A stretch of 64,000 bases of DNA. It comes from Escherichia phage phiSUSP1. The number at the start of each line of letters is the position of its first letter. Position 1 is the first letter of the stretch. Positions 1-64,000 of the stretch are shown one piece after another. Under the pieces are notes generated by a model. That model saw only the letters and a program-made list of their open reading frames with translations. It was not told where the DNA came from and did not search any database. The stretch lies in the sequence record KT454805, one strand, 5' to 3'. The position numbers and the translations under genes were made by a program.

Positions 1-21
1 TTCTATTTGCGGAGGCGCTTA

Positions 22-1623
22 ATGGATTTGAATGCTGTTAAGCAGAAGCGAGTGGAAGATGTAAGGAAAGTCCTAGCTGGAGAGTTGGGGCTTTCTGACG
101 AAGTTAAAGATATTATCAAGTCATTTGGTAAAGACCCCTCTAAATTCCTTCCTACTCAGATTCTGACTTTATTAAGATACACTCCAGACCAAGTAAGACT
201 TATCTTCAAACTTATGACTGATAAGAACTATGTAGCTCCACAACCCGGCTCTCAGGAAGTGTTTCTTAACACAAATGCTGACTTAGTTCTGTATGGTGGT
301 GCGGCTGGTGCTGGTAAGACTGCTGCTTTGCTGATGGATTCACTCAGATTTATCGAAGACCCTAACTACAACGCTGTATACTTCCGTCGAAACACGACAC
401 AGTTACAAGGTGGTTTATGGCCTGCTGCGAAGAAGCTTTTTGGTAAGTTCGGTGGTGTTCCACATGAACAGAAGATGACTATTGTATTCCCTTCTGGGGC
501 TACTATCAAGTTTACCTACTTAGAACTTGAAAAACACGCTGAAGGTCATCAGGGTATTGAATACTCAGCAATTTACTTTGACGAAGGTACACACTTCTCT
601 GCGTCACAGATTTCATACCTGCAAACTCGTTTGCGTTCTGGTGCTGAAGGTGACTCTTACATGAAGATTTCCATGAACCCAGACAGAGACCACTTCATTT
701 ATGATTGGGTAGAACCATTCTTAGACGAAGAAGGTTATCCAGACCCTGAGAAATGTGGTCGTATTCGTTGGTATGTGATGAATGATGGTGTGATGGTATC
801 TGATTGGGATAGAGACAAGATTCTTGAAATGTTCCCTCTGGAGATTCCTCAGACGTATACCTTTATCTCTGGTACGATTGATGATAACCCAATTCTTGAC
901 TTCTTGGAACCGAAGTATCGTGGTAAGCTGGAAAACAACACTCCAGTAAACGTTGCACGTTTGAGATTTGGTAACTGGAAAGCTCGTGCAGAAGGTTCTA
1001 ACTATTGGCAAAGGCAATGGTGTGAGATTGTTGACTCAGTTCCACCTGACGTATTTGACGTTAGAGCATGGGACTTAGCGGCTACTTTACCTTCTGAAGT
1101 TAACCCTAACCCTGACTGGACAGCAGGTGTTAGAATGGCTAAATCTAAAAAAGATGGTTGCTATTATGTCATGAACGTAGTAAGATTTAGAGATAGACCT
1201 TCTGGAGTCGAGACACAAATTAACTTGACTGCTGAAAGCGACGGCAAACGTACTGGTATCTTTATTCCTCAAGACCCAGGCGCTGCTGGTAAATCCTACG
1301 CAACATCTCTTATCAGAAAACTTGCCGAGAAAGGTTATCGTGCAAGAGCCAAACCAACCAATAAAGATAAAGTTACCCGTTTTGCAGGTTTCTCTGCTGC
1401 TTCTGAAGCAGGATTGGTAAAAATCGTTAGAGGTAGCTGGAACGAAGCCTATTTCCAAGAACTGGAAGGTTTTTGTGGAGATGGGAAAACCAAGGATGAC
1501 CAAGTGGATGCCACAAGCGATGCTTTCAACAGTCTCAACGAAGTAAAACTATTCAAGCCACCTTCTATGGGTACTCACACTGACTTAGTGAGGAGCAATC
1601 CTTATGAGGGGCTTAGACGTTAA
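22..1623 (+). CDS. terminase large subunit (ATPase + nuclease); ORF is open to the window edge so the start may lie upstream, ATG at 22 has a GGAGG RBS
   Basis: P-loop/Walker A LYGGAAGAGKTAALL about 95 aa in; about 535 aa; immediately upstream of portal gene. Confidence 0.85.
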   Translation: MDLNAVKQKRVEDVRKVLAGELGLSDEVKDIIKSFGKDPSKFLPTQILTLLRYTPDQVRLIFKLMTDKNYVAPQPGSQEVFLNTNADLVLYGGAAGAGKTAALLMDSLRFIEDPNYNAVYFRRNTTQLQGGLWPAAKKLFGKFGGVPHEQKMTIVFPSGATIKFTYLELEKHAEGHQGIEYSAIYFDEGTHFSASQISYLQTRLRSGAEGDSYMKISMNPDRDHFIYDWVEPFLDEEGYPDPEKCGRIRWYVMNDGVMVSDWDRDKILEMFPLEIPQTYTFISGTIDDNPILDFLEPKYRGKLENNTPVNVARLRFGNWKARAEGSNYWQRQWCEIVDSVPPDVFDVRAWDLAATLPSEVNPNPDWTAGVRMAKSKKDGCYYVMNVVRFRDRPSGVETQINLTAESDGKRTGIFIPQDPGAAGKSYATSLIRKLAEKGYRARAKPTNKDKVTRFAGFSAASEAGLVKIVRGSWNEAYFQELEGFCGDGKTKDDQVDATSDAFNSLNEVKLFKPPSMGTHTDLVRSNPYEGLRR

Positions 1624-1640
1624 CAATTCAGGTGAGAAGA

Positions 1641-3107
1641 ATGGCAGAAATTACAGAAACACAAGAAAGCCTACCTCCATTCAGAATGGGTGAGGTTGGG
1701 AGCCTTGGTTTAAAGGTTCGTGGTGGAAGAATCTACGAAGAACCTAGACAAGCTTTAAGATTCCCAGAAAGTATTAAGACTTTCCAACTGATGATGCGTG
1801 ACCCTGCTGTAGCGGCATCTGTAAACATTATTAAGATGTTTGTTAGAAAAGTCAACTGGAGATTTGTTCCTCCGAAGGGAAAAGAACAAGACCCTAAGAT
1901 GATTGAACGAGCAGACTTCTTTAACTCTCTGATGGATGACATGGAGCATGATTGGGCTGACTTTATTAACTCTGTAATGTCATTCTGTACTTACGGATTC
2001 TGCGTGAATGAGAAAGTTTACAAGAAGCGTCAGGGTAATAAAGGGAAATACCCTTCAAGATATAATGATGGTTTAATTGGTTGGGCTAAACTCCCTATCA
2101 GAAACCAGTCAACTCTTGATAAATGGTATTTTGATTCAGATTATCGAAAAGTAACAGGTGTTAGACAGAATCTGAGAAACGTTTCACACATTGCTGGAGC
2201 TATTAATCTGGCTGAACAGCCACTGACAAGAAAACTTCCAAGAAGTAAATTCTTGCTGTTCAAATATGATGATGAATACGGTAACCCAGAAGGTCGTTCA
2301 CCATTGCTTAATGCTTATGTACCTTGGAAATATAAAGTCCAAATTGAAGAGTACGAAGCAGTTGGTGTTTCCAGAGACTTAGTAGGTATGCCAAAGATTG
2401 GTTTACCACCTGATTATCTGGATGAGAATGCTGAACCTGAAAAGAAAGCTTTCGTAGAATACTGCAAATCTGTAGTTAATGATATGATTGCAAATGACCG
2501 AGCAGGTTTAATCTGGCCTAGATTCATCGACCCAGAAACTAAAGAGGATATCTTTGAGTTCTCATTAGTGTCTAGACAGGGTGCAAAGGCTTATGATACC
2601 GGAGCTATTATTGACCGTTATTCTAAGCAGATTATGATGGCGTTTATGTCAGATGTTCTTGCAATGGGTCAGTCAAAATATGGTTCATTCTCTTTAGCAG
2701 ATTCTAAGACAAGTTTACTTGCAATGTCTGTAGACATTCTTCTGAAACAAATCAGAAACGTAATTAACCGTGACCTAGTAGCACAGACTTACGCTCTGAA
2801 TATGTGGGATGATGAAGAACACGTTCAAATCGTTTATGACGACATTGAAACTCCAGACCTTGAAGCTATCGGTGCTTATATTCAGAAGACCGTCGCAGTT
2901 GGTGCTATGGAAGTTGATAAGGAACTGTCTAACAAGCTTAGAGAACACATTGGCTTACCACCTGCTGATGAGTCTCAACCTGTGTCTGAAGAATTATCTC
3001 CTAACACTCAAAGTCGTTCAGGAGATGGTTATAAGACTGCCGGAGAGGGAACTGCGAAGACCCCTTCAGCAAAAGACCCAAGTACAGCGAATAAGGCAAA
3101 TAAATAA
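1641..3107 (+). CDS. portal protein
   Basis: about 490 aa ORF directly after terminase and before prohead protease; ORF track start 1632 is GTG, ATG at 1641 more likely. Confidence 0.7.
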   Translation: MAEITETQESLPPFRMGEVGSLGLKVRGGRIYEEPRQALRFPESIKTFQLMMRDPAVAASVNIIKMFVRKVNWRFVPPKGKEQDPKMIERADFFNSLMDDMEHDWADFINSVMSFCTYGFCVNEKVYKKRQGNKGKYPSRYNDGLIGWAKLPIRNQSTLDKWYFDSDYRKVTGVRQNLRNVSHIAGAINLAEQPLTRKLPRSKFLLFKYDDEYGNPEGRSPLLNAYVPWKYKVQIEEYEAVGVSRDLVGMPKIGLPPDYLDENAEPEKKAFVEYCKSVVNDMIANDRAGLIWPRFIDPETKEDIFEFSLVSRQGAKAYDTGAIIDRYSKQIMMAFMSDVLAMGQSKYGSFSLADSKTSLLAMSVDILLKQIRNVINRDLVAQTYALNMWDDEEHVQIVYDDIETPDLEAIGAYIQKTVAVGAMEVDKELSNKLREHIGLPPADESQPVSEELSPNTQSRSGDGYKTAGEGTAKTPSAKDPSTANKANK

Positions 3108-3607
3108 TGGCTGAAGTTATCTCTATTTCAAATGCTACACGAGTGCATTCGTATAGAGGTGTTCTGGTTATTACTGATACGTTATCTGTAGAGGCTGGCT
3201 CAAGGGTCAGCCTTTCAGGTTATGTAAGTGATGGTGGAACCTCTAACGTTTTCACTATTTGTAGGTTACTTGATGCTCCAATGAACGGAAATTCGTTTAT
3301 TTCAAACAATTGTAGCGAAATTGTTAAAATTCCATTTGACAGTTCATGCCTTTTGGGTGTAAAGTTATATAACTGTGAAAATAAACGTATAAACGTTAAT
3401 AGCGTTGAAGCTGCGTTCATTACCATTGACACAGCATTTCAATCCCCAATGACAGTAAACAAAGAGTCTAACAGACTTGAGTACATTTTTTCACAAAATG
3501 ATTACAAAGTACTTGTCAAAGGTAAAGTATATGATATGATTGTAAATGTGGTGGATGAATCTGGTAACCATTCAACAGTCCTTAAACAGAAAGTAAGGTT
3601 CAATTAA
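3107..3607 (+). CDS. hypothetical protein (166 aa) between portal and protease
   Basis: ORF track; start overlaps portal stop; no recognisable motif. Confidence 0.4.
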   Translation: MAEVISISNATRVHSYRGVLVITDTLSVEAGSRVSLSGYVSDGGTSNVFTICRLLDAPMNGNSFISNNCSEIVKIPFDSSCLLGVKLYNCENKRINVNSVEAAFITIDTAFQSPMTVNKESNRLEYIFSQNDYKVLVKGKVYDMIVNVVDESGNHSTVLKQKVRFN

Positions 3608-3939
3608 TGGGAACATTAACTATTGATGGTAAGAATAAAATCCTCGCCACGCTAACCCCAACGACTATTGTTTTACACAATGTAGACCCAACGGCAGACC
3701 CTACAGCAAATAAGGTTACTCAGCCAGTGGCTATTTATTTCTCTGAACCGAACAACGGCTTAATTGCCTCAGAAGATACAGTCAATATTACTGTACCAGC
3801 TTCTGCAACGGTCTCACACTATAGCCTATGGGATGCCAACGATAAATGCGTGGCAACAGGTGCTCTTAGCAGCCCTCAATTCTTTGCTGAAGAAGGTATC
3901 TATGTTATCGCTTCAGTATCGGTGGATTTAAACAAATAG
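3607..3939 (+). CDS. hypothetical protein (110 aa)
   Basis: ORF track; start codon coupled to the preceding stop. Confidence 0.4.
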   Translation: MGTLTIDGKNKILATLTPTTIVLHNVDPTADPTANKVTQPVAIYFSEPNNGLIASEDTVNITVPASATVSHYSLWDANDKCVATGALSSPQFFAEEGIYVIASVSVDLNK

Positions 3940-3949
3940 GGTGAGTAAA

Positions 3950-5296
3950 ATGAGTTCGAATATCTTCAGACTTGCTGATAGATTATTCAACCAACCTTTA
4001 CTAGCCACTGAATCTCTAGCTCACTCAGCAGCGACTTATGTAAATAATCGCTTGTTAGGTGAAGTTCAAGCAGCAGTCAATTTCGACAAACCTAAAGGTG
4101 AGGCAAGAAGTCTTTTAAAAGTTAAAGACGACATTGCTATTATCCCTATTATGGGTGGCCTAACACATCGTATGACCTTTATGGATGCAATGTGTACTGG
4201 TGGTCTGAGTTCTTATGAAGGTTTACGCAGAGGCTTTGATGAAGCTTTAGCAGATGAATCTATTAAGACAATTGTACTGCATGTTGATTCTGGTGGTGGT
4301 GAAGCTTCAGGTTGTTTTGAATTAGCACGTCACATCGTAGCCTCCAGAGGCAAAAAGAAAATTGTAGCATATGTTGATGAGTTCGCATGTTCCGCTGCGT
4401 ATGCACTTGCATGTTCTGCTGATGAAGTAATTGCATCACCAGATGCAGATGTTGGTTCAATCGGTGTAATTATGGTTCACCAAGAATTAACTAAAGCATT
4501 TGAAAAGAATGGCGTTACGATTAACGTTATTAAAGCTGGTGAATTTAAAGGTTTGGGTTCTCCATTCCAAGCACTCTCAGAAGAAAGCAAAACAAGACTT
4601 CAGCAGAGAATTAATGACACCTATAACACCTTCACAGGTTTTGTAGCTGATGCACGTAATATCTCTGAAGAAGCTGTAAAGAATACTGAGGCGAATGTTT
4701 ATTCTGCTCAGGAAGCTCTTGAACTTGGTTTAATTAATTCAATCATGTCTCAAGATGATTTCTTAAATTACTTACAAGGTTCTGATGAAGCTCCTGTAAG
4801 TTTAAACGTTAACAATTCAGGTGAAGAAATGACTGAACAAGAAAAGCAAGAACTAGAGGCTCTACGCGCTCAGGTTGCTCAGATGAAAGCAAAAGAACAG
4901 GAAAAAACTATGTCTGAACTGACTGGTAAGATTTCTGCTTCTGCTGAAGCTTTCGGATTTGACGCAACAGAAGCTGCTCAGGCTATCTTAGGCGCTGGTC
5001 TTGACAACCCTCTGAGTGTTCTCTTTATGAATGCTATGGAAGGTGCTAACCAGAAACTAAATGAAACTATCGCGTCTCATGCTTCTGCAATGTCAGAGAA
5101 AGACACAGAAATCACTAAGCTGAAAGAAACTGCTGGTGCTGTTCTGGAACACTCTAACGCAATGGAAGAAATGGGTAATGACGGTGAAGCAGAACTGGTT
5201 GATGAAGAAAAACCTTCTGAAAACGCATCTGATGACACCGCAGAACAACGCAAACTGGCTCTCCAGAATGCTTTGCAATCTCTTCTTAATAAATAA
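3950..5296 (+). CDS. prohead protease (S49/SppA-ClpP-like) fused to coiled-coil scaffold-like C-terminal region
   Basis: N-terminal peptidase-like region (IIPIMGGL, VDSGGGEASGCFELA, acyl-enzyme Ser region FACSAAYALAC); C-terminal Q/E/K-rich helical region; between portal and capsid. Confidence 0.7.
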   Translation: MSSNIFRLADRLFNQPLLATESLAHSAATYVNNRLLGEVQAAVNFDKPKGEARSLLKVKDDIAIIPIMGGLTHRMTFMDAMCTGGLSSYEGLRRGFDEALADESIKTIVLHVDSGGGEASGCFELARHIVASRGKKKIVAYVDEFACSAAYALACSADEVIASPDADVGSIGVIMVHQELTKAFEKNGVTINVIKAGEFKGLGSPFQALSEESKTRLQQRINDTYNTFTGFVADARNISEEAVKNTEANVYSAQEALELGLINSIMSQDDFLNYLQGSDEAPVSLNVNNSGEEMTEQEKQELEALRAQVAQMKAKEQEKTMSELTGKISASAEAFGFDATEAAQAILGAGLDNPLSVLFMNAMEGANQKLNETIASHASAMSEKDTEITKLKETAGAVLEHSNAMEEMGNDGEAELVDEEKPSENASDDTAEQRKLALQNALQSLLNK

Positions 5297-5308
5297 GGAA
5301 CACAAATA

Positions 5309-5686
5309 ATGGCATATGAAGGTTTTACTCACTTAGGTAACAGAGAACCACTGAATGATATCATTCTTTGGGAACAGATTACACCAACAGGTCACTCTCG
5401 TAAAGAGTACGCTCCAGTCGCTGCTACAGAATACCGTGTAGGTGAAGTTCTGAAAGCCGATGGAACCAAAGTTGCAACTGGTGAAGAAGCTCAGGCTGAT
5501 TCTGTTTGCATCGTTAACTTCTACGCAGACCTGCAACTGTCTTACCACGGTCAGTTGAAAGTTGTTGGTATCTACCGTGATGCTGAACTGAAAGACCTCT
5601 TAACTCTGGCTGAAGATGTTGATGCCGACGCAGTTAAGGCGGCTCTGAAAGCAAAAGGCATTGATTTCGTACCAACTGGCCTGTAA
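5309..5686 (+). CDS. head protein (decoration/scaffold-like), function uncertain
   Basis: 125 aa ORF between protease and major capsid gene. Confidence 0.4.
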   Translation: MAYEGFTHLGNREPLNDIILWEQITPTGHSRKEYAPVAATEYRVGEVLKADGTKVATGEEAQADSVCIVNFYADLQLSYHGQLKVVGIYRDAELKDLLTLAEDVDADAVKAALKAKGIDFVPTGL

Positions 5687-5716
5687 TAACAATAAGACAT
5701 TCTGGAGAATTTTATA

Positions 5717-6826
5717 ATGGCATTAACTAATTCTGAAAAAAGCAGATTTTTCCTTGCTGACCTGACTGGTGAAGTCCAGTCTATCCCAAATACTTATGGT
5801 TATATTTCCGGTTTGGGTCTTTTCCGTTCTGCCCCAATTACTCAGACCACTTTCCTGATGGATTTAACTGAGTCTGACATTAGCTTACTGGATGCAGTAG
5901 ACCGTACCAGCCGTAAAGCTGAGACGAGTGCTCCAGAGAGAGTTAAGCAGATTAGCTTCCCAATGATGTACTTCAAGGAAGTGGAAAGCATTACTCCTGA
6001 TGAAATTCAGGGTGTACGTCAGCCAGGCACTGCAAACGAACTGACTACTGAAGCTATCGTTCGTGCTCGTAAGCTGATGAAGATTCGTACCAAGTTCGAT
6101 ATTACTCGTGAGTTCTTGTTCATGCAAGCTCTGAAGGGTAAAGTAATCGACGCTAACGGTGTTCTGTACGCTGACCTGTTCAAGCAGTTCGACGTTGAGA
6201 AGAAGACTGTTTACTTCGACCTTGACAATCCAAACGCTGATATCGACGCTGCTATCGAAGAACTTCGTATGCACATGGAAGATGAAGCTAAAGTTGGTAC
6301 TGTAATCAACGGTGAAGAAATTCACATCGTTGTTGACCGTCTGTTCTTCAGCAAGCTTATCAAGCATCCGAAGATTCGTGACGCATACCTTGCACAACAG
6401 ACTCCGCTGGCTTGGCAGCAGATTACTGGCTCTCTGAGAACTGGTGGTACTGATGGCGTTCAGGCGCACATGAACACATTCTACTACGGTGGTGTGAAGT
6501 TCGTTCAGTACAACGGTAAGTTCCAAGATAAGCGTGGTAAGACTCACGTTCTGGTAAGCATCGACGGCGTAGCAAACACTGTAGGTGTTGGTCATGCGTT
6601 CCCTAACGTTTCTATGTTGGGTGAAGCTAACAACATCTTCGAAGTTGCATATGGCCCATGTCCTAAGATGGGTTATGCAAATACTCTTGGTCAGGAACTG
6701 TACGTATTCGAATACGAAAAAGACCGTGACGAAGGTATTGACTTCGAAGCTCACTCTTACATGCTGCCATACTGCACACGTCCTCAGTTGCTGGTAGACG
6801 TTCGTTCTGACGCTAAACCAGACTAA
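5717..6826 (+). CDS. major capsid protein
   Basis: 369 aa ORF in canonical position after protease/scaffold; strong RBS GGAGAAT; high-expression codon look. Confidence 0.7.
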   Translation: MALTNSEKSRFFLADLTGEVQSIPNTYGYISGLGLFRSAPITQTTFLMDLTESDISLLDAVDRTSRKAETSAPERVKQISFPMMYFKEVESITPDEIQGVRQPGTANELTTEAIVRARKLMKIRTKFDITREFLFMQALKGKVIDANGVLYADLFKQFDVEKKTVYFDLDNPNADIDAAIEELRMHMEDEAKVGTVINGEEIHIVVDRLFFSKLIKHPKIRDAYLAQQTPLAWQQITGSLRTGGTDGVQAHMNTFYYGGVKFVQYNGKFQDKRGKTHVLVSIDGVANTVGVGHAFPNVSMLGEANNIFEVAYGPCPKMGYANTLGQELYVFEYEKDRDEGIDFEAHSYMLPYCTRPQLLVDVRSDAKPD

Positions 6827-6847
6827 TACTTGAAAGGAGGGTTATAA

Positions 6848-7300
6848 ATGTGTTATACAGGCGACCCAGCCAATAACCCTCTTGATAGAGTAAGAATCCT
6901 CTGCACCGACACCAATAACGATGAACTTCTTATTGAACAGTCGGTGCTAGAGTGGTTCTATGTGGAATCTGGTAAAGACGAAAAGAAAGCAGCCATCAAA
7001 GCTCTTAAATATTTACTCTTTCAAGTAGCCAAGATGGGAGATGAGAAAGTTGGTGGTGTTTACTTACGTAACTCTTCCAGATTCAAGTCTCTAAAAGCTG
7101 TCTACGACGACCTGATTAAAAGTTCAGTGTCTGGTCTACCTTATGCGGGTGGGATTAGTCAGTGTGATATTGATATCAGGCGTCAACAGAATCCTTGCTC
7201 TGTCAAGAAATATACTGAATATGGCGATGCTGCTAGATATCATGGTAGAGACTTCTGCCCTAATGTCAATGGCGTATTTATTATCGAGCGAGATGAATAA
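6848..7300 (+). CDS. head-tail connector / head completion protein (putative)
   Basis: position between capsid and tail genes; RBS AAGGAGG. Confidence 0.4.
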   Translation: MCYTGDPANNPLDRVRILCTDTNNDELLIEQSVLEWFYVESGKDEKKAAIKALKYLLFQVAKMGDEKVGGVYLRNSSRFKSLKAVYDDLIKSSVSGLPYAGGISQCDIDIRRQQNPCSVKKYTEYGDAARYHGRDFCPNVNGVFIIERDE

Positions 7301-7782
7301 TGGTTAAAAGGGTTATTCACCCCGCGAGAGCTAAATTAGTCGGGGCTATGAAGAACTTGCATACGGCTAATGCTCAAGTTGGGTATTTTCAAGAACAAGG
7401 TCAACATAGCTCTGGTTTTTCTTATCCTGCTTTAATGTACTTACACGAAGTTATTGGGGTTCCCTCAGCTTCTGGTAAAGTATATCGTAGGTTGTTTGAA
7501 ATCACTATGATGCTAAACAGACAGACCTTGTTAGAGCAGACTAAGAAGAATCTCTATAAGCAACTTAACAGTCTTAACGTAGACCCTACAAATACTTTGG
7601 AAGCCTTTGCAAAGAGTGCTCAGAAGTCAATTAAAAGAGGTTTCGGTAATACTGCTATCCTTCCTCCTAACGCACCTTCCACAGTCAAGAAAAAAGGTTT
7701 TAACGCACCTCTTGTTGAGACGGGTGATTTAAGAGACCAACTTGCTTATAAAATTTCTACTAAAAAGGGTATTAAGAAATGA
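7300..7782 (+). CDS. head-tail joining protein (putative)
   Basis: ORF track; start overlaps the preceding stop. Confidence 0.4.
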   Translation: MVKRVIHPARAKLVGAMKNLHTANAQVGYFQEQGQHSSGFSYPALMYLHEVIGVPSASGKVYRRLFEITMMLNRQTLLEQTKKNLYKQLNSLNVDPTNTLEAFAKSAQKSIKRGFGNTAILPPNAPSTVKKKGFNAPLVETGDLRDQLAYKISTKKGIKK

Positions 7783-8180
7783 GACTCTTAAACAGACACC
7801 GCTTTGTAGTTAAGCGTAAAGTATCTGAGGATGGTTATTACAATAACGATGGTGATTGGGTAGCTTCAGAAGATATTGTAGAGATTAACTGCAAAGGTAA
7901 TATCCAGCCATATATTAAGGGTTCTGTGAAGAATGGTACACAGATTGTTTTACCTGAAGGTATTCGACTGACTGATACCAGAATCCTTTATACTGTAGCT
8001 AAGTTGAGAACATCTGATGATGTTGATTGGACTGAATCTGATATTGTGGTGATTGATGGTCACGAGTATGAAGTATTTATGACAATGGATTGGTCAAATC
8101 AATTAGCTTACACATCCCATTATGAATATATCATTATTAGAAGGGATAAAATGAATGCAGTTAGAAACAGCAGAACTTGA
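7779..8180 (+). CDS. neck/tail completion protein (putative)
   Basis: ORF track; overlapping start/stop. Confidence 0.4.
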   Translation: MRLLNRHRFVVKRKVSEDGYYNNDGDWVASEDIVEINCKGNIQPYIKGSVKNGTQIVLPEGIRLTDTRILYTVAKLRTSDDVDWTESDIVVIDGHEYEVFMTMDWSNQLAYTSHYEYIIIRRDKMNAVRNSRT

Positions 8181-8754
8181 GAAAGGGATTGTTAGAACTT
8201 TGGTAGATGTTATTGGTCACCGATTAGCTCGTGATAAGAATAACAGACCAAACGTTATTAGGGCTTATCCCTCTGACAACTCTAACGATAAAGGTTTAAA
8301 ACCTGACCAGCCATTCATTACAGTATACTGCCAAGATGCTACAACACCTTATGGTTGGGTACTTGATAAATTCGTGGAAGATGACGTAGTTTGTTATCGA
8401 ATTGCTTTTCAGATTCCCGTACTAATTACTGTAAATGGTAAAGGTGCTCACAGTATTATGCTGGAGCTAAAACAAAGGTTAGAGATGAGTTCCACAAGGG
8501 ATTTATTGCTTGAACAAACAGGTGCTACGGTACTTGATACTGGAGCTATCCCGAATGATTACACTTATCTTAACACAGATTTCGAAAATTCTGCACCTCT
8601 TGTTGTAACCCTTGTAATGAACTCAGTCTTGAAAGATGAACGTGGTGGTATTATTGAGCGCGTTATCGTTGATGGTGAGTTGGTTTATGAGGAAGGACAG
8701 GAGCCACCAGAATATATTATCCATCTAGATGTAGACTCCAAAGGGGTAAAATAA
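8155..8754 (+). CDS. tail completion / sheath terminator-like protein (putative)
   Basis: ORF track; immediately precedes putative sheath gene. Confidence 0.35.
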   Translation: MQLETAELEKGIVRTLVDVIGHRLARDKNNRPNVIRAYPSDNSNDKGLKPDQPFITVYCQDATTPYGWVLDKFVEDDVVCYRIAFQIPVLITVNGKGAHSIMLELKQRLEMSSTRDLLLEQTGATVLDTGAIPNDYTYLNTDFENSAPLVVTLVMNSVLKDERGGIIERVIVDGELVYEEGQEPPEYIIHLDVDSKGVK

Positions 8755-10107
8755 ATGTGGAATCCAATTGTTAATGTAGATATTACATTGAACACCGCAG
8801 GAACTACGAGAGAAGGTTTTGGTCTACCATTATTCTTAGCGTCAACAGACAACTTTGAAGAAAGGGTTCGTGGCTATACTTCTCTGACTGAAGTTGCTGA
8901 AGATTTCGGTGAAGATACTGCTGCTTATAAAGCTGCAAAACAGCTATGGAGTCAGACTCCAAAGGTAACTCAGCTATATATTGGTAGACGTGCTATGCAG
9001 TATACAGTCTCAATTCCTGACGAAGTAACTGAAAGCACAGATTACTCTCTGACGGTTGCTGTAGGTGGTGGGGTTTCTCAGCCATACCAATACACCGCTC
9101 AAGCTGAGGACACTGCTCTGATTGTCCTGACGCAGTTTAAAGACCAGATTGAAGCTGACCCAACAATCAAAGATGATGTTACCATCAACGTAACAGGTAC
9201 TGGTAGCTCTGCAACCATGATTGTTACAAAAGCTGGTGACAATGACTTCGTAAAAGTTACCTCAACAACTAACACTGTGTCAATCGCTGGTACAACTGCT
9301 GATACTGCTGCAACTGCTCTTGCTGCAATTGAAACGTACTCAACTGACTGGTACTTCATCTCTGCTGAAGACAGAACTGCACAGTTTGTCTTGGCAATGG
9401 CTTCAGAGATTCAGGCTCGTAAGAAGATTTTCTTCACAGCTAACTCTGATGTAGCTGCACTGCAAGGGACTGAACTTGCATCGGCTTCTGATGTTCCTGC
9501 ACAACTTGCTAAGAGCATGTACACTCGTACAGTTTGTTTGTGGCATCACACTGCTAGCTACGACTACCCAGAAATGGCTTATGTCGCTTACGGTGCTCCG
9601 TATGATGCAGGTTCAATTGCTTGGGGTAACGCTCAGTTGACTGGTGTTGAAGCATCTCTTCAGCCAGCTAACCAGAGACCTCTGACAAGCATTCAGAAAT
9701 CCGCTTTGGATGTACGTCACTGCAACTTCATCGACCTTGATGGCGGTGTTCCAGTTGTACGTAGAGGTATCACGTCTGGTGGTGAATGGATTGATATCAT
9801 CCGTGGTGTTGACTGGTTAGAATCTGACTTGAAAACTTCTCTGAGAGACTTGCTAATTAATCAGAAGGGTGGTAAGATTACTTATGATGATACTGGTATT
9901 ACCCGTATTCGTCAGGTCATTGAAACCTCTCTGCAAAGAGCAGTTAACAGAAACTTCCTGTCATCTTACACAGTTAATGTTCCTAAAGCCTCTCAAGTTG
10001 CTTTGGCAGACAAGAAAGCTCGTATCCTGAAAGACGTTACCTTCGCAGGTATCTTAGCGGGTGCTATCTTGGATGTTGACTTGAAAGGTACAGTGGCTTA
10101 CGAATAA
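8755..10107 (+). CDS. tail sheath protein (putative)
   Basis: 450 aa ORF followed by a small tube-sized ORF, a chaperone pair and the tape measure, which is the contractile-tail gene order. Confidence 0.45.
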   Translation: MWNPIVNVDITLNTAGTTREGFGLPLFLASTDNFEERVRGYTSLTEVAEDFGEDTAAYKAAKQLWSQTPKVTQLYIGRRAMQYTVSIPDEVTESTDYSLTVAVGGGVSQPYQYTAQAEDTALIVLTQFKDQIEADPTIKDDVTINVTGTGSSATMIVTKAGDNDFVKVTSTTNTVSIAGTTADTAATALAAIETYSTDWYFISAEDRTAQFVLAMASEIQARKKIFFTANSDVAALQGTELASASDVPAQLAKSMYTRTVCLWHHTASYDYPEMAYVAYGAPYDAGSIAWGNAQLTGVEASLQPANQRPLTSIQKSALDVRHCNFIDLDGGVPVVRRGITSGGEWIDIIRGVDWLESDLKTSLRDLLINQKGGKITYDDTGITRIRQVIETSLQRAVNRNFLSSYTVNVPKASQVALADKKARILKDVTFAGILAGAILDVDLKGTVAYE

Positions 10108-10122
10108 TAGAGGTAAATTGGA

Positions 10123-10569
10123 ATGGCTATGTATCAGCAATATTCCCCTAAAGACGTTGTATGTAGCTGGAATGGTATTGCCATCGAAGGCTTTGCTCCA
10201 GATTCATTCTTACGTCTTCAGAGAACTTCTCCACTTGTTACACCAGTTGTTGGTGCAGGTGGTCAGGTAGCTCTGACAAGAAACGCAGACAAGACAGGTA
10301 CTATTGAGATTGAGCTAATGCAGACTTCACTCTCTAACCAGATGCTTTCTGCGATTCAAGCTAAACAAGATGATATGGAACTTGAAGAAGATATCTCTTC
10401 TAACTTCGTAATCTACGACCCATCTGGCTCTGTTCTGGCAACTGGTATTAACGCATGGTTGCAGGAACTGCCACAGATTGAACTTGGTCGTGACCAGAAC
10501 TCTAAAACTTGGATTTTTGGTTGTGAGAAGTTAGACTACACTTCTACGATTCCTGCGTCAAGTGTTTAA
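10123..10569 (+). CDS. tail tube protein (putative)
   Basis: 148 aa ORF after the sheath candidate, followed by a terminator. Confidence 0.45.
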   Translation: MAMYQQYSPKDVVCSWNGIAIEGFAPDSFLRLQRTSPLVTPVVGAGGQVALTRNADKTGTIEIELMQTSLSNQMLSAIQAKQDDMELEEDISSNFVIYDPSGSVLATGINAWLQELPQIELGRDQNSKTWIFGCEKLDYTSTIPASSV

Positions 10570-10582
10570 GAACATCCTAATA

Positions 10583-10616
10583 AGGGGGAGACTGTAAAAG
10601 GTCTTCCCTTTTTTCG
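10583..10616 (+). terminator. intrinsic terminator after tube gene
   Basis: imperfect hairpin GGGGGAGAC-tgtaaaa-GGTCTTCCC followed by TTTTTT. Confidence 0.55.
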
Positions 10617-10648
10617 TTTATAGAACCTAAGAAATTTAAGGAATCACA

Positions 10649-11059
10649 ATGAAGACAGAATCTAAAATTATTAATGGTAAGAAAGTGAATATTGTCCTAC
10701 TAGGTGCAAGAGATGGTATTAAAATGTCGATGAAACTTGGTAAAGTTGTTGTACCGACAATTGCTCAGATGTTTTCAAGTTTATCTGGGAAAGAGCAGAA
10801 AGAAGGTGAAGAAAGCGTAACAGCAGTACCTTTCAAAGAATTAGTTGAAGCTTGCTTTGACCGTATTGATGAACTCGATATTGATTCAATGGCTGCTCTG
10901 TTATTCCAAGGTGCGACTGTAGATGACTTCCCTCTAAACGTAGATAAATACTTCCAAGCAAACTACGGTGAATTTATTGACTTCTTGGCATTTGCTCTGG
11001 AGGCTAATTTCGGAAGTTTTTTCGAAGCAAGCATTTTCAAAAGCCTAACTTCTCAGTAA
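10649..11059 (+). CDS. tail assembly chaperone (G-like)
   Basis: 136 aa acidic ORF directly upstream of tape measure; contains slippery heptamer near the 3' end. Confidence 0.55.
   Translation: MKTESKIINGKKVNIVLLGARDGIKMSMKLGKVVVPTIAQMFSSLSGKEQKEGEESVTAVPFKELVEACFDRIDELDIDSMAALLFQGATVDDFPLNVDKYFQANYGEFIDFLAFALEANFGSFFEASIFKSLTSQ
11017..11023 (+). other. putative -1 programmed ribosomal frameshift slippery site T_TTT_TTC
   Basis: heptamer in X_XXY_YYZ register of ORF 10649..11059; the -1 frame is open from 11020 into ORF 11062..11301. Confidence 0.5.
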
Positions 11060-11301
11060 GCATGAGTAGTGCTATGCAGACCCCATTGACTGATGGGGCT
11101 GTAGAAGTAACTTATGAAGAAGCAGATGAGATGAAATTTGTGCTTGCTATTTACGGTATGGAAGGGTGTAAAGAAACACTCGACCAACTCTTCTCAATGA
11201 CTTTCTCCGATTTATTATCTCTGCGACAATATTTAGAAATCCAGAGGTCATACAAAGAAGAAATTGCTTATAACGAACTTAGAAGGGCAGGTAAAATTTA
11301 A
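11020..11301 (+). CDS. tail assembly chaperone frameshift extension (GT-like), annotated ORF 11062..11301
   Basis: -1 frame has no stop between the slippery site and ORF 11062..11301; ends at the tape measure start. Confidence 0.45.
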   Translation, partial: FRSKHFQKPNFSVSMSSAMQTPLTDGAVEVTYEEADEMKFVLAIYGMEGCKETLDQLFSMTFSDLLSLRQYLEIQRSYKEEIAYNELRRAGKI

Positions 11302-13540
11302 TGGCACAATATACAGTTGATAGCTTTATTGTGGAGTTGGGTTTCAGTGAAAAGGTTGTTAAAGGTTTGCAGAGAGTTGAAAGGATGGCTATGCAGTCTG
11401 CTCAACGAATCGAACGTAATATTAACAAAGCCTTTGACGTGAAACCTAATAAGTCTTCACAGGAAGCATTAAACAGAATTGTAAAAAACGCTCAGACTGC
11501 TTCGGGCAGAATCAATAAAGCACTCAACAACTCCCTTAACCTTGATTCACAAGGTGTTAAATCTCTTAAAAGACTGGAAACTCAAGGTAGAAAAACTGCC
11601 AAGGAAATTAACAAGGCTTTAAGAGACGCTATGAAAGTTGATGGAAAAGTCACTGTTCGTGGTGGTAGAAAAGGTGGTACTGGTTTCCCTCCTACTGGTG
11701 GAAGTGGTAACCCAAGACCTCCAAGACCTGATATTGCTCAGAGACAGATGGAAAGAATGTTTAACAACAACTTCTACTCTGGTCTGACACGTCGCCTTGA
11801 AACTATTGGTGGACAAGGTAACCAAATGGCAGCTTCCTTCAGAGGAAACCTGCAAGGTCTTTATAACAAATATAAGGGAACTGGTAAAGTCGGTGAATAT
11901 GAGATGGAAGTCAAAAAGCTCATTGACGTTACCAAGCGTTGGGTTATTGCAGAAAATGCTAGACTCAAGTCAGTCAGAGAATCAGCTTGGCTTCAGGAAA
12001 GAGCTAACTCATCTCTACGTCAGATGATTGGTGGTTTTGTTTCAGCTTATGCAGCCTTAGAATTGGCTCAGAAGACTATTGATGCAGGTGTTAAAAGACA
12101 GTCTGCACAGTTAGCCTCAACAGCTATCTTTGGAGCAGATACACAGCAAGCTAGAATGTTCGCTGCATCGTTTGCTCATCAGATTGGACAGAACTACACA
12201 GACACCATGAAGCAATACTCAAACTTTGCTGCTGGTGCTCAACCTGCTCTTGGATTCCAAGGGACTCAGGAGTTCTATAAGAATGCTGCGATGTTCTCCC
12301 GTATCAGGGGTGCAACAGACGAAGACCTGAAAGGTATCATGGTTGCTTTCCAACAGATGGCTTCTAAGGGTAAGATTCAGGCTGAAGAACTTCGTGGTCA
12401 GTTAGGTGACCGTTTGGCAGGTGCTGTACAGTTATTTGCTGATGCTATCGGTAAGACACCACAAGAACTTGATAAGATGATGAAGGACGGTAAACTCCTT
12501 GCTGAAGATGTACTTCCAAAGGTATCTGAAAAGATGGCTGAGTTGGTACAGGCAGCAGGTGGTATGAATGCCGTATCTAAGCAGACAGCTACCTCAATGG
12601 GTCAAGCGAAGTCTATGTGGGATAACATGTTAGTTGCATTGTTTAATAACTCTAGCGACGGTATTTCACAGCTTTCACAATCCATTGCAATGTTCTTACA
12701 AGGTTCTATGGGTACTGCTGAAGCACTTGGCACAGTGATTGGTTACCTGTTAAAAGGTGCTGGTAACTTACTTGACTTCGTAACAGATATCATGTATAGA
12801 ACATCTTCACTGTATTACTCTGCAATGGCATGGTACAAGGATTTGGATGCAAGTCAACAGAAACTTATCAAGGATTCTGCTGAACTAGTTTCAACCTTTG
12901 CTATGATTGGTGTTGCAATTGCTGCTATTACGAAGGTTGCAAAAATCTTTGGCGGTACTGTAGCATTCGTTAAGAGTATCTTTGAAGAAGGTATCTTTGC
13001 AAAAATTATGCAGAAGTTTGGTTTAGGTGGAGCAGCAGCAGCCTCTGAAGCAGCAGGTGTTGCAGGTGTATCAGCAACTAGGATGGCTCTCGGTACAGTT
13101 GGTTCATCACTGATGTTGTCCGGTTCTACAGACAGAAAGAACAATGGTAGATTCAGTGAAGTTGACCTTCCAAAACCTTTTGAAGACGCTGTATCAAGCA
13201 TCACCAACCCTAAACGTCCAATGTTCTTTGACCAGAATGGACAGCTACAGTTTGCACAATATTCTGTAGATGCTCAAGGTAATCGTAGCTTTGTTGATAA
13301 TGGAATGTCCAATTGGGATATTATCATGAACAACTTGTCAGAGTCTTTAAACAACTTTGCAACTAAGTTCAACCAAACCCCAATGATGATGACGCCTTCT
13401 GGTTTCCCTATGCAGACTAGACAGACTCTGAATGTTTCATTCAATCTGGATGGTAAGCAGATTGCTACTAAGACGGTTGATATCATGGACAAGAACCAAG
13501 AAGATATCCTTCTTAACTCAAGTTACCCAGAGGAAGAATA

Positions 13541-13541
<1 letters not shown>
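11301..13541 (+). CDS. tail tape measure protein
   Basis: 746 aa, helical/coiled-coil composition, Gly/Ala-rich hydrophobic segments, position after the chaperone pair. Confidence 0.8.
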
Positions 13542-16697
<3,156 letters not shown>

Positions 16698-16698
<1 letters not shown>

Positions 16699-18167
16699 TG
16701 GCTGGATTAACCGCAACAGGATTACAAACACTGAGGTATCAAGAAATCTTTGATAATATCAAAGCAAGACTTTTAAGAGATATCTCCCCAAACCTTGACG
16801 TATCTGAGGACAGCCAATTAGGTCTGTTCTTAGCATCAGTAGCAAGAGCCTTGGCAGATACCCATGAAGTTCTGTCTGAAATTTATGATGGTAACACCAT
16901 TGACAAAGCTGAAGGATTCAACCTAGATGATATCACAGCCTTAAACGCAATCTACAGATATGTTGCTCAGGCTACAAGAGGACAGGCTGAATTTACTGGT
17001 ACAACTGGTGCTTCAATTCCTGCAACCACAAGACTGAGAAGTACTGCTGGTAATATTTTCTATCCAGTTTCTACGTTCACGCTAACACCATCTTATTGTG
17101 TTGAAGCGGTTCTAGAAGTTAACTCTTTACGTACTGATGCAAACTATGTTATTATTATTGATAACGTTGTTTTCTCTTATCAACCTACATCTTCAGACAC
17201 TATTACGACTCTACTAAATGAACTTGCAGATGCGATTAATGGTGGTATTGTTGCGAAAGCTGAGGTTATTAATGGTGGCTCATCTCTAAGAATCTACAAA
17301 GATGAAGGGGATATTATTGCAAGAACAAACCCTATGGTTGTTACTGCAACGACATTCTTAAGCTTTACGAAGATTACTACAATTCATGATGTAGTTGCTG
17401 AAGAGGTTGGTGCTATGCCAGCTTTGGCAGGAACTCTGATTGAGATTGAAACGACTGTAGATGGTCTTGACAGTGTATTTAACAGATACGACCTGACAAC
17501 AGGACGTGATGAAGAAAATGATACAGAACTTCGCCAGCGTTACCTAGAGTCTTTAACCGTTACTGGTGTAGGTACTTTAGATGCTATTGTTGCTGCTGTC
17601 AAGAGAGTTCAGGGTGTGTCAGACGCTTCAGGTGTAGAGAACGACACTGAGACAACAACTTCTGACGGTATTCCTCCGAAATCTTTCAAGATTGTTGTTG
17701 TAGGTGGTCAGAACGATAACGTTGCTCAAGCTATCTGGGATACTAAACCTGCTGGTATCAGGGCTTATGGTTCTATCTTCGGAACTGCATATGACCTTGG
17801 AGGATTGGCTCATAATGTTTACTTCAGCAGACCAACGCCTAAGTATGTCTTTGTGAAGGTGACTTACGAGTTGTACGATGAAGAAAGCTTGACAATCCCT
17901 GAAGAAGATATTCATGACAGCATTGTACAGGGTATTAACGATTATGGCAGAACCCTGAAAGTTGGTAATGACGTGATTCCTAACAGAATCTATGGATACA
18001 TCTATGATGTTATTCAGGGGATTGAAATCAACGAAATTAAAGTTGCCCTTTCAAATAACCAAGCAGTTCCACCAACAGATGACCAGTACACTACTTCGAG
18101 AATCACAGTTGATGGTGACCAGTATACGGTATGGGAAAGCAGCCAGTACACTATCACTAAGGAGTAA
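16698..18167 (+). CDS. baseplate J-like protein (putative)
   Basis: 489 aa; position. Confidence 0.45.
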
Positions 18168-18169
18168 CA

Positions 18170-19027
18170 ATGTTTGAAAAGATTGAAGACGTCTATTACA
18201 AAACATTGGATGAAAGAACTGTAACTCAATTCAAAGAAAAGTTTATTTACACTAGTCTATTGAAATCTATTACAGATGAGTTACAATTGTTAGAGGATAT
18301 TACTTGGCAGATGCACACAGAACGTAATATCCGTACAGCTATTGGTCAGCAATTAGATAATATTGGGGCTTTGATTAAAGTCCCTAGACCTCTTGGTGCT
18401 GATGACGACACATATCGTGCAATGCTGTATATCCAAATTTTCCTAAGACGTTCTGACACAACTCCAGCGTTTCTTCAAAATGCCGTAATGACACTTTACA
18501 ACGCTACCTTTTCACAGGTGTTTGAGCATATCACGCCTATGACGGCTGGTATTGTTATCCGTGTTAATACGAGAAATAACGTTCTAGATACAGCATACAC
18601 ACTTTCAAAGATTGCTGCAACAACAATTGGTTCAGCAGTCATCTTAAGAGATGTAACTTTGAATGGTACTGCTTGGACACCTGTAGAAGTTGCTGACTCA
18701 GCTTTAGCCATCGTTGACGACAAAGACAACTGGTTTGTAACAGATAATAACAGAGGTCTTGTAACGAATAACACAGGTGGTTCTCTTGAGGCTAACTTGT
18801 TGGGTAGTTTAGCAGATGCAGGTGTAAGAGACGGATATTTCAGAATTGATAGAACTGCTGGAAGCACTTCAAAAGATTATATGAATGTGAGCAGAACGAA
18901 TAACAGTAACGACAACTTTATTGTCGGTAAAGAAACGGTTGCAGGTGGTGAATATGGTGTAATGGCTGAAGTTGCACAAATCATCAAAGGCAGAAAAGAT
19001 AAATCTCAACAGGAAGGAAGTTCATAA
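18170..19027 (+). CDS. baseplate/tail fiber attachment protein (gpI-like, putative)
   Basis: 285 aa; position. Confidence 0.35.
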
Positions 19028-19341
19028 TGGCAGATGCAGTAAGATGGGCTACAGATGATGTAGACGCTGATGGTAACCAGTTAAAAGTGTTACCACCTCC
19101 TGAGATTCAGGCAACAGGGTTACTTCGTGGCGAACCAATGGGTCGTCAGTGGTATAACTATATTTTAAACTATTTGCTGGAAAGAGCAAATGGGACAACA
19201 GCTATTGTTGGTGAAGTCAGAAGCTTTGCTACCGAGCAACCCGATTTAGTATCGGCTGGATGGAACCTTATTAATACCGTGACAGGTACTGCTCCAACAA
19301 GCACAACTAATCAGTACACTTATGAATTTATCGGAGGCTAA
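19027..19341 (+). CDS. hypothetical tail protein (104 aa)
   Basis: ORF track; coupled to neighbours. Confidence 0.35.
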
Positions 19342-19343
19342 TA

Positions 19344-20471
19344 ATGGCAGTAGGTGAAATTCAAATTAGTGCCTTGCCTCAAGCGTCGTTACCAATTGAG
19401 TTAAGTGATATCTTCCACCTTAAACAAGGTATTGAGGATAAGAGATGTACACTTGAGCAATTACTTGACCCCCACGCATCCCTGAGAAATAACCCTCACG
19501 GTGTCACAAAGGTTCAGGTTGAATTGGGTAACGTATTAAACGCTTTACAGCTTGTCGCTGCAAATAACTTATCAGATATTGTTGACGTAGCCGAAGCAAG
19601 AGCAAACTTGCAGATTATGTCTTCTGATGAAGTTAATCAACTTATTCAGGCTCACATCAATGATAAGAACAACCCTCACAACACAACTAAATCACAAGTT
19701 GGTTTGGGTAATGTTCAGAACTGGTTAGCCTCTAACGCATATAACGAAGATGCTGATAAGTATGCTACAGCAAGAGCTGTTAATAGTCTATATCCAGTTG
19801 GTACTATCCACTTGTCTATGAATGCTGCTAACCCATCTACTTACCTGATTTGTGGAGGTACTTGGGAGCTAGTTTCAAGAGGTAGAGCACTTGTGGGTTA
19901 TGATAGTGCTTCCAGACCAGCAGGTTCGACGTTTGGTTCACAGACTGCTGCACTGACTGCTAATAACATCCCTGCTCACACTCACTCAGTGTACGTTACA
20001 GGTGGTGGTCACACTCACGGTGCAACTGTCTCTATTAATGCTTTTGACTATGGTACGAAGGGAACTACAACGTTTGACTATGGAACCAAAACAGTAAGTA
20101 CATTTAACTACGGCAACAAGACAACAAGTTCTGCTGGCTTCACACAGACCACGCTTATCAATCGTGGGTATGATAATGGTAGCTTACCGGGACTATCAGT
20201 TGTAGGTGCAGATTATGACCCAAGAGCAACACTGACAACGGCTAATAACCATACTCACTCTGTAGCAATCGGTGCGCATAACCACACAGTTGCAATTGGT
20301 GCTCACAGCCATTCTGTAGCGATTGGTTCTCACAACCACTCAGCAACAGCAACAGTAACTGGAGCAGGTGAGCACTCCCACTCTGGTACAACTGGTTCAA
20401 CTGGTTCTGGTCAAGCGTTCAATATTGAACAGCCATCATTCGTACTTTATGTATGGCAAAGAACTGCTTAA
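19344..20471 (+). CDS. tail fiber protein with C-terminal tail-collar-like domain and HxH repeats
   Basis: duplicated NNPH..TK.QV.LGNV fiber motifs; C-terminal region PVGTIHLS...GGTWELVSRG and HTHSV/HNHTV/HSHSV repeats; ends VWQRTA. Confidence 0.7.
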   Translation: MAVGEIQISALPQASLPIELSDIFHLKQGIEDKRCTLEQLLDPHASLRNNPHGVTKVQVELGNVLNALQLVAANNLSDIVDVAEARANLQIMSSDEVNQLIQAHINDKNNPHNTTKSQVGLGNVQNWLASNAYNEDADKYATARAVNSLYPVGTIHLSMNAANPSTYLICGGTWELVSRGRALVGYDSASRPAGSTFGSQTAALTANNIPAHTHSVYVTGGGHTHGATVSINAFDYGTKGTTTFDYGTKTVSTFNYGNKTTSSAGFTQTTLINRGYDNGSLPGLSVVGADYDPRATLTTANNHTHSVAIGAHNHTVAIGAHSHSVAIGSHNHSATATVTGAGEHSHSGTTGSTGSGQAFNIEQPSFVLYVWQRTA

Positions 20472-20478
20472 TTATTAC

Positions 20479-20499
20479 AGGGGCTTTTTAGCCCCTTTT
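20479..20499 (+). terminator. terminator-like hairpin between the two fiber genes
   Basis: AGGGGC-ttttta-GCCCCT followed by TTT. Confidence 0.45.
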
Positions 20500-20513
20500 A
20501 AGAGGATTGTATA

Positions 20514-22862
20514 ATGGCAGAATTTAAATTGAGTGAACTAAACTCGATTAACGAAATTCGTTCTGATGACCTATTGCATGTCAGAGTTAAGAAAAGAACT
20601 GAGATGTTAGGTGATGAAGACCGTAGAATGACTTATGCAGATTTTCTTGCATCATTTAGACTGGAAAGATTTCTGCAATTAGTTGGTGGAACCATGACAG
20701 GTAATTTAGGGATTGTGAAGCTTACCTATGGAGGAAAAGATTTACTTGACCCAACAGGTAGCTCTGAAATTGTCTTCGGTGATACTGCAAAAACTTTCAA
20801 GCTTAATGCAAATGGTCTTAAACTGACTATTGCAGATGCTTCAAGAAGTGCAACTGTTTACCACACTCTGAACAAACCATCCCCTAATGAACTTGGGATG
20901 AGAACTAATGATGAGAACGATGCAAGATTTGCTATCAAGGGAACTCAAAATACCTTCACAGCAAGTCAGATTTTCCAGACAGATAATGCTGGTTTGACTC
21001 TGAAGAACACTGCTGCGGCTGCATTGTATTATGAAGGTCGTGATACAGCAAACGTTGTAAGATTCACAATTGGTAACCTGAGTTCTGGTTCTGACGTTAC
21101 TATTGCAAACACCAGACAGAATACTAACATTGTTCTTGGCACTGGTTCTGTAGGTATTAACAAGCAGCTTCAAGTAACTGGACAGGTTGTTCCTTCAGAC
21201 TTTGCAAACTTTGATGCAAGATTCTATACTCGTGATGCAGCAGACCAAAGATTTGTTCAGTTGGCAGCAGCTAACACGATTACTGGAAACAACACCTTCA
21301 GAGGGACTACAACGTTACTTGGTGACGGTGCAAGATTAACTCTGAAGAACTTGACAAGTGGTAAAGCACTTTACATTGAAGGTCAGAACACAGATGCTTC
21401 TATGAAGTGGGCTGTAGGTAACTATGCAGATGGTAGCAACTCAGTTGTATTGACAAACATCTCAAATGATACCTATGTATTGCTTGATAACATGGTCAGA
21501 GTTAACAAGAGTCTTGCAATCACTGGACAGGTTCAACCATCAGACTGGACTAACATTGACTCCCGTTATGTTCTTATCGGTTCATACGCAAATCTTGCTA
21601 AGAAGAATGAAGCTAACACATTCACCCTACAGCAGAATATTCAGTCTGATGGTGAAGCACTTAGAGTCTATAGTAAGGCTCAGAACAATGCTTCCTACAT
21701 TGTTGGTAAGAACACTGATAACACTAATAAGTGGTATATTGGTTGTGGTACAAACGGTTCTGGTATTGCATCTTTCCATAACTACTTAACTGGTGCAAGA
21801 ATTGATTTGTCTGATGAAGTTCTTCTGTCAAAATCTTTACAGATTACTGGACAGGTAAAACCTTCTGATTGGGGTAACTTGGATGCAAGATACTTCACAC
21901 AGACAGCAGCTAACTCTAGATTTATGCTTGCTGGCTCATCAGGCAATGCCACTGAACAGAATGGTGGAGATGGCGTAGCGTGGAATGCCAAGACAGGTTT
22001 GTACAATGTTACATTTTCAACTGGTGGCTCAACACAACTGGTCTACCATATGTATCAGGGTGCATCATCAACACCGTCTGCTCAGTTGAAATTCAACTAT
22101 AAAAATGGTGGGATGTGGTACAGGTCGGCTAGGGATAGCTATGGTTTTGAAGCTGCTTGGTCTAAAGTGTATACAGAAGCACAGAAACCAACACCTTCAG
22201 AACTTGGTGCGTATACTAAAGCAGAAACTGACCAAAAAATTGCTGCTGCTGTTACATCTTCAACAGACCTTAAGAAAGTCTATCCAGTTGGGATTGTAAC
22301 ATGGTTCGCCACTAACCAAAACCCTAACACGACTCTTGCAGGTATGACTTGGACGTATCTGAATGAAGGTGTTGGAAGAACAGTTAGGATTGGTGCAGCA
22401 AACGGTTCAGATGTTAAATCAGTTGGTGGTGCGGATACTGTGACGTTATCTGTAGGGCATATCCCTTCACACACTCACAGCTTCTCAGCTACAACATCAA
22501 GCTTTGACTACGGTACTAAAACGTCTAACACAACGGGTGCTCATACTCACTCTGTGAGTGGTTCTGCTGCATCTGCTGGTAGCCATAACCATGCAATCTC
22601 GTGGATTGGTCAGAACTCTACACACTATTCTGGTGGTGGTGGTGGTAAGATTGGTACAGGGCCAGGTTATACTGATGCAGGTGGTGCTCACACCCACACA
22701 ATCTCTGGTACTGCTACCTCTGCTGGTAACCATGCCCACACAGTAGGTATCGGTGCTCACACCCACACAGTTAGTGGTAACACTGGTGGTACAGGTTCTG
22801 GTTCAGCATTCAGTGTTGTAAACCTGTTTATTAGATTGATGGCATGGGTTAGAACGGCGTAA
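20514..22862 (+). CDS. long tail fiber protein with three internal repeats and the same C-terminal collar/HxH module
   Basis: 782 aa; three copies of L(Q/A)(V/I)TGQV.PSD..N.D.R(F/Y) repeat; C-terminal HTHSF, AHTHSV, SHNHAI, AHTHTI, NHAHTV, AHTHTV; ends AWVRTA. Confidence 0.75.
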   Translation: MAEFKLSELNSINEIRSDDLLHVRVKKRTEMLGDEDRRMTYADFLASFRLERFLQLVGGTMTGNLGIVKLTYGGKDLLDPTGSSEIVFGDTAKTFKLNANGLKLTIADASRSATVYHTLNKPSPNELGMRTNDENDARFAIKGTQNTFTASQIFQTDNAGLTLKNTAAAALYYEGRDTANVVRFTIGNLSSGSDVTIANTRQNTNIVLGTGSVGINKQLQVTGQVVPSDFANFDARFYTRDAADQRFVQLAAANTITGNNTFRGTTTLLGDGARLTLKNLTSGKALYIEGQNTDASMKWAVGNYADGSNSVVLTNISNDTYVLLDNMVRVNKSLAITGQVQPSDWTNIDSRYVLIGSYANLAKKNEANTFTLQQNIQSDGEALRVYSKAQNNASYIVGKNTDNTNKWYIGCGTNGSGIASFHNYLTGARIDLSDEVLLSKSLQITGQVKPSDWGNLDARYFTQTAANSRFMLAGSSGNATEQNGGDGVAWNAKTGLYNVTFSTGGSTQLVYHMYQGASSTPSAQLKFNYKNGGMWYRSARDSYGFEAAWSKVYTEAQKPTPSELGAYTKAETDQKIAAAVTSSTDLKKVYPVGIVTWFATNQNPNTTLAGMTWTYLNEGVGRTVRIGAANGSDVKSVGGADTVTLSVGHIPSHTHSFSATTSSFDYGTKTSNTTGAHTHSVSGSAASAGSHNHAISWIGQNSTHYSGGGGGKIGTGPGYTDAGGAHTHTISGTATSAGNHAHTVGIGAHTHTVSGNTGGTGSGSAFSVVNLFIRLMAWVRTA

Positions 22863-22871
22863 TCAATTTGT

Positions 22872-22900
22872 TGACTAATTGTTAAGATGGTGTTAATATT
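22872..22900 (+). promoter_or_regulatory. sigma70-like promoter (TTGACT, 17-nt spacer, TG-n-TAATAT)
   Basis: hexamers and spacing read directly; upstream of ORF 22942. Confidence 0.45.
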
Positions 22901-22941
22901 TTCATAGGTATTCTCACCATCTTGGCTGATGAGGTGACATA

Positions 22942-23139
22942 ATGCCGACTATCCTAGCAATCCTCTTAAAAAACTTGGGTAGCTTCTTCTGGAAACTTCT
23001 ACTTTCCCTTCTGAGTGAATACATGATTGAGAAAGCCTTCTTCAGACTTGCAAGATACCTTGCGAGTAAGACAGATACGCCTATTGATGATGAATTTGTT
23101 AACAACTTGGAAAAAGCCTTTAAAGGGGAGAAAGAATGA
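22942..23139 (+). CDS. small hydrophobic protein (65 aa)
   Basis: ORF track; hydrophobic N-terminus ILAILLKNLGSFFWKLLLSLL. Confidence 0.35.
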   Translation: MPTILAILLKNLGSFFWKLLLSLLSEYMIEKAFFRLARYLASKTDTPIDDEFVNNLEKAFKGEKE

Positions 23140-23510
23140 AGTGGTTAGAGGATGCTTTCAAAAATAACATTGGTGCAATTGTTGTGGGTATCTTCAGTGT
23201 AATTGGTATGTACACTACAATGCAGGTGTCTAGTGGGAAGCAGGAAGTTTCCGTCTCAACAAAGTTACAACAGCTAGATAGTTACAACAAAAGCAACTAT
23301 TCAGCTATTCGTGATTTACAGTCTGACATGAAACTCCTGCAATTAGGCATGGAGAACCAGAAGGTTCAGCTAGAGAACGTAAAGGGTGAAAACGCCAAGT
23401 TGACAAAAACCCTTGATAAATTCTCTGACAGTGTTAATAACCTAGCACAGTCTGTATCAGCTTTGCAAGCAATCACTGAACAGAACACACAAAATGCTAA
23501 GAAGAAATAA
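23136..23510 (+). CDS. membrane-anchored coiled-coil protein (124 aa)
   Basis: N-terminal TM segment IGAIVVGIFSVIGMY then Q/L/K-rich helical region. Confidence 0.4.
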   Translation: MKWLEDAFKNNIGAIVVGIFSVIGMYTTMQVSSGKQEVSVSTKLQQLDSYNKSNYSAIRDLQSDMKLLQLGMENQKVQLENVKGENAKLTKTLDKFSDSVNNLAQSVSALQAITEQNTQNAKKK

Positions 23511-23514
23511 GTTT

Positions 23515-23543
23515 AAGGCTCCCGTAAAAAGGAGCCTTTTTTG
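23515..23543 (+). terminator. intrinsic terminator between convergent gene blocks
   Basis: AAGGCTCC-cgtaaaa-GGAGCCTT followed by TTTTTT. Confidence 0.7.
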
Positions 23544-23549
23544 TATCTA

Positions 23550-24446
23550 TCAACCTACTGACAAGGGAGCTTCAATCTTCCCTGCATGTCGATAGTCTTT
23601 GAAACCACCGATAAAGTCACTTGCCGTCATATGTTTGAGGTCATCCAGACATTTTAAATCTTGAACAATCTCAAACTTCGGTGCAGGAAACTCTTCATTC
23701 CCTAAAAGCTGGAATACCTGATTCATATGGTTCTGATAAATCTGAGTATCACCAAAAGTACCAATCAGATAACGAGGTGTATATCCAGTCATCTTACAAA
23801 GCACTTCCAAGATAAAACCATAAGACGCAATGTTAAATGGTAAACCTAAGAAGCTGTCTACAGAACGTTGATACCATTTTAAATCCACTTCACCAGTATT
23901 CGAGATGTAAATCTGGAAAAGCACATGACAAGGTGGTAAAGCCATTGCATTAGCTGAGATATCAGCAGCATTCCAAGCATTAACCAGCATGTAACGGTCT
24001 GTAGGAGACTTTTTCATCTTGGTAATCAGATTGTCTAGCTGGTCAACTGTAACGCCACCATGACCTTCTGAGGCTCTCCACTGGACACCATAGATACGTC
24101 CACCTGCATCATCCAACCAATCTTGCTCACTTGCATACGTTGTTTTAAGCCAACGTTCAAAGTCATTTGTCCAGATTGTCCAACGTTCCCCATCGTTTTC
24201 TCCCCAAGTACGATAGCGAAGATGACCAAGTTTATTCTCACCATTCAAGAACCATAAAGCTTCACCAATAACTTGTCTGGTCAGAACCTGTTTAGAGGTT
24301 AGTAAAGGAAAACCAGTACGCATATCAAAACGAAACTCTGGTGGTGAGAACGTTGAAATTACAGAACCAGTTCGGGTTTTACGCTGCTCACCAACTGTTA
24401 AAACATGGTTCAGAATATTTTTGTAACTTACATCTGCCTGTGACAT
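23550..24446 (-). CDS. thyA: thymidylate synthase
   Basis: catalytic-Cys motif ALPPCH; WYQRSVDSFLGLPFNIASY matches the T4 td/ThyA block from memory; DHFR immediately downstream. Confidence 0.9.
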   Translation of the reverse strand: MSQADVSYKNILNHVLTVGEQRKTRTGSVISTFSPPEFRFDMRTGFPLLTSKQVLTRQVIGEALWFLNGENKLGHLRYRTWGENDGERWTIWTNDFERWLKTTYASEQDWLDDAGGRIYGVQWRASEGHGGVTVDQLDNLITKMKKSPTDRYMLVNAWNAADISANAMALPPCHVLFQIYISNTGEVDLKWYQRSVDSFLGLPFNIASYGFILEVLCKMTGYTPRYLIGTFGDTQIYQNHMNQVFQLLGNEEFPAPKFEIVQDLKCLDDLKHMTASDFIGGFKDYRHAGKIEAPLSVG

Positions 24447-24447
24447 A

Positions 24448-24993
24448 TCAGAAACGTCCTCTTACTTGTGGAACATAGAAATTGACCACCCCAGATTTAT
24501 CATCCAGAGGTTTAGCCTGTATTCTAGCAAATAGTTCAGGTTCGTGTAAATACTCAAAGAATCCCTCTTCAGGAAGATACACAGTTGGCTCTTTAGTAAT
24601 TTCATAGATAACTGTGTGGTAAACCTCATCAGCAAACGGTAAAGCGGATTTTAAGATGTTTGCACCACCAATCACACAGACATTTTCATCAATCTGGCTG
24701 TCAATCTTCTTCAAGAATGCACCGAAAGAGTCTGGGTCAACCTTCGCAATAACAAAACCATCATTGTCAAAGTCTATCCCATAATATGGAAGGTTGTTTG
24801 ACAGAATCATGTTCTCACGATTTGGTAAAGGTTTACGTCCAAGAGTCTTGAAAGTCTCGTTACCCATGATTACAAGCTGGTTTTGAGTCAGCTTTTTAAA
24901 CTCTTTCATGTCTTCACGGTTACGCTCCCAAGGCATCCCATCAGGAGTACCAAACTCACCTTTACGACCACTTGCAAATACTAAACGAATCAT
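24448..24993 (-). CDS. folA: dihydrofolate reductase
   Basis: 181 aa; N-terminal MPWE motif and LVIMG..TF..LGRKPLP..N.ILS pattern typical of DHFR. Confidence 0.8.
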   Translation of the reverse strand: MIRLVFASGRKGEFGTPDGMPWERNREDMKEFKKLTQNQLVIMGNETFKTLGRKPLPNRENMILSNNLPYYGIDFDNDGFVIAKVDPDSFGAFLKKIDSQIDENVCVIGGANILKSALPFADEVYHTVIYEITKEPTVYLPEEGFFEYLHEPELFARIQAKPLDDKSGVVNFYVPQVRGRF

Positions 24994-25259
24994 TTGAAAA
25001 ACCCCTTAATGATAAACCAGTTGATGACGTTCTTAATAACTTTAACTGGATGGTAAATAATATGTGGATGTGGCTCATAACTTCCATAAGCCCAAAAAGA
25101 AACAACCTTCATACAACCACGGCAACGAGTGTACTCTGCTGCTACATGACCAGATACAATATCACTTACCTCACCTTGGAAGTCTGTACCACCACAATGA
25201 GGACAACGTATTGGTTCGCCACTCTGCATGTAACAGTGTTCAACTTTAAAGATTTTCAT
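24990..25259 (-). CDS. small zinc-ribbon protein (89 aa)
   Basis: CPHCGG ... CRGC cysteine pairs. Confidence 0.4.
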   Translation of the reverse strand: MKIFKVEHCYMQSGEPIRCPHCGGTDFQGEVSDIVSGHVAAEYTRCRGCMKVVSFWAYGSYEPHPHIIYHPVKVIKNVINWFIIKGFFK

Positions 25260-25774
25260 TTCTTATTCACCTTATATTCTTGTTCCAGTTTTACAATGAA
25301 ATCAAGGTCATCACCACACGATGAAAGGAAGTCTTCAAAGTGTTTTGGGATGAAATCTAAGAAGTTCATCGTTGCAAGATTGCCAGCAAGAGTTATGTAG
25401 CTGTTATTCTGACATTCAGCAGTGATTACATACTCACCAGCTTCTGGCCTTACCAAATCCACAATATCATCTAAAAAGATGTTAAGTAAAGCTTTGAAGC
25501 TACGTGGATACTGCATACCTTCATACAACTCAATGCTTGGAACCAGCTTCACAGAGATTGATTTAGAATCTCGAAACTCAGTAGTGAAGAGGTGAGTTGG
25601 TAAAAGGCAAAGTGCATCACCAGTATCTTCATCAAGAAACTCAATCGTTCCAGCTTCGTAGTTTGTCTCAATCAGGATTGTGCCCTCTTGGAGCCTACGA
25701 TTTTTCAGGTGTTCTTTGATAACACCCTTAAGCAGAATTGCTTCTGGTTCTGTTAAGCTGTTTCCAATCTTCAT
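25256..25774 (-). CDS. hypothetical protein (172 aa)
   Basis: ORF track; overlapping start/stop with neighbours. Confidence 0.4.
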   Translation of the reverse strand: MKIGNSLTEPEAILLKGVIKEHLKNRRLQEGTILIETNYEAGTIEFLDEDTGDALCLLPTHLFTTEFRDSKSISVKLVPSIELYEGMQYPRSFKALLNIFLDDIVDLVRPEAGEYVITAECQNNSYITLAGNLATMNFLDFIPKHFEDFLSSCGDDLDFIVKLEQEYKVNKK

Positions 25775-25775
25775 A

Positions 25776-26276
25776 TTAAACCTCTACAAAAGTTTGTTTG
25801 TCATTATCGTATGCGAAGAATTGTATAACCTTTTGAGTGTTCCAGTCAATCTTTTCATCATAAGAAAGACCTTTATCAACACGCTTTGCAACAGTCTGAT
25901 AGATTATCTCACGTAACTTCTCAAACTCTGTTCCACTACTGAACGGTTGCATAGTGACTTTCTTGTAACCCTCAACAGCTTTCTTGTTCCACTCTTGAGC
26001 AGTTGGAGAGGTTACTTTGTACAGCCGTGGGAACAGTTCATAACCCATCTTATTTTCTTCGTTAGCCATACGAAGTTGATGGAAGTACTCATTTACTCGA
26101 CCATCTTCTTCAAGCCATTTGTAAATCGTCTGCAAACGACCTAAATCGTTATTGTAATGTGCAGCACGTTTCACAGCACCTTTCTCAGTACGATACGGAG
26201 ACTTAGGAAGACTTAGCATACGTCCTGTCATCAGGTTGTATCCGAAGAACAAATCAATTTTTACGGGAAGAGACAT
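25776..26276 (-). CDS. hypothetical protein (166 aa)
   Basis: ORF track. Confidence 0.4.
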   Translation of the reverse strand: MSLPVKIDLFFGYNLMTGRMLSLPKSPYRTEKGAVKRAAHYNNDLGRLQTIYKWLEEDGRVNEYFHQLRMANEENKMGYELFPRLYKVTSPTAQEWNKKAVEGYKKVTMQPFSSGTEFEKLREIIYQTVAKRVDKGLSYDEKIDWNTQKVIQFFAYDNDKQTFVEV

Positions 26277-26620
26277 TTGATATCCTCATTTTTGAATACG
26301 AAAGTGGTATACTTAGTACCATCAACATCAAGCCAAGCACACATTACATCGACACCTTCAAGGTTGCTGTGAAGGTCACGAATAAAATGGTCTCGTACTT
26401 CTTTTGCACAGGTTGTCTCCAGTTTAATATTGGAGATTGCTGAACCAACAGCCATATAACCTTTTACACGATTCTTCTCAGAATGCTTAATCATTCCTTC
26501 CTGAACATAATCAGTTAGGTCATCAAGAATGTATTTCCCATACTGCTTCTCAGTTTCAGTAGGTTTCCCGTAGAAGCCAATTGCAAAGTTACCTTTGAAG
26601 ATTGCATTTTCACGTTTCAT
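26261..26620 (-). CDS. hypothetical protein (119 aa)
   Basis: ORF track. Confidence 0.4.
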   Translation of the reverse strand: MKRENAIFKGNFAIGFYGKPTETEKQYGKYILDDLTDYVQEGMIKHSEKNRVKGYMAVGSAISNIKLETTCAKEVRDHFIRDLHSNLEGVDVMCAWLDVDGTKYTTFVFKNEDIKCLFP

Positions 26621-26621
26621 A

Positions 26622-26951
26622 TTAATCTGACAGCCTTAAGTTAAAGTTAACACCAAGTTTTTCACAAGCTTTCAACATGTATTCAAGGGTAATCTTTCCA
26701 GTACCGTTGACAATGTTGGAAACACGACTTTGAGAGATATCACAAATCTTTGCGACTTGTGCCTGAGAAAGTTTTCTTTTCTCAATTTCTTTTTCAAAAC
26801 GGAATGCAACGAACTCTCTCATTTCGTCTACATCCATTGGACAGATATAACTTGCCATCTCATACTCTCTATCAGCTTCCCACTTATCTTGTGGAGCATA
26901 AGGGTCAAAGACTTCATTCATCTTTCTTCCTCCGTTTTCTGGAAGTGTCAA
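26622..26951 (-). CDS. HTH (XRE-like) DNA-binding protein
   Basis: helix-turn-helix-like segment LSQAQVAKICDISQSRVSNIVNG. Confidence 0.5.
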   Translation of the reverse strand: MTLPENGGRKMNEVFDPYAPQDKWEADREYEMASYICPMDVDEMREFVAFRFEKEIEKRKLSQAQVAKICDISQSRVSNIVNGTGKITLEYMLKACEKLGVNFNLRLSD

Positions 26952-27117
26952 TCAATGAATCTATGTTTGTTGCTCTGACGTTTTCACGAGTACCATTGAT
27001 ATGGTCATCCAGTGCTTTATCTACCTCAGAGTCATCTGCACAGTAAACTCGGAAGATAGCATAACCTTCATCGTCAAGCACTTCTCCATAGTTCTTCCTG
27101 CAATGATTCTTCTTCAT
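26914..27117 (-). CDS. small hypothetical protein (67 aa)
   Basis: ORF track; overlaps neighbour by about 38 nt, so the start is uncertain. Confidence 0.3.
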   Translation of the reverse strand: MKKNHCRKNYGEVLDDEGYAIFRVYCADDSEVDKALDDHINGTRENVRATNIDSLIDTSRKRRKKDE

Positions 27118-27118
27118 A

Positions 27119-27499
27119 TCATAGACCTACGCAGGTACGCTTTTCAACAAAATAGTGAACACCTTTGAAAGTTTCATCCATCATTTCACTTTCAGTATCA
27201 CTGACCTTCTCAATGCTCTTGGAATCAAGCAAGTCAACATCCTGAGTGACCATAGCATCAGAAACAGCTTCGTAGTAGTCTGCCATCACACGATATTTGT
27301 AATCAGTAATACGGTCAGACATTTCTATGACAGTTGGAGAAGATAACGGCTTAGTTAACTCCCCAGCATCTGTTACGACTTTACGAACAATCTGACAAGC
27401 CTCCATAGAGACCTTGCTAAAGTCTGCTTCAGGCATCTTCATAGCTGATGCACCAAAACTCAGAGTTGCCAGAATGACACCTACCATAAGCTTTTTCAT
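27119..27499 (-). CDS. secreted/periplasmic protein with cleavable signal peptide (126 aa)
   Basis: N-terminus MKKLMVGVILATLSFGASA with AxA cleavage site; two Cys; GAGGTGA RBS; first gene after the repeat-rich promoter region. Confidence 0.5.
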   Translation of the reverse strand: MKKLMVGVILATLSFGASAMKMPEADFSKVSMEACQIVRKVVTDAGELTKPLSSPTVIEMSDRITDYKYRVMADYYEAVSDAMVTQDVDLLDSKSIEKVSDTESEMMDETFKGVHYFVEKRTCVGL

Positions 27500-27543
27500 A
27501 ACTCACCTCATATAAAATTTTGTATACATTCAAGTATAAAAAT

Positions 27544-27582
27544 AAGCTATAACACCTGACTTGTCAACAGATTTTATAGCTT
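27544..27582 (-). promoter_or_regulatory. minus-strand promoter region with -35 TTGACA flanked by a 9-bp inverted repeat
   Basis: TTGACA on minus strand at 27563..27568; AAGCTATAA (27544..27552) and TTATAGCTT (27574..27582) are perfect reverse complements; -10 is not clean. Confidence 0.35.
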
Positions 27583-27602
27583 ATTTGGCAGATTTTTTAT
27601 AA

Positions 27603-27753
27603 GGCTACTGCCATCCTTCCATACCTCACCACACAAGACCAGACCATGCCGTACTCCACTTCACAGGACCAAGCATCACTTAAAAACCCTCTTAGAAGAC
27701 TCTTAAGTGGTGTAAGTCTCATTTTAATGTAGCTGAGACTAACTACCCATACC
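27603..27753. repeat. regulatory repeat module copy 1: CA-rich tract + 36-bp element A + 42-bp hairpin element B
   Basis: element A 27674..27709 is identical to 29230..29265; element B 27712..27753 repeats at 27855..27896 with 1 mismatch; plus strand almost lacks G across the CA-rich tract. Confidence 0.75.
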
Positions 27754-27816
27754 GAACCTTACTAAACCACACTTTACCTGACTGAACCCTACCAAACATC
27801 ACCATGCCAGACCAAA

Positions 27817-28003
27817 CCTTATTAAAAGACCCTCTTCAAAGACCTTTTAAAAAGGTGAGTCTCATTTTAATGTAGCTGAGACTAACTACCCATACCAAAC
27901 CAGACCGCACCAGACAAAACCACGCCAAACCGCACCTTACCCAACCTTAACACACCAGACCCAACCTTATTAAAAGACCCTGTTTAAAGACCTTTTAAAA
28001 AGG
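27817..28003. repeat. tandem duplication of about 148 bp (element C, CA-rich tract, element B)
   Basis: 39-bp element C at 27817..27855 and 27965..28003 (2 mismatches); B copy 2 at 27855..27896. Confidence 0.7.
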
Positions 28004-28022
28004 AGCCTCCGAAGAGGCTACC
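27993..28022 (-). terminator. intrinsic terminator for minus-strand gene 28031..28471
   Basis: on minus strand, hairpin AGCCTC-ttcg-GAGGCT followed by TTTTT. Confidence 0.6.
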
Positions 28023-28030
28023 TAGTCAAC

Positions 28031-28471
28031 TTAGAAAGGCTTTCTACGTTGCTTGTTAATGTTAGCTTTCATAGCAGCTAAATGGTTTTGCTGTTCAATC
28101 AGTCGTGAACGTTCTTGATGACTAAGTGCCATAGTGTTCACATTCTCAATTGCTTGGGTGGCTTGCTTTAAAGCTCGACCAATCTTACCAGACATTTTAC
28201 GTTTTGCAATAGTTGCTTGATGTTTTGGTTCAACTACACGATAACCCACACCCATTGAAGCAACCAGATAAATCTTTTCTTCTTTAAGAAGCTTTTCGAT
28301 AAACTTCTCAAGTCGGTTTAATCGTGTCAGAGAATAAGCCTTCATCTCATCTTCGTACTTAACAATATCACCCTGATAAGTTGGCTTCACAATACCTAAG
28401 AAGGTATCCATTTCAGAGTGTGATACAGTATCACCGTAACTAAACTTTGCTGCTAATGCTTTTGTATTCAT
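28031..28471 (-). CDS. hypothetical protein (146 aa), cassette gene 2
   Basis: ORF track; basic C-terminus; no recognisable motif. Confidence 0.45.
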   Translation of the reverse strand: MNTKALAAKFSYGDTVSHSEMDTFLGIVKPTYQGDIVKYEDEMKAYSLTRLNRLEKFIEKLLKEEKIYLVASMGVGYRVVEPKHQATIAKRKMSGKIGRALKQATQAIENVNTMALSHQERSRLIEQQNHLAAMKANINKQRRKPF

Positions 28472-28473
28472 AA

Positions 28474-29079
<606 letters not shown>

Positions 29080-29149
29080 TTAGTTGATTGTTAAGTTGTT
29101 TGTAAAGAACCCTCAACAGAAGACTCTTTAGAAACTTGGTAGATTTTTA

Positions 29150-29310
29150 ACGTGGCTACTACCATCCACCCACACCAGACCAAACCTAGCCTTACCCCAC
29201 CGCACCTTACCGAACCACACCTTACCATACATCACTTAAAAACCCTCTTAGAAGACTCTTAAGTGATGCTGGTGAGTACCCGTTGGTTTATGCTGCTCAG
29301 TATACTCACC
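29150..29310. repeat. regulatory repeat module copy 2: CA-rich tract + element A + B-like hairpin
   Basis: element A 29230..29265 is a perfect 36-bp copy; 8-bp stem hairpin GGTGAGTA...TACTCACC at 29271..29310; CA-rich tract 29150..29229 shares blocks with 27603..27673. Confidence 0.7.
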
Positions 29311-29322
29311 AAATTTTCTATG

Positions 29323-29511
29323 TCAACAACTTTCTAATAAAGTTTTATAAAGATTTTGCTTAACGACTCGCCTCACATGCCTATGCTCTTTCTTAATAAA
29401 GAGTGACCTCTTCTTGATAGAGCGCCTATTCTTGTAAGTGTTGCTAGGGTACTTATCGTGACCCGGACAACAACTGCCAGGATTTGTAAACTTGATAATC
29501 TCTCTTTTCAC
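29323..29511 (-). CDS. small basic ORF (62 aa), doubtful
   Basis: GTG start overlapping ligase stop by 1 nt; lysine/arginine-rich; may be non-coding leader. Confidence 0.2.
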   Translation of the reverse strand: MKREIIKFTNPGSCCPGHDKYPSNTYKNRRSIKKRSLFIKKEHRHVRRVVKQNLYKTLLESC

Positions 29512-30611
29512 TATTCATAATCCCTAATAACGAGACCAACAGGGAACTGTAAAGACCCCTTACGAGTCATCTTCTGGAACTGAACTGTCAAAGGTTTCCC
29601 GATAAACTCTTCAGGATGTTCAGCAAGATACTGTTTCTTCTCGTGTGTAGTCTTCCATGAAACATCTACAAAGACGTTAGGAAGAGTCTCTACAACGAAC
29701 TTACCATGACCACGCTTATCGGTCTTCACACCAGTAATTTTAAACTCTTCAGTGTGCATCTTCTTGTGCTTAATCAAGAAGTATGAACGGTGACCACACT
29801 CGTAGAAAGATTCTTCAGAGATTGAACGGTACATTGCACCTTCAAACTTAGCTTCAACCCACTTATCATGAGCTTCATCAAACTCTTCCCAAGAATTTAC
29901 ATGGATAGTCTGTACAGGAACAACTCTACAGGTATCCCCAAGCTGAACGAGAGGTGAACTGTCAATAACTTCACGACGCTCAGGCCAAGATTTTGAATTG
30001 TCACAGATATCATACCAGTAGAATTTAAGAAGGTGACGGTCTGGATTGTCAGCATTCTTAATCATAGAGACAATATCTTCTAAGTCCCAACCATGAGCAT
30101 AAATCTCACCATCAAAGTCTTCAACTTGTGGATGTAATTTAAGCAACAAAAGCAAATCTGGGATTAGTTCTGTTGGAACGTTGTAAACAGTATTCTCACG
30201 AGAATAAGCCGTGAAACTAACTGAATCAGCATTCTTTGAAATCCTACAACGGACACCATCAAGTTTTGGTTGAGCATCAGCAGGGAACTTCAGATACTTT
30301 GCATGGCTAACCTTTGCAGCATCATGAGCAAGCTGTACACCAACCTTCTCAACACACTCTGCTTCAGATTTTGTGTAAGCGTAACCTTTACGGTCAACCT
30401 GTTTCTTGTACTTAGCAGCAACTTCAAAGAGAGCTTGCTGTTCAGCATTACGCTCATTCTTTTTACCGATGTTTTTCGGTTCTGCTGTGTACTCTTCAAA
30501 CATCATCTTGCCATTTTCTTTACCGTAAGTTGTGACAACTTTATCACCTACGGCAACACATGACCAGACGTTGAAAGAACCATCTTTATTTTGTTTGTAC
30601 AGGATTGTCAT
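29511..30611 (-). CDS. ATP-dependent DNA ligase
   Basis: adenylation motif KLDGVRC; 366 aa, similar in size to T7 ligase. Confidence 0.8.
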   Translation of the reverse strand: MTILYKQNKDGSFNVWSCVAVGDKVVTTYGKENGKMMFEEYTAEPKNIGKKNERNAEQQALFEVAAKYKKQVDRKGYAYTKSEAECVEKVGVQLAHDAAKVSHAKYLKFPADAQPKLDGVRCRISKNADSVSFTAYSRENTVYNVPTELIPDLLLLLKLHPQVEDFDGEIYAHGWDLEDIVSMIKNADNPDRHLLKFYWYDICDNSKSWPERREVIDSSPLVQLGDTCRVVPVQTIHVNSWEEFDEAHDKWVEAKFEGAMYRSISEESFYECGHRSYFLIKHKKMHTEEFKITGVKTDKRGHGKFVVETLPNVFVDVSWKTTHEKKQYLAEHPEEFIGKPLTVQFQKMTRKGSLQFPVGLVIRDYE

Positions 30612-30796
30612 TACATCTCCTTGCTCTTATCTAAGAATCTTGCACCGCAGCTATTACATTCATATAAACCTAATTTTGTGTTGTCAGGTTTATGAAAGCA
30701 ATTACACCCACATTTGCAAGAGAACTCACCACCAGCTACTGTGATTATGAACGTCTCAATGTTTCCGTCTTCAGTTCTTACAGGTTCTGTTTTCAT
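30611..30796 (-). CDS. small Cys-rich zinc-binding protein (61 aa)
   Basis: CKCGCNC ... CNSC. Confidence 0.35.
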   Translation of the reverse strand: MKTEPVRTEDGNIETFIITVAGGEFSCKCGCNCFHKPDNTKLGLYECNSCGARFLDKSKEM

Positions 30797-30999
30797 TTTC
30801 TCTTACCACCAATTTCTACATCAATAACCTGAACATCACCAGCAACATCAAACTTGTGAATGACATTTTCTACAGTGTAAGTCCAACCTTCAATATGAAC
30901 CCATTCACCTTCTCGTGGTACGATTGGATTACGTTGAGCCACCGTTGTAGTAGAATGAACAACATCATAACGGTAGATATAGTTTACTAAAACTTGCAT
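30793..30999 (-). CDS. hypothetical protein (68 aa)
   Basis: ORF track; overlapping start/stop. Confidence 0.35.
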   Translation of the reverse strand: MQVLVNYIYRYDVVHSTTTVAQRNPIVPREGEWVHIEGWTYTVENVIHKFDVAGDVQVIDVEIGGKRK

Positions 31000-31007
31000 A
31001 ATTTTCC

Positions 31008-31235
31008 TTAAAAGAATAAGTCAGAGGCTTTTGGAGAATCTTGCACAAGACCCCACTCAGATTTCTGCCAATCAAGGCCACGATACCATGAAGCCATCGG
31101 GTAACCCATTTCACAGACAATCTTTCCATCTTTCATTTCAAAGAACTCATCAGATGTGAAGTTCTCATTACGTACTTTCTTACCTTGCTTCATTGCTTCA
31201 ACAGCTTCTTCAAAAGTCATTTTTGGTTTCTCCAA
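31008..31235 (-). CDS. DUF2829-like small protein (possible Tad2-like Thoeris signal sponge)
   Basis: N-terminal motif MTFEEAVEAMKQGKKVR and C-terminal W-rich region recalled as DUF2829 family hallmarks; 70-75 aa. Confidence 0.4.
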   Translation of the reverse strand: MEKPKMTFEEAVEAMKQGKKVRNENFTSDEFFEMKDGKIVCEMGYPMASWYRGLDWQKSEWGLVQDSPKASDLFF

Positions 31236-31238
31236 TAC

Positions 31239-31451
31239 TTAAAAGTTAATGTCGATGCGTTCACCCTTAAGGACTCCAGTGCGGTCTCTTGCAATCTTAC
31301 CGTCAACAATAAGGATATGTGCAGCCCTTAAAGAGTCACGATTAAAACCTTTTACGAACTTACTAGGCATCACTACAATGAGCATCTCCTGAATCAACTC
31401 TGGAGTGTAGCAGTTGTCGTGAAGTTGTTGGATAACGTCTGAAAGTGTCAT
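31239..31451 (-). CDS. hypothetical protein (70 aa)
   Basis: ORF track. Confidence 0.35.
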   Translation of the reverse strand: MTLSDVIQQLHDNCYTPELIQEMLIVVMPSKFVKGFNRDSLRAAHILIVDGKIARDRTGVLKGERIDINF

Positions 31452-31502
31452 AAACCCTCCTATACAAGATACAGTATAAGGTACTCTTCCATGAGCACCT
31501 TG

Positions 31503-32030
31503 TCAACTTAGTTTTGCAAACTCTCCGTGAAGTTTCATAGAAGCTTCACAGTAAGCTTTATGGGCTTCTTCAGGGGTGTCATAGTAGCCTAATGACATCT
31601 TTTTACCTTTATAGCTTATTTGCGCAACCCACCTACCAGACTTCTTCTTCAGGCTTACACCCTTATAGCCTGATTTATTGGTGGATAGTTTGCTTTTATT
31701 CCAAGCACTTTGGCAGTCGTCTGCTTCTCTTAAGTTTACAATCCTGTTATCAAGGGAGTCCCCATTACTATGGTCAATAACACCTTTAGGTAACCTACCA
31801 TACACGTACAGCCATGCGAGTCTGTGCGCTTTATGTGCTTTCTTGTCAAAATAGATAGTAATCTGCTTATGACCAGTTGAGTCAATCTGGAGGCTTCCCG
31901 CTACCTGTCCTGCGTACTGGCTATTAAAAACTTTAACAGCCTTTGAGTCGCCCTCTCTACGAAGCCAAGTAAAGACCCCTATTTCGGGGTCATAGTGTAG
32001 TAGTTCCTTTAAACGTTCTTGTGTAATCAT
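31503..32030 (-). CDS. HNH homing endonuclease with AP2 DNA-binding domain
   Basis: HNH region IDHSNGDSLDNRIVNLREA; AP2-like GYKGVS...GRWVAQISYKGKKMSLGYYDTPEEAHKAY; paralogous to ORF 54234..54725. Confidence 0.8.
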   Translation of the reverse strand: MITQERLKELLHYDPEIGVFTWLRREGDSKAVKVFNSQYAGQVAGSLQIDSTGHKQITIYFDKKAHKAHRLAWLYVYGRLPKGVIDHSNGDSLDNRIVNLREADDCQSAWNKSKLSTNKSGYKGVSLKKKSGRWVAQISYKGKKMSLGYYDTPEEAHKAYCEASMKLHGEFAKLS

Positions 32031-32040
32031 TTTGTCACCA

Positions 32041-34740
32041 TTAATGCACTTCCAACCACGATTTACCGACCTTACCAGTACCAGTTACCAGTGTTTTACT
32101 CTTTAGTCCTAAGTTCTTAGAGGCTTGCCCGTAATACCAATCAGTGACAGCCTTCACCTCTGCCGTCATACTTTCTGGACATTCCCAACTTGTCTCATCG
32201 TGATAGGAGCACAATAAACGAGCACCTATAGCTGGTTTACGACCGTTCAACTTCATCAAACCTTCGTCAATCATACGACGGCAAGCAAGGTTAATTGCCT
32301 CGTTCTGAATCTGGCTTTCCGAACCCATGAGCAAGTAGTTCAACAGTTTGTGTGGAGACTTACACCACAACCATGCTCCAGCAACCTTGACAAAACCACC
32401 TTTAGCAATTGCAGCAGTCTTACCAAATACCTCTTCAAGTGCTTTCTTAGTTGCTTTAAAGTCAGCTTCCAAGTCATCTAACAGTTTCTTAATCTTCGGC
32501 AAACGCACAAAGTAAGTCTGTTTAGTCAATGCACCTTCCTGAGTAGTCGCAGCTTTAATCGTCTTAGCAAACTTCTCATCACCAGCACCAAACAGCAACG
32601 CATAGATGCCATTCTTAGCTTTCTTACGACCTTTACTAATTTCGTGAAGAAGATTTTCATCCTGAGTCATACGACAAGTCAAGATGTCTTGTTCTTCGTT
32701 CAAACTGAAGTAGATACTGTTCAGTGTATGAGCATCAGTGCCTGAGTAAACTACGTACAAATCGTTTTCAGAGTCATAACGCAGATACTTATCAACTTCT
32801 GGATTCAGGTATTCGTCAAAGTGTTTGCAGTAATATCTGCCATCTTCCTGACGGATAAACTCAATCTCTTCTTTACCTTGAGTTACCGCTTTGGTGAACT
32901 CTTTGTCACCCATAAAGTTACACAGCAAAACAAGCTGTGCAGAGTTCATGTCAACGGAAACTACGTTGGTTCCTTCTTCACAAATCCAGACTGCCCTCAT
33001 TGGTTCACCGTAAACAGCAGCCCCAGAAGGTACGTTCACAATCCCGTATTGTGTCATACGTCCAGTTGAAGTACCAAACACCATTGCACCAGCACTCAAA
33101 CGACCATCTGGACGAATCTGGTTTAACCAACCCTTTTCATCATCCTTTGAGTTCTCAATAGTCCTGCGTCGGTGCATCAAAGTGTAGTACTTCGCAATCT
33201 TCTGTCCAAGTTCACCTTCAATCGTATCATAAGATGATTCAGTCAGTTTCGGTGAAGTACGAATCAAGCAAGGCTCAAGCAAATCTGTGTACTTCTTCAC
33301 AGACCAGTTGTGTTCGATGTACTGTACACCTTCATGCTCAACATAGTTCAACCCGCAACGGTCTACCATCTCTTGCCATTTCGGATGTTTACGAATCATC
33401 TTCTTGTTGTCTTTGAAGCGACAAACCTTCACCGGACGACCATCAGAATCTTTCTTGTAGTTCCAGTCATCAGGAATCCAGCCAAGAGTTTTCAGATAAT
33501 CCTTCACAACCGCAACCTGAGTCATGCGTGAAACTTCAAACTCAATTGGTGTATAAGGTGCATCAATCAAACCTGTGTAACGACTTGACTCAAGTTCGAA
33601 GTGGTTTACTACGTGATTGTTGTAGTACTTCACAGTCTTCACAGTCTTAACTGGTTTCCAGTCTTTGCACTTCTTATCAATCGCAGCATTCAACTCGTTA
33701 CAAACTGCACGAGCATCTTTCATTGCCACGAAACCTTCTTTGTACTCTTCTCCAGTAACCGTGTTAGTTGGAGTGTAGCAGTTACGCTTCTCAATGTTGA
33801 AAATCTTGGTAGTTGGTTTACCAAAAGGTTTGATAGCGTAAGTCTGCATCTCACCATTACGAACCTGCTGACGGAACTTAGTTTTTGGATACTTAGTGAT
33901 GCGCTTCAGACCATCTGCTTCACCAAATGTCTCAACGTACTCGTTCCAAGCTTTTGCAAACTCTTCACCAGTGACTTTACCTTTCGTCTTAATAGTCGGT
34001 GGCAGATGAGGCTCAACTTCAGCAGCTAATTCATCAGTCATTCTGTCAAGTTCTTTGACATGGAACTGCATAAGTTCAATATCAGCTTTCCAACCGTTGA
34101 TAGCTTGCTGACTCATCCAGAAAGATGTTTCTTTAGCTCGCATGTAGGTTTCGTAAGTGTCTACACCACACTTCTTCAACTTCAGGTATTCATTATCAAG
34201 AGCACGTTTAGCTTTGGCGTTGATTCGAATATCCTCAACAACACGGTTCAGAATGTCAGCATTCCAGACACCCCACTCTTCAATCTCTGGCTTACGAACA
34301 CCAACACGAGCACCCCATGCAGCCAAACCATGAGCACCTTTGTAACCTTTCGGTGTAGGTCTATCCATCCACTGAACACGAGACTGGATAAGAGAATCCT
34401 GAAAGAAGTCTCCCCAAGGTTTACACTTCGGATTATCAAAGTTCCATAAGTCTGGTGCAATGTGGTTAAACACCCACCAGTCATAGCCAAGACCGTTATG
34501 AATGCAGAGACGTTTTGCCTTAAGAGCAAACTCCACACCTTCACGAAGACCACCTTTGATGTACTTAGTACACTTGTGACCAAGGATAGGTTCATCGGTG
34601 AAGACCCACACAGCAGGTTCGTCACTGTCATCTTTGTAATCTGCAAATGCCATTACGTGTGCTTTTGTGAACTCAAGGAGTAACCCATCAGTTTCGGTAT
34701 CACCTACCAAGTGCAAGTTTTCAAAATCTACGTTTTCCAT
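32041..34740 (-). CDS. DNA polymerase, family A (T7 gp5-like) with 3'-5' exonuclease domain
   Basis: Exo I motif VGDTETDGL at N-terminus; 899 aa. Confidence 0.85.
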   Translation of the reverse strand: MENVDFENLHLVGDTETDGLLLEFTKAHVMAFADYKDDSDEPAVWVFTDEPILGHKCTKYIKGGLREGVEFALKAKRLCIHNGLGYDWWVFNHIAPDLWNFDNPKCKPWGDFFQDSLIQSRVQWMDRPTPKGYKGAHGLAAWGARVGVRKPEIEEWGVWNADILNRVVEDIRINAKAKRALDNEYLKLKKCGVDTYETYMRAKETSFWMSQQAINGWKADIELMQFHVKELDRMTDELAAEVEPHLPPTIKTKGKVTGEEFAKAWNEYVETFGEADGLKRITKYPKTKFRQQVRNGEMQTYAIKPFGKPTTKIFNIEKRNCYTPTNTVTGEEYKEGFVAMKDARAVCNELNAAIDKKCKDWKPVKTVKTVKYYNNHVVNHFELESSRYTGLIDAPYTPIEFEVSRMTQVAVVKDYLKTLGWIPDDWNYKKDSDGRPVKVCRFKDNKKMIRKHPKWQEMVDRCGLNYVEHEGVQYIEHNWSVKKYTDLLEPCLIRTSPKLTESSYDTIEGELGQKIAKYYTLMHRRRTIENSKDDEKGWLNQIRPDGRLSAGAMVFGTSTGRMTQYGIVNVPSGAAVYGEPMRAVWICEEGTNVVSVDMNSAQLVLLCNFMGDKEFTKAVTQGKEEIEFIRQEDGRYYCKHFDEYLNPEVDKYLRYDSENDLYVVYSGTDAHTLNSIYFSLNEEQDILTCRMTQDENLLHEISKGRKKAKNGIYALLFGAGDEKFAKTIKAATTQEGALTKQTYFVRLPKIKKLLDDLEADFKATKKALEEVFGKTAAIAKGGFVKVAGAWLWCKSPHKLLNYLLMGSESQIQNEAINLACRRMIDEGLMKLNGRKPAIGARLLCSYHDETSWECPESMTAEVKAVTDWYYGQASKNLGLKSKTLVTGTGKVGKSWLEVH

Positions 34741-34997
34741 TTTTACTCCCTCTCAAAATCATTGACTCAATACATTACTGCAAAAAGTTTCAAAAAGCAA
34801 GTTGACAATTCACTTGACAAGGTGTTAATCTTTGCGAAGTGGGTTTTAACTTAAAAGACTCCCTTTACAGATTAACTATACAGTTTCTTTAAAACCCTTA
34901 AAAGATTTTTAATAGCTTTTAAGAAGCTTTAAAGTTATACGTATAGAATACGTAAAGAAAACAGATTAAGTTTAATAGGTACTTAAAAGAGGGCATT
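34741..34997. promoter_or_regulatory. divergent promoter region between DNA polymerase and plus-strand replication block
   Basis: two TTGACA hexamers (34802, 34815), TATAGAAT at 34943, and TTAAAAGAC/AAAACCCTTAAAAGA motifs related to the intergenic repeats at 27.7 kb. Confidence 0.4.
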
Positions 34998-35420
34998 ATG
35001 CAGAGAATGTTTGTTCACCCAGACATAGCTGACTTCATGAGAGCTTTAAAAAAGTTGGAAGAACTTGACATTGCTGCTCAAAAGGAATACGCTTACCATC
35101 ATCGTCGAATGGTTGATGTTCAACATGAGATTGAACTCTCCGAAGGCTACGATGAAAGAATGAAATGTTCAGTCTTTGAGCATATGAAGGAGATATCGGC
35201 TGAGAGGCGTAAAGCAAAAGATACACTCTTCTTGATAGATTCTTTAAAAAAGAAGTTGCAAAACGGAACAGACTTAGATAACCTAGCAACACTGATTAGC
35301 GATGTAGAAAGTTCATGGGATAGACATTACTTCCCAAGGTCTGAAAAAGTTCTTGACTTTTCCTCTACAGAGAGCTTAAAGTTATCACGACAAACACTTA
35401 ACAAAATGAGAGAGAATTAA
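34998..35420 (+). CDS. hypothetical protein (140 aa)
   Basis: ORF track. Confidence 0.4.
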   Translation: MQRMFVHPDIADFMRALKKLEELDIAAQKEYAYHHRRMVDVQHEIELSEGYDERMKCSVFEHMKEISAERRKAKDTLFLIDSLKKKLQNGTDLDNLATLISDVESSWDRHYFPRSEKVLDFSSTESLKLSRQTLNKMREN

Positions 35421-35421
35421 T

Positions 35422-36225
35422 ATGACTACTGTAAATGAAATGCTGGCCTCTAAAGGTATCGATAGCAACTTTATGCTGAACACTATTGAAAGCCTTGCTA
35501 TCGTTATGCGTAGCAACACCTTCAGTTCACAAGTAATTCCTGAATCTTATCAGGTTAACGCAGAGATTTCTGATGAGTCAGCATTTCGCTCACAGGTTGA
35601 ACTGCTTCTGAATAACCGTCAACTGGCTCTGGCTTCAGTGGCTGTTGGTGTAGATGCCTTGGCTGGTTATGTCTTTGACAAGATGCAAACTGGCGACTAC
35701 AAAGTTCTCTCTGAAGAAGAGAAAGAAGCACTGCTTGAGTTCACTGAAGACGACACCTTCAACCTGATTATCAACTCAATTGCAAGCGTGATGGCTGTAC
35801 TTGAGAAACGTGTTACAGAAAAACTCCCACACTATGAAAAACTTGATTGGGGTTTTGCAGATATCTTTGAGCGTTCACAGGAAATGGTGAAGCTGACTAA
35901 AGAGCAACTTCAAGAGGTTGTTGACAATGAAGCTGAACGTGGAATTGATGAGATTCAGGTCAAACTGACCGCTCTGGTTCCTTCAATCATCACAGTGATG
36001 AGTATTCACGCTCTGTTCGAAGTTGCAGGTATGATTGATGCACCTATTGAGTTTGTGGAGCAGATTGCTGGTAATGTAAGTGGTGAAGCACTGCGTGAAG
36101 TGATTATGCAAACTGGTGCGGCAGTTCTTCAAGACAAGATTGCCATCCACTTCGGTGATGAATTTGTAGCAACTATTCAGGCTCTGTCTGAAAAAGAAAA
36201 GCTTGATTCTACACAAATTCACTAA
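35422..36225 (+). CDS. hypothetical acidic helical protein (267 aa)
   Basis: ORF track. Confidence 0.4.
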   Translation: MTTVNEMLASKGIDSNFMLNTIESLAIVMRSNTFSSQVIPESYQVNAEISDESAFRSQVELLLNNRQLALASVAVGVDALAGYVFDKMQTGDYKVLSEEEKEALLEFTEDDTFNLIINSIASVMAVLEKRVTEKLPHYEKLDWGFADIFERSQEMVKLTKEQLQEVVDNEAERGIDEIQVKLTALVPSIITVMSIHALFEVAGMIDAPIEFVEQIAGNVSGEALREVIMQTGAAVLQDKIAIHFGDEFVATIQALSEKEKLDSTQIH

Positions 36226-36240
36226 TAGAATTGTTTTCCC

Positions 36241-36266
36241 AAAGCCTCCTTAATTGGGGGCTTTTT
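36241..36266 (+). terminator. intrinsic terminator
   Basis: AAGCCTCC-ttaatt-GGGGGCTT followed by TTTTT. Confidence 0.55.
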
Positions 36267-36285
36267 CGTATGGAGATAAAGGTAT

Positions 36286-37029
36286 ATGAAAAGTATTATT
36301 GCATTTACTGGAAAGGCTCGTTCTGGTAAGGACACTTCCTGCATGTTGACAAAGAACTTTCTTCAAGAAGAAGAAGGTTACAACGTTCACATCTTTGCTT
36401 TTGCAGACAGTTTAAAAGAATCTGCTGCATACATCTTTGGGCTTGACTGGAATGATTTGTATGGCGAAACTAAAGAGACACCTCAAAAGTTCAACTTGAG
36501 ATTCTCTGACTTGTACTTTGCAGTTCAATGTTCACTTGAACAAGTATTCCCACACAAAAACTTACACCTTGACGTTAAGCTATGTGGTGAACTAACTGGA
36601 CGATTAATCATGGAACTGAAGAAGGTTGCTAAACCGACTATCTTAACCAGAATGGGGCTTAGTAAAACTTATAAGTTCTCTTCACGTCAGATTCAACAAA
36701 TCTGGGGGACTGAAGTTGTCAGGAAGGTTCTTGGAGAGAAGTTCTGGATTCGTGACCTTGCTGAAAGGATGGAAAGATTCTTTGAGTCGTGCTCAAGAAA
36801 TAACCAGTATGGCATCGCATTGATTAGTGACTTGCGATTTGACCATGAAGCAGAGTTCTTAAAGTCTTTTGACAGCCAAATCATTGAGGTAAAAAGAGAC
36901 AATCAGGTTAAGGTTTCATCACATAAATCAGAAAATGGAATTTCTACCAAATTTGAACGTGACATTATTCAAAACAATGGTAGTCTTGAAGACCTCGAAA
37001 ATAAGTTGAAAGCTATTATCATTAAATAA
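36286..37029 (+). CDS. deoxynucleoside monophosphate kinase (T4 gp1-like)
   Basis: P-loop AFTGKARSGKDT and C-terminal IQNNGSLEDLENKLK match T4 gp1 blocks from memory. Confidence 0.7.
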   Translation: MKSIIAFTGKARSGKDTSCMLTKNFLQEEEGYNVHIFAFADSLKESAAYIFGLDWNDLYGETKETPQKFNLRFSDLYFAVQCSLEQVFPHKNLHLDVKLCGELTGRLIMELKKVAKPTILTRMGLSKTYKFSSRQIQQIWGTEVVRKVLGEKFWIRDLAERMERFFESCSRNNQYGIALISDLRFDHEAEFLKSFDSQIIEVKRDNQVKVSSHKSENGISTKFERDIIQNNGSLEDLENKLKAIIIK

Positions 37030-37034
37030 GAGAG

Positions 37035-37232
37035 ATGAAGATGAGAGTGAATAATTTAGAAGTTGTTGACCATCGTTCGGTGGAACTCTCATCTCTTTCC
37101 AAGGAAGTTATGATGGAGCGGCTTGAAAGGGTCGCTTCAAGACGGAAAGAGATTGCAGAAGAGATTCACGAGCTAGACAAGATTGAAAATGGCTTGAAAG
37201 CAGAACTAAAACGCAGAGGTGCTAATGTCTAA
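37035..37232 (+). CDS. small hypothetical protein (65 aa)
   Basis: ORF track. Confidence 0.3.
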   Translation: MKMRVNNLEVVDHRSVELSSLSKEVMMERLERVASRRKEIAEEIHELDKIENGLKAELKRRGANV

Positions 37233-39216
37233 AGGTCGTAAATTGAAGGAAGCTGGTAATTTTGTTGGTCATTGTGCTTGCCCTAGATGTGGTTCATCAG
37301 ATGCTGGTTCAATCTATCATCACGACGATGATTCTTATTCGATGACTTGCTTTAGTTGCAACAAAGGTTTTCCAGAGTGGGATTTTGATAAAGGGCAAAT
37401 TGTGAGTACTTATTCTACTGGTTCAGACAATAAAAATCGTACTTTCCGTGGTATGGATTTAGATGATGTAAAAGACAACCTTGAAGCAATGGATTTAAAA
37501 GACCGTAAGATTCCTGCAAAGGTTCTTGACCGTCTTGGTATCAAGGTTGATGTAGATGGTGAAGGTGAGATTGATGCACACTTTTACCCAACTTACAAGA
37601 AAGATGAAAACGGAAAGCTTGAGCATGTGGGTTATCGTGTTCGTCACCGTTATCCAGAAGACCATCCGAAAGAGCATCTTCGTGGTAAGTTGAAAGACTT
37701 CTCCGGTGGCGTAGGGGATATCAAAGGTGAACTGGCAATGTTCGGTTCGTGGATTGCTCCAGAAGGTGGTAACCGTCTATTCATCTGGGAAGGTGAGATG
37801 GAATGCGCTACAGCAATCTACATGACTTCTCTGGCAATTAAAGATAAGTCTCGTCGTAAGAATTACTGCCACGTATCTGTTCCATCAGGTGCAAACATCA
37901 AGTCTATCAAAGACAACTATCAGTACATCACGTCATTTGATGAGATTTACCTGTGCTTTGATAACGATGAAGCAGGTGCAAAAGCCACTAAAGAGGCTGC
38001 TGGTATCCTTCCGATTGAGAAGGTTCGCTTATTCCAGTATCCAGAAGGTGTCAAAGACCTTAACGAATGGTGGACTAAGTTTTATAAAGAGAAAGATACA
38101 GTACTGGAAGGATTTAAACAGCGTATCTATAATGCACCTCGTTACTGCCCTGCTGGTATCAAGAACTTCGCAGATGGTTTTGAGGCAATGAAGAATCGTG
38201 GTCAGATTCCACTGATTCCATTCCCAGAATCTTTCGGAGACTTGAACAGGCTGACTTATGGCGGTTATGGTCTAGGTGAGATTACAACTCTGGCAGCACC
38301 ATCTTCAGTAGGTAAATCAGCTTACACTCGTGAAATGATTTATACTGCTTGGAAGGAAACTGATTACAATATCGGTGTGATTCCTGTAGAAGATACTTAT
38401 GAAGAGTTAATGGAGATGCTTTGTGCGATTCACCTTAGCAAGCAGATTTCAGAGATTCCTTACGATGAACGTAATTGGGATGAAATCAAGGTTGCACATG
38501 CTGAGTTGTCTGCTGGTCGTCGTATTCACATCGTTGACCACCAAGGGGCAATCGACCAAGATAACCTGTTAGAGTTTGTTGACTATCTGGTTAACAGCTT
38601 AGACTGTAAGATTATTATTCTTGACCCTATCACACTGGCTCTGTCACGTTCTGATACGGATGAAGAAGAAGTCTTATCTGAACTGCTGCGTCGTTGCAAG
38701 CGTTACCAATATGCACAGGTAAACGTCTGTCACGTTCGTAAGAGTGCAGGTGGTCAGAAAGCTAACTCTGAAGGTGGTGATATTTCTGAAGAGGATATCA
38801 AGGGTTCTGGAGCATACTTCCAGATTTCCATGAACAACATTCTGTTAATGCGTAACAAGGTTGACCCAGACCCTGTGAAGAAAAACTTGACCAAAATCAA
38901 GTTAACTAAATGTCGTCGTCATGGTAAGTCAACTGGTATTGCTGGTCACACTTGGTATAATCCAGATACAGGCCGTCTTATCAAGGCTGCTGGTAGTGGT
39001 GTTGATATTGATGGTGCAGCAGAGAATATTCGTCAGCAGTTTGGTATTGGTGAAGCTGATGACCACTATGATGATTCTATGCCGCATTATGATGATGAAG
39101 TCTTTGACCGTGAGACTGGAGAGGTTTACACTCAAGAGCAACGTCAAAGTTCTACTATTCCACCAGTATTAAACGAAGACGGAGAAGATGATGACTGCCC
39201 GTTTGAAACTGACTGA
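37225..39216 (+). CDS. bifunctional primase-helicase (T7 gp4-like)
   Basis: N-terminal zinc ribbon CPRCGS...CFSCNKG, central TOPRIM-like region, Walker A GEITTLAAPSSVGKSAY; ORF track start 37219 is GTG, ATG at 37225 more likely. Confidence 0.85.
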   Translation: MSKGRKLKEAGNFVGHCACPRCGSSDAGSIYHHDDDSYSMTCFSCNKGFPEWDFDKGQIVSTYSTGSDNKNRTFRGMDLDDVKDNLEAMDLKDRKIPAKVLDRLGIKVDVDGEGEIDAHFYPTYKKDENGKLEHVGYRVRHRYPEDHPKEHLRGKLKDFSGGVGDIKGELAMFGSWIAPEGGNRLFIWEGEMECATAIYMTSLAIKDKSRRKNYCHVSVPSGANIKSIKDNYQYITSFDEIYLCFDNDEAGAKATKEAAGILPIEKVRLFQYPEGVKDLNEWWTKFYKEKDTVLEGFKQRIYNAPRYCPAGIKNFADGFEAMKNRGQIPLIPFPESFGDLNRLTYGGYGLGEITTLAAPSSVGKSAYTREMIYTAWKETDYNIGVIPVEDTYEELMEMLCAIHLSKQISEIPYDERNWDEIKVAHAELSAGRRIHIVDHQGAIDQDNLLEFVDYLVNSLDCKIIILDPITLALSRSDTDEEEVLSELLRRCKRYQYAQVNVCHVRKSAGGQKANSEGGDISEEDIKGSGAYFQISMNNILLMRNKVDPDPVKKNLTKIKLTKCRRHGKSTGIAGHTWYNPDTGRLIKAAGSGVDIDGAAENIRQQFGIGEADDHYDDSMPHYDDEVFDRETGEVYTQEQRQSSTIPPVLNEDGEDDDCPFETD

Positions 39217-39469
39217 TGCGTATCTTAAGGAGGGCTTTACGCCCTTCTATGAAGAAACAAATTCAGTAAAATTTAAAAAAGAGTGCTTGACTCGTATAGA
39301 CGATTTCTGTAAAGTACTCATCAACGAAGGACATACGGTTGAGTTAGAGCACAGAGAACTTGAGATTGGCCTTGATGGAATCTTAGTTTCTGTTGACAAT
39401 GATACTGGATATATGTTTAAGTTGACTGACAAAACATTTGAATACGAAATTTATCGGAGAGTTGTATGA
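39188..39469 (+). CDS. hypothetical protein (93 aa)
   Basis: ORF track. Confidence 0.35.
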   Translation: MMTARLKLTDAYLKEGFTPFYEETNSVKFKKECLTRIDDFCKVLINEGHTVELEHRELEIGLDGILVSVDNDTGYMFKLTDKTFEYEIYRRVV

Positions 39470-39603
39470 AACATTCTAAAGCGTTTGAAAAAGTATTTGG
39501 CGATTCACTGAAAGCAACTGCTGGTAAATCTGCTGCACACTACGAAGCAAAACGTGTTCGCACTGGTAAGACAGCACGTAAAGCAGCTAAAAAATCTGCT
39601 TAA
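39466..39603 (+). CDS. small lysine/alanine-rich basic protein (45 aa), not in ORF track
   Basis: ATGA start/stop overlap with upstream ORF; GGAGAG RBS; translation MKHSKAFEKVFGDSLKATAGKSAAHYEAKRVRTGKTARKAAKKSA. Confidence 0.3.
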   Translation: MKHSKAFEKVFGDSLKATAGKSAAHYEAKRVRTGKTARKAAKKSA

Positions 39604-39609
39604 AAGTGT

Positions 39610-39638
39610 TTGACAAGGGAGTATGAAGTCTGTAAGAT
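39610..39638 (+). promoter_or_regulatory. sigma70-like promoter (TTGACA, 17-nt spacer, TAAGAT) overlapping an inverted repeat
   Basis: hexamers read directly; GGAGTA...TACTCC inverted repeat spans the spacer and -10. Confidence 0.5.
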
Positions 39639-39688
39639 TGTACTCCTTCAAGTTTGAAAGAAATAATTTTGAGAAAGAGGATTTAAGA

Positions 39689-40540
39689 ATGTCTAAAGTT
39701 GTTAAAATGAAATCTCCGGTAGAAAAATACAATGGTACTGAACGTCAGACTCTGCGTTACTTGCTGAAAGATGTTTGGTTCTACTACCTGAACACTATTC
39801 CACGTCCGGGAAAAGGCAAGTCAGTTGATAAGAAATTCCCAGGCAAAGATTGTAACTACAGCGTTTCGATTCTGGCAAAAGACGGTAACAAACTCTTCAA
39901 AGAGTTCACCAAGTCTAAAAAGAATCCTGATGGTTGGGATAAAGTTACAACTGAAGCAGTTGATGCAGATGACTTCGAAGAGAAGTTTGGTTGCAAACCA
40001 CCATTTGAAGCAGACACTTATCACATTCTGAAAGTAAGTCGTGCTGCTGCTTATAAAGATGGTGCAGTCTGGACAGCGAAACAGTCATTCCCTGTTATGC
40101 TGATTGAAGAAGTTAACGGTAAGCGTGTTGCAGTTAAACAGCCGATGAAGAAAATCAAGGCTCAACATTCTGACAAACACGATGACGACAAAACTTATGA
40201 TGTTATTCACCCAGATATCGCAGTCGGCAACGGTTCATTTGGTAGTGTGATTCTTGCAACTCACTTCTACACTTTTGAAAGCAACGTTCTGACGAAGCCG
40301 ATTCAGGAACAGTTTATCATTGATACTCTGGTTCCGTACACTGGTGGTACAGGTGGTAACGGTGAGCCTGAACTGGATGAAGATGAACTGGCTCTGCTTG
40401 GTCTGGATGGCGTTGAAGATAACGGTGAAATCACCGAAGAAGATGCGAAGGATTCTGAAGATACTAACTCTGACGATGACGACGATGATATGCCAGACCC
40501 AGATGACGACGACGAAGAAGATTTCGATACTGAAGATTAA
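39689..40540 (+). CDS. ssDNA-binding protein-like (acidic C-terminal tail)
   Basis: C-terminus DDDDDDMPDPDDDDEEDFDTED resembles T7 gp2.5-type acidic tail; sits between helicase and exonuclease; start at ATG 39689 with GAGAAAGAGG RBS. Confidence 0.4.
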   Translation: MSKVVKMKSPVEKYNGTERQTLRYLLKDVWFYYLNTIPRPGKGKSVDKKFPGKDCNYSVSILAKDGNKLFKEFTKSKKNPDGWDKVTTEAVDADDFEEKFGCKPPFEADTYHILKVSRAAAYKDGAVWTAKQSFPVMLIEEVNGKRVAVKQPMKKIKAQHSDKHDDDKTYDVIHPDIAVGNGSFGSVILATHFYTFESNVLTKPIQEQFIIDTLVPYTGGTGGNGEPELDEDELALLGLDGVEDNGEITEEDAKDSEDTNSDDDDDDMPDPDDDDEEDFDTED

Positions 40541-40557
40541 TTCTCAGTAGTTACTAC

Positions 40558-40586
40558 AAAGCCCTGTACTTAGTATGGGGCTTTTT
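40558..40586 (+). terminator. terminator-like hairpin
   Basis: AAGCCC-tgtacttagtat-GGGGCTT followed by TTTTT. Confidence 0.45.
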
Positions 40587-40590
40587 CGTA

Positions 40591-41643
40591 TTGGAGATAC
40601 AAATGGAAAAGTACACGTTAACAAAACTCCCAGATACTGTGACACATGTCTTTATTGACTCTGACAGTATTGCTTACAAGGGAGCCTGTGTCGTTGAGAA
40701 AGCAAAGTACAAGTATGTGAATAAACTCACTGCTGAAGAGTCTGATGCCTTTGAAAGTGCTAAAGATGCTAATCAATGGCTATCTGACCAGAGAGTTCTG
40801 ACAGAGGAACTTGGTCTTGCATTCGATGAAGATGAATGGGAAAGACAATCTTGGAAAGAAGCTAAGAGTGAAAAAGAAGCTATTATGGCAACTCAACAAG
40901 TTCTTCAGGAATGGTTGAAGGTTGTCGGGAAAGAGCGAACTTGGATGGGCTACCTTACTGAAAAAGGTGTTCACAAGCATAAAGATATCAAAGGTCTTGA
41001 ACATCAGTATCAAGGTAATCGTAAAGACGCAGTAACACCTACGCATTTAGTTGCTTGTCGTGAGTATCTTCTGTCACGACCTGAGTTTAAGCTCTTACTT
41101 AATGGGTTTGAAGCTGACTCCATTGTTATTGCAAAAGCTGAGAAGATGGGTAAGAAGGCTGCTCTTATGAGTATTGATAAAGACCTTCGCCAAGCGGAAG
41201 GAACTTACTGTATTGATATGACTTACGAGAAAGCCCCTCTGATTTTCATTGCAGATGGTAACGTAGGTGATATTTGGGATTGTCCTATCAAGTCTAAGCC
41301 GAAAGCTAAAAAGACTGTTGGTGTAGGCTTCAAATTCCTCTGCTATCAAGCTGTAGCAGGAGATAACGCAGATAACTACTTTGGCCTTAAGGGTGCAGGG
41401 AAAGTTGCTGTAATGAACGCTCTGGAAGGTAAAGAGACCTATAAAGAGTGTCTTGACGCTATCTATGAACTCTACGCTAAGAAAGAGTCATATACTTATG
41501 AATCGTGGGATGGTCAGGTGATTACAAAAACACCTCTTGAATTAATGCACCAGCACTTCTGGATTGCCTATCAAGAACGTAACCCTAAAGACGATTTCAC
41601 CTTTGCTAAATATGGTTGGGAGCCTGTTATGAATGAAGATTAA
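40591..41643 (+). CDS. 5'-3' exonuclease / flap endonuclease (FEN family)
   Basis: H3TH-like motif AVAGDNADNYFGLKGAGKVA; acidic clusters FIDSDSIA and IDKD. Confidence 0.65.
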   Translation: MEIQMEKYTLTKLPDTVTHVFIDSDSIAYKGACVVEKAKYKYVNKLTAEESDAFESAKDANQWLSDQRVLTEELGLAFDEDEWERQSWKEAKSEKEAIMATQQVLQEWLKVVGKERTWMGYLTEKGVHKHKDIKGLEHQYQGNRKDAVTPTHLVACREYLLSRPEFKLLLNGFEADSIVIAKAEKMGKKAALMSIDKDLRQAEGTYCIDMTYEKAPLIFIADGNVGDIWDCPIKSKPKAKKTVGVGFKFLCYQAVAGDNADNYFGLKGAGKVAVMNALEGKETYKECLDAIYELYAKKESYTYESWDGQVITKTPLELMHQHFWIAYQERNPKDDFTFAKYGWEPVMNED

Positions 41644-42133
41644 AGGTTTTGGCAATTGCCCTGAATATGGACATTGGATTTCACTGTGCGGGGAGATTGA
41701 CCCCGCTAAGTATTTTGGTTTCGTTTACTTAGTGTACTGCAAAAAGACTGGACAGTATTACATCGGTAAGAAGCAGTTTAACAATGTCACCAAGAAGAAA
41801 GTAGCTGGAAAGACCAGACGTAAGATTGTGACAAAAGAGAGTGACTGGATGGTTTACCAGACCTCTTCTGAGTACATTAAGAAAGATATTGAAACTTTCG
41901 GTGAAAAAGAGTTTGACTTCTATATTGTGCAAACTTATTATACGCGAGGTGGGTTGGTCTACGGAGAAGCTAACCTTCAACATAAGTTTGACGTCATGAC
42001 AAAAAGGATTGACTCCAAGCTTCGACTCTTCTACAATGCAAACATTGCAGCAATCAAGTTTCTTACTAAAGAGACTTATGAAGATGCTGAGAAGAGAATC
42101 CATAAAATCATGAAACTTAATGAGAGAGAATAA
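41633..42133 (+). CDS. GIY-YIG nuclease domain protein
   Basis: GFVYLVYCKKTGQYYIGKK matches the GIY..YIG signature; 166 aa. Confidence 0.45.
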   Translation: MKIKGFGNCPEYGHWISLCGEIDPAKYFGFVYLVYCKKTGQYYIGKKQFNNVTKKKVAGKTRRKIVTKESDWMVYQTSSEYIKKDIETFGEKEFDFYIVQTYYTRGGLVYGEANLQHKFDVMTKRIDSKLRLFYNANIAAIKFLTKETYEDAEKRIHKIMKLNERE

Positions 42134-42347
42134 GATTATGTTTAACAAACTGAAGAATGACCACGTAGCTAAAATTGACAGCCACATTGCAGCACTGAAA
42201 GATGCAATCATCAAAGCTAAAGAAGCTACGGAGTCCGAAATGGAGGCTCTTGAGTCCCAGATTCAGCACCTGATTAACAAGCGTGTTGAACTGAAAGGCC
42301 GACTGGATTATATTGAGTCTCAGCAGAAACTGTTTCAGGAGGTTTAA
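42120..42347 (+). CDS. small coiled-coil protein (75 aa)
   Basis: ORF track; heptad-like helical sequence. Confidence 0.35.
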   Translation: MRENKIMFNKLKNDHVAKIDSHIAALKDAIIKAKEATESEMEALESQIQHLINKRVELKGRLDYIESQQKLFQEV

Positions 42348-43102
42348 TGTTTAATTCCAGAGAATCCGTTTTAACTTGGAACCAGCGTTGTGGTAAAACC
42401 CCGTTGACTCCGTATACACCTGAGTACTGGTCTTCGATGCGTAGTCAAGCACTTTGCATGTTAGAAGAAGCCAAAGAGCTTTTGAAAGCTGTTGATGAAA
42501 AAGACCCTATCGAGGCTCTTGATGCTCAGGCAGACTTACAGTATGTTCTTGATGGACTGATTTACCTTTCACAGCATGACCATGACGGAGCTATGAAAGC
42601 AGTCTGTGAGAATAACAACCTGAAGTATACCGATAACTACGAAGAAGCTTTGAAGCGTCTTGCAGATATCGAGAAACGTACTGGTGATGAATGTCGTGTA
42701 CGTGCTTCAATGATTGACGGCAAAGAGTGGTACGCCATTATCCGTGAGTCTGATAAGAAGGTTATGAAGCAATCTAATCTTCCTAAAGTACAGCTTGCAG
42801 AGTTCATCGCGGAACTTGAAAGCAGAGAATTGTTCGTGGTAACATCTGACACATGCGTTATCTGTAAAGGTCTTGTAGGAAGTTTGAAAGACCTTGGATT
42901 GAGTGACTTCACAGAAGTTCGACCAATCAGTTCGAAAGCAGACAAAGACTTCTGCCGAGAAAACGGATTATGGCTTGCAGATATTGTTTACTATGACGGT
43001 GAGAAGTTCCATGTGACCTCATACCCGAAACTGAACTATGATGCAAATAACCTTAAGAATTGGTTAAAAGGGGTTGGTTATAATGGATTCACAGAACATT
43101 AA
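42347..43102 (+). CDS. MazG-like NTP pyrophosphohydrolase domain protein with C-terminal CxxC region
   Basis: N-terminal EExxEL-type helical region (LEEAKELLKAV, EALDAQADLQYVLDGL); C-terminal CVIC motif. Confidence 0.4.
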   Translation: MFNSRESVLTWNQRCGKTPLTPYTPEYWSSMRSQALCMLEEAKELLKAVDEKDPIEALDAQADLQYVLDGLIYLSQHDHDGAMKAVCENNNLKYTDNYEEALKRLADIEKRTGDECRVRASMIDGKEWYAIIRESDKKVMKQSNLPKVQLAEFIAELESRELFVVTSDTCVICKGLVGSLKDLGLSDFTEVRPISSKADKDFCRENGLWLADIVYYDGEKFHVTSYPKLNYDANNLKNWLKGVGYNGFTEH

Positions 43103-43406
43103 TACTGAAGAGGTGGCTCCAAAGAGCCATTTCTCAAACTATAATCTCTCTATGACAGTGTTTATGAATGATTCACTGTTAGTAAAATACGGAGAGACAC
43201 CAGAAACTTTACTGGATAATGAACAGGTCTTGAAAGCAGTGCTTTTCAAATATGGCCTGAACATTGAGAAAACGTATTCTTATGAGATTTGTCAACATCG
43301 CAATACGTTTGGAAAGGTTGTAACGGCTCCACTATTCATGGGTGTTGAACGCACTGATGATGGGTGGCTTTACCTAAAACGAAACTTGGATAAATATCAT
43401 GTCTAA
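43074..43406 (+). CDS. hypothetical protein (110 aa)
   Basis: ORF track. Confidence 0.35.
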   Translation: MVIMDSQNINTEEVAPKSHFSNYNLSMTVFMNDSLLVKYGETPETLLDNEQVLKAVLFKYGLNIEKTYSYEICQHRNTFGKVVTAPLFMGVERTDDGWLYLKRNLDKYHV

Positions 43407-43734
43407 AGCAAACAAGCTTACAATTGAAGATGTAAAAGCTGGCGTTGAACTTGGAGTAGATAAGTTTGACAACCCTTTACGATTCGGTGACATAGTGATG
43501 TACACAGAAGATTGTAAAGGGCGAAGTGATATCAAGTTTGGTCGTGTTTCTGGTAAGCATCGTGGTAATTTTGTTATATCACGCATGGAAGATGACCCTT
43601 ACGAAAACCTTGCAAAACTTTTTGATGAGACTAAGAGTTATTGGTATCACAACGCAATGTCAAAAGGTTCACTGACCAAGGTTTCTCACAAGTTTTATGA
43701 ACTTTGGCAAAATAAACAAATCTTTAGCATTTAA
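43399..43734 (+). CDS. hypothetical protein (111 aa)
   Basis: ORF track. Confidence 0.35.
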   Translation: MSKANKLTIEDVKAGVELGVDKFDNPLRFGDIVMYTEDCKGRSDIKFGRVSGKHRGNFVISRMEDDPYENLAKLFDETKSYWYHNAMSKGSLTKVSHKFYELWQNKQIFSI

Positions 43735-43740
43735 TCTCTA

Positions 43741-43766
43741 AGGGGTCTCTTCGGAGACCCTTTTTC
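43741..43766 (+). terminator. intrinsic terminator (UUCG tetraloop)
   Basis: GGGGTCTC-ttcg-GAGACCC followed by TTTTT. Confidence 0.75.
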
Positions 43767-43786
43767 ACCTGTAGGACTCTAAAATA

Positions 43787-46021
43787 ATGATTAAGACCAT
43801 TCGCAAATCTGACGGTACAATCGTACCATTCGAACCAGAACGTTTAAACAAATGGGCTTCATGGGCTGACAAACGAGGAATCATTTGGTCAGAGGTAACT
43901 ATGGAAGCTATGAAGCGTGTCTATGAAGGTTGCTCTACCAAAGAGATGCACCAAGCTATGATTGACGTTTGTATTGATAAGCAGACTCAAGAATACTCTG
44001 ATATGGCTGGTCGATTACTTCTTGGTATCATCTACAAAGAAGCCTTTGGTGGTTTCACAAAAGTTCCTCAACTGTTTAACTTCGTTATGAAGATGGAGCA
44101 AATGGGATTGTGGGAACACATGGATTACACTGAACAAGAGATTGACTATTTACAAGGTCACATTGTTCACTCAAAAGATATCTCTTACGGCTATGCAGTA
44201 CTGAAACAGTTCCGTGACAAATACGGTATCCGAGATATCAAGTCAGGTCGTCTGTTTGAGTCTCCACAGTTTATGTTTATGGGTATGGCTATGAAAGCCT
44301 TTGAGAGACAACCTAAGCACCGTAGACTGGAAGATGTTATCAAGCTGTACACTTACCTGTCTGACCTGAAGATTAACGCCCCTACGCCTTATCTGAATGG
44401 TTTACGTGCTACTAAGTCAGGTTATGCGTCATGCTGCTTAATCAAGGCTAATGACACTGCTGAGTCTCTTGGCATTGCTACTAAGGTAGCTTATGATATG
44501 ACCACGAAGCAAGCTGGTATTGGTATGCTGATGGAGACCCGTACAATTGGTGACGGTATCCGACAAAACACTATTGAGCATATGGGAAAACTCCCTTATT
44601 ACAAGCTTGTACGTGCTGCTGTAGAAGCTAATAAGCAGAAGAGTCGTGGTGGTTCAGCTAACAACTTCTTTACTGCATTAGACCCACAGATAGAAGATTT
44701 GCTACGCTTAAAGCACCCTACAACGGTTCCTGCAAAGCGTATTAATGAGATGGACTACTCATTTGGTGCAAACGACTATTTCTGGCAGTGTGTACAGTAC
44801 GATACAGATTGGTTATTGTTCTCTTACAAGGACGCACCAAGGTTGTATGATATGTTCTACACGGCTAGTGCTGATGAGTTTGCTATGGCAGTCGGTCACG
44901 CAGTACATACAGGTGTTAAACATAAACGTGTAAAAGCTCGTGAAGTCGCTAAACTGTTTATCCAGCAACGTTATGCTACAGGACGTGTTTACCCGTTCTT
45001 TACTAACAATGCAAACTACCATACACCTTTCAAAGAGCCTTTGAAAATGTCTAACCTGTGTATGGAAATTGTATTGCCAGTACATGGTTTTGAAGATGAA
45101 CGAGACCTATACAGCTACACAGCCAAGAAAGAAGATGGTGAAGTTGCTCTTTGCTTCCTAGCTAGTTTGGTTGCAGGGAGAATCTCAGAAGATGAATACG
45201 CTGACGTTGCTTATTATGCTCTGGCAATGGTTGACTCCGTTATTGACCTTATGGATTATCCGTATCCGTCGATGCGTAACCATGTTCAGAAGCGTCGTTC
45301 TGTTGGTATTGGCCTTACTAATGTGGCTCATTACCTTGCGAAGAACTATGTGAACTATTCTTCAAGAGCAGGTAAAACTAAGCTTCATGAGTTGGCTGAG
45401 ATGCACTCTTACTTCTTGCATGAGGCATCTTTAAGACTTGCAAAAGAACGTGGTGTACCAGAGTACATGCAGTTTACCAAGTACCCTGATGGTTGGGTTC
45501 CACCTAAGACTGCTAACAAGAAGATTGATGAGAAACACGATGCAAAACTTCGTTATGATTGGGATGACCTGTCACATCGAATTAAAGAAAATGGCGGTAT
45601 CCGTAACTCTGTGTTAGAGGCTTACATGCCTAATGAGAGTTCTTCTCTGGCAACTAACACGACAAACGGTTTATACCCTATTCGTGACTTTATCTTAACC
45701 AAGAAGTCTGCAACTGGTAACGTGCTGTTTATTGTACCTGACTATGAAGAATTGAAGTACGTCTATGAAATTGCTTGGGATATTGACACTTTTGATATGA
45801 TTGATTGTTATGCAATTGTTCAAAAATTCACTGGTCAAGCTATCTCTTCAGATTTCTATGTTGACTACTCAAAGTCTAAGAAGGTATCATTAGAACTAGC
45901 TTTGAAATACATGATTTATGCAAACCTTGTTGGTTTGAAAACTATGTACTACCTGAACAGTCGTATTGGTGTTGGTAAATCAGCACTGCAAGATGCCTAC
46001 TGTGAGGGTTGTGGTGTTTAG
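43787..46021 (+). CDS. nrdA: ribonucleotide reductase class Ia large subunit
   Basis: 744 aa; N-terminal ATP-cone-like start MIKTIRKSDGTIVPFEPERL; C-terminal Cys pair CEGCGV. Confidence 0.85.
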   Translation: MIKTIRKSDGTIVPFEPERLNKWASWADKRGIIWSEVTMEAMKRVYEGCSTKEMHQAMIDVCIDKQTQEYSDMAGRLLLGIIYKEAFGGFTKVPQLFNFVMKMEQMGLWEHMDYTEQEIDYLQGHIVHSKDISYGYAVLKQFRDKYGIRDIKSGRLFESPQFMFMGMAMKAFERQPKHRRLEDVIKLYTYLSDLKINAPTPYLNGLRATKSGYASCCLIKANDTAESLGIATKVAYDMTTKQAGIGMLMETRTIGDGIRQNTIEHMGKLPYYKLVRAAVEANKQKSRGGSANNFFTALDPQIEDLLRLKHPTTVPAKRINEMDYSFGANDYFWQCVQYDTDWLLFSYKDAPRLYDMFYTASADEFAMAVGHAVHTGVKHKRVKAREVAKLFIQQRYATGRVYPFFTNNANYHTPFKEPLKMSNLCMEIVLPVHGFEDERDLYSYTAKKEDGEVALCFLASLVAGRISEDEYADVAYYALAMVDSVIDLMDYPYPSMRNHVQKRRSVGIGLTNVAHYLAKNYVNYSSRAGKTKLHELAEMHSYFLHEASLRLAKERGVPEYMQFTKYPDGWVPPKTANKKIDEKHDAKLRYDWDDLSHRIKENGGIRNSVLEAYMPNESSSLATNTTNGLYPIRDFILTKKSATGNVLFIVPDYEELKYVYEIAWDIDTFDMIDCYAIVQKFTGQAISSDFYVDYSKSKKVSLELALKYMIYANLVGLKTMYYLNSRIGVGKSALQDAYCEGCGV

Positions 46022-46076
46022 TTTTAATAACTATGAGGGTCGTAAAAGACCCTCTAAAATTAACTTGGAGAAAGAT

Positions 46077-46352
46077 ATGCTAGATTTAATTCGTAATGCA
46101 AGAGTACGTAGCAAAGATAGCTCACTATACTTATTCTATATCCCAAGACGGTCTTTGTATTATATTGCAGATTTGGACTTAAAAGTTAAGATGCCAGATG
46201 ATTCTTGGAAAGAGCATATACGTTATGTGGATTGCTTTAATCCAAAGCAAACATATGCAAGGCCACTAGATATGTTCAATAAGAACAATTGGGTTGTTTT
46301 GACGACAACCGAAGCCAGAAACTTTTTAGATACAGGAATCTTACCGGAATGA
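46077..46352 (+). CDS. small hypothetical protein between nrdA and nrdB (91 aa)
   Basis: in-frame ATG at 46077 with GGAG RBS; ATGA overlap with nrdB start. Confidence 0.3.
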   Translation: MLDLIRNARVRSKDSSLYLFYIPRRSLYYIADLDLKVKMPDDSWKEHIRYVDCFNPKQTYARPLDMFNKNNWVVLTTTEARNFLDTGILPE

Positions 46353-47422
46353 TTAATCCACATCCAATTTTCTTAGGTGGTGAACGAAAGACTTTCGATT
46401 CACTAAATAAACACTATCCAAAAATCTTTGAACTGTATAAGCAGCAGAAAGCACAAGACTGGTCTGAAGATGAGTTCCCGTTTGAACAGTCACGACTAGA
46501 TTTTGAAAGCGTTCCACAGTCAATGTCTGGTGTAATGCTTGAAATTCTTAAGTGGCAATGGGAAGCAGATACACAGGTTGCTAAAAGTTTAGCTTTTGCA
46601 TTTGCACCATTCATCTCTGATGATATCTATGCAACTGCTATTATGAAGCAATCAGAAATTGAGAACCTTCATGCACTAACTTATTCAGAGATTGTACGTC
46701 AGTGTATTAAGAACCCTGAAACAATCCTTGATGAAATTAACCAGAACGCTGCTGTTCAGGACAGACTGAAAACTGTTAACAGAGCATTGGCAGAACTGCT
46801 TGACGAAGGTATTAACTATCGTCTAAACTACGTTCGACAAGAATTGATTGAGAAAGACCCTTTACATTTCCATAAGGTAATTTTGAAAGGTCTTTTCGCA
46901 GTGACAGCACTTGAAGGAATTTCTTTCATGGCATCCTTTGCATGTACCTTTGCACTTGATGCTCAAGATAAATTCCAAGGTATTGCTCAAGCAGTACAGA
47001 AAATTATGCTTGATGAAATCATTCACACAAAGATTGATATCGAAGCATTAAAAGAAACTTTGAAAGACGAAGAGTGGCAAGAAGCGTTCCGTCAAGTACT
47101 CCCAGAAATTAAAGTAATTCTGGATGAAGTAGTTGAAAGTGAAGAGAAATGGTCTTATTATATTTTCTCTGAAGGACGCGCTGTTGTAGGGTTAAATACA
47201 AAACTTCTTCACGAATGGGTTTACTACAACGCTGCTCCATTGTATGATATGTTTGGTATTCCAAGAGACTTTGTAGCTCCTAAAGAACCACCTTTGAAAT
47301 ATATGATTAAGAAGATGGAAATTGATAAAGAGCAAAACGCTAACCAAGAACAACAAAATGGTGCGTATCTTTTGAATACTGTTGTTGATGATTTAAATTC
47401 AGGATTTTTAGAGGTTCCTTAA
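46349..47422 (+). CDS. nrdB: ribonucleotide reductase class Ia small subunit
   Basis: about 357 aa directly after nrdA; glutaredoxin-like gene follows. Confidence 0.8.
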   Translation: MINPHPIFLGGERKTFDSLNKHYPKIFELYKQQKAQDWSEDEFPFEQSRLDFESVPQSMSGVMLEILKWQWEADTQVAKSLAFAFAPFISDDIYATAIMKQSEIENLHALTYSEIVRQCIKNPETILDEINQNAAVQDRLKTVNRALAELLDEGINYRLNYVRQELIEKDPLHFHKVILKGLFAVTALEGISFMASFACTFALDAQDKFQGIAQAVQKIMLDEIIHTKIDIEALKETLKDEEWQEAFRQVLPEIKVILDEVVESEEKWSYYIFSEGRAVVGLNTKLLHEWVYYNAAPLYDMFGIPRDFVAPKEPPLKYMIKKMEIDKEQNANQEQQNGAYLLNTVVDDLNSGFLEVP

Positions 47423-47664
47423 TGACTTATGTAATTTACTCAAAAGATGGATGCCCACAATGTGTGACTGCTAAAAACTTTGCTCAGGCTCGTGGCCTAG
47501 ACCACGTTGTAAGAATGCTTGGCAAAGATTATGAGCTAAGTGACCTTATGGATATTTCAAAAGTTCCTGTTCGTCAGATGCCTTTCATTATGAAGGTTGA
47601 AGATAATGAAATGAAACCAGTTGGAACACTACAAAACTTTATGGCAGAGGTGAATAATGCTTAA
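47422..47664 (+). CDS. glutaredoxin/NrdH-like redoxin
   Basis: 80 aa with CPQC active-site motif near N-terminus; adjacent to nrdB. Confidence 0.7.
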   Translation: MTYVIYSKDGCPQCVTAKNFAQARGLDHVVRMLGKDYELSDLMDISKVPVRQMPFIMKVEDNEMKPVGTLQNFMAEVNNA

Positions 47665-47857
47665 ACGTTTATGGGATGGTTTTGTTGAAGATGCACCGAT
47701 GATTGCTCTTGCATTCATGGTTATCAGTATGTTTACTGATTTAAAACAAGGTGTCCTCTTCGGAGCTATGCTAGTATGGGTTATCTTTGAGATACTGGAT
47801 ATTCAGCATGACTTAAGCGGAAAACTTAAAAAGCTTATTGAAAAGTTTTCTAAGTAG
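47657..47857 (+). CDS. small membrane protein (66 aa)
   Basis: two hydrophobic segments (MIALAFMVISMF, FGAMLVWVIFEIL). Confidence 0.3.
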   Translation: MLKRLWDGFVEDAPMIALAFMVISMFTDLKQGVLFGAMLVWVIFEILDIQHDLSGKLKKLIEKFSK

Positions 47858-47866
47858 ATTTAATAT

Positions 47867-47892
47867 AAGGGTCTCTTCGGAGACCTTTTTTG
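47867..47892 (+). terminator. intrinsic terminator (UUCG tetraloop)
   Basis: AAGGGTCTC-ttcg-GAGACCTT followed by TTTTTT. Confidence 0.75.
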
Positions 47893-47906
47893 CATTAGGA
47901 GTTAGA

Positions 47907-50048
47907 ATGGTTAAAGTACAAGTTATTAAGAAAGATGGTTCACTAGAAAAACCAAATGTAAATAAAATCGTTGAAGCAGTCACCAAGTCAGCTAATAGAG
48001 TTGGGTACAAAGAACTACCAATAGAAGTTATCCATGCTCTTGAGTCAGCTTTTAACAGACTGCTTGCCAGAGCAACTAATCAGAATGCAATGCTAATCTC
48101 TGTAGATGACATTCATAGCATCGTTGAAGGGACTCTGGCAGAGGTGAACCATGAAATCTATGAGTCATATTCAACATACAGAAACTACCGTAAAGAGGTG
48201 GCTCAGAATTGGGATGAACTATATCAGAAGACTAAAGACACACTCTTCTTAGGTGACCGTGAGAATGCTAACTTTGACAGTAGCTTAATCTCCACAAAAG
48301 GCTCAATCATCCGTGGTTACCTGACAAAAGAAATCTTTAAGCAGTACCACTTAACACCAGAAGAAACAAGTGCTATTGAAGATGGATTCATTTATATCCA
48401 TGACTTAAGAGATTTAATCTTCGGTGGTATTAACTGCTGCTTGTTTGACATTGGAAGTGTCCTGAAAGGTGGCTTTGAAATGTCCGGCATCGAATACTGT
48501 GAACCTAAGTCTGTGCTATCAGCTTTACAGGTTATCGGTGATGTTGTACTCTCAGCAACTGCACAGCAGTTTGGAGGGTTCACTATTCCAGAGATTGATA
48601 AGGTTCTTGTGCCATATGCTAAGAAGTCTTTTGAGTATCATCTGGAAAAAGCAAAGCAATATAATATCCCAGGCAAGGGAGCATACTACTACGCTAAAGA
48701 GCAACTCCAGATTGAACTAACTCAGGGATTCCAATCACTGGAAATGAAGCTGAACACTGTTCCTTGTAGCCGTGGGGACTTTGCATTCACAACATTAACA
48801 TTTGGTTTACTTGAACCAGATATGGCTAGTGAAGATAACCGTTTGCAATTTATGATTGCTAAGACTATCCTAGATGTTAGGATGAATGGTCAAGGTAAAT
48901 CTAAGAAGCCTGTTGTGTTTCCTAAGCTGGTTTATATCTATGATGAAACAAGACATATACTAGACCCTTGGCAGGGGCAGCTTTATGATAAAGCTATTGA
49001 GTGTTGTTCTAAAGCTATGTATCCAGACTTCTTAAGCGTGTCTGGTAGTGGTTCTGTTGCAGAGGCTTTTGAACGTTCAGGTGCAGTCATCTCTCCAATG
49101 GGTTGCAGGGCTTTCTTATCTCCTTATTACGATGATGAAGGTAAAGAGTTCTATACAGGTCGAGCAAACATTGGTGCAGTATCTCTTAATCTGCCGATGA
49201 TTTACAAGTATTCTGAAGAGAATGACTTAGACTTTTGGAAAGAACTTGACAAGTATCTTGAGATGATTAGAAGCTTCCACAAGAAGCGCTATGAGATGAT
49301 TGCTAATATGCCAGCAAGTTCTAACCCTCTTGCATTCACTCAAGGTGGATTGTATAAAGGTCATAAGAAGCCAACTGATAAGATTGGTTGGGATACTGTG
49401 AAATCTTTTACAGCATCTTTTGGTGTAACTGCATTAGATGAGTTAACAGTGCTTGCCCAAGGTAAAAGGTTGCATGAATCTGATGGTGATATTGCAAGTA
49501 AGGTTTTAAGCTACCTGAATAGCAAGCTGGAGCAGTTTAAGCAGGAAGATGGTTTCTTGTATGCCCTCTATGGTACACCTGCTGAGAGCCTTTGTGGTAC
49601 GCAATTGAAGCAGTTCAGAAATATGTTCGGAGTTGTTAAAGGTGTTTCTGATAAAGAATACTTTACAAATAGTTTTCACATGAATGTTGGTGCAGATATC
49701 ACACCGTTTGAAAAGCAAGACTTAGAAGAACCTTTCTTCCATTCTTGTAATGGAGGCCATATCCAGTATGTTCGTATCGCTAACCCAGAGAACCACAAAG
49801 CCATTAGAGCTTGTGTAACAAGGGGTATGGGTAAAGGTTTCTATCAAGGTGTTAACTTTGATTTAGCAATCTGTGAAAATTGTGGTCACCGTCCAAGTGC
49901 AGATGTTGAATTATGTCCTAAGTGCAACTCACACGATATCTCTGTGATTAATAGGGTGTGTGGTTATCTTTCGTTCACTAAGATTAAAGGACAGTCTCGA
50001 ATGAACGATGCAAAAATTGCCGAGATTAAGGATAGAAAGTCTATGTAA
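47907..50048 (+). CDS. nrdD: anaerobic ribonucleotide reductase (class III)
   Basis: C-terminal zinc ribbon CENCGH...CPKC and glycyl-radical motif RVCGYL; ORF track start 47838 overlaps the terminator, ATG at 47907 with AGGAG RBS more likely. Confidence 0.85.
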   Translation: MVKVQVIKKDGSLEKPNVNKIVEAVTKSANRVGYKELPIEVIHALESAFNRLLARATNQNAMLISVDDIHSIVEGTLAEVNHEIYESYSTYRNYRKEVAQNWDELYQKTKDTLFLGDRENANFDSSLISTKGSIIRGYLTKEIFKQYHLTPEETSAIEDGFIYIHDLRDLIFGGINCCLFDIGSVLKGGFEMSGIEYCEPKSVLSALQVIGDVVLSATAQQFGGFTIPEIDKVLVPYAKKSFEYHLEKAKQYNIPGKGAYYYAKEQLQIELTQGFQSLEMKLNTVPCSRGDFAFTTLTFGLLEPDMASEDNRLQFMIAKTILDVRMNGQGKSKKPVVFPKLVYIYDETRHILDPWQGQLYDKAIECCSKAMYPDFLSVSGSGSVAEAFERSGAVISPMGCRAFLSPYYDDEGKEFYTGRANIGAVSLNLPMIYKYSEENDLDFWKELDKYLEMIRSFHKKRYEMIANMPASSNPLAFTQGGLYKGHKKPTDKIGWDTVKSFTASFGVTALDELTVLAQGKRLHESDGDIASKVLSYLNSKLEQFKQEDGFLYALYGTPAESLCGTQLKQFRNMFGVVKGVSDKEYFTNSFHMNVGADITPFEKQDLEEPFFHSCNGGHIQYVRIANPENHKAIRACVTRGMGKGFYQGVNFDLAICENCGHRPSADVELCPKCNSHDISVINRVCGYLSFTKIKGQSRMNDAKIAEIKDRKSM

Positions 50049-50056
50049 GGTGGTGA

Positions 50057-50620
50057 ATGAACTATGAACTAATCTATGACAAGTTAATGAAGAAAGCACA
50101 CTCTGAGAGGGGTGTGCCTTTAACATTTTACAAATGCCAAGGCTTAGGTTATGAGAGACACCATATCAAACCACTGTGTCTCGGAGGGGATAGATTTGAC
50201 GGTAGCAATATAGCCTTATTAACACCAAGGGAACATTATATTGCACACAAGCTTTTGGTTAAGATGCATCCTGAAAAGTACAAACTCTGGATTGCTTGGC
50301 AAAGGCTGTCTACAGATGGACTAAATAGAAAGGTTTCATCAAGAGACCATGAACACGTCAAACGTTTAAACTCAAAAGCTATGTCTATAATCAATAAAGG
50401 TAGATTGTTTACAGATGAGCATAGGTTTAGATTGAGTCAATCCCAGATTGGTAATACCAAGCCCAAAGGGTGTAAGAGGTCTTTAGAAACAAGGCAACGA
50501 ATGTCAGAATCTGCAAAGAAACCACAGGCGAAAAAGACGTGCCCATACTGCGGCATGACAGGTGGTGCAAGCAACATGACACGTTACCATTTTGAGAATT
50601 GTAAAAGTAAATCTATGTAA
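50057..50620 (+). CDS. HNH homing endonuclease inserted between nrdD and nrdG
   Basis: HNH motif ERHHIKPLCLGGDRFDGSNIALLTPREHYIAH; C-terminal Cys cluster. Confidence 0.75.
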   Translation: MNYELIYDKLMKKAHSERGVPLTFYKCQGLGYERHHIKPLCLGGDRFDGSNIALLTPREHYIAHKLLVKMHPEKYKLWIAWQRLSTDGLNRKVSSRDHEHVKRLNSKAMSIINKGRLFTDEHRFRLSQSQIGNTKPKGCKRSLETRQRMSESAKKPQAKKTCPYCGMTGGASNMTRYHFENCKSKSM

Positions 50621-50629
50621 GTAGTTGAC

Positions 50630-50670
50630 AAGGTGGTGTAGGTCTTGATAGGCTTACATCACCTTTTTTT
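50630..50670 (+). terminator. intrinsic terminator with 13-bp stem (two G-U wobbles)
   Basis: AAGGTGGTGTAGG...CTTACATCACCTT followed by TTTTTTT; a TTGACA hexamer sits immediately 5' at 50625. Confidence 0.6.
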
Positions 50671-50685
50671 ATTAGGAATCACAAC

Positions 50686-50787
50686 ATGATTAAGACATTC
50701 TTGTTAGTCACCTTAGTAGGCTCTGTTTTACTAGGTTTCTTGTTAGGGCTTTTATACAACACATTGAAAGGAAAGAAAGATGACTAA
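50686..50787 (+). CDS. small single-pass membrane peptide (33 aa), not in ORF track
   Basis: ATG at 50686 with AGGAA RBS; translation MIKTFLLVTLVGSVLLGFLLGLLYNTLKGKKDD; overlaps next gene start by 8 nt. Confidence 0.25.
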   Translation: MIKTFLLVTLVGSVLLGFLLGLLYNTLKGKKDD

Positions 50788-51172
50788 GTTAAATAAAAAT
50801 CAAATAAATTGGCTTAAAGACTATGCTTTAGAGTGTGGCTCTTGTAAGAAAACTCACAGAAAATACTCAGAGTTTTACATCACTTGCACATTGATGATAG
50901 ATGAAGAGGTTATTGGTGAATCTGAGGAAGAAGGTATTAGTATCCCTCCATCACTATGTGGTAAAGTTTTGGTAGCAACTGGTACATGGTCAGACTCATA
51001 TGGCACAGAGATTGGTGACCTATCCTTCTACAGCATTGAACAAACGATGAATCCAAAATATGTTACTCTTATGACTCGTGCTCAGGAAGATGAACTCCTT
51101 CAGGAATTTATTAAAGAACACTGTGAAGAGTACGTCACAAAACATGTAAGGTTTGAAGTTGAGGTGATTTAA
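50780..51172 (+). CDS. hypothetical protein (130 aa)
   Basis: ORF track; CGSC motif near N-terminus. Confidence 0.4.
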   Translation: MTKLNKNQINWLKDYALECGSCKKTHRKYSEFYITCTLMIDEEVIGESEEEGISIPPSLCGKVLVATGTWSDSYGTEIGDLSFYSIEQTMNPKYVTLMTRAQEDELLQEFIKEHCEEYVTKHVRFEVEVI

Positions 51173-51657
51173 TGAATTACATGGAAATACGAAAATTCGA
51201 TACAGCAAACGGTGAAGGTGCTCGTGTTAGTCTTTTTGTAGCTGGCTGCAAACACCACTGTGAAGGATGCTTTAACAGGGAGTCTTGGAAGTTTAATGCT
51301 GGCAAGGAGTTTACTTATGCAAACCTTTATGGCATTATGCAACTAATGAACGATGATGCTATCAGTGGATTCTCTATATTAGGTGGAGAACCTCTTGATG
51401 ACCGAAACGTACAGGAAGTGACAAATATCTGTAAGCGGATTAAGACTGTCTATCCAGATAAAACTATATGGTTGTGGACAGGTTACCAGCTACATGAAAA
51501 AATTCACTTAGAAGTGATGAAATATGTTGACGTGGTAGTAGATGGTAAGTATGATGCTTCTAAACCGACACACAAACCATATCGTGGGTCTGATAATCAA
51601 ATACTTTGGAGAAAAGAATATGGCTGGCAAGGTGACTGTCAATGGAGAGCAGAGTAG
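51172..51657 (+). CDS. nrdG: anaerobic ribonucleotide reductase activating protein (radical SAM)
   Basis: CX3CX2C motif CKHHCEGC; 161 aa; follows nrdD. Confidence 0.8.
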   Translation: MNYMEIRKFDTANGEGARVSLFVAGCKHHCEGCFNRESWKFNAGKEFTYANLYGIMQLMNDDAISGFSILGGEPLDDRNVQEVTNICKRIKTVYPDKTIWLWTGYQLHEKIHLEVMKYVDVVVDGKYDASKPTHKPYRGSDNQILWRKEYGWQGDCQWRAE

Positions 51658-51898
51658 CTACTCTGGTAAGTGGATTTATAACATCAACAAGCTTGATGCT
51701 TGGATGGTTTATACTCAAGAAAAATTTGGTGAGAGTGGTTTAACGGCTTTAGCTGCACTTGTTAAGCAGGTAACATTCACAGTTGAAGAAAAATCAACAC
51801 TTGGGGATGGACTAATGCTTTTCACTGATGTAAGATACGGAAACATACAAGTCTGTATTGAAAAAGAAGAACTAGACCAGTTCTGTATTAAACTTTAA
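51620..51898 (+). CDS. hypothetical protein (about 92 aa)
   Basis: in-frame ATG at 51620 with GGAGAAAAG RBS within ORF 51542..51898. Confidence 0.35.
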   Translation: MAGKVTVNGEQSSYSGKWIYNINKLDAWMVYTQEKFGESGLTALAALVKQVTFTVEEKSTLGDGLMLFTDVRYGNIQVCIEKEELDQFCIKL

Positions 51899-51913
51899 AA
51901 GAGAGATATTAAA

Positions 51914-52171
51914 ATGGGTATTTTTTCAAACATGAAAGCAGGTTTATTAGCAGCTCTGGCAAAAGCAGCAGCTATCGTTTCAATGACTGGTAAGCAGGTT
52001 GGAGTAGATGCTTCAGCAGTTGCACAGGTTTTTGCAAGCCAGATTGGACAGCAACCTTACATCCATGTTGGACGTGGTAAAGGTGGTAAGAAACAAGCTC
52101 ATCGCCAAACTGGTGCAGCAGCAATTAAACGTGCAGCTAAAAAAGCTCGCAACCGTAAACGTAGCAAGTAA
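51914..52171 (+). CDS. small basic protein (85 aa)
   Basis: C-terminus KRAAKKARNRKRSK. Confidence 0.35.
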   Translation: MGIFSNMKAGLLAALAKAAAIVSMTGKQVGVDASAVAQVFASQIGQQPYIHVGRGKGGKKQAHRQTGAAAIKRAAKKARNRKRSK

Positions 52172-52182
52172 GGATTACTAAA

Positions 52183-52494
52183 ATGGAAAAGATTTATAAC
52201 ACCCGTAAAATTCAGATTGCAATTCTGTGCCAATTCATGGCTGATAAACATGATTCACACTATTGCGGTACAGGTTTTCTTACTCTAGGTGGTGGGTATG
52301 TCAGCTTCAAAGAGGCTGTGAAGATGTACAATGAACATCCTGAAGATGATAAAGAGTTGAAGCAACTGAAGCTTACCTATGATAAGAAACGTAAGAAAAT
52401 TATATGCTTGAACAACCTTATCAAGCCAACTGAAAACGTTCATGATTCAATTGGCGAAGAAGGTTTCTTCAAAGTCTTGAAATTGGCTCAGTAA
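52183..52494 (+). CDS. hypothetical protein (103 aa)
   Basis: ORF track. Confidence 0.35.
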   Translation: MEKIYNTRKIQIAILCQFMADKHDSHYCGTGFLTLGGGYVSFKEAVKMYNEHPEDDKELKQLKLTYDKKRKKIICLNNLIKPTENVHDSIGEEGFFKVLKLAQ

Positions 52495-52506
52495 GAGTAT
52501 ATGATT

Positions 52507-52531
52507 AGGGAACTGTAAAAGGTTCCCTTTT
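52507..52531 (+). terminator. intrinsic terminator
   Basis: GGGAAC-tgtaaaa-GGTTCCC followed by TTTTT. Confidence 0.7.
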
Positions 52532-52546
52532 TATTTTGGAGAAATC

Positions 52547-53062
52547 ATGTACTATTCAAATCTAAAACATGCTGCTGCAATGTCTGTTCTTCGTCTTGAT
52601 TTCGATGAGCGTCAAGAGTTCATTGAATCCCACAAGTATAATCCTTCAAATTCTAATCACATGGTACTTTGGAACCGTGGTAAGTTCCGTGACAGTACCC
52701 TGTTTCAATACTATCCCCACTATACCATTGATAACCTCTATGAATATTGTGTTGTCAAGAACACTATAGCAACTCTTAACAAGCTTTGTAGATACTCTGG
52801 GAAGAAAGCTTTCACATTAGGCCACCATAAGCCTGTGACAAAAGGTGGAGAACATCATTGCTCAAACTGGTTTATTCAGACACAAGAAGATAATCAGAAG
52901 CAAGGTGAGAAGCTTCCTGAGACTCCTAAGATGACTTGGGAAGAACAAAAAGCATATCTCAGAAATAATATGCCACCAATGCTTGACAAGGACTATTCAA
53001 TTCTGGCAATATCTCTCTTGTTGAAGCTTGAGACAGTTTATGAGGCAACTTATCATGGCTAG
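52547..53062 (+). CDS. hypothetical protein with HNH-like motif (171 aa)
   Basis: LGHHKPVTKGGEHHCSNWFIQTQEDNQKQG resembles an HNH core. Confidence 0.35.
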   Translation: MYYSNLKHAAAMSVLRLDFDERQEFIESHKYNPSNSNHMVLWNRGKFRDSTLFQYYPHYTIDNLYEYCVVKNTIATLNKLCRYSGKKAFTLGHHKPVTKGGEHHCSNWFIQTQEDNQKQGEKLPETPKMTWEEQKAYLRNNMPPMLDKDYSILAISLLLKLETVYEATYHG

Positions 53063-53333
53063 AGAACAATGGGAAATCAAAGAACTCATTAGTGAAGCTG
53101 GAAATGGTAGTGAGATGTATATGATACGTGGTCACGTCCCAGATGCACTTGCTATTGAAATGATTGACCACTACTCCAACGGATTCTATAAAGAATTTGG
53201 AGAGCCAAATATTGAACGTACTTGGACAAAACCAGTACCAGATGGAACAGGGAACTGTTCAGTTATCTATCACATTGTAGACCCAAAGAAATGTAAGTCA
53301 GCTATGGCTGTAACATTTGTAACTTTTGACTGA
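53055..53333 (+). CDS. hypothetical protein (about 92 aa)
   Basis: in-frame ATG at 53055 within ORF 53028..53333. Confidence 0.3.
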   Translation: MAREQWEIKELISEAGNGSEMYMIRGHVPDALAIEMIDHYSNGFYKEFGEPNIERTWTKPVPDGTGNCSVIYHIVDPKKCKSAMAVTFVTFD

Positions 53334-53343
53334 GAGAAATATT

Positions 53344-54225
53344 ATGAAAACTATTATTCAAGTCCTGATTAATTCAAACTCTAAAGGCACTCACCAAGAG
53401 AACTTCAACATTATCCAGTTCCCTTCAGGAGAAATTGGTGGTAACTTCTCAGAAGATTTGGTAGACTTTGTTGAACATGCTGCTGGTAAGATTGATAACG
53501 TAATCTTCACGGTACAAGGCTATGATAAAGATACACTCTTTGCATTAGCTCTGGCTAAAGAAGCAATTGACCGTATGATTCCTCAGAAAGCAGCTATGAA
53601 GACTGTTGTCTTTGGTTTCTTACCAAATGCTAGATATGACCGTCACATGTTTAAAGGTGATGCAGCAGCACTTAAAGCATTTGCAAATCTTGTAAACGCT
53701 ATGGAGTTTGATGCAATTTGTGCTCTGGATGCTCATAGTAACGTGGCAGAGAATCTATTTAAGTGCTTCTACAACCTACCTCAAAAAGAGGCAGCAGTAC
53801 ACTTTGCAAGTGACCCACGAATTGATTACTTAGTGGCTCCAGATGCAGGTGCAGCTAAGAAGACTGAAGAAGCTGCTAAGGATGTTGAGAAGCCTTATAT
53901 CACAATGGCTAAGGTGCGTAACCTGAAAACTGGTGAAATCACTGGTATGCGAATCCTTGATGACGTAGATTTAACAGGCAAGACTGTCATGATTCTGGAT
54001 GATATCTGTGACGGTGGTCGTACCTTCATTGAGGCTGCAAAGTATCTTCGTGAAGCTGGTGCAGAACGTGTAGAACTGTATGTCACTCATGGGATTTTCT
54101 CTAAAGGTGTTGAAAATCTTCTTGACAACGGTATTGACCATATCTACACTACAAACTCACTAGGCGATGTAGAAGACCGTGGACTTTCACACTTCTCACA
54201 AGTGACTGTAGCAAACATTGAATAG
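53344..54225 (+). CDS. ribose-phosphate pyrophosphokinase family protein (Prs-like; possible ADPR-PP synthetase)
   Basis: Prs blocks ALDAHS, YLVAPDAGAAKK and PRTase loop VMILDDICDGGRT...YVTHGIFS; ORF track start 53326 is TTG, ATG at 53344 more likely. Confidence 0.65.
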   Translation: MKTIIQVLINSNSKGTHQENFNIIQFPSGEIGGNFSEDLVDFVEHAAGKIDNVIFTVQGYDKDTLFALALAKEAIDRMIPQKAAMKTVVFGFLPNARYDRHMFKGDAAALKAFANLVNAMEFDAICALDAHSNVAENLFKCFYNLPQKEAAVHFASDPRIDYLVAPDAGAAKKTEEAAKDVEKPYITMAKVRNLKTGEITGMRILDDVDLTGKTVMILDDICDGGRTFIEAAKYLREAGAERVELYVTHGIFSKGVENLLDNGIDHIYTTNSLGDVEDRGLSHFSQVTVANIE

Positions 54226-54233
54226 GTAACAAG

Positions 54234-54725
54234 ATGGATAAGGGTTACTTTGAAAAATACCTAAGATACGAACCAGAGACAGGTTTGTTAATTTGGAAAG
54301 TAACCCTTTGTAGCACCGCTATTGCTGGTAATGTGGCTGGCACAAGGTCTAAGAAGGGTTATATCCAAGTTCAGATAAACAAGAAGAGGTACTATGCACA
54401 CAATATCGCATGGATTCTATCTGGAGGTGAGATACCAAGTGGATATGAGATAGACCACATAGACCTTGACAAGACAAATAATAAGTTGGAAAACTTAAGA
54501 CTGAGTACAAAGTCACAAAACCAAAGAAATAGAGGTATACAAAAGAACAACAAAACTGGCGTGAAGGGTGTAAGTGTATGTACACAGACAGGTCTTTATA
54601 AAGCAAGAGTGATGCTTTATCATAAAGAATACTTTTGCGGAAGATTTAAAACGCTAGAAGAAGCGAAAGAAGCTGTAATTAAAAAACGATTAGAACTTCA
54701 TGGTAAGTTTGCAAGACATAACTAA
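54234..54725 (+). CDS. HNH homing endonuclease with AP2 domain
   Basis: HNH region IDHIDLDKTNNKLENLRLS; AP2-like GVKGVS...GLYKARVMLYHKEYFCGRFKTLEEAKEA; paralog of 31503..32030. Confidence 0.8.
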   Translation: MDKGYFEKYLRYEPETGLLIWKVTLCSTAIAGNVAGTRSKKGYIQVQINKKRYYAHNIAWILSGGEIPSGYEIDHIDLDKTNNKLENLRLSTKSQNQRNRGIQKNNKTGVKGVSVCTQTGLYKARVMLYHKEYFCGRFKTLEEAKEAVIKKRLELHGKFARHN

Positions 54726-54741
54726 TAGAGAGATATAAAAT

Positions 54742-56559
54742 ATGAGTAAATCACTTTACGCAGTACCAGCAGGTCTTAATGCAGATGCTTACAAGTCATC
54801 ACACATCTACCAGTATCCAGATGCTACTCAGTATCTTATGCTGAATTTAACGCCTCGTGGAGACAAATGGTTTAACTCTCCATTAGAAATTGATGGTGTT
54901 GTAGCATTTGGTATTCAGCGTTTTGTAAAAGACTATCTGGTAGACCACTGGAATGCAACGTTCTTTGAACGTGATAAGAAAGAAGCCATTGACGAAATCT
55001 TGGAAATCATGAATGGTGTACTTGGTGCAGATGCCATTGGTCGTCAACATTGGGAAGAACTTCATGACTTAGGTTATCTGCCTGTTGAAGTCTACTCTGT
55101 AGAGGAAGGTACAATTGTCCCTATGCGTGTCCCGATGATTATATTCAAAAACACTGTAGAGGGCTTCCATTGGGTAGCTGGTTATCTCGAAGATGCTTTC
55201 TCTGCTGAAATCTGGAAAGCTTGTACAATTGCAACTATTGCACTACATTACAAACGTATTTGTAAGAAGTGGTCAGATTTGACCTGTGATAACGACTTCC
55301 ATCTTCCTTGGCAGTGTCATGACTTTGCAATGCGTGGTATGTCTGGATTCACAGATGATGCGTTTAACGCAGTAGGTCACCTGACAAGTTTTAAAGGTAC
55401 TGACAGCTTCCCTGCTGTATACACAGCTAAACGTGCATATGGTCAGTTTATGACTGTAAGTGATATCGGGAACTCTGTACCAGCAACTGAACACTCTGTG
55501 ATGTGTGCAAACATCTCATGGAATAGTTGTGCCAAAGAAGTAAGTGATTGGCATCTGCTACAGTCTGACAACTTGTTAGATGCAATGCGTTGGCGTGGTG
55601 AGGTAGAAACTTTCCAACGTCTTCTGACAGAAGTCTACCCAACTGGTATTGCAAGTGTTGTATCAGATACTTACAACTTCTGGAGAACTGTTACACAGAT
55701 TTTACCAGAGCTACGTAATGTGATTCTGAATCGTGATGGTAAGTTGGTAATCCGTCCAGACTCTGGAGACCCTGTTCACATTGTCACTGGTTACAAAGTC
55801 ATTGAATGGGAAACTGCTAAGTCAATGTTCTATAAGCACATGAAAGGTCTTGCACCAGATAACACCCACCTGCATGATGCAATCTTGAATTGTGAAATGG
55901 CTGATATTGGCTTTGGATTATCTGCTTGGCTAATCTCTGAAGGTTATGAGATGGTTGTTGAAAATGAAGATTTTGATTATATTGATACAATCAACCTGAT
56001 TACTGCTCAGAAAACTGGACAGTTTACTGTGAAGCGTATGTTAACAGCAGAAATTGATGGAGCTATCCACACGCTGTATAACATCTTTGGTGGTACTGTT
56101 AACTCCAAAGGGTACAAAGTACTGGATGAGCACATTGGACTAATCTACGGTGATTCTATCACTTTGGAAAGGGCTAATGAGATTCTATCACGTCTTGCTG
56201 ATAAAGGTTTTGCAAGTTCTAACGTAGTGTTTGGTGTAGGTTCATACACCTATCAGTACCTGACTCGTGATACCTTTGCATTTGCTGTTAAAGCAACTCT
56301 TGCACAGATGGACGGTCAAGAAATCATGCTGGCTAAAGACCCTAAAACAGATAGTGGTCTGAAGAAATCTGCTTTTGGTGGAGTCATCCCTATGTGGGAC
56401 GGTGATAAGCTGGAAGCTGTAGATGGTTTTGGTTTTGCAGAGTTTGAAGGTGCAATTGAGAATTGTCAGAGCGCTTTGAAACTGGTATTTAGCAACTCAC
56501 AACCTTATGGTTATGTTAATCTACGTGATGTACGAAATACTATTGACAAGCAACTTTAA
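54742..56559 (+). CDS. nicotinamide phosphoribosyltransferase family protein (Nampt/NadV-like)
   Basis: blocks match Nampt from memory: DAYKSSHIYQYP, HDFAMRGMSGFTDDAFNAVGHLTSFKGTDS, VPATEHS, VVSDTYNFW, LVIRPDSGDPV. Confidence 0.8.
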   Translation: MSKSLYAVPAGLNADAYKSSHIYQYPDATQYLMLNLTPRGDKWFNSPLEIDGVVAFGIQRFVKDYLVDHWNATFFERDKKEAIDEILEIMNGVLGADAIGRQHWEELHDLGYLPVEVYSVEEGTIVPMRVPMIIFKNTVEGFHWVAGYLEDAFSAEIWKACTIATIALHYKRICKKWSDLTCDNDFHLPWQCHDFAMRGMSGFTDDAFNAVGHLTSFKGTDSFPAVYTAKRAYGQFMTVSDIGNSVPATEHSVMCANISWNSCAKEVSDWHLLQSDNLLDAMRWRGEVETFQRLLTEVYPTGIASVVSDTYNFWRTVTQILPELRNVILNRDGKLVIRPDSGDPVHIVTGYKVIEWETAKSMFYKHMKGLAPDNTHLHDAILNCEMADIGFGLSAWLISEGYEMVVENEDFDYIDTINLITAQKTGQFTVKRMLTAEIDGAIHTLYNIFGGTVNSKGYKVLDEHIGLIYGDSITLERANEILSRLADKGFASSNVVFGVGSYTYQYLTRDTFAFAVKATLAQMDGQEIMLAKDPKTDSGLKKSAFGGVIPMWDGDKLEAVDGFGFAEFEGAIENCQSALKLVFSNSQPYGYVNLRDVRNTIDKQL

Positions 56560-56571
56560 AACAGTATGATA

Positions 56572-56596
56572 AGAGGCTCCTACGGGAGCCTTTTTA
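56572..56596 (+). terminator. intrinsic terminator
   Basis: GAGGCTCC-tacg-GGAGCCT followed by TTTTT; identical to the hairpin at 62766. Confidence 0.75.
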
Positions 56597-56612
56597 ATTT
56601 GTGGAGAATGTT

Positions 56613-56828
56613 ATGAGATTTAACACTGATTTATTTTATACAGATAGTACTGGATTCTTTGGTGGATACTGTGTAGCATCTTGGCAGTTATGGTTCTCAG
56701 AAGACTACAGAGATGATATGCAGGTTTTTGTAGATGATTACAAGTTCCCTACAAAACCCACTAAACGTCAGATTAGAAAGCTTCGCAGAGAGTTTCGTAA
56801 AACTTGCAAAGGGATTAATAGACTATGA
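56613..56828 (+). CDS. hypothetical protein (about 71 aa)
   Basis: in-frame ATG at 56613 within ORF 56601..56828. Confidence 0.3.
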   Translation: MRFNTDLFYTDSTGFFGGYCVASWQLWFSEDYRDDMQVFVDDYKFPTKPTKRQIRKLRREFRKTCKGINRL

Positions 56829-57160
56829 AAATTAAACAGATGAATGTCAATGTAATCATTGAAGAACGTTGGGAAAATATTCAGCGACCTGAAGATGGTC
56901 ACAAGTTTATCAACGAACTGTTTCAAGCAGCACAGTCAGAGTTAGCTTCTGAGATTTATACAACGGTCACTTTGAAGGTTTACATCAAAGGTCTGCCACA
57001 AAATCACCAAGAGGCACTTGATTTGTTCCAAAAAGGATTCTACAATCCAAATAAAGATATACTTGAGAACAGTTTTGCAGTATCTTCGAGTATTGTTCAT
57101 GACAGAAGTTTTGTCCTATTCAGAACTGTAGGAGATAAGGTATGCAAAGTTATTGGTTAG
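56825..57160 (+). CDS. hypothetical protein (111 aa)
   Basis: ORF track; coupled start. Confidence 0.35.
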   Translation: MKIKQMNVNVIIEERWENIQRPEDGHKFINELFQAAQSELASEIYTTVTLKVYIKGLPQNHQEALDLFQKGFYNPNKDILENSFAVSSSIVHDRSFVLFRTVGDKVCKVIG

Positions 57161-57321
57161 AACTTGTACTGTCACTCGGTTGCATTGTTGCTATTGCAGT
57201 GATACTATGCAGATACTTCTCAGAGACAGAACCTTGTGATGAGTGTGAAGGCTCTGATATAGCTGGTATGGGGCATTGTTGCCCTTACTGTAACGGAACT
57301 GGAAAGAAATTTAAAAAGTAA
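57142..57321 (+). CDS. small membrane protein with C-terminal Cys cluster (59 aa), not in ORF track
   Basis: ATG at 57142 after GGAGATAAGG; translation MQSYWLELVLSLGCIVAIAVILCRYFSETEPCDECEGSDIAGMGHCCPYCNGTGKKFKK. Confidence 0.3.
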   Translation: MQSYWLELVLSLGCIVAIAVILCRYFSETEPCDECEGSDIAGMGHCCPYCNGTGKKFKK

Positions 57322-57322
57322 C

Positions 57323-57359
57323 TTGACAGTGGCATCTATAAAATTATATAGTTTGCCAC
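57323..57359 (+). promoter_or_regulatory. sigma70-like promoter (TTGACA, about 16-17-nt spacer, TATATA) inside a GTGGCA...TGCCAC palindrome
   Basis: hexamers read directly; 6-bp inverted repeat at 57329..57334 and 57354..57359; upstream of rIIA-like gene. Confidence 0.5.
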
Positions 57360-57383
57360 ATCAACCACTAAGGAGATATTCTT

Positions 57384-59756
57384 ATGCGCATGGTAAATGA
57401 CCACGCAACTGTAATTAAAAGCTCAAGTACACTGGAAACCTCTCAGGCTCAGATTAAGATGACACCTGAAATGTTCAGTCTCCTAAGCTCAGGTGTTTAC
57501 ACATACAAAGAACGTGCTGTTATTCGTGAGTTATCATGTAACGCAGTAGATGCTCACATTGATTCTGGTAATGTTGATAAACCTTTCTTGGTTCACTTAC
57601 CAACTCGTTTTGAACCTTTCTTTGAAGTTCGTGATTTTGGTACAGGTCTGACTCATGATAAAGTTATGAAGCTTTACATGACCTATGGAGAATCTACAAA
57701 GAATGATTCGAACGACTACATCGGTGCTATGGGTATCGGCTCAAAGTCACCATTTGCAATTGCTCAGTCATTTACTGTGTCAAGCTATGTTGATGGTGTA
57801 GTTAATAAATACTCAGTTTATCTTGAGAATGGTATTCCTCAAGTGACTAAGTTGACTACTAACCCAACTACCGAACCAAATGGTTTAGCTGTTCGCGTAG
57901 CAGTATCTGACAACCGTATTAATAAGTTCCATGAAGAAGCAAGTAATGTTTACTCATACTTCAAAGTGAAACCAGAATGCAACGTTGAGTACTACGACAT
58001 TCTTGAAGCGATGACTTCCATCTCTCGTGAAGATGGTATCTATGATGCAATGAAGTACAAAGAAAACTGGCGTTCAAATAGTAACAGTGTACATTTCAAT
58101 GTAATCATGGGTAATATTGCTTATCCTGTTGAAATGGGTGAACTGCTTGGTTCAGAGTTTACAAGTATTCTGCCTCAGTTCTTCCGTAGTGCTGTAGACC
58201 TTGTTAATATCTACATGCCAATCGGTTCAGTGGCTATCGCTGCATCTCGTGAAGCATTGCAGATGAATGAGACCACTAAGACAAAGATTGTTGAAGCTGT
58301 GAAGAAAATCACTAAGACAATAGTTGAAGATGTGGTAAAAGAGATTGCTAATAAGCCAACTCTGATTGATGCTGCACAAGCTTATGACACCATGAGGAAA
58401 GAGGCTCGTGAAATCTTTAATCACGTCCAAGATTCTCTGGAGTGGCAAGGTCAGAACTTGAAAAAGCTTGAACAAAAGCTGTTGGGTATTCGTCGTGGTC
58501 AGTTAACTGAAGCAGATGGTTCTCCATCATTCTTGAAAGATGATGCAGGTAACTTAAGGCTTGACAAAGACGGTAATCCAGTTCCTAATATTGGTAATCT
58601 GTATGAACCTGTAGCGTATTACAAGTACAGCAGTCTGGAGAATCGTATTCGAGCAACTTCAGCAACATATTCACAAGATGCTGCAATGTTCAGTATCTTT
58701 GGTGCAATGAGTAAAGATAAGTTGAGCAACTACTTGTTCCTTATCAATGACCGTCGAAACAAGAACGGGTCTGAAAAGACGACTGGTAAAAATCAGATTA
58801 TCCGTGGAGCTTGCCGTGACCGTGAACAGGAAGATTCTAACTTCCGTCGCTATAATGGTATTGCTTTCTTGTTCAGCAGTCAGCAGCAATTTGATGAGTT
58901 TGTAGCTTTGCATATGCTTGACAAGAATCTGTTAAGTGTGCATACAATGTCAGCTAAAGAGCACCACTATGAGAAACGTACCATTGTACGTGGTGTAGTG
59001 AAACTGTACAAAGCATACTTCAGCCCTGCAACTGGAAGGGTTCTTTATACGGAAGTTAAAGAAAACTTTGATGAGATTGAAGAACCACAACTATATATCA
59101 AAGCACAGAGTGATGAAGTTCTGGGTGGTATCTTCTCATGCTCACCAGAACGTGCTGCAACGTTGATGACAGAACTAACTGGACAACCAGTTTATGTCTT
59201 CCGTAAAGCAAACTGGAAAAAGATTCCTGAAGATTGGGCTGAAGTCAATGCACAGGTGATGAAAGATTTTATTGAGAATACTCACTGGATTGAGTATCAT
59301 CGATACTTGACGTATCAGTATATGACTGATAAGCATGATATTACAGACTGTAATGTTGTTGCTCGTAACTTCAACTTTGCTGGTAAGAAGAAGTCAAGAG
59401 GTCATGTATATAACAAAGACTTTGATTCAACAATCCTGTTAGAAGGGAACGAAGACGCTGTAGAAGCAATGTTTGGTCGCTTGGCATACACTGCTGCACC
59501 GATTGCTTATAAAGAAGTCTACAGCACTCTTGACACTCTTCGCAGGAATATGAGAGGCTCTTGTAAGCCAAGAAAGATTCTGGACAATGCTAAGAAGCGT
59601 CTTGAAAGCAAGTTCAAAGATTACTTTGAGAAACGCCGTAAAGAAAACTTCTTGCTTTCTAATCTGGATTGGAATAAAGTGTCACCTGTTGAAGTTGGTA
59701 GGTTCTTAGGATTTGACGTTAGAGGTCTTCCAGAAGATACCAACTGTTGGGAATAA
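57384..59756 (+). CDS. rIIA: rIIA-like protein with N-terminal GHKL ATPase domain
   Basis: Bergerat-fold motifs ELSCNAVDA (N box), DFGTGL (G1), GAMGIGSKS (G2); 790 aa; followed by rIIB-sized gene. Confidence 0.5.
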   Translation: MRMVNDHATVIKSSSTLETSQAQIKMTPEMFSLLSSGVYTYKERAVIRELSCNAVDAHIDSGNVDKPFLVHLPTRFEPFFEVRDFGTGLTHDKVMKLYMTYGESTKNDSNDYIGAMGIGSKSPFAIAQSFTVSSYVDGVVNKYSVYLENGIPQVTKLTTNPTTEPNGLAVRVAVSDNRINKFHEEASNVYSYFKVKPECNVEYYDILEAMTSISREDGIYDAMKYKENWRSNSNSVHFNVIMGNIAYPVEMGELLGSEFTSILPQFFRSAVDLVNIYMPIGSVAIAASREALQMNETTKTKIVEAVKKITKTIVEDVVKEIANKPTLIDAAQAYDTMRKEAREIFNHVQDSLEWQGQNLKKLEQKLLGIRRGQLTEADGSPSFLKDDAGNLRLDKDGNPVPNIGNLYEPVAYYKYSSLENRIRATSATYSQDAAMFSIFGAMSKDKLSNYLFLINDRRNKNGSEKTTGKNQIIRGACRDREQEDSNFRRYNGIAFLFSSQQQFDEFVALHMLDKNLLSVHTMSAKEHHYEKRTIVRGVVKLYKAYFSPATGRVLYTEVKENFDEIEEPQLYIKAQSDEVLGGIFSCSPERAATLMTELTGQPVYVFRKANWKKIPEDWAEVNAQVMKDFIENTHWIEYHRYLTYQYMTDKHDITDCNVVARNFNFAGKKKSRGHVYNKDFDSTILLEGNEDAVEAMFGRLAYTAAPIAYKEVYSTLDTLRRNMRGSCKPRKILDNAKKRLESKFKDYFEKRRKENFLLSNLDWNKVSPVEVGRFLGFDVRGLPEDTNCWE

Positions 59757-59762
59757 AATAGT

Positions 59763-59791
59763 TTGACAGGGGCTGAAAAGCCCCTTAGAAT
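59763..59791 (+). promoter_or_regulatory. sigma70-like promoter (TTGACA, 17-nt spacer, TAGAAT) with GAAA-loop hairpin in the spacer
   Basis: spacer is GGGGCT-gaaa-AGCCCC. Confidence 0.5.
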
Positions 59792-59834
59792 ACGAACCAC
59801 TAAGTAACTTTAAACAACAAAGAGAGATATTAAG

Positions 59835-60956
59835 ATGACTACTAAGACTAAAGCACAAATCGACGCAGAAATCTACGCACTGGTTAAAGAAGGTAAACTG
59901 ACCAAAACTGCAATTGCTCTGAAGTACAATACTTCAACTCGTTCTGTAGGTCGTGCTGTAGAGCGTCATGAAGCAACTCTGCTGACAGGGAAAACCAAAG
60001 CAAAACCTGCAAAGACCCTGAAAGATATTGCAAAGGGTGCTAAGAAAGCTAAAGCAACTAAAAAGGTAGCTACCCAGAAACCTATTGCAAAAGCTGTTAA
60101 AGAGGCAGCCAAAGCAGAACCTGTAAATGCTCTGCACGAAGCGATGCAGAATAACAGCCAGATTGAGTACATGATTACTGGTGACTCGGTTATCATGACT
60201 TTCGGTGCAGAGTCAGAGATTGTTGAGTCAACTCACCCTAACTACACTGAAATTGTTATGGCTGTTGTATCAGGTGAGTACAAGAAAGCCTTTGAACTGA
60301 TGAACATTCGCAAATCCATTGAGAACTTCACTCAGGGTGCTGTGACCATTAAAGGTGATAACCTGTACTACGGTGCTGTTCAAATGCGTTCAACTCTGGT
60401 AGACCGTATTCTGGACATGATGAAGAAAGGCGATGAAGGCTTTACCCGTCTTATTGCATTCTTCGAAAAACTGATGGAAAACCCATCAAAAGATTCTGTA
60501 GAACAACTTTGGGGCTTTGTGTCACACCTCGATGTTGAAATTGATGAAGAAGGTTATATCATCGGTTGGAAGAAAGTCACAACTCGTAGTGGTAAACTGT
60601 TTGACTCTCGTACCTGCAAAGTGCCAAACGATTTGGGTAACATTGTTGAAATGCCACGTTGGATGGTTGATAATAACCGCCATGTAACATGCTCTCAAGG
60701 TCTACATGTTGGTGCTTGGGATTACGTAACTAGCTTCTCTGGTGACACTATCCTGAAAGTTCGTGTTCACCCTCGTGATGTTGTTTCAGTACCAACTGAC
60801 TACAACGATATGAAGATGCGAGCCTCTCGTTATGAAGTTGCAGCGATTGTAAATAGTCGCCGTGAAGTCATCAAAGAGTGGGATGGTTCAGAAGCACTCC
60901 ACGTAGTTGTAGGAACTGCTGGTGAACTGATTTCTCAGCGTAAACGTGAAGTCTAA
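59835..60956 (+). CDS. rIIB: rIIB-like protein (putative)
   Basis: 373 aa ORF directly downstream of the rIIA-like gene; no independent motif. Confidence 0.35.
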   Translation: MTTKTKAQIDAEIYALVKEGKLTKTAIALKYNTSTRSVGRAVERHEATLLTGKTKAKPAKTLKDIAKGAKKAKATKKVATQKPIAKAVKEAAKAEPVNALHEAMQNNSQIEYMITGDSVIMTFGAESEIVESTHPNYTEIVMAVVSGEYKKAFELMNIRKSIENFTQGAVTIKGDNLYYGAVQMRSTLVDRILDMMKKGDEGFTRLIAFFEKLMENPSKDSVEQLWGFVSHLDVEIDEEGYIIGWKKVTTRSGKLFDSRTCKVPNDLGNIVEMPRWMVDNNRHVTCSQGLHVGAWDYVTSFSGDTILKVRVHPRDVVSVPTDYNDMKMRASRYEVAAIVNSRREVIKEWDGSEALHVVVGTAGELISQRKREV

Positions 60957-60972
60957 TAAGTAAATTCCTAAA

Positions 60973-60997
60973 TGGGCTGCTTCGGCAGCCTTTTTTA
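60973..60997 (+). terminator. intrinsic terminator (UUCG tetraloop)
   Basis: GGCTGC-ttcg-GCAGCC followed by TTTTTT. Confidence 0.75.
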
Positions 60998-60998
60998 T

Positions 60999-61026
60999 TT
61001 GAAAAATGTGCAGGATGATGTATAAT
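60999..61026 (+). promoter_or_regulatory. strong sigma70-like promoter (TTGAAA, 16-nt spacer, TATAAT)
   Basis: hexamers read directly; sits between the terminator and the transglycosylase gene. Confidence 0.6.
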
Positions 61027-61057
61027 TGTCTGCATGTTTAACAAAATAGGAGTGCAA

Positions 61058-61606
61058 ATGAAGAAATTTGTTTTAGGTTTGTGCTTATTCTTTACAGCAC
61101 ATTTAGCTACAGCATCTGACTGTCCAGAACTTACAATCAGCCAGAAAGTAAATATGTTAAAAGCATATAACTATGGCGAAGGACAGATGGGAAAAGGTTG
61201 GGGAATCCCTTTAGCAGCTATAGCCTTACAAGAGTCACAATTAGGTGTCATGTTAGAAAATAAAAGGACTCATGATTATGGTGTTTTCCAGAATCACTTG
61301 AAGACTGTTGTAAAGCGTAACAAAGTATCTCCAAAGGTTGCTAAGAAGAAGTTGGTAAGTGACTTCCATTACTCAGCAAAAGAGGCTCATAAAGAGTTGC
61401 TATTCTGGACAAAGGTTCACGGTAACCCAGATGGAAAGTACTCTATGAAGCGTGTCCTAGCTTCTTATAATGCTGGTTACAAATATAAGATTCCAAAGGC
61501 TAGACAATACTCTCAAGATGTGTACAATAACATGAAACTGCTTGCTCAATGTGAGTTTGCAACAAACATTAAAAAGGTAAAATATGAGCGAATCAAAACA
61601 ATTTGA
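61058..61606 (+). CDS. secreted lytic transglycosylase (SLT-domain, signal peptide)
   Basis: signal peptide MKKFVLGLCLFFTAHLATA; SLT-like motifs AIALQESQLG, GVFQ, ASYNAG; AGGAG RBS. Confidence 0.55.
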   Translation: MKKFVLGLCLFFTAHLATASDCPELTISQKVNMLKAYNYGEGQMGKGWGIPLAAIALQESQLGVMLENKRTHDYGVFQNHLKTVVKRNKVSPKVAKKKLVSDFHYSAKEAHKELLFWTKVHGNPDGKYSMKRVLASYNAGYKYKIPKARQYSQDVYNNMKLLAQCEFATNIKKVKYERIKTI

Positions 61607-62279
61607 TACGGTTCTGTGTCATGCTTATGATATCAAACCACTTGATTTAGATATCAGTTCTGCAAGCTGGTCAGACGTTGCTAAAGCTGACTTTGCAGAT
61701 ACAGCAAGATATGTTGCGTGTAGCTTTGAAGACTTTCATTCAACAAAGACACAGATTCCTTGTCAAGATTTGCTAACAGGTAAAACTGTGTATGTAGGTC
61801 GCAATAGTCTTATCTTGGTTGCAAAGAACTTGGAAGAAAAACGTAAGATGGTCTTAGCAGATATTGACGGTGTTCTTACAAGCTTTGATAAGAAACTTAA
61901 CGCAACCTTGTTAGATGATGGTACTTACTCACAGTACACTAACTTGGTAGACTCTCGCAGAGCTAAACCAACTTATGTTTTTAACATTCTGTGTGGTATA
62001 TCACAAAATGCTGATATAGGATTCTTAACTGCTCGTGGTGAATCTCAAAGAGTGGTCACTCACCTCTTCCTGAATGAAAATGTAGACAGTAACTTCTTAC
62101 TGTTTATGCGTGGATTTGGTGACAATGAAATTAGTGCAGAAAGTTTGAAAGTTCGTATGCTTCAGTCTTGCATTCTACCTTACTATGATGTAGTATGCTT
62201 TATAGAAGATACAGTAAAGAACGTGGCAAAGGTTGAAAGAATCTTACCACACATCAAAACAATGCTTGTTAAAAACTGA
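61584..62279 (+). CDS. HAD-like hydrolase domain protein (putative)
   Basis: motif-I-like LADIDGVLT; 231 aa. Confidence 0.35.
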   Translation: MSESKQFDTVLCHAYDIKPLDLDISSASWSDVAKADFADTARYVACSFEDFHSTKTQIPCQDLLTGKTVYVGRNSLILVAKNLEEKRKMVLADIDGVLTSFDKKLNATLLDDGTYSQYTNLVDSRRAKPTYVFNILCGISQNADIGFLTARGESQRVVTHLFLNENVDSNFLLFMRGFGDNEISAESLKVRMLQSCILPYYDVVCFIEDTVKNVAKVERILPHIKTMLVKN

Positions 62280-62290
62280 GAGAGTAAATC

Positions 62291-62755
62291 ATGCAAAACA
62301 TTATTACAGTAGCTATCGATGCTTCCGGTAACAAATCACAGGTAGTTCGTGAGATTATCAAGAATAACTTCGATGGTAAAATCTTTCGTGCAGTAAACGT
62401 GAAAGCTGATGGTAACATTCGTGAGTATCGTGCAATGTTGAATGTAACAAAACACGTTAAAGGTGTTGGCTCAACAACTGCACATAAAGAAAATCTGATG
62501 ACTATCTATGATATGGGTATGGCTTCAGAGTTAGGTGCAAAAGGTATTATACAATCCGGTGCTCCTTACCGTTCTTTCAATCTGGAAACTGCTCTTATGC
62601 TTTCCTTTACAAGTGGTTCTCAAACTACCACTTACCTCTTCACAGACTCTGCAACGGTGTCTGCGATTAAGGATAATACCATTAAGGCTGGCGTAGCTGC
62701 TGCTTCAAAAGCCTCAACAATGGCAGCAAATGTCCTTGCGAAAGTTCTTGGTTAA
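62291..62755 (+). CDS. hypothetical protein (154 aa)
   Basis: ORF track; good RBS. Confidence 0.4.
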   Translation: MQNIITVAIDASGNKSQVVREIIKNNFDGKIFRAVNVKADGNIREYRAMLNVTKHVKGVGSTTAHKENLMTIYDMGMASELGAKGIIQSGAPYRSFNLETALMLSFTSGSQTTTYLFTDSATVSAIKDNTIKAGVAAASKASTMAANVLAKVLG

Positions 62756-62765
62756 AGTTATTATA

Positions 62766-62790
62766 GAGGCTCCTACGGGAGCCTTTTTCA
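62766..62790 (+). terminator. intrinsic terminator
   Basis: GAGGCTCC-tacg-GGAGCCT followed by TTTTT. Confidence 0.75.
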
Positions 62791-62807
62791 TTTTTAGGAG
62801 AAGTTAA

Positions 62808-63155
62808 ATGACATTTAAAGAATTTTGTCAAGCAGCTTTTGTAATCATTTTCTTAATAGGTGTTGGTGCTTGGGGAGGTTACACTTACAAGACCAGCCAA
62901 GTTAATGAAAAGGAGTTAACTAACCAGAGACTTGTAAGTGTTGCTAAAGATGCTTATCAAGAAGGTTTATCAAATCTTAGCTCCAATTACAAAAATGATT
63001 TGAAAGATGTGCTTGCTAAAAACAAACACACAAAAGAGGTATTGAATTATGAAAAAACTAAGACAGTCTTTATTAATGATTGTGCTACTGAGCCTTATGT
63101 CAGGGTGTTCAACGAACAAAGTGAACAGTACCTTCAAAAACTCCCAAGTAAGTGA
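62808..63155 (+). CDS. i-spanin (Rz-like)
   Basis: N-terminal TM segment FVIIFLIGVGAWGGY then charged helical periplasmic region; o-spanin gene embedded at its 3' end. Confidence 0.5.
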   Translation: MTFKEFCQAAFVIIFLIGVGAWGGYTYKTSQVNEKELTNQRLVSVAKDAYQEGLSNLSSNYKNDLKDVLAKNKHTKEVLNYEKTKTVFINDCATEPYVRVFNEQSEQYLQKLPSK

Positions 63156-63318
63156 GAGTGACAAGTATACTCAAGAGGAAGCACGATATGAAGTCAAAAG
63201 CACTAAAGGTAAAGATATTGCAAGTGCTCTTGAGTTTTATCGTGACGGCTACTATGAGTGTACTATCAAGGCAAACAACTTGATTGATATGATTTTGTTA
63301 GGGAATAAGCAGCAATGA
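63049..63318 (+). CDS. o-spanin (Rz1-like outer-membrane lipoprotein)
   Basis: lipoprotein signal MKKLRQSLLMIVLLSLMSGC (lipobox LMSGC); starts inside the i-spanin gene in another frame and extends past its stop. Confidence 0.55.
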   Translation: MKKLRQSLLMIVLLSLMSGCSTNKVNSTFKNSQVSESDKYTQEEARYEVKSTKGKDIASALEFYRDGYYECTIKANNLIDMILLGNKQQ

Positions 63319-63584
63319 CAGAAAAGAATGAAACTTTTTTCGTGGAAGGTTACCTTCTGTTACCAAGACCAAATAACACCTACATGAGATTTGACATTAT
63401 GCCAACGGTTATGGATGATGTAACCTGTCACATCTTTATGCAAGGTGTTTCTGCACAACTTAAACATGTTGGAAGAGATTGCAAAATACGTGTTGACAAC
63501 CACCCTGAAATCAACGAGAATCACTACACATGGTTCGGGGAAGATTCTAAAGAAATCTACGCAGTTCTTAAAACGAGGAAATAA
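63315..63584 (+). CDS. hypothetical protein (89 aa)
   Basis: ORF track. Confidence 0.35.
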   Translation: MTEKNETFFVEGYLLLPRPNNTYMRFDIMPTVMDDVTCHIFMQGVSAQLKHVGRDCKIRVDNHPEINENHYTWFGEDSKEIYAVLKTRK

Positions 63585-63585
63585 C

Positions 63586-63747
63586 ATGGATAAGCAAGAG
63601 TTGCTTAAACTGATTGAAGAGTATGGTGATTCCCGTTACAATGAAGCTGGAGAAAGCTGTGTAGGTTCTATAGAGGCATTAACACTCTGGGAAGAATCCT
63701 CAGCAGCTTTACTTCAGCAGATTAAAGAGGTTATTGCAAATGGGTGA
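63586..63747 (+). CDS. small hypothetical protein (about 53 aa)
   Basis: in-frame ATG at 63586 with AGGAA RBS within ORF 63445..63747. Confidence 0.25.
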   Translation: MDKQELLKLIEEYGDSRYNEAGESCVGSIEALTLWEESSAALLQQIKEVIANG

Positions 63748-64000
63748 CTGTGCAGATGATGCAGACCGTTGGGCTGAACTCCAAGATTTAAGAGCAGAGT
63801 TTAGAGACCTCTTAGTGAGGTCTTCTAAAACAAATGTAGAGTATACACAAAAGGATTTTCCAAAGGCTCCTTTGTATGTTATACATCAAAACAATCTAAT
63901 GAACTCTGGATTAAGTTTGCAACAAAGGATGGACATTTGCCTAGCAAGGTATTACATTAATGTTGATGCCAAAGTTGGTGACTTGATTAAGTGTCCATGT
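63740..64000 (+). CDS. hypothetical protein, 3'-truncated at window edge
   Basis: ATG at 63740 overlapping the previous stop; frame open to end of window. Confidence 0.25.
   Translation, partial: MGDCADDADRWAELQDLRAEFRDLLVRSSKTNVEYTQKDFPKAPLYVIHQNNLMNSGLSLQQRMDICLARYYINVDAKVGDLIKCPC

Follow-up and report, generated by a model that had tools for sequence, protein, structure and literature searches.

A short gene-free stretch separates the DNA polymerase gene from the primase/helicase operon in a Felix O1-like phage, and its role is in question: it may hold ordinary promoters or a larger regulatory element. We analysed a 64,000-nucleotide stretch (the window) of the genome of Escherichia phage phiSUSP1 (sequence record KT454805), which is a myovirus of the Felix O1 type (Suspvirus; 97.8% to SUSP2). 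A 257-bp gap at positions 34741–34997, which a sequence-only reading had described as a divergent control region, is exactly the space between two open reading frames:

32041–34740, minus strand: DNA polymerase ORF
34998–35420, plus strand: first rightward ORF (gp048)

The description is upheld: this is the sole divergent junction in the window, −35 and −10 hexamers are conserved on both strands and the Felix O1 homologue is early. In Felix O1, the counterpart of this gap precedes ORF96, the DNA polymerase gene, whose transcripts appear within 5 min; the authors of that study assumed divergent promoters there and found no obvious or recognizable one, stated in 2010 that the timing of transcription was not known and reported the read-through of numerous terminators by polymerase as unexplained (PMC3185647). 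Our search of the literature on the Ounavirinae found no mapping of transcript starts, footprints, binding proteins or origins for any member. The gap is most likely an early divergent control region that combines a promoter pair with an operator-like protein-binding array.

A conservation profile built on 26 relatives shows that the gap is under purifying selection, with a diversity of 0.080, compared with 0.20–0.22 at the third-codon positions of both flanking genes. The only near-neutral stretch is at about 34758–34790, and the constrained length of around 200 bp is far beyond the needs of a promoter. Between genera, the DNA of the gap is about 87% identical and the adjacent protein 75% identical. 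We found no conserved ORF or small ORF in the gap and no consensus site for IHF, Fis, DnaA or CRP, nor clusters of GATC. Searching the gap with the Rfam 15 covariance models recovered no family; the best match, to an implausible family, scored 20 bits against a gathering score of 56 (E = 0.23).

Within this constrained DNA, we recognized predicted promoters on both strands and the leaders of both flanking genes:

34741–34757, minus strand: 5′ leader of the DNA polymerase gene with the Shine–Dalgarno sequence GAGGGAG (reverse complement of 34746–34752), read from the sequence
34772–34800, minus strand: PL, predicted leftward host-type promoter, with −35 TTGCTT (reverse complement of 34795–34800), 17-nt spacer and −10 TAATGT (reverse complement of 34772–34777)
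34781–34797, plus strand: two UP-element-like A-tracts, CAAAAAGTTTCAAAAAG, directly upstream of the rightward −35
34802–34831, plus strand: PR1, predicted distal rightward host-type promoter, with −35 TTGACA (34802–34807), 18-nt spacer and −10 TAATCT (34826–34831)
34813–34821, unstranded: second invariant TTGACA in a 9-bp palindrome, CTTGACAAG, within the PR1 spacer, from the sequence and the relatives
34875–34880, minus strand: mirror-image −10-like TATAGT in the box CTATACAG, without a −35, invariant in the 26 relatives
34940–34952, plus strand: PR2, candidate proximal rightward promoter, a palindrome CGTATAGAATACG with −10-like TAGAAT (34944–34949) and without a −35
34986–34997, plus strand: Shine–Dalgarno sequence GAGGG (34989–34993) and spacer of the first rightward gene, overlapping the last box, read from the sequence

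The −35 hexamers of PL and PR1 are 1 bp apart, which sets the two promoters back to back, and their transcripts are predicted to start near 34765 and 34838, respectively. PR1 matches the sigma-70 consensus at 9 of 12 positions with a spacing of 18, and PL at 7 of 12 (with TTG and TA...T) with a spacing of 17; these are weak matches, and a mechanical promoter scan, whose threshold neither reaches, made no call in the gap. Elsewhere, the genome does use canonical TTGACA-N16-18-TAnnnT promoters. The pattern of conservation is that of sigma-70 promoters: both −35 hexamers are invariant, the −10 hexamers vary only at positions 3–4 (the two middle positions in PL, and position 3 in PR1) and the PL spacer is free, with a diversity of up to 0.39. 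Also invariant are positions 34745–34753 in the DNA polymerase leader (across the 26 relatives) and AGAGG in the rightward Shine–Dalgarno sequence. The record of phage AYO145A has a promoter annotated at the PR1 site; we rejected its annotated leftward promoter as implausible, because it extends into the start codon. Judging from their position, the A-tracts may act in the manner of UP elements.

Two further elements of this region resemble parts of promoters. The second TTGACA has no −10 at 16–18 nt downstream, and the palindrome that contains it is possibly an operator. The window contains a single match to a combined pattern, TTGACR-N5-8-CTTGACAA, compared with 0.04 expected; the rest of SUSP2 has two, and nearly all relatives have it at the same spot. 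The candidate PR2 lies 50 bp ahead of the first rightward gene; its TAGAAT lacks a −35 match at 16–18 nt upstream, where boxes occupy the sequence, and only positions 3 and 4 of the hexamer vary. Mooglevirus has TGTATAACATACA at this palindrome, a symmetric change; in Erwinia phages, the corresponding position carries a canonical TTGACT-N18-TGgTATGAT. The mirror-image TATAGT could be a second leftward promoter, or simply a box.

The boxes themselves form the largest element of the gap:

34850–34989, unstranded: cluster of 8-bp CT-W4-AG boxes, with starts 8–13 bp apart

There are at least 7 boxes, in the forms CTTAAAAG, CTTTACAG, CTATACAG and CTTTAAAG. Strict copies start at 34850, 34863, 34876, 34897, 34916 (inverted), 34927 and 34982, and degenerate copies at 34887, 34908, 34939, 34950 and 34971. 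The pattern CTWWAHAG has 8 matches, compared with 0.47 in composition-matched shuffles (0 of 5,000 as high), and the gap is the densest 257-bp stretch in the window; the pattern took part of its form once the window had been seen, and this test is therefore not fully independent. One form, CTTAAAAG, accounts for 4 copies in the gap and 11 in the 64 kb. We set aside a plain k-mer enrichment against the whole window (P ≈ 1 × 10−8), which ignores AT-richness, and therefore relied on the family pattern and on conservation; in dinucleotide shuffles of the gap, the multiplicity of the top 8-mer (4 copies) was reached in 232 of 5,000 cases (4.6%).

Conservation follows the boxes. Diversity is 0.031 at box positions and 0.093 outside them (1 of 156 circular shifts as low), and at 6 of the 7 boxes the variants remain in the family in 25–26 of the 26 relatives. 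The boxes at 34850 and 34982, which are direct repeats, change in parallel in Mooglevirus (CTTAATAG). The homologous gap of Erwinia and Yersinia phages holds boxes even though BLAST cannot align it, and the Erwinia boxes are extended palindromes (TTCTTTAAAGAA, TTCTATAGAA), as dimer-bound sites would be expected to be. We do not claim a periodic footprint, because period-11 mini-arrays over 34898–34959 are sub-threshold in Tandem Repeats Finder (TRF), the lag-11 autocorrelation (z = 2.9) is marginal after correction (family-wise value of 8%) and the spectrum of the conservation profile has no significant peak at 10–12 bp.

The same DNA is both symmetric and unstable:

34863–34957, unstranded: 95-bp imperfect dyad with its centre near 34910 and four helices (CTTTAC/GTAAAG, CTATAC/GTATAG, CTTTAAA/TTTAAAG and TTAAAAG/CTTTTAA)
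34843–34992, unstranded: least stable duplex, a candidate DNA-unwinding element of about 25% G+C, from a nearest-neighbour stability profile

The dyad scores 47 against its own reverse complement, compared with 23.9 ± 5.3 for shuffles (reached by 7 of 2,000), and its predicted fold is stronger than in any of 200 shuffles (z = −4.2 as RNA and −3.6 as DNA; −5.3 for the minus strand). Folding models thus indicate that it can form a hairpin in RNA or single-stranded DNA. Across 16 distinct sequences, 98.3% of pair cells are kept, compared with at most 58% in slid controls; in two lineages, two pairs have substitutions on both sides, and three pairs are lost in some lineages. Taken as a whole, the 175-nt leader gives a fold that does not surpass those of shuffles (z = −1.0), and in Erwinia phages the long dyad is weak or absent (z = −0.8 to −1.9) and the boxes are still there. 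In the stability profile, 34843–34992 ranks as the least stable stretch of the 64 kb at windows of both 100 and 150 bp.

The combination of promoter and boxes is not confined to this locus. SUSP2 has two further copies of the module outside the window, at about 69.7 kb and 80.6 kb, with similarity scores of 49 (compared with 21.9 ± 2.8; 0 of 1,000 shuffles) and 36 (1 of 1,000), and both adjoin genes that are unrelated to replication. The layout of PR1 recurs in the two paralogues as TTGACA-N17-TAGCCT and TTGACG-N17-TACATT, and a paralogous junction carries TTGACT-N17-TACCAT at the place equivalent to PL; Erwinia and Yersinia phages have a single TTGACA-N17-TACATT or TAATGT at the place equivalent to PR1. 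A-tracts of the CAAAAAGTTTCAAAAAG type are found in all three modules. Downstream of both paralogous promoters there are strong hairpins (z = −4.4 and −6.8), in which ACTTAAAA lies within or at a loop. A gene-free 1.67-kb stretch of SUSP2 contains head-to-tail arrays of boxes at a spacing of 10–11 bp, and the boxes there therefore cannot all be arms of hairpins. The repeat_region annotations in this box-rich stretch are uninformative as to the ends of the genome.

Candidates for a box-binding protein were sought among the neighbouring genes. The sole recognizable DNA-binding protein nearby, an HTH_3 protein (26622–26951), was rejected, as it is missing from the box-bearing Erwinia and Yersinia phages and confined to the same 257 close relatives. 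The product of the first rightward gene, gp048, was rejected as well: it is a helical hairpin with no DNA-binding fold and no significant fold match (best E = 0.23), and we do not consider its weak resemblance to the coiled coil of P4 Psu to be meaningful. A scan of 30 small neighbouring proteins revealed no further DNA-binding domain, no ribbon-helix-helix and no initiator-like protein, and a Pfam search of these proteins gave no match to MotA or AsiA.

The sequence-only reading had also proposed that a short A-rich motif links the gap to two other early intergenic regions, elements A (27.7 kb; 27500–28030) and C (29.2 kb; 29077–29322), as a common binding site or promoter class. All of the strings that it listed are present in the gap (TTGACA at 34802 and 34814, TATAGAAT at 34942, TTAAAAGAC at 34851 and AAAACCCTTAAAAGA at 34891), and some of the literal words do occur in the other elements: TTAAAAGAC is also found at 27822 and 27970 in element A, and AAAACCCT has one copy in A (27683) and one in C (29239). 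An alignment with 22 of 28 matches sets CTTTAAAACC--CTTAAAAGATTTTTAA against CTTAAAAACCCTCTTAGAAGACTCTTAA. The similarity is nonetheless at the level of chance. The gap aligns locally with A or C at a best score of 27; 61 and 41 of 1,000 dinucleotide shuffles, respectively, do as well, and an unrelated gap (46022–46288) scores 26 against A. Moreover, TTAAAAGAC is absent from C and occurs four more times in coding DNA, the 15-mer among the listed strings is confined to the gap, and relatives do not conserve the letters that the gap has in common with A and C (CTC or GTC stands in place of the CCC in AAAACCC). A and C form a separate repeat family of different architecture, in which a promoter and a hairpin are accompanied by minus-strand tracts of G/T-rich pentamers; the words of that family (AAGAGGGTYTTT), its hairpin (CACTTAAGAG...TTAAGTG) and its pentamer tract are all absent from 34741–34997, and the CT-W4-AG pattern has no match in A or C. 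Kinship with A and C is thus not real, and a single site or promoter class shared by all three regions is very unlikely. What survives of the proposal is a conserved, enriched motif in a recurring module, with the CT-W4-AG boxes in place of the words shared with A and C; the frequency of the box family exceeds that expected from an AT-rich background, and the sharing with A and C does not.

We tentatively favour, with a probability of roughly 0.45, a model in which PL and PR1 are early promoters and the box array is an operator for a DNA-binding protein. Host sigma-70 RNA polymerase would start leftward at PL into the DNA polymerase operon and rightward at PR1 into the operon for primase/helicase and nucleotide metabolism. 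Transcription from PR1 would pass through a 160-bp leader, the DNA of which is the mirror-symmetric box cluster. The boxes would serve, as DNA rather than as RNA, as sites for a sequence-specific, probably dimeric protein, conserved throughout the subfamily. Binding of this protein may block or pause transcription from PR1, drive PR2 through TAGAAT, or both, and the outcome would be an early-to-middle switch.

Known systems resemble parts of this arrangement. As in the early promoters of T4 and T5, which are back-to-back sigma-70 promoters with A-rich UP elements, the gap has host-type −35 and −10 hexamers at a spacing of 17–18 nt, A-tracts upstream of a −35, hexamer conservation typical of promoters and a downstream gene that is early in Felix O1. 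It differs from them in its weak −10 hexamers (3 of 6) and in the extra invariant TTGACA that sits in the spacer without a −10 of its own, and its transcript starts are predicted. In parC of plasmid R1, ten 11-bp ParR sites flank the par promoter, and the met-boxes of MetJ are likewise operator arrays. The gap shares with these many short, partly palindromic sites at about one helical turn, placed symmetrically about or next to promoter elements and better conserved than their spacers. Unlike in these systems, the spacing of the boxes is irregular (8–13 bp), and the phage is lytic and without a partition system, with no ribbon-helix-helix protein among the 30 neighbours. T4 middle promoters lack a −35; their MotA box, (a/t)3TGCTTtA, has its centre at −30 and lies about 12 bp before the −10. 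PR2 is similar in that TAGAAT has no −35, AAGCTTTA ends 12 bp upstream of it and the candidate lies downstream of an early promoter that would serve the same replication genes. The core is AGCTTTA rather than TGCTTTA (an A for the conserved T in AAGCTTTA), MotA and AsiA were not matched in the proteins scanned and the phage is unrelated to T4; we treat the likeness as a lead only.

Several observations count against this operator model: PL and PR1 are weak promoter matches, the neighbouring HTH_3 protein and gp048 fail as binders, periodicity is marginal or lacking and the box pattern is not fully independent of the window. In addition, a pattern of conserved boxes and variable spacers is equally expected from a four-helix hairpin with internal loops, and the two compensatory pairs favour a structure that really forms. 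The functional unit could be RNA, with the 95-nt hairpin in the PR1 transcript acting as an RNase III-type processing or stability site, or as a nut- or put-like antitermination element for the 29-kb rightward operon. Such elements are familiar from promoter-proximal leader RNAs of early operons (lambda nut, HK022 put and the T7 R0.3 RNase III site). Here too, a conserved hairpin is found 25–120 nt downstream of an early promoter and precedes a long operon that contains terminators, and the paralogous promoters have hairpins as well. The strength of the fold and the near-complete retention of its pairs fit this account, as does the start of the hairpin about 25 nt after the predicted start of PR1, and antitermination would bear on the unexplained terminator read-through in Felix O1 (PMC3185647). 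Against it, the covariation is thin, with just two independent compensatory events and three pairs broken in some lineages; the whole leader is unremarkable as a fold; the non-transcribed strand forms a structure of at least equal stability; and the hairpin is rich in A and U and has large internal loops. The boxes, moreover, outlast the dyad in Erwinia phages, their head-to-tail arrays elsewhere are inexplicable by pairing, the parallel change of boxes 34850 and 34982 in Mooglevirus is not a pairing signal, there is no Rfam match and no N-like protein was recognized. We consider a leader RNA to be unlikely, though deserving of attention.

An origin of replication has a similarly low probability. 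In this alternative, PR1 would fire into easily melted DNA, the transcript or an extruded dyad would open the duplex, the T7-type primase/helicase and the family A polymerase, whose genes flank the gap, would load there, and the boxes would be sites for an origin-binding factor. The primary origin of T7 consists of promoters and an AT-rich stretch, T4 oriF and oriG of a promoter and an unwinding element, and herpes simplex oriL is an AT-rich palindrome between the divergent genes for polymerase and ICP8. The gap has the corresponding anatomy: a promoter is directed into the least stable duplex of the window, and an AT-rich palindrome with repeated boxes lies between divergently transcribed polymerase and primase/helicase operons. 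The cumulative GC skew has its minimum at the gap, but its turn coincides exactly with the switch in gene strand and it turns back at 23.5 kb, where the genes switch again. We rejected the minimum as evidence for an origin, since a skew that follows the strand at both 23.5 kb and 34.9 kb is explained by transcription or the coding strand and is not independent evidence. The presence of the module at three places in the genome, two of them beside genes unrelated to replication, also differs from T7, T4 and oriL; promoter regions are AT-rich in any case, DnaA boxes and GATC clusters are lacking and no initiator was recognized among the 30 neighbours. Less probable again is the simplest account, in which the gap holds two or three ordinary promoters and the boxes and dyad are by-products of AT-rich, UP-like DNA of low complexity. 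Repetition within the region is indeed unremarkable by the 8-mer count, the periodicity tests are marginal or negative and AT-rich upstream DNA is normal for strong promoters. Against this account stand a constrained length far over the needs of promoters, the enrichment of boxes, substitutions in the boxes that stay within the family, a dyad and fold (z ≤ −3.6) that shuffles rarely or never reach, and the persistence of the boxes in genera in which the gap is otherwise unalignable.

A broader and more speculative reading is one that we consider improbable: the boxes would be the recognition element of a regulatory or replication system common to the Ounavirinae, with a single factor acting on phased, mirror-oriented arrays at early promoters and in the 1.67-kb ‘box field’, and with the 95-bp dyad as a master site that couples the early transcription switch to the start of replication. 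This role could fall to a DNA-bound protein or, given that the boxes CTTAACAA and CTCTTAACA resemble boxA, to Nus-like host factors that act on nascent RNA.

The analysis provides coordinates for two or three predicted promoters, a conserved family of boxes, a 95-bp dyad and a module present three times per genome. Phages of the Felix O1 type find wide use in the typing of Salmonella and E. coli, in biocontrol and in therapy, and the elements described turn the open question of transcription timing and terminator passage into a testable set. If one factor binds the boxes, they would mark out the early regulon of an entire phage subfamily, or its origin, and would provide handles for the engineering of Felix O1-like phages.

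The window comes from a Felix O1-like myovirus (Ounavirinae, Suspvirus) that shares 97.8% identity with Escherichia phage SUSP2 over bases 32000–37000 and 100% identity over 381 bp around 34741–34997. A greedy ORF map of the window gives three gene blocks:

up to 23.5 kb, plus strand: block 1, structural genes
23550–34740, minus strand: block 2, last gene a family A DNA polymerase (32041–34740)
34998 onward, plus strand: block 3

In the annotated SUSP2 record, the plus-strand genes encode gp048 (140 aa; our name for the product of the first of them), a 267-aa protein, dNMP kinase, primase/helicase, exonuclease and ribonucleotide reductase. The sole divergent intergenic gap in the window is exactly 34741–34997, and given this gene topology leftward and rightward transcripts must start in or near it. 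Felix O1 transcribes its polymerase gene, ORF96, within 5 min, and divergent promoters were assumed at this junction by authors who found none that was recognizable (PMC3185647).

Between the genes for gp048 and dNMP kinase, in second place in the early replication operon, is a gene (35422–36225) that RefSeq and PHROGs (phrog_4251) label 'minor tail protein'; its product has no Pfam match and the label looks doubtful. Directly downstream of the polymerase gene lies an HNH-AP2 homing endonuclease gene (31503–32030, minus strand), and in one relative, Salmonella phage PC79-13, the polymerase match falls into two pieces with ~0.8 kb extra, suggesting that the gene carries a mobile insertion there. 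For a 75-aa protein (31008–31235, minus strand), the Pfam match is Tad2-like (Thoeris anti-defence 2) and scores 24.2 bits (E = 4.9e-5), just below the curated cut-off of 25 bits. Two ~260-bp gaps in the ORF map (51658–51913 and 53063–53325), coding-like in sequence and devoid of promoter or terminator features, could represent genes that are interrupted or mis-started, and near them is a NUMOD3/HNH-type homing endonuclease (50057–50620).

The divergent gap is under strong selective constraint. Queried with short flanks, it matches 257 phage records at 83–88% identity over 91–100% of its length, whereas the adjoining gp048 protein is only ~75% identical between Suspvirus and Felixounavirus. 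Pairwise diversity in the gap averages 0.080 over 26 non-redundant sequences from Suspvirus, Felixounavirus and Mooglevirus, compared with 0.22 and 0.20 at third codon positions of the polymerase and gp048 genes, and approaches the neutral level only at about 34758–34790. Neither an Rfam family nor a conserved ORF was found in the gap. The pattern of conservation picks out three elements:

34800–34772, minus strand: leftward promoter PL, −35 TTGCTT (34800–34795, invariant), 17-nt spacer (variable), −10 TAATGT (34777–34772, varying only at its two middle positions)
34781–34831, plus strand: distal rightward promoter PR1, two A-tracts (34781–34797), −35 TTGACA (34802–34807, invariant), 18 nt, TAATCT (34826–34831, varying only at position 3)
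34944–34949, plus strand: proximal rightward candidate PR2, TAGAAT without a −35, varying at positions 3–4 only

The reading as a promoter region is well supported, and PL, PR1 or both are very probably real early promoters. Host-type promoters are in use elsewhere in the phage (39610, 56543, 57323 and 59763 on the plus strand; 29326 on the minus strand). Erwinia and Yersinia relatives could not be aligned to the gap by BLAST; they retain a single distal CTTGACA, followed 17 nt on by TACATT or TAATGT, and the Erwinia phages have an additional canonical proximal TTGACT-N18-TGgTATGAT. A further TTGACA (34814), invariant and without its own −10, lies in the PR1 spacer inside a 9-bp palindrome, CTTGACAAG (34813–34821), that may be an operator for early shut-off. 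Its imperfect inverted partner, CTTTGCGAAG, lies 8 nt downstream and brackets the −10 with it; the palindrome recurs in both paralogous promoters described below. The word at 34814 and 31506 is also found at 50625–50680 (TTGACAAGGTGGTG...), overlapping an intrinsic terminator stem (AGGTGGTGTAGG...CTTACATCACCT, then seven T), a case of a promoter −35 lying within a terminator hairpin.

Past PR1, the sequence can be parsed into ~12 units with start-to-start distances of 8–13 bp, each based on an 8-mer bounded by CT and AG (CT-W4-AG boxes): three copies of CTTAAAAG and one inverted copy, CTTTACAG, CTATACAG, CTTTAAAG and degenerate forms. The pattern CTWWAHAG, which also covers the units of the Erwinia and Yersinia gaps and was refined after the window had been seen, has 8 matches in the 257 bp compared with 0.47 in shuffles of the region (0/5000), and nowhere else in the 64 kb are the matches as dense (8 of 64 fall in the gap). 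Diversity is 0.031 at box positions and 0.093 elsewhere (1 of 156 circular shifts equally low), or 0.032 compared with 0.133 when all 12 hand-drawn units are counted (0/156). Variants are themselves members of the family (CTTAAAAG becomes CTTAATAG, CTTAACAG or CTATAAAG; CTTTACAG becomes CTTAACAG or CTTTATAG), and six of the seven strict boxes still match in 25–26 of the 26 sequences. Periodicity is marginal (lag 11, z = 2.9, family-wise value 8%; TRF scores 32–39), and the conservation spectrum of the gap lacks a 10–12-bp peak. The same boxes fill a conserved, gene-free 1.67-kb stretch of SUSP2 (70.7–72.4 kb), often head to tail with 10–11-bp spacing, plus-oriented in the left half and minus-oriented in the right. 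That stretch lies at a convergent junction, is ~80% conserved in 255 phage records and also holds CTTAACA every 11 bp, and CTTGTTA.

The composite module recurs outside the window, at the other divergent junction of SUSP2 (~80.6 kb) and in one gap of its early region of small genes (~69.7 kb), in the order A-tracts, TTGAC(A/G), CTTGACAA 6–7 bases on, TAnnnT 17 nt past the first hexamer, and boxes (GGGGTTTTA and/or CTTAAAAGA). The signature TTGACR-N5-8-CTTGACAA has one match in the window (0.04 expected), two in the 25.7 kb of SUSP2 outside it, and is present at the homologous position in nearly all relatives retrieved. Local alignment of the gap scores 49 with the 69.7-kb copy over ~94 bp (21.9 ± 2.8 in shuffles, 0/1000) and 36 with the 80.6-kb copy (1/1000). 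A single unit is repeated in most of the ~87-bp gaps between small early genes at ~64.8–69.2 kb of SUSP2: GCTTTACA-N18-TAGTAT, with a T4-early-like −35 and a GGGG...CCCC hairpin within the promoter spacer, then CAGATAAAGAG and a conserved CCTAAACTGGAGATTCAAAA ribosome-binding region.

A common promoter class, as the sequence-only reading proposed, does exist, with these SUSP2 modules as members and not with the two repeats it had named, elements A (27500–28030) and C (29077–29322). All of the strings it quoted are present in the gap:

34802 and 34814: TTGACA
34851: TTAAAAGAC
34891: AAAACCCTTAAAAGA
34942: TATAGAAT

Literal words do recur in the repeats: AAAACCCT has one copy in each, and TTAAAAGAC is found in A, is absent from C and occurs four further times in coding DNA; the quoted 15-mer is confined to the gap. 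However, the best local alignment of the gap with A or C scores 27, which 6.1% and 4.1% of dinucleotide-preserving shuffles also attain; an unrelated gap (46022–46288) scores 26 against A, and A aligned with C gives 90. Relatives do not keep the shared CCC, the A/C family word AAGAGGGTYTTT (minus strand in both) is absent from the gap, and the box pattern has no match in A or C. The sequence-only observation is confirmed in part; a partnership with A and C is not supported and is very improbable. The two form a repeat family of their own, without an Rfam match, each with a sigma-70-like promoter, hairpin CACTTAAGAGTCTTCTAAGAGGGTTTTTAAGTG, a second AAGAGGGTYTTTTAA word and a ~70-nt G/T-rich tract of GGTNN-type pentamers on the transcribed minus strand. 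Element A spans 531 bp here and 358 bp in SUSP2 (98% identical), so its unit copy number varies.

We consider that the promoters together with the boxes, as an operator-like protein-binding array, form the best description of the gap, with a probability of roughly 0.45 for this predicted model as a whole; the array would gate read-through from PR1 and/or drive the −35-less PR2. That the gap holds ordinary promoters and nothing more is improbable; roughly 200 bp are constrained, far beyond the need of two promoters. The boxes are in mirror arrangement, with 34863–34957 making up a 95-bp imperfect palindrome (score of 47 against its own reverse complement, compared with 23.9 ± 5.3; 7/2000). The segment 34858–34962 folds as RNA with z = −4.2 and as DNA with z = −3.6 (0/200 each; z = −5.3 on the minus strand), and 98.3% of pair cells are kept across 16 distinct sequences, compared with ≤58% for slid partners. 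The outer helix is altered on both sides in two lineages (Felixounavirus CTTAAC/GTTAAG, Mooglevirus CTTTAT/ATAAAG), changes that are hard to account for by independent protein sites, although covariation is thin, with two events and three pairs broken elsewhere. A structured leader RNA, for processing or antitermination, is unlikely; the likeness to known leader hairpins (lambda nut, HK022 put, T7 RNase III) is a lead that does not establish membership. Three observations speak against a purely structural role: the long dyad is weak (z = −0.8 to −1.9) in Erwinia phages, which retain the boxes, the direct-repeat boxes at 34850 and 34982 vary in parallel in Mooglevirus, and head-to-tail arrays elsewhere cannot pair.

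Similarly doubtful is a transcription-activated replication origin. Every anatomical hallmark is there, and 34843–34992 contains the least stable 100- and 150-bp duplex in the whole window, but the turn in GC skew is accounted for by gene orientation. T7 and T4 origins combine a promoter with an unwinding element, and herpes simplex oriL is an AT-rich palindrome between divergent polymerase and ICP8 genes; both resemblances are leads that do not establish membership. These readings do not exclude one another, since a region of promoters and operators can double as an origin.

Under the operator-like model, the gap would work as the divergent early promoter region of a phage, joined to an operator array. 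R1 parC has phased 11-bp sites around a promoter, a likeness that offers a lead only. A lead of the same kind comes from T4 middle promoters, in that the end of AAGCTTTA lies 12 bp upstream of TAGAAT, but the conserved T is missing from it, and neither MotA nor AsiA was found among the proteins scanned. Several defining features of the likened systems were looked for and were absent. No IHF, Fis, DnaA, CRP or GATC consensus occurs in it. Only one of 30 neighbouring proteins has a DNA-binding domain, a 109-aa HTH_3 protein (26622–26951) that is present in the same 257 close relatives and missing from the box-bearing Erwinia and Yersinia phages. Conservation of gp048 extends across the subfamily (298 records); a long helical hairpin is predicted for it (pLDDT 74), and its structure search gave no significant match.

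A divergent promoter region had already been assumed here for Felix O1; the element-level map, the CT-W4-AG box family, the conserved dyad and the three-copy module are new. They make a stated question, that of transcription timing and terminator passage in Felix O1-like phages, directly testable.

Follow-up and report, generated by a model that had tools for sequence, protein, structure and literature searches.

The region described here belongs to Escherichia phage phiSUSP1 (sequence record KT454805), of which a stretch of 64,000 nucleotides, referred to below as the window, was analysed. Directly after nrdD, the gene of the anaerobic ribonucleotide reductase, this genome carries a predicted free-standing homing endonuclease gene of the MobE type (Table 1). 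The first-pass annotation had placed an HNH endonuclease gene between nrdD and nrdG. The gene does lie after nrdD and before nrdG, with the ORF at 50780..51172 also standing in between. The same annotation had listed HNH genes beside the DNA polymerase gene (pol) and between prs and the Nampt-like gene, and Pfam reports HNH_3 in both. The start of nrdD was adopted from the annotation of phages Moogle and Michonne. An Rfam scan of the whole 64-kb window returned 0 families at the gathering score, and therefore no match to a tRNA, intron or riboswitch model; Felix O1 is reported to encode 22 tRNAs.

Table 1. Features of the nrdD locus and of the other HNH-related loci in the window.
Feature	Coordinates	Strand	Remarks
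Mismatch-free stretch relative to SUSP2	31124..32328	-	1206 bp, centred on the pol-adjacent endonuclease gene
Predicted HNH_3 + AP2 homing endonuclease gene	31503..32030	-	begins 10 nt past the DNA polymerase stop
Terminator-like hairpin upstream of nrdD	47867..47888		
nrdD, anaerobic ribonucleotide reductase	47907..50048	+	Pfam NRDD E 6e-117, ATP-cone, Gly_radical
nrdD tract linked to the endonuclease gene, apparently co-converted	49953..50048	+	last 96 nt, R-V-C-G-Y-L-S-F-T-K-I-K-G-Q-S...KSM-stop
Left copy of 13-nt direct repeat, AAGTCTATGTAAG	50037..50049	+	forms the new nrdD end K-S-M-stop
Spacer GGTGGTGA, nrdD stop to endonuclease ATG	50049..50056	+	8 nt, resembles a Shine-Dalgarno sequence; read directly
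Predicted free-standing MobE-like homing endonuclease gene	50057..50620	+	187-aa ORF, intact, HNH + NUMOD3
Right copy of 13-nt direct repeat, AAATCTATGTAAG	50609..50621	+	corresponds to the nrdD end of the empty allele
Intrinsic terminator	50630..50665	+	16-pair stem and T run; annotated in Michonne and Barry
ORF between endonuclease gene and nrdG	50780..51172		PHROG 4382, no assigned function
nrdG	51172..51657		
Conserved Ounavirinae core ORF	52547..53062	+	PHROG 3500, weak HNH-like motif
Predicted HNH_3 homing endonuclease gene, AP2-type family	54234..54725	+	flanked by prs (53326..54225) and the Nampt-like gene (54742..56559)
5' end of Nampt-like gene with endonuclease-linked variants	54742..54852	+	

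The nrdD-nrdG segment matches the Ounavirinae (Felix O1-like phages), with Citrobacter phage Moogle as the best match (94% identity, 85% query coverage); the uncovered 15% corresponds exactly to the ORF at 50057..50620. About 250 records gave a match to this segment. For the polymerase region the best match is Escherichia phage SUSP2 (97.5%), and across the ligase-pol region (29302..35000) identity is 94% to SUSP2 versus 79% to Moogle. The nrdA-to-Nampt region (47000-56600) is Mooglevirus-like, with nrdD 96% identical to Moogle and 81% to SUSP2. Since the polymerase region is SUSP2-like and the nrdD region Moogle-like, the window reads as a mosaic of Suspvirus-like and Mooglevirus-like parts. 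Two sharply bounded patches of only 60-75% identity to Moogle, at 50860..50950 and 51310..51660, lie inside the ORF at 50780..51172 and in the 3' half of nrdG, and no endonuclease gene adjoins them. Across 51170-51540 the loci L107 and L108 match the window without a difference.

The insert relative to Moogle measures 572 bp, which is the spacing of the two copies of the 13-nt direct repeat. Its architecture leaves nrdD intact, as the cassette brings a new copy of the last codons, and the right repeat copy, read in frame, supplies the last codons and the stop of the endonuclease gene. In Moogle and SUSP2 the terminator follows nrdD directly, and the gene has therefore been inserted between nrdD and the nrdD terminator, which in the window starts 9 nt past the endonuclease stop and differs from that of Moogle by one extra T in its T run. 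No sigma-70-like promoter was predicted on the + strand from 48990 to the endonuclease start, in a scan for sigma-70-type sites only. A ribosome-binding-site hairpin, known from some T4 homing endonuclease genes, was also sought, and the fold at this position is no stabler than that of shuffled sequences (z = +1.5). The endonuclease is probably translated from the nrdD transcript. Derivation from an intron or intein was rejected: nrdD is uninterrupted and closes with a stop of its own, 8 nt before the endonuclease ORF, and no Rfam model, including those of group I introns, reaches the gathering score in the window.

The encoded protein combines an HNH core at about residues 31-65, a NUMOD3 region at 115-150 and a C-terminal CxxC...H...C knuckle at 162-182. 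Pfam scores NUMOD3 above its cut-off (E 1.4e-4, 22.1 bits vs 20.4), and PHROG 655, 'homing endonuclease', matches with E 1e-49, which bears out the first-pass call of an HNH endonuclease gene at this position; the ORF is intact. A colicin/pyocin HNH DNase motif was detected below its cut-off (E 1.2e-3), and among solved structures a sequence match was obtained only to colicins E9 and E7, within their HNH motif, where YERHHIKPLCLGGDRFDGSNIALLTPREHYIAH aligns with residues 98-132. When the protein is aligned with 12 homologues from the databases, E33, H35, H36, P39, G44, N51, L55, H60, H64 and L67 are invariant; E33, H35, H36, N51, H60 and H64 are invariant in 13 homologues. The knuckle, TCPxC...M.R.HF.NCK, is common to most of the 12 aligned homologues. 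An AlphaFold model (pLDDT 82) shows the strand-strand-helix arrangement at 33-36, 52-55 and 57-70, followed by helices. Its HNH core superposes locally on ColE7 with 0.8 A across 34 columns, at a search E-value of only 0.3, and a Foldseek search of the model against the PDB gave nothing at E<=0.001. BLASTP aligns T4 MobE, taken from the T4 record, with the phiSUSP1 protein at 36% identity across 133 aa (E 8e-24), which justifies the label 'MobE-like' used in some GenBank records.

Compared with the Felixounavirus allele, the window endonuclease gene shows dN 0.16 with saturated synonymous sites. This saturation makes dN/dS not computable, and the combination points to purifying selection and hence to a working protein. 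On these features, the nrdD-adjacent gene is best classified as a T4 MobE-type free-standing homing endonuclease gene, predicted to encode an HNH (beta-beta-alpha-metal) nuclease with NUMOD3 and a Cys/His knuckle. An IMG/VR search with this protein as sole query returned distant relatives only, with <=50% identity in long stretches. Among the IMG/VR hits no part of the protein is conserved more widely than the knuckle (C-P-Y-C...H-F-E-N-C); it is 70-77% identical in the otherwise unrelated contigs L009, L010 and L020, and it occurs twice in the homologue P0006. No experimental study of an Ounavirinae MobE-like enzyme was found in the literature searched.

Precise empty sites after nrdD occur in Moogle, Michonne and SUSP2. 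In the comparison with Moogle, the identity of nrdD is unevenly distributed. The gene is 96% identical overall, 96-100% up to position 49952 and 98-100% in the 100 nt before 49952. Past this position, in the last ~120 nt of nrdD, the value for Moogle drops to 82% and that for the carrier Barry climbs to 83%. The upstream 2046 nt contain 75-76 differences from Moogle, the last 96-97 nt alone 19-20 (Fisher p 1e-8). The window has the base of Barry at 13 of 19 differing positions, at which Moogle, Michonne and SUSP2 all share another. The left breakpoint is placed within ~49910..49952 for the window and within ~49928..49952 for the Logan contig L106. This contig encodes an endonuclease 99% identical to that of the window, in flanks that are SUSP2-like and only ~80% identical to the window. 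Across the cassette, 49953..50607, only 2 mismatches separate the two (99.7% identity), and divergence starts immediately outside both limits. The Prs-Nampt endonuclease gene of L106 provides an internal control: it is only ~77% identical to that of the window, so the identity of the nrdD cassette is exceptional. To the right of the endonuclease gene a co-conversion tract was looked for and not found; from 50621 to ~50850 the sequence is ~97-100% Moogle-like.

These comparisons indicate that the MobE-like gene has demonstrably jumped between related phages along with the last ~96 nt of nrdD. The comparisons show the transferred unit as a segment of ~665 bp in which these 96 nt, in divergent form, are followed by the spacer and the endonuclease gene, and its right end falls within the repeat/terminator region. 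The linked nrdD segment at 49953..50048 is probably the immune version of the endonuclease target.

A census of nrdD ends, covering 74 IMG/VR loci together with GenBank loci, extends this association. The informative loci were obtained through searches seeded with the adjoining ends of NrdD, Nampt and pol and through exact-protein look-ups. Throughout the Ounavirinae, the gene segregates together with a recoded end of nrdD beside the glycyl-radical motif, CGYLSF..Q in place of CGYLGW..T/E. In all seven carriers (six Ounavirinae census loci and the window) NrdD reads ...CGYLSFTKIKGQS, ...RVCGYLSFTKIKGQS..., and every one of the 24 loci with the GW allele, ...RVCGYLGWTKIKG(T/E)S..., is without the endonuclease gene. 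Within Felixounavirus, an SF..Q group of four carriers plus the empty loci L032 and L033 was compared with gene-lacking GW genomes. The two groups diverge by 24-28% in the last 100 nt of nrdD and by 3-10% in the comparable ~850 nt upstream, the latter being about the divergence found within each group. All 20 fixed differences between them lie at -82..-19 from the nrdD stop. L032 and L033 carry the SF..Q nrdD end with no endonuclease gene, and their junction (~2940-2990) is the expected product of a deletion between the CTATGTAA repeats. These two loci look like precise losses of the gene at the repeat and would represent the empty-but-immune stage of a homing cycle, the immunity being presumed.

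The other two endonuclease genes show comparable signs of exchange. The pol-adjacent gene is recognised by Pfam as HNH_3 (E 2.8e-14) and AP2 (E 1.6e-13) and is 100% identical to the homing endonuclease gene of SUSP2. The gene between prs and Nampt matches HNH_3 (E 9.3e-19) and is annotated in Moogle as an HNH homing endonuclease. The two had been described as similar AP2-type copies. They do align at 33% identity over their full length (E 2e-27), and PHROG 99 matches both end to end, but Pfam AP2 is confined to 31503..32030 and is not reported in 54234..54725 even at E<=10; residues 104-161 of the latter product align with the AP2 region of the former. A recent duplication was rejected at 33% identity, which argues that the two are distant members of one family. 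The MobE-like gene is unrelated to both except for the HNH idea, and a tblastn search of the window with all four proteins found no further paralogues. AP2-HNH endonucleases are reportedly the subject of work by Magnani et al. in 2004. These two genes fit the class of HNH_3 + AP2 phage homing endonucleases (PHROG 99), whereas the nrdD-adjacent gene does not.

The mismatch-free run of 1206 bp around the pol-adjacent gene lies in a background of 2.8% divergence from SUSP2, in which such a length has a P of about 2e-13. This site is empty in Moogle and in 12 of 27 IMG/VR Ounavirinae loci; the remaining 15 hold HNH-AP2 genes that fall into at least five divergent types, and three of these genes look decayed. 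In L161-L163 the post-pol interval (~2450-2935) matches an HNH-AP2 endonuclease at ~45% in tblastn, with no intact ORF of >=60 aa starting there, and these remnants are probably decaying endonuclease genes. The prs-Nampt site is occupied by the gene in Moogle, Mijalis and S.Kent 1-2-1 and is empty in HP1, Michonne, Mordin, SUSP2, Shigella phages, L107 and 22 of 27 IMG/VR loci. L107 is a metagenome scaffold with an identical nrdD endonuclease gene and no prs-Nampt endonuclease gene. The prs gene of the window is HP1-like (94-99%), unlike that of Moogle (76-90%), and despite this the endonuclease gene agrees with the carriers, as do the first ~110 nt of Nampt. In carriers, Nampt codons 18-20 encode K-S-S, or K-S/A-S across the census, in place of K-A/S-G. 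In the 27-locus census this carrier allele (the S-H allele) is found in 5/5 carriers vs 3/22 non-carriers (Fisher p 7e-4).

A fourth HNH-like motif had been proposed in the ORF at 52547..53062. A weak signal is indeed present, from PHROG HNH families (2e-5 and 4e-4) and NCBIfam IscB (8e-4, 18.6 bits vs a cut-off of 175), with no hit in Pfam. The motif FTLGH.KP..GG.HH..NW.IQ...DN.K.G is invariant. A structural model (pLDDT 68) has Cas9 HNH domains as top fold hits, which are not significant (E>=1). The ORF was found in all relatives examined (Moogle, Michonne, Barry, SUSP2, L106 and L107); it was therefore rejected as a fourth mobile endonuclease gene. Its product may be a domesticated HNH-fold protein.

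Among the closest known systems is mobE of phage T4, a promoterless gene co-transcribed with the upstream nrdA, whose product nicks nrdB of phage T2 and spreads with co-conversion (Wilson & Edgell 2009, PMC2790892). The phiSUSP1 gene resembles this homologue in being free-standing, in lying directly after a ribonucleotide reductase gene and in the co-conversion of flanking reductase-gene sequence that accompanies its spread; a promoter of its own is evident for neither gene, the phiSUSP1 locus having been scanned for sigma-70-type sites. The two systems differ in several respects. T4 MobE, at 141 aa, is the shorter protein and has no counterpart to the second half of the phiSUSP1 protein, the CxxC...H...C end included. 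Its gene belongs to the aerobic nrdA-nrdB pair, and the enzyme nicks the downstream nrdB at its 5' end. In phiSUSP1 the host gene is nrdD, of the anaerobic reductase, and the tract linked to the endonuclease gene lies at the 3' end of this upstream gene. An internal terminator, present in T4 mobE, is not predicted in the phiSUSP1 gene.

Within the Ounavirinae, the Felixounavirus genes annotated as 'MobE-like HNH homing endonuclease' (Barry BARRY_0115, BPS17S6, Mushroom) share the locus, the orientation, the SF..Q nrdD end, the 7-8-nt gap past the nrdD stop and the downstream terminator. By these shared traits they clearly belong to the same element family as the phiSUSP1 gene. They show only 74-76% protein identity to it, and nothing closer was present in the phage collection. 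The Felixounavirus gene stops two codons earlier, which leaves CCTATGTAA as a non-coding relic. The phiSUSP1 allele differs further in residing in a Mooglevirus-like backbone, the sequenced isolates of which are empty. Felix O1 has been reported to have six HNH homing endonuclease homologues (PMC3185647). The phiSUSP1 gene is thus a new divergent allele of a known element, and a clear but ordinary case of intronless homing; the nrdD cassette reveals no new kind of element.

Other HNH homing endonuclease genes also target phage ribonucleotide reductase genes. In Aeromonas phage Aeh1, mobE is inserted in nrdA and yields a genes-in-pieces reductase (PMC3045599), and in UAB_Phi87, JH2 and HB-2014 nrdD is split by an HNH gene (PMC4837284). 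The insertions in Aeh1, JH2 and UAB_Phi87 divide the reductase into two ORFs, in contrast to the intact nrdD of phiSUSP1. In JH2 (L024 570-3456) a MobE-like gene also follows the nrdD that is split by another HNH gene; thus two different endonuclease genes are tied to one reductase gene. The post-nrdD site of Shigella phage SFPB (L023 2702-3157) holds an HNH_3/AP2-type (PHROG 99) gene overlapping the nrdD stop, and that of Michonne (L002 3776-4218) holds two small ORFs without assigned function. Homing endonuclease genes have been described at the boundaries of phage genetic exchange (Barth et al. 2023, PMC10448857). The phiSUSP1 genes are similar in that endonuclease genes located by essential genes mark the edges or centres of high-identity tracts; the tracts measure 0.1-1.2 kb here versus islands of >10 kb in that study.

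A mechanism in line with these observations can be outlined as follows. The endonuclease gene would be expressed inside the nrdD transcription unit, 8 nt past the nrdD stop and just before the terminator. During co-infection with a gene-lacking relative, the enzyme would nick or cut the nrdD of that relative near the glycyl-radical codons (...NRVCGYLGWTKIKGTS...). The putative target corresponds to the differing segment, the codons for N-R-V-C-G-Y-L-G-W-T-K-I-K-G-T-S, and is deduced solely from the location of the gene-linked polymorphisms. This segment is the region of the glycyl-radical motif, among the most conserved parts of nrdD. Repair would then copy carrier DNA from the break, through the endonuclease gene and up to the terminator region. 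The copied nrdD end would be the recoded, presumably uncleavable CGYLSF..Q form. A break to the left of the gene fits the one-sided tract; the right flank is Moogle-like. The HNH_3/AP2-type genes would follow the same course, one at the site after pol and the other at the prs-Nampt site.

All three sequence-testable predictions of intronless homing are borne out: empty sites for the three genes, three sharply bounded flanking tracts, and the nrdD cassette in two backbones that have diverged by ~20%. The first-pass annotation had proposed intronless homing and past or ongoing gene conversion at these loci and had suggested a comparison with relatives. That proposal holds up well. Close relatives with empty sites exist at nrdD, after pol and between prs and Nampt, so that not all relatives are occupied, and each endonuclease gene sits in a sharply bounded flanking tract that is either foreign or unusually identical. 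MobE-type homing of the ~665-bp unit, with the HNH_3/AP2-type genes behaving likewise, is with high probability the best explanation of the locus.

An alternative is that the nrdD locus of the Ounavirinae has long held the gene by vertical descent and that most lineages lost it through deletion at the 13-nt repeats, with no recent endonuclease-driven transfer into the lineage of the window. The window-type and Felixounavirus-type genes share ~75% protein identity, which is about the divergence of the backbone (78% for nrdD DNA). Both types retain the CTATGTAA relic after the gene, and L032 and L033 resemble precise deletions, which speaks for such a history. This reading is nevertheless unlikely, since nrdD of the window is 96-100% identical to that of gene-lacking Moogle up to a sharp breakpoint at 49952/3, and the cassette recurs with 99.7% identity in a backbone only ~80% identical, on a contig whose other endonuclease gene is at ~77%. 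Old residency and repeated loss probably also occur, yet they leave the breakpoint and the shared cassette unexplained.

It is also conceivable that ordinary homologous or illegitimate phage recombination (modular mosaicism) moved the cassette, with the HNH protein uninvolved, either inactive or serving DNA binding or regulation. The whole window is a Suspvirus/Mooglevirus mosaic, and the patches at 50860..50950 and 51310..51660 in the same region have no neighbouring endonuclease gene, so that some exchange could be ordinary recombination. As an account of the cassette itself, this is very improbable. The HNH residues of the catalytic core do not vary among the homologues, and purifying selection apparently acts on the protein. 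Each of the three independent endonuclease genes of the window marks the middle or the edge of a tract of exchange. Moreover, a one-sided tract of ~96 nt, 25% diverged and co-segregating with the gene in three genera, is a prediction of break-initiated co-conversion, and the homologue T4 MobE does exactly this (PMC2790892).

Within the favoured account of MobE-type homing, a more specific reading concerns the target itself. It is tentatively proposed, with less than even confidence, that the enzyme recognises the DNA for the NrdD glycyl-radical loop and that immunity arises through amino-acid as well as synonymous changes at near-invariant residues by the radical glycine. RVCGYLG[WY] is replaced by RVCGYLSF in carriers, and T/E by Q; G is kept in 61 of 63 nrdD ends from gene-lacking phage loci. 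If this is true, a selfish nuclease would drive an essential radical enzyme towards an altered allele of its catalytic domain and would spread that allele horizontally across phage genera. Substitutions beside the radical glycine that travel with an endonuclease gene are of specialist interest.

Taken as a whole, the nrdD locus of phiSUSP1 is a clean, naturally occurring record of intronless homing beyond the T4 group. It narrows the mobile unit to ~665 bp and the probable target to ~65-95 nt around the nrdD glycyl-radical codons. Three stages of the homing cycle can be recognised among the sequenced relatives: empty and presumably cleavable, occupied, and empty and presumably immune. Homing of this kind would account for part of the mosaicism in Felix O1-like phages, which are used for typing and biocontrol.

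Follow-up and report, generated by a model that had tools for sequence, protein, structure and literature searches.

A very probable NARP1 operon in Escherichia phage phiSUSP1, interrupted by a predicted selfish homing-endonuclease gene

Introduction

Escherichia phage phiSUSP1 (KT454805), a Mooglevirus/Felixounavirus-type phage of the Ounavirinae, carries a Prs-family gene and a Nampt-family gene on either side of an HNH endonuclease gene. This arrangement raises the question of whether the pair serves classical NAD+ salvage or rebuilds NAD+ after its depletion by bacterial defence, and what the gene between them contributes. The window that we analyzed is a contiguous stretch of 64,000 nucleotides, i.e. 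~64 kb of the ~88 kb genome.

The NAD+ reconstitution pathway NARP1, composed of Adps and Namat, was discovered in the operon of genes 79 and 80 of phage Bas63 and validated by deletion: the Bas63 delta79-80 phage no longer overcomes SIR2-HerA, ADPR-pyrophosphate (ADPR-PP) was detected only with wild-type Bas63 together with the defence system SIR2-HerA, counter-defence requires neither pncC nor nadR of the host, and the purified homologues of SPbetaL1 perform both NARP1 reactions (bioRxiv 10.1101/2024.02.11.579819). Single deletion of g79 or g80 lowers plating on Sir2-HerA by 10^4-10^6 and can be complemented (bioRxiv 10.1101/2024.10.10.617714). We conclude that the phiSUSP1 locus is very probably an intact NARP1 operon of an Ounavirinae phage that is interrupted by a selfish homing-endonuclease gene, because its outer genes are syntenic orthologues of Bas63 genes 79 and 80, the Nampt-like protein carries the Namat clamp signature, the Prs-like protein groups with Adps and an Nmnat was not found.

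Results

Organization of the locus

An earlier note on this DNA had described a Prs-like and a Nampt-like gene separated only by an HNH gene, and this layout is borne out. Three intact ORFs follow one another on the + strand: the Prs-family ORF (adps, 53344..54225, 293 aa from its ATG), the HNH ORF (54234..54725, 163 aa) and the Nampt-family ORF (namat, 54742..56559, 605 aa). An alternative TTG at 53326 would extend adps by six codons, but the ATG start agrees with the annotations of Bas63 and Felix O1. The genes are tightly packed, with gaps of 8 nt between adps and HNH and 16 nt between HNH and namat. The 516 nt from the adps stop to the namat start contain a single ORF, which places the pair within the 10 genes that Osterman et al. 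used as proximity criterion for NARP1. These authors first recognised the operon by the Pfam families PF14572, PF18127 and PF04095, all three of which match in the window. The window is also collinear with Bas63 (JohannRWettstein, MZ501086; bas63_0079 adps, bas63_0080 namat), likewise an Ounavirinae phage, the order being NrdD...NrdG, two small ORFs, the prs-like and the nampt-like gene, rIIA and rIIB, so that the pair occupies the same site between the NrdG block and rIIA/rIIB.

A consensus scan for terminator-like sites, which yielded 6 against 3.3 +/- 1.7 expected, predicts a hairpin on the + strand at 52507..52528, 5' of the gene block, which may mark the 5' boundary of a transcription unit; Moogle has an annotated terminator at the equivalent position. 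The same scan predicts a hairpin with a 10-bp stem and a T-run at 56571..56594 (+), 12 nt past the namat stop, which is likely the 3' end of the unit, and no terminator-like site in the adps-namat interval. Judged by their spacing and these scans, adps, HNH and namat are probably co-transcribed. The block bounded in this way also holds two conserved upstream ORFs on the + strand, of 171 aa (52547..53062) and 92 aa (53055..53333), which as a pair match phrog_3500 and phrog_4726. Bas63 gp77 shares 74% identity with the 171-aa protein, whose Phapecoctavirus homologue adjoins a UvrD-type helicase and not NARP1. The two ORFs are neighbours and not NARP1 components.

The Prs-like protein groups with Adps

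In Pfam, the Prs-like protein matches Pribosyltran (PF00156, 8.7e-11) and Pribosyl_synth (PF14572, 2.7e-10), and it aligns to Bas63_0079 with 81% amino acid identity and no gaps, both proteins having 293 aa. It misses every NCBIfam Prs equivalog cutoff, the best being NF002095 with 109.1 against the required 296 bits; the broad subfamily TIGR01251 is the only one whose cutoff it reaches (131 vs 113 bits). We thus rejected an identity as housekeeping ribose-phosphate diphosphokinase (Prs). The HMM comparison of Adps/Namat with Prs/NadV that had been proposed for this locus pointed in the same direction, as the window protein reaches 200.6 bits, and E. coli Prs 94.7 bits, on an Adps profile derived from six Namat-linked proteins from outside the Ounavirinae. 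The putative catalytic lysine K190 (nt 53911-53913, +), equivalent to K162 of SPbetaL1 Adps and K197 of B. subtilis Prs, lies within the motif AKVRN, in register with SPbetaL1 K162 and the lysine of the archaeal Prs motif EKER/EKKR; against E. coli Prs, MAFFT shifts the alignment by one residue. By these profile scores, the Prs-like protein belongs with the Adps proteins linked to Namat, apart from housekeeping Prs.

The Nampt-like protein carries the Namat adenine clamp

The Nampt-like protein matches NAPRTase (PF04095, 1.2e-31) and NAMPT_N (PF18127, 4.4e-06) in Pfam and shares 75% amino acid identity with Bas63_0080. A sequence search of the PDB returns SPbetaL1 Namat (9W5W/9W5X) with 421 bits (5.7e-125 for 9W5W), followed by Xanthomonas Nampt with 173 bits and human Nampt with ~144 bits. 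Identity is 44-47% to the Namats of SPbetaL1, FADO and ICP1 vs 31% to the Nampt of Klebsiella phage KP27. The catalytic core is kept as F195, R198, D221, H251, R338 and D340, corresponding to F189, R192, D215, the catalytic His, R306 and D308 in SPbetaL1 Namat. All contacts to nicotinamide, the ribose-phosphate and adenine seen in the latter are conserved or conservatively replaced (S190 by A, A362 by S, F392 by Y, and R40 by K, with stacking assigned to W43).

The structural basis of the adenine clamp in Namat has been described, including a rule for its selectivity-clamp loop (SCL), in which the adenine-stacking residue is an Arg, or a Lys/Tyr is followed by the stacking residue, and a signature for its selectivity-clamp helix (SCH), GSX-phi-X-phi-X-phi-TRD (PMC12774641). 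In phiSUSP1, alignment with SPbetaL1 R40 and Bas63 places the predicted SCL at aa 39-50 (RGDKWFNSPLEI, 54856..54891, +). Its K42-W43 would provide the Lys plus aromatic residue that the rule describes, in an arrangement identical to the DKWF of Bas63, with which phiSUSP1 has the same SCL (DKWFNSPL) and a near-identical SCH. The SCH motif GSYTYQYLTRD (aa 500-510, 56239..56271, +) fits the published signature, with aromatics at motif positions 3 and 7; its third phi position is Leu, Met in Bas63 (GSYTYQYMTRD) and usually Asn/Val, as in SPbetaL1 (GSFTYQYNTRD). The corresponding segment of the Adps-less KP27 phage Nampt reads GGGLLQEVTRD. On this sequence evidence, the Nampt-like protein is assigned to the Namat clade. 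The earlier statement that sequence could separate neither Prs from Adps nor NadV from Namat was thus too cautious, since the clamp and both score differences, 421 vs 144 bits in the PDB search and that of the Adps profile, separate them.

Compared to the crystallised SPbetaL1 enzyme, phiSUSP1 Namat contains a 26-aa insertion (aa 259-284, 55516..55593, +) and a 78-aa insertion (aa 362-439, 55825..56058, +). Bas63 shares both insertion sites, the 259-284 insert being 11 aa shorter there, and phages of Erwinia, Listeria, Klebsiella and Pseudomonas have Namats with variable insertions where the 78-aa one lies.

Search for an Nmnat and the case for classical salvage

That no Nmnat is visible in the window, as noted before, was confirmed by Pfam scans of its 88 non-overlapping ORFs of >=45 aa: CTP_transf_like/NMNAT (PF01467), NadR, Nudix, Macro and RyR were all missing among the families listed, which in one batch were the best 25 of 32 by E-value, the other seven presumably being weaker than ~0.0025. 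The Bas63 annotation between 30 and 87.1 kb, taken as a proxy for the part of the genome beyond the window, lists no Nmnat either. NARP2, the KVP40-type combination of Nampt and Nmnat, shares the Nampt fold and catalytic core with phiSUSP1, but it requires an Nmnat and was rejected on the result for the 88 window ORFs. The Adps-less Nampts, e.g. KP27 gp265, likewise share fold and core; gp265, however, has no aromatic clamp and no Prs-like gene within 3 kb.

We consider it very unlikely that the pair works in classical salvage, with Prs and NadV/Nampt forming NMN and NAD+ being completed by NadR/PncC of the host or by a phage Nmnat that escaped notice, in the manner of NARP2 or as metabolic boosting. 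The database annotations of relatives, 'ribose-phosphate pyrophosphokinase' and 'nicotinamide phosphoribosyltransferase', speak for such a role, as does one protein of the pair exceeding the NCBIfam NF006629 cutoff of 405 bits with 467.5 bits. Moreover, Namat enzymes keep PRPP-to-NMN activity in vitro (PMC12774641), so that some classical flux is possible, and an Nmnat is conceivable in the remaining ~24 kb of the genome. These points are outweighed by an adenine clamp that the Adps-less KP27 enzyme does not have, by a Prs-like protein below all Prs equivalog cutoffs and by the outcome of the Nmnat search in both the window and Bas63. The earlier suggestion that the pair represents the two-enzyme Adps and Namat pathway is thereby substantiated, together with the Bas63 orthology.

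The gene between adps and namat

The space between adps and namat is filled by a mobile cassette (54226..54741, +) containing the HNH ORF, which matches Pfam HNH_3 (9.3e-19) and phrog_99 (7.3e-68). The former designation as HNH-AP2 holds for its HNH part; Pfam AP2 gives no match even at E<=10, but the C-terminus (aa 106-161) aligns to the AP2 domain of a paralogue in the window with 33% identity (E 2e-27), and in this paralogue (31503..32030, -) the domain is significant in Pfam. The gene occurs in at least 60 Ounavirinae records, Felix O1 included, and is polymorphic at this site, being present in Moogle, Felix O1 and phiWec172 and absent in HP1 and Bas63. In the latter two, the cassette's place is taken by a spacer of ~45 bp that bears a hairpin (45 bp with a GC hairpin in Bas63). 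Felix O1 (ORF127 (prs)-ORF128 (HNH)-nadV) and Citrobacter phage Moogle (gp7-gp6-gp5) have the identical three-gene order, although their genes are labelled only as classical Prs/NadV salvage.

Between phiSUSP1 and Felix O1, nucleotide identity is 94.7% in the HNH gene and 75-81% in its flanks; between phiSUSP1 and Moogle, the corresponding values are 92.5% and 87-95%. Over nt 1-105 of namat, genomes with the HNH gene cluster together irrespective of genus (window-Felix O1 93.3%, Felix O1-Bas63 79.0%, window-HP1 83.8%). From nt 106 to 600, identity tracks genus (window-HP1 97.8%, Felix O1-Bas63 97.8%, window-Felix O1 82.0%). The first ~105 nt of namat (54742..54846, +) thus have the pattern of a co-conversion tract, and over this 5' end of ~100 nt, phiSUSP1 has the HNH-linked type that it shares with Felix O1 and differs from Bas63. 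Because of its presence or absence at one site, its identity above that of the flanks and the flanking co-conversion, we regard the HNH gene as a predicted selfish, free-standing homing endonuclease with an AP2-like DNA-binding tail that is not part of the pathway and that, by these identity patterns, spreads horizontally among Ounavirinae genera, taking the first ~100 nt of namat along.

The insertion takes out the native ~45-bp spacer with its hairpin and moves adps and namat 516 nt apart, and might in this way have uncoupled or silenced the operon, leaving a decaying remnant without counter-defence function in phiSUSP1. This is even less likely than classical salvage: neither gene is truncated and no catalytic residue is lost, a Shine-Dalgarno-like GAGAGAT still precedes the namat start, the interval holds no predicted terminator-like site, and the Prs-HNH-Nampt order persists in at least 60 genomes, from Felix O1 to the distant Kolesnikvirus Tian.

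Extended NARP1 operons also hold a third gene, which encodes an ADPR-1P phosphatase (Macro) in NARP1-AP (Adps-Adpp-Namat) of Vibrio phage Gary or a cADPR glycosidase (RyR) in the RyDEP-containing operon of mycobacteriophage DyoEdafos and feeds the pathway, whereas the third gene of phiSUSP1 encodes a mobile HNH endonuclease with no link to the chemistry of ADPR. With HNH_3 alone in the middle gene and no Pfam match to Macro or RyR in it or in the two genes on either side, both extended forms were rejected. A role of the middle gene as a third working component, comparable to Adpp or RyDEP, is the least probable explanation. The documented three-gene operons and the small genes between adps and namat of other phages can be cited for it, but it conflicts with the gene's endonuclease and AP2-like domains, with signatures of transfer and co-conversion such as homing endonucleases typically leave and with the lack of the gene in the close relatives HP1 and Bas63, which keep adps and namat and of which Bas63 has a validated NARP1.

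Discussion

According to the mechanism shown for orthologues and homologues, SIR2-HerA, type I Thoeris, DSR1/2 or SEFIR would split NAD+ into ADP-ribose and nicotinamide. Adps of phiSUSP1 would then transfer pyrophosphate from ATP to ADP-ribose, yielding ADPR-PP, and Namat would let nicotinamide displace the pyrophosphate of ADPR-PP, giving NAD+ directly, with neither an NMN intermediate nor an Nmnat. The choice of ADPR-PP over PRPP would be made by the adenine clamp formed by the SCL with K42-W43 and the SCH motif. The biochemically and structurally characterised SPbetaL1 enzymes presumably share this chemistry, but their genes overlap with no ORF between them, neither the 26-aa nor the 78-aa insertion is present in their Namat, and identity to the phiSUSP1 proteins is no more than 29% for Adps and 45% for Namat, so that we infer the mechanism from the in vivo data on Bas63.

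The two genes represent the published NARP1 in the form that Felix O1-type phages have and are as such already known, and the Prs-HNH-NadV arrangement is present in the Felix O1 reference genome. Conceptually nothing is new here, as NARP1 was defined at the same locus in a sister-genus phage and hundreds of phage genomes have been counted as carriers. phiSUSP1 appears to carry a complete, functional NAD+ reconstitution pathway from which we expect resistance to SIR2-HerA, type I Thoeris, DSR and comparable defences that deplete NAD+; this may be of use for host range prediction and for the choice of therapeutic Felix O1-like phages. Two modest additions follow: the 'Prs' and 'NadV' annotations of the Ounavirinae should become Adps and Namat, and the NARP1 operon appears as a recurrent homing site of an HNH endonuclease that takes the namat 5' end along.

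We see an even balance for and against the more specific reading that the cassette homes on NARP1 itself. In HNH-less alleles, its cut would fall in the adps-namat spacer or within the initial ~100 nt of namat, and this namat segment would be copied in along with the cassette, moving counter-defence sequence between Ounavirinae genera. The cassette may also shift the Adps:Namat expression ratio, because it deletes the native intergenic hairpin. If this holds true, the locus would offer a tangible example of how alleles of an anti-immunity operon are shuffled by a selfish endonuclease. Where the cassette cuts and whether it alters expression are conjectural parts of this reading, and the pattern of transfer and of co-conversion at the start of namat is observed.

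The gene pair is orthologous to the NARP1 operon of phage Bas63

Three open reading frames were found on the + strand between 53344 and 56559, precisely where the earlier note had placed them. The first (53344..54225, 293 aa) encodes a Prs-like protein matching Pfam Pribosyl_synth (PF14572) and Pribosyltran, the second (54234..54725, 163 aa) a protein matching HNH_3 (9.3e-19) and the third (54742..56559, 605 aa) a Nampt-like protein matching NAPRTase (PF04095) and NAMPT_N (PF18127), with gaps of 8 nt and 16 nt, respectively, between them. It was through the annotations PF14572, PF18127 and PF04095 that Osterman et al. initially came across the operon later called NARP1, in which Adps and Namat rebuild NAD+ via ADPR-pyrophosphate. 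By megablast, positions 53000-57000 match 256 phage records which, among the matches listed and by organism name, are Felix O1-like (Ounavirinae) phages; the best matches are Salmonella phage S.Kent 1-2-1 (94.7%) and the Citrobacter phages Moogle and Mijalis (92.7%).

NARP1 was first discovered in genes 79-80 of Bas63 (Escherichia phage JohannRWettstein), a phage of a sister genus. Deletion of this gene pair rendered Bas63 sensitive to SIR2-HerA and resulted in a deeper drop in NAD+ than with the wild type, and ADPR-pyrophosphate was seen only when wild-type phage and defence system were combined (bioRxiv 10.1101/2024.02.11.579819). In an independent screen, single deletion of g79 or g80 reduced plating on Sir2-HerA 10^4-10^6-fold, a loss that could be complemented (bioRxiv 10.1101/2024.10.10.617714). 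The alignment of the window's Prs-like protein with Bas63_0079 spans all 293 residues without a gap, at 81% identity; between the Nampt-like protein and Bas63_0080 the identity is 75% (both MZ501086). Both genomes share the gene order NrdD, NrdG, small ORFs, the pair, three small ORFs, rIIA and rIIB, and the window gene map (88 ORFs) is collinear with Bas63 from the large terminase to past rIIB. The assignment to NARP1 hence relies on more than shared folds, namely on orthology and synteny with an operon whose function was validated by experiment. As far as sequence can test it, the locus agrees with NARP1 in every feature and does not fit NARP2, NARP1-AP or a housekeeping Prs, so that the reading of the pair as Adps plus Namat in the earlier note appears correct. 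The system itself is already known, as its genes are orthologous to those from which the pathway was defined; in the survey by Osterman et al., 4.3% of the phage genomes (859) carried NARP1 (bioRxiv 10.1101/2024.02.11.579819).

The initial observation that the window encodes no NMN adenylyltransferase was borne out by Pfam scans of its 88 ORFs, in which, among the matches listed, no PF01467 nucleotidyltransferase, NadR, Nudix, Macro or RyR domain was found. For the remainder of the genome the search for an Nmnat was made by way of the Bas63 annotation as a proxy, in which likewise no Nmnat or accessory ADPR enzyme is listed. Since NARP1 requires no Nmnat, its lack fits this pathway. NARP2 (Nampt plus Nmnat) and the classical route were rejected as far as the window goes, there being no Nmnat, NadR or Nudix among the 88 ORFs. 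The extended forms NARP1-AP and RyDEP-NARP1 are excluded by the lack of a Macro or RyR domain, and the middle gene, which matches HNH_3 only, was rejected as an accessory Adpp (Macro) or RyDEP (RyR) enzyme.

Sequence distinguishes Namat from Nampt and, less cleanly, Adps from Prs

According to the earlier note, sequence alone cannot separate NadV from Namat or Prs from Adps. The first part of this claim is overturned for the window protein by its adenine-clamp residues and search scores, which identify it as a Namat; the second part falls as well, but less cleanly. The adenine 'selectivity clamp' was defined in the SPbetaL1 Namat structures (PDB 9W5W, 9W5X), and its SCL loop provides the stacking residue, either as Arg or, as in Bas63, as Lys/Tyr followed by the stacking residue (PMC12774641). 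Both halves of the clamp are present in the window protein, with an SCH motif reading GSYTYQYLTRD (aa 500-510) and K42-W43 in the SCL loop, the latter identical in Bas63. Every catalytic or NAD+-contacting residue of SPbetaL1 Namat is kept or conservatively replaced. In contrast, the Nampt of the T4-like phage KP27 carries GGGLLQEVTRD at the SCH site and has no prs-like gene within 3 kb. A search of PDB sequences with the window protein yielded 421 bits for SPbetaL1 Namat versus 173 for Xanthomonas Nampt and ~144 for human Nampt.

Not all Adps-linked Namats carry the published SCH signature: position 7 is non-aromatic in Erwinia phage Tian (GSFTYQMITRD) and Pseudomonas phage Y1-MI (GSYTYQCNTRD), and the motif of Listeria phage LP-048 reads GAYMYSFSLSRD. 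Apparently, the motif is sufficient yet not necessary for NARP1 linkage. Compared to SPbetaL1, the window Namat further contains a 78-aa insertion just after the RPDSGDP strand (55825..56058, +, aa 362-439) and a second insertion at 55516..55593 (+, aa 259-284), of which a word search of the SPbetaL1 structural paper (PMC12774641) found no mention. The site of the larger one is a hot spot for variable insertions in Namats of Erwinia, Listeria, Klebsiella and Pseudomonas phages. We rejected it as a new variant because many Adps-linked Namats, that of Bas63 included, vary at the same site.

Adps appears separable from Prs by sequence less cleanly, but consistently. To our knowledge, no residue signature of Adps has been published, and a search of the PDB for a solved Adps structure returned only Prs chains. 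The window protein stays below every NCBIfam Prs equivalog cutoff (best 109 bits versus a 296-bit cutoff), and the broad TIGR01251 subfamily is the only Prs model that it passes. We built an Adps profile from six Namat-adjacent Prs homologues, all from outside the Ounavirinae (SPbetaL1, FADO, ICP1, Listeria LP-048, Klebsiella 05F01 and Pseudomonas Y1-MI), against which the window protein scored 200.6 bits, compared with 94.7 bits for E. coli Prs. This HMM comparison, which the earlier note had proposed, thus places the Prs-like protein nearer to Adps than to the Prs equivalogs. Its K190 corresponds to K162 of SPbetaL1, the catalytic lysine that Osterman et al. had mutated. As the protein shares no more than 29% identity with SPbetaL1 Adps, the enzyme assayed biochemically (versus 25% with E. 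coli Prs), the functional inference hangs mainly on the Bas63 in vivo data.

Two Prs motifs are altered in all Adps sequences compared (aa 96-100 and 219-227 of the window Adps). In place of RQDR, the ATP-site motif of Prs, the window has RYDR, SPbetaL1 and FADO have RMDR and ICP1 has RADR. The ribose-5-phosphate loop, DDMIDTGGT in E. coli Prs, has another residue in place of its Thr and reads DDICDGGRT in the window but DDLSSFGGT in SPbetaL1. These alterations are candidate determinants of ADPR use.

The intervening HNH gene behaves as a putative homing endonuclease

The middle gene had been labelled HNH-AP2. The HNH assignment stands; the Pfam AP2 model gave no direct match to this ORF, and AP2 is reached by way of a paralogue at 31503..32030 (-), to whose AP2 domain the C-terminus of the middle gene product is homologous. 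The gene is missing in Bas63 and in Citrobacter phage HP1, a phage of the same genus whose flanks are 95-98% identical to the window, and is carried by Moogle, phiWec172 and Felix O1. With the sensitivity of megablast, 60 records contain the gene, versus 256 for the whole locus. The interrupted arrangement is known too, as the Felix O1 reference genome has the same order (ORF127 prs, ORF128 HNH, nadV), and the distant Kolesnikvirus phage Tian likewise shows Prs-HNH-Nampt.

Alignment of the junctions reveals that the HNH cassette replaces a ~45-bp spacer of HNH-less genomes and that a GAGAGAT element 5' of the namat start codon is retained beside it. The spacer harbors a GC hairpin conserved in HNH-less relatives, GGGGCT-GAGA-AGCCCC in HP1 (~2727-2770 of sequence L006) and GGGGCT-TGAA-AGCCCC followed by ATTTTG in Bas63 (23629-23673 of sequence L005), which is wholly replaced in the window. 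This hairpin might be an attenuator, an RNA-stability element or the endonuclease target.

The window and Felix O1 copies of the HNH gene share 94.7% identity, compared to 81% for adps and 75.5% for namat, and the jump in identity begins at the HNH start codon and extends ~100 nt into namat. In namat nt 1-105 the HNH-containing genomes cluster across genera (window-Felix O1 93.3%, Felix O1-Bas63 79.0%, window-HP1 83.8%), while nt 106-600 track the genus (97.8% for both window-HP1 and Felix O1-Bas63). This pattern shows horizontal transfer of the HNH cassette and is what homing with co-conversion of downstream sequence would produce. In alleles lacking the endonuclease, the cleavage site would presumably fall in the spacer or at the 5' end of namat. 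The only mildly new aspect of the locus is the evidence for an HNH homing endonuclease that would repeatedly target a counter-defence operon and carry part of namat with it.

Transcriptional context and neighboring genes

A consensus scan placed terminator-like hairpins at 52507-52528 and 56571-56594, which bracket five genes (a 171-aa ORF, a 92-aa ORF, adps, HNH and namat), and found no terminator-like site between adps and namat. Since these scans were not enriched over shuffles (20 versus 16.5 promoter-like and 6 versus 3.3 terminator-like sites), the boundaries of the transcription unit are tentative, and with terminator matches only weakly above shuffles co-transcription stays an inference. 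Neither upstream ORF was retained as a NARP1 accessory: the family of the 171-aa ORF also occurs in Phapecoctavirus, beside a UvrD-type helicase and away from prs or nampt, and the matches of the 92-aa ORF, almost all in Enterobacteriaceae (Ounavirinae-type) phages, are uninformative.

The 171-aa protein (52547..53062, +), encoded by the first gene of this block, is 74% identical to Bas63 gp77, which is reported to counter the Ec67 retron and was described with a GIY-YIG domain (PhageMaP preprint); the window protein has no Pfam match and only weak HNH/IscB-like matches (PHROG 2e-05, NCBIfam 8e-04). Downstream, 57384..59756 (+), annotated as rIIA in Moogle and HP1, and 59835..60956 (+) correspond by position to Bas63 g84 (rIIA) and g85 (rIIB), which are reported to counter QatABCD (PhageMaP preprint). 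With the gp77 homologue, NARP1 and rIIA/rIIB, the region of ~52.5-61 kb looks like a counter-defence gene cluster. Elsewhere, a 75-aa ORF at 31008..31235 (-) weakly and partially matches PF11195 (Tad2-like, Thoeris anti-defence 2; E 4.9e-05, 24.2 bits versus the gathering score of 25, over positions 1-32 of the 73 in the model); either the match is due to chance or the ORF may be a second gene directed against Thoeris.

Free-standing endonuclease genes have colonised the genome heavily. The window has three besides the HNH gene of the operon: the HNH_3 plus AP2 paralogue, which adjoins the DNA polymerase gene, a SegE-type GIY-YIG gene (41633..42133, +) and an HNH/NUMOD3 ORF (50057..50620, +) directly after nrdD; in Bas63, a homing endonuclease splits nrdD itself.

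Follow-up and report, generated by a model that had tools for sequence, protein, structure and literature searches.

How the rII proteins of phages neutralise abortive-infection systems is a question of mechanism that is about 70 years old. Knockdown of RIIA/RIIB in SUSP1, T4, N4, MM02 and EdH4 lowers the plating efficiency only on hosts that carry RexAB (PMC11879866). Deletion of the rIIA/B genes g84/g85 from Bas63, a Felixounavirus, lowers it by 1e4–1e5 on hosts with qatABCD, and the defect is complemented (bioRxiv 10.1101/2024.10.10.617714). Where no defence system is present, plating is unaffected by rII knockdown or deletion (PMC11879866; HIDEN-SEQ preprint). The literature on T4, T6, SUSP1 and Bas63 describes RIIB both as a counter-defence protein (RexAB, Qat) and as a trigger of CARD-gasdermin systems. 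Recognition of rIIA and rIIB in Felix O1-like phages dates from the Felix O1 genome paper.

The locus described here lies within a 64-kb window, the whole stretch of DNA analysed. It belongs to a Mooglevirus (Ounavirinae, Felix O1-like) genome, and its two genes are very probably orthologous to T4 rIIA and rIIB and serve in counter-defence. By analogy with the relatives in the literature, the two genes would be needed on RexAB and QatABCD hosts and otherwise dispensable. They would form an early-expressed, conditionally essential pair that keeps abortive-infection systems such as lambda RexAB and QatABCD from destroying the host cell while phage development is still under way. Members of the same genus and subfamily have proved to be Rex- and Qat-dependent (PMC11879866; bioRxiv 10.1101/2024.10.10.617714), and the test on Rex+ hosts proposed in an earlier note on this DNA has a published counterpart in the knockdown of SUSP1, a phage now placed in the same genus (PMC11879866). 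The result for the window mainly confirms routine annotation, since close relatives carry the annotation and experiments on related phages exist.

Identity and genomic setting of the pair

The two reading frames have exactly the positions and lengths that the earlier note gave them (Table 1), and its reading of them as rIIA and rIIB is borne out by PHROG families common to the T4 proteins and by direct BLASTP. In the profile search that it had called for, the 790-aa protein matches RIIA (phrog_612) over its full length, with aa 1–768 on profile positions 1–712 of 725 (E 3.6e-184), and the 373-aa protein matches RIIB (phrog_609, C-terminal part; E 6.3e-86). Judged as sequence similarities, these E-values put both matches well outside chance. 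The same two families are the best PHROG matches of T4 rIIA and rIIB (NP_049616, NP_049889), T4 rIIA reaching an E-value of 9e-250 on phrog_612. In BLASTP the 790-aa protein is 32% identical to T4 rIIA over aa 1–317 (E 7e-40), and the 373-aa protein, until then of rIIB size only, is 40% identical to T4 rIIB over 277 aa (E 2e-61). Public data contain proteins about 94–98% identical to the window's rIIA, rIIA is annotated in the records of HP1, Mordin and Sf13, and the rIIB homologues have the precomputed domain PF26926. The two proteins are assigned as rIIA and rIIB because of this PHROG and BLASTP homology to T4, together with the annotated relatives.

At the nucleotide level the locus is 92–95.5% identical to Mooglevirus records, and the genome is about 95% identical to records with rIIA/rIIB annotated. 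Felix O1 ORF1/ORF2 and the rIIA/rIIB genes of Mordin, Moogle, Sf13, HP1, EP1 and SUSP1/2 form an orthologous locus, and Felix O1, Mooglevirus and Suspvirus have in common the order prs, (HNH), nadV, small ORFs, rIIA, rIIB, an SLT-like gene, pnk and spanins. Suspvirus was represented by EP1 and SUSP2; SUSP1 stands in the current NCBI taxonomy as Mooglevirus susp1. The rIIA protein of EP1, an annotated Suspvirus, is 73% identical to the window's; for rIIB the figure is 86% with EP1 and 82% with Felix O1. These loci differ from that of the window at strain or species level only: the rIIB promoter and its hairpin are the same in Felix O1-like relatives, HP1 has no HNH endonuclease between prs and nadV, and the rIIA-proximal promoter is absent from Felixounavirus. 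In the window rIIB starts 79 nt downstream of rIIA on the same strand; rIIB likewise comes after rIIA in phages of the T4-like, N4-like and Felix O1-like groups. The pair adjoins the gene for an SLT-like secreted protein, and the spanin genes lie 1.8 kb downstream; no tRNAs are found within the 64 kb.

The likeness to T4 is uneven along both proteins. Every motif residue of the N-terminal GHKL module (32% identity) is conserved in T4 rIIA, whereas the C-terminal 460 aa are without pairwise similarity. The rIIB cores are 40% identical and both proteins have an N-terminal HTH-like segment, but the window's rIIB is 61 aa longer, mostly through its Lys/Ala-rich linker. Unlike those of T4, the window genes are preceded by sigma70-type promoters with embedded hairpins, and their genome context is Felix O1-like, not T-even.

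Table 1. Features of the rIIA–rIIB locus, in window coordinates.
Feature	Position	Strand	Details
rIIA-proximal sigma70-like promoter	57323..57359	+	TTGACA 57323-57328, 18-nt spacer, TATAGT 57347-57352; 11/12 match
Shine-Dalgarno AAGGAG	57370..57375	+	8 nt upstream of rIIA ATG; direct reading
rIIA	57384..59756	+	790 aa; ORF listing and phrog_612 match
rIIA N-terminal GHKL ATPase and transducer-like second domain	57492..58373	+	~aa 37-330
rIIA N box	57528-57554	+	within GHKL domain
rIIA G1	57633-57650	+	within GHKL domain
rIIA G2	57723-57749	+	within GHKL domain
rIIA invariant S288-R289-E290	58245-58253	+	within aa ~37-330
rIIA C-terminal region	58374..59753	+	~aa 331-790; lineage-variable, confidently modelled
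rIIB promoter	59763..59791	+	TTGACA 59763-59768, 17-nt spacer, TAGAAT 59786-59791; 11/12 match
rIIB	59835..60956	+	373 aa; ORF listing and phrog_609 match
rIIB N-terminal helix-turn-helix domain	59835..59987	+	aa 1-51
rIIB Lys/Ala-rich disordered linker	59994..60116	+	aa 54-94; pLDDT <50
rIIB conserved core	60132..60953	+	~aa 100-373
Intrinsic terminator after rIIB	60974..60999	+	GGGCTGC-TTCG-GCAGCC(T), then T run

Architecture of the two proteins

The motifs and the predicted fold indicate that rIIA carries a catalytically intact two-domain GHKL ATPase. The N box, G1 and G2, picked out in the earlier note as Bergerat-fold signatures, are intact and invariant across 26 homologues including T4 rIIA; the alignment used for structure prediction was built without the T4 sequence. 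Earlier descriptions of this GHKL domain exist, in print (PMC7824862) and as a note in the GenBank record of phage Mordin. A PDB sequence search with rIIA returned no match, and none of the solved-structure matches listed is attributable to the C-terminal region (~aa 331–790). The protein has no transmembrane segment, its most hydrophobic 19-mer scoring ≤1.43.

It is highly improbable that the 790-aa protein is some other GHKL enzyme in place of rIIA, be it a type II topoisomerase ATPase subunit, a MutL-like or MORC-like protein or an Hsp90-type chaperone. The family matches that point in this direction cover the generic N-terminal module only and fall far under their cut-offs, with 43.5 bits against 455 for the Hsp90 equivalog and 25.2 against 50 for the sacsin domain. 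No type II topoisomerase profile (GyrB, ParE, gp39) scores above cut-off, MutL and MORC families do not match, and Hsp90 stays below its curated threshold; neither a TOPRIM domain nor a topoisomerase-specific C-terminal region, a MutL C-terminal domain or any other family-specific domain was detected in the protein. Its best full-length match is RIIA, which it has in common with T4 rIIA, and rIIB comes next after the gene, as in the three groups of phages named above. The second GHKL role (topoisomerase or MORC-like) that the earlier note had kept in reserve thus fails, there being a generic two-domain fold and no family cut-off reached, and the profile search did not give topoisomerase or MutL matches instead of rIIA. 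Sequence identity between rIIA and Hsp90/TRAP1, MORC2/3, SMCHD1, topo II/IV/VI-B or MutL is only 10–18%, and the C-terminal half of rIIA has no relation to these proteins. In the predicted model, rIIA resembles DNA-clamp GHKLs no more closely than it does the chaperone Hsp90.

rIIB combines three parts of differing conservation. The predicted fold of its N-terminal helix-turn-helix (HTH) resembles the HTH domains of sigma region 4, DeoR and LuxR. The linker differs among homologues in length and sequence; in the window's protein 56% of aa 51–100 are K or A. Invariant in the core are F209, N216, G240, K246, R275, V278, C286, G289, L290, H291, Y297, P313, V317, P320, D322, K327, R329 and Y333, and T4 rIIB and the window's rIIB have 19 invariant core columns in common. 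The HTH is missing from 7 of 30 rIIB homologues while the C-terminal core is invariant, and DNA binding therefore cannot be the universal core activity. As modelled, the core is without a solved structural relative: neither a PDB sequence search with rIIB nor Foldseek with its model against the PDB (E ≤0.001) gave a match. Weak Foldseek matches to CNFy and PAXX (probability ≤0.2) were disregarded as fold relatives. There is no transmembrane segment in rIIB (most hydrophobic 19-mer ≤0.78).

Promoters, hairpins and terminator

Each of the two genes has its own predicted near-consensus sigma70 promoter. In that of rIIA, an inverted repeat (GTGGCA at 57329–57334, TGCCAC at 57354–57359) brackets the -10 box, and the hairpin it forms has a folding energy of -14 kcal/mol (z about -4 to -5). 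The repeat is retained in four lineages by differing sequences, the arms in the other three being GAGGTA/TACCTC, CTATACAG/CTGTATAG and TGCAGAG/(C)CTGCA. Protein operators were judged the less likely explanation of such promoter-overlapping repeats, the arms changing wholly, by compensatory substitutions, between close lineages.

The hairpin-containing promoter that the earlier note had seen between the two reading frames is real. A GC hairpin, GGGGCT-GAAA-AGCCCC (59769–59784), sits within the spacer of the rIIB promoter, with a folding energy of -14.6 kcal/mol and a z of -4.0; not one of 200 shuffles folds as well. Across the sampled Ounavirinae its stem is invariant or nearly so, and loop and flanks vary. 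Distant Erwinia phages keep a hairpin at the rIIB position with no promoter around it. At 20480–20495 of the window an identical stem is followed by TTTT and makes an ordinary terminator. The copy in the rIIB spacer was rejected as a canonical intrinsic terminator, having no T run and not being called by the terminator scan, and is best read as a weakened or overprinted one. It belongs to a design of overlapping promoters and terminators that recurs in the phage's early region, where further hairpins assigned to it stand at 47867, 52507, 56571 and 62765. This design offers a simple answer to the question, left open in the Felix O1 genome paper, of how transcription passes through many terminators, and it may help the annotation of Ounavirinae early regions. 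The terminator that follows rIIB corresponds to one annotated in Mordin, and its Felix O1 counterpart is t2 (PMC3185647); the next promoter starts at 60999.

How the pair may act

A tentative mechanism, possible but doubtful, has an rIIA clamp recruited to DNA by rIIB, where a defence cue is masked or remodelled. rIIA would dimerise and work as an ATP-driven clamp, as do the proteins nearest to it in fold (MORC, SMCHD1, MutL, topo II and Hsp90). Through its HTH and Lys/Ala tail, rIIB would recruit rIIA to phage DNA or to DNA–protein intermediates; the complex on the DNA would mask or remodel the cue that the defence sensors detect, and the membrane-depolarising effector would never be triggered. 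About equally possible is the classical alternative to the clamp, in which both rII proteins are peripheral at the inner membrane. In classical work on T4, membrane fractions contained the rII proteins.

That the pair is a DNA-associated, ATP-driven clamp complex and no membrane device is unlikely. rIIA would then be a MORC-, MutL- or topo-like GHKL dimer targeted to phage DNA by the sigma4-like HTH and H1-like Lys/Ala tail of rIIB, and the rIIB core (C286, H291, D322, K246, R275, K327, R329) would carry some binding or catalytic activity. If so, the masking of intermediates of replication or recombination would account for the action of a single pair against RexAB as well as QatABCD; the clamp would apply to all rII systems and not specifically to the window locus. 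The models suggest concrete mutants: the two domains of the GHKL module are intact, few polar residues of the rIIB core are invariant, and transmembrane segments are absent.

The names under which the proteins are filed point elsewhere. In PHROG and RefSeq both families go by 'lysis inhibitor', and a note in the T4 record reads 'membrane integrity protector'; with the spanin genes 1.8 kb downstream and the SLT-like secreted protein alongside, these names would fit proteins that act directly at the inner membrane on lysis timing or membrane energisation, counter-defence being a side effect. This is rather unlikely: transmembrane and strongly hydrophobic segments are absent from both proteins, their GHKL ATPase and HTH are domains usual in cytoplasmic machines that handle nucleic acids or act as chaperones, and loss of the genes is without plating phenotype where there is no defence system (PMC11879866; HIDEN-SEQ preprint). 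Iyer et al. (2021) suggested that rIIB is mainly a phage transcription factor, which would repress phage genes in response to the state of the host, with rIIA as its ATP-dependent partner. The N-terminus that folds like the HTH of sigma region 4, DeoR and LuxR agrees with this, as does the classing of rIIB as a specific transcription factor (PMC7824862), and the conserved inverted repeats over the rIIA and rIIB promoters could be its operators. Such a role is nonetheless improbable as the main one, the HTH being dispensed with in 7 of 30 homologues in which the C-terminal core is kept. Moreover, close lineages with a near-identical rIIB HTH have rIIA-promoter repeats of wholly different sequence, a pattern that fits a nucleic-acid hairpin, not a protein operator.

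The rIIA/rIIB pair and its relatives

The rIIA/rIIB-like pair proposed in the earlier note is confirmed: both open reading frames match its coordinates and lengths exactly, and the PHROG profiles identify them as RIIA and RIIB. The rIIA product matches phrog_612 (RIIA) with an E-value of 3.6e-184, aa 1-768 aligning with profile positions 1-712 of 725, and the rIIB product matches phrog_609 (RIIB) with an E-value of 6.3e-86. The same profiles are the best matches of T4's rIIA and rIIB, and direct BLASTP against the T4 proteins gives 32% identity over aa 1-317 for rIIA (E 7e-40) and 40% over 277 residues for rIIB (E 2e-61).

DNA identity is 95.5% to Salmonella phage S.Kent 1-2-1, 95.4% to Citrobacter phage HP1 and 92% to Mordin and the Shigella Sf13-19 phages, all of the genus Mooglevirus (Ounavirinae); SUSP1 is Mooglevirus susp1 in current NCBI taxonomy. 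The window's proteins are 73% (rIIA) and 86% (rIIB) identical to those of EP1, the Suspvirus representative. Annotated records among the Mooglevirus relatives already name these genes rIIA and rIIB, and in Felix O1 ORF1 is rIIA and ORF2 rIIB (PMC3185647). The pair is an already known and annotated locus, and nothing about it as a pair is new.

Profile phrog_609, labelled 'RIIB lysis inhibitor', is a composite of 1055 positions, of which ~20-313 are matched by rIIA proteins and ~751-1049 by rIIB proteins; its source, then, is either fused rIIA-rIIB proteins or a merged cluster, and it can give rIIA a wrong RIIB label. The whole window holds no tRNA genes, compared with 22 in Felix O1.

Features of the rII region and of the putative promoter/terminator overlaps
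Feature	Coordinates	Strand	Detail
rIIA ORF	57384..59756	+	790 aa
rIIB ORF	59835..60956	+	373 aa
rIIA promoter	57323-57352	+	TTGACA-18-TATAGT
rIIA Shine-Dalgarno	8 nt upstream of ATG	+	AAGGAG
rIIB promoter	59763-59791	+	TTGACA-17-TAGAAT
Terminator 3' of rIIB	60974-60991	+	annotated in Mordin; t2 in Felix O1 (PMC3185647)
Promoter/terminator overlap	47838-47888	+	hairpin 47867
Promoter/terminator overlap	52477-52528	+	hairpin 52507
Promoter/terminator overlap	56543-56594	+	hairpin 56571
Promoter/terminator overlap	62736-62786	+	hairpin 62765
prs	53326-54225		ribose-phosphate pyrophosphokinase
HNH homing endonuclease	54234-54725		phrog_99, E 7e-68
nadV/NAMPT	54742-56559
75-aa ORF	56601-56828		phrog_2375
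59-aa ORF	57142-57321		phrog_3931
SLT-like secreted protein	61034-61606		phrog_600
i-spanin	62808-63155
o-spanin	63049-63318

Protein architecture and probable counter-defence role

The structural additions are small: (i) a predicted two-domain GHKL architecture in rIIA, (ii) an rIIB core without a solved relative, and (iii) the lack of transmembrane segments. The ATPase motifs quoted for rIIA are present as ELSCNAVDA (aa 49-57), DFGTGL (aa 84-89) and GAMGIGSKS (aa 114-122). In an alignment of 26 homologues including T4 rIIA, the invariant residues are E49, N53 and D56 of the N box, D84 and G86 of G1, G114, G117, G119, K121 and S122 of G2, and an extra block, S288-R289-E290. Pfam HATPase_c_3 barely exceeds its gathering score on aa 45-163 (26.1 bits against 25), and Mordin's record already notes a histidine-kinase-like ATPase domain.

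The AlphaFold model of rIIA (mean pLDDT 84.2) resembles two-domain GHKL ATPases over 230-315 residues, with structure-comparison scores of 15.4 for TRAP1/Hsp90, 15.0 for SMCHD1, 14.5 for the T6 topoisomerase II ATPase, 14.2 and 14.1 for MORC2 and MORC3, 13.8 for ParE, 13.7 for Topo VI-B and 12.6 for MutL; histidine-kinase CA domains score at most 7. These matches point to an ATPase-plus-transducer module of the two-domain GHKL class and single out no one family. The topoisomerase or MORC-like role that the earlier note had entertained finds no support, the rIIA sequence matching none of the topoisomerase, MutL or MORC families in the family profile search. The Hsp90 and sacsin matches were rejected: they are confined to the ATP-binding region and score far under the cut-offs (43.5 bits against 455, and 25.2 against 50). 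The C-terminal 460 residues are poorly conserved and confidently modelled, with no attributable solved-structure match among the matches listed.

The rIIB model (mean pLDDT 85.1) has three parts: an N-terminal helix-turn-helix domain (aa 1-51), a disordered linker (aa 54-94, pLDDT <50) and a core of ~aa 100-373. Lys or Ala makes up 56% of aa 51-100. Across 30 aligned homologues the core retains 18-19 invariant residues (F209, N216, G240, K246, R275, V278, C286, G289, L290, H291, Y297, P313, V317, P320, D322, K327, R329 and Y333). The helix-turn-helix is wholly missing in seven of the 30, so it is the core that defines the rIIB family.

The Rex- and Qat-dependence of rIIA/rIIB has been tested already in relatives. 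HIDEN-SEQ found T4 rIIA and rIIB again conditionally essential on RexAB, and deletion of g85 or g84, the RIIA/B homologues of Bas63 (Felixounavirus), lowers plating on qatABCD by 1e4-1e5, a defect rescued by complementation (bioRxiv 10.1101/2024.10.10.617714). T6 RIIB is by itself enough to trigger a bacterial CARD-gasdermin system (PMC10312443). By analogy, the pair in the window most likely serves in counter-defence, being dispensable on naive hosts.

How the pair might act is a more doubtful matter. In the hypothesis we prefer, held tentatively, rIIA would be an ATP-driven clamp, directed by the helix-turn-helix and basic tail of rIIB to phage DNA or DNA-protein intermediates, and the two proteins would hide a cue read by defence sensors. 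About equally possible is the classical view that rII proteins act peripherally at the membrane; by 19-residue Kyte-Doolittle means, neither protein has a membrane-span-like hydrophobic stretch (maxima 1.43 in rIIA and 0.78 in rIIB).

Promoters and hairpins

Five sigma70 consensus sites with at most one mismatch occur in the 64-kb window, four of them at 56.5-61 kb. The hairpin-containing promoter described before rIIB holds up: GGGGCT-GAAA-AGCCCC lies wholly inside the promoter spacer. Its stem changes little or not at all among the Mooglevirus, Suspvirus and Felixounavirus sequences sampled, while loop and flanks vary; in two distant Erwinia phages, whose rIIA is 34% identical, a GC hairpin still separates the two genes, without the surrounding promoter; and at 20480-20499 GGGGCT-TTTT-AGCCCC followed by TTTT forms an ordinary terminator with an identical stem (20480-20495). 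From these comparisons we read the rIIB element as a putative terminator or attenuator stem, its U-tract overprinted by the -10 box.

In the rIIA promoter (57323-57359) the -10 box is flanked by an inverted repeat. The repeat persists in four Mooglevirus/Suspvirus lineages (the window and the relatives' loci L011, L013 and L029) with arms of entirely different sequence and fold z-scores of -4.9, -5.7, -4.8 and -2.1. Judged from sequence, the changed arms are compensatory evolution, which makes a nucleic-acid hairpin likelier than a protein operator. In Felixounavirus the promoter is missing here, and rIIA comes directly after the upstream ORF.

As a side observation, of the 12 terminator-like hairpins on the plus strand, four are preceded by a sigma70-like site, its -10 stopping 1-2 nt short of the stem, against ~0.04 expected by chance from site density. 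A transcript begun ~7 nt past the -10, inside the 5' arm, would lack that arm and escape the terminator, and RNA reading through from upstream would stop at the same hairpin. This hypothetical design may explain transcription past many terminators in Felix O1-like phages; how transcription passes them was stated to be unknown in the Felix O1 paper, whose listing lacks these promoters (PMC3185647). Elsewhere, negative GC skew (to -0.23) over ~10 kb (24000-34000) marks a minus-strand block; the sole strong minus-strand promoter lies at 29326.

Neighbouring genes

Upstream, prs and nadV form an NAD+ reconstitution pair. Their Bas63 counterparts, g79 and g80, act against Sir2-HerA, which places the rII genes in an anti-defence neighbourhood. 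The HNH homing endonuclease between them is found in Moogle, Mijalis and Felix O1, and is absent from HP1, otherwise the closest annotated relative. The 75-aa ORF is called 'DNA polymerase' in the HP1 record (HP1_105 in L002), probably a mis-annotation; its only matches are to unknown-function families. The 59-aa ORF directly upstream of rIIA, also of an unknown-function family, combines a single strongly hydrophobic helix (KD 2.5) with a zinc-finger-like tail, CxxC...CxxCxGxG, and its C-terminus is conserved upstream of rIIA in Felixounavirus too.

Just 3' of rIIB, the SLT-like protein (a weak Pfam SLT match) has been labelled 'putative lysin', 'T4 vs-regB intergenic 20.7 kD protein' and 'RegB-like'. 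Translation probably begins at the second Met, 61058, because a promoter lies at 60999-61026. Further downstream, the o-spanin is partly embedded in the i-spanin in another frame, as annotated in Mordin.
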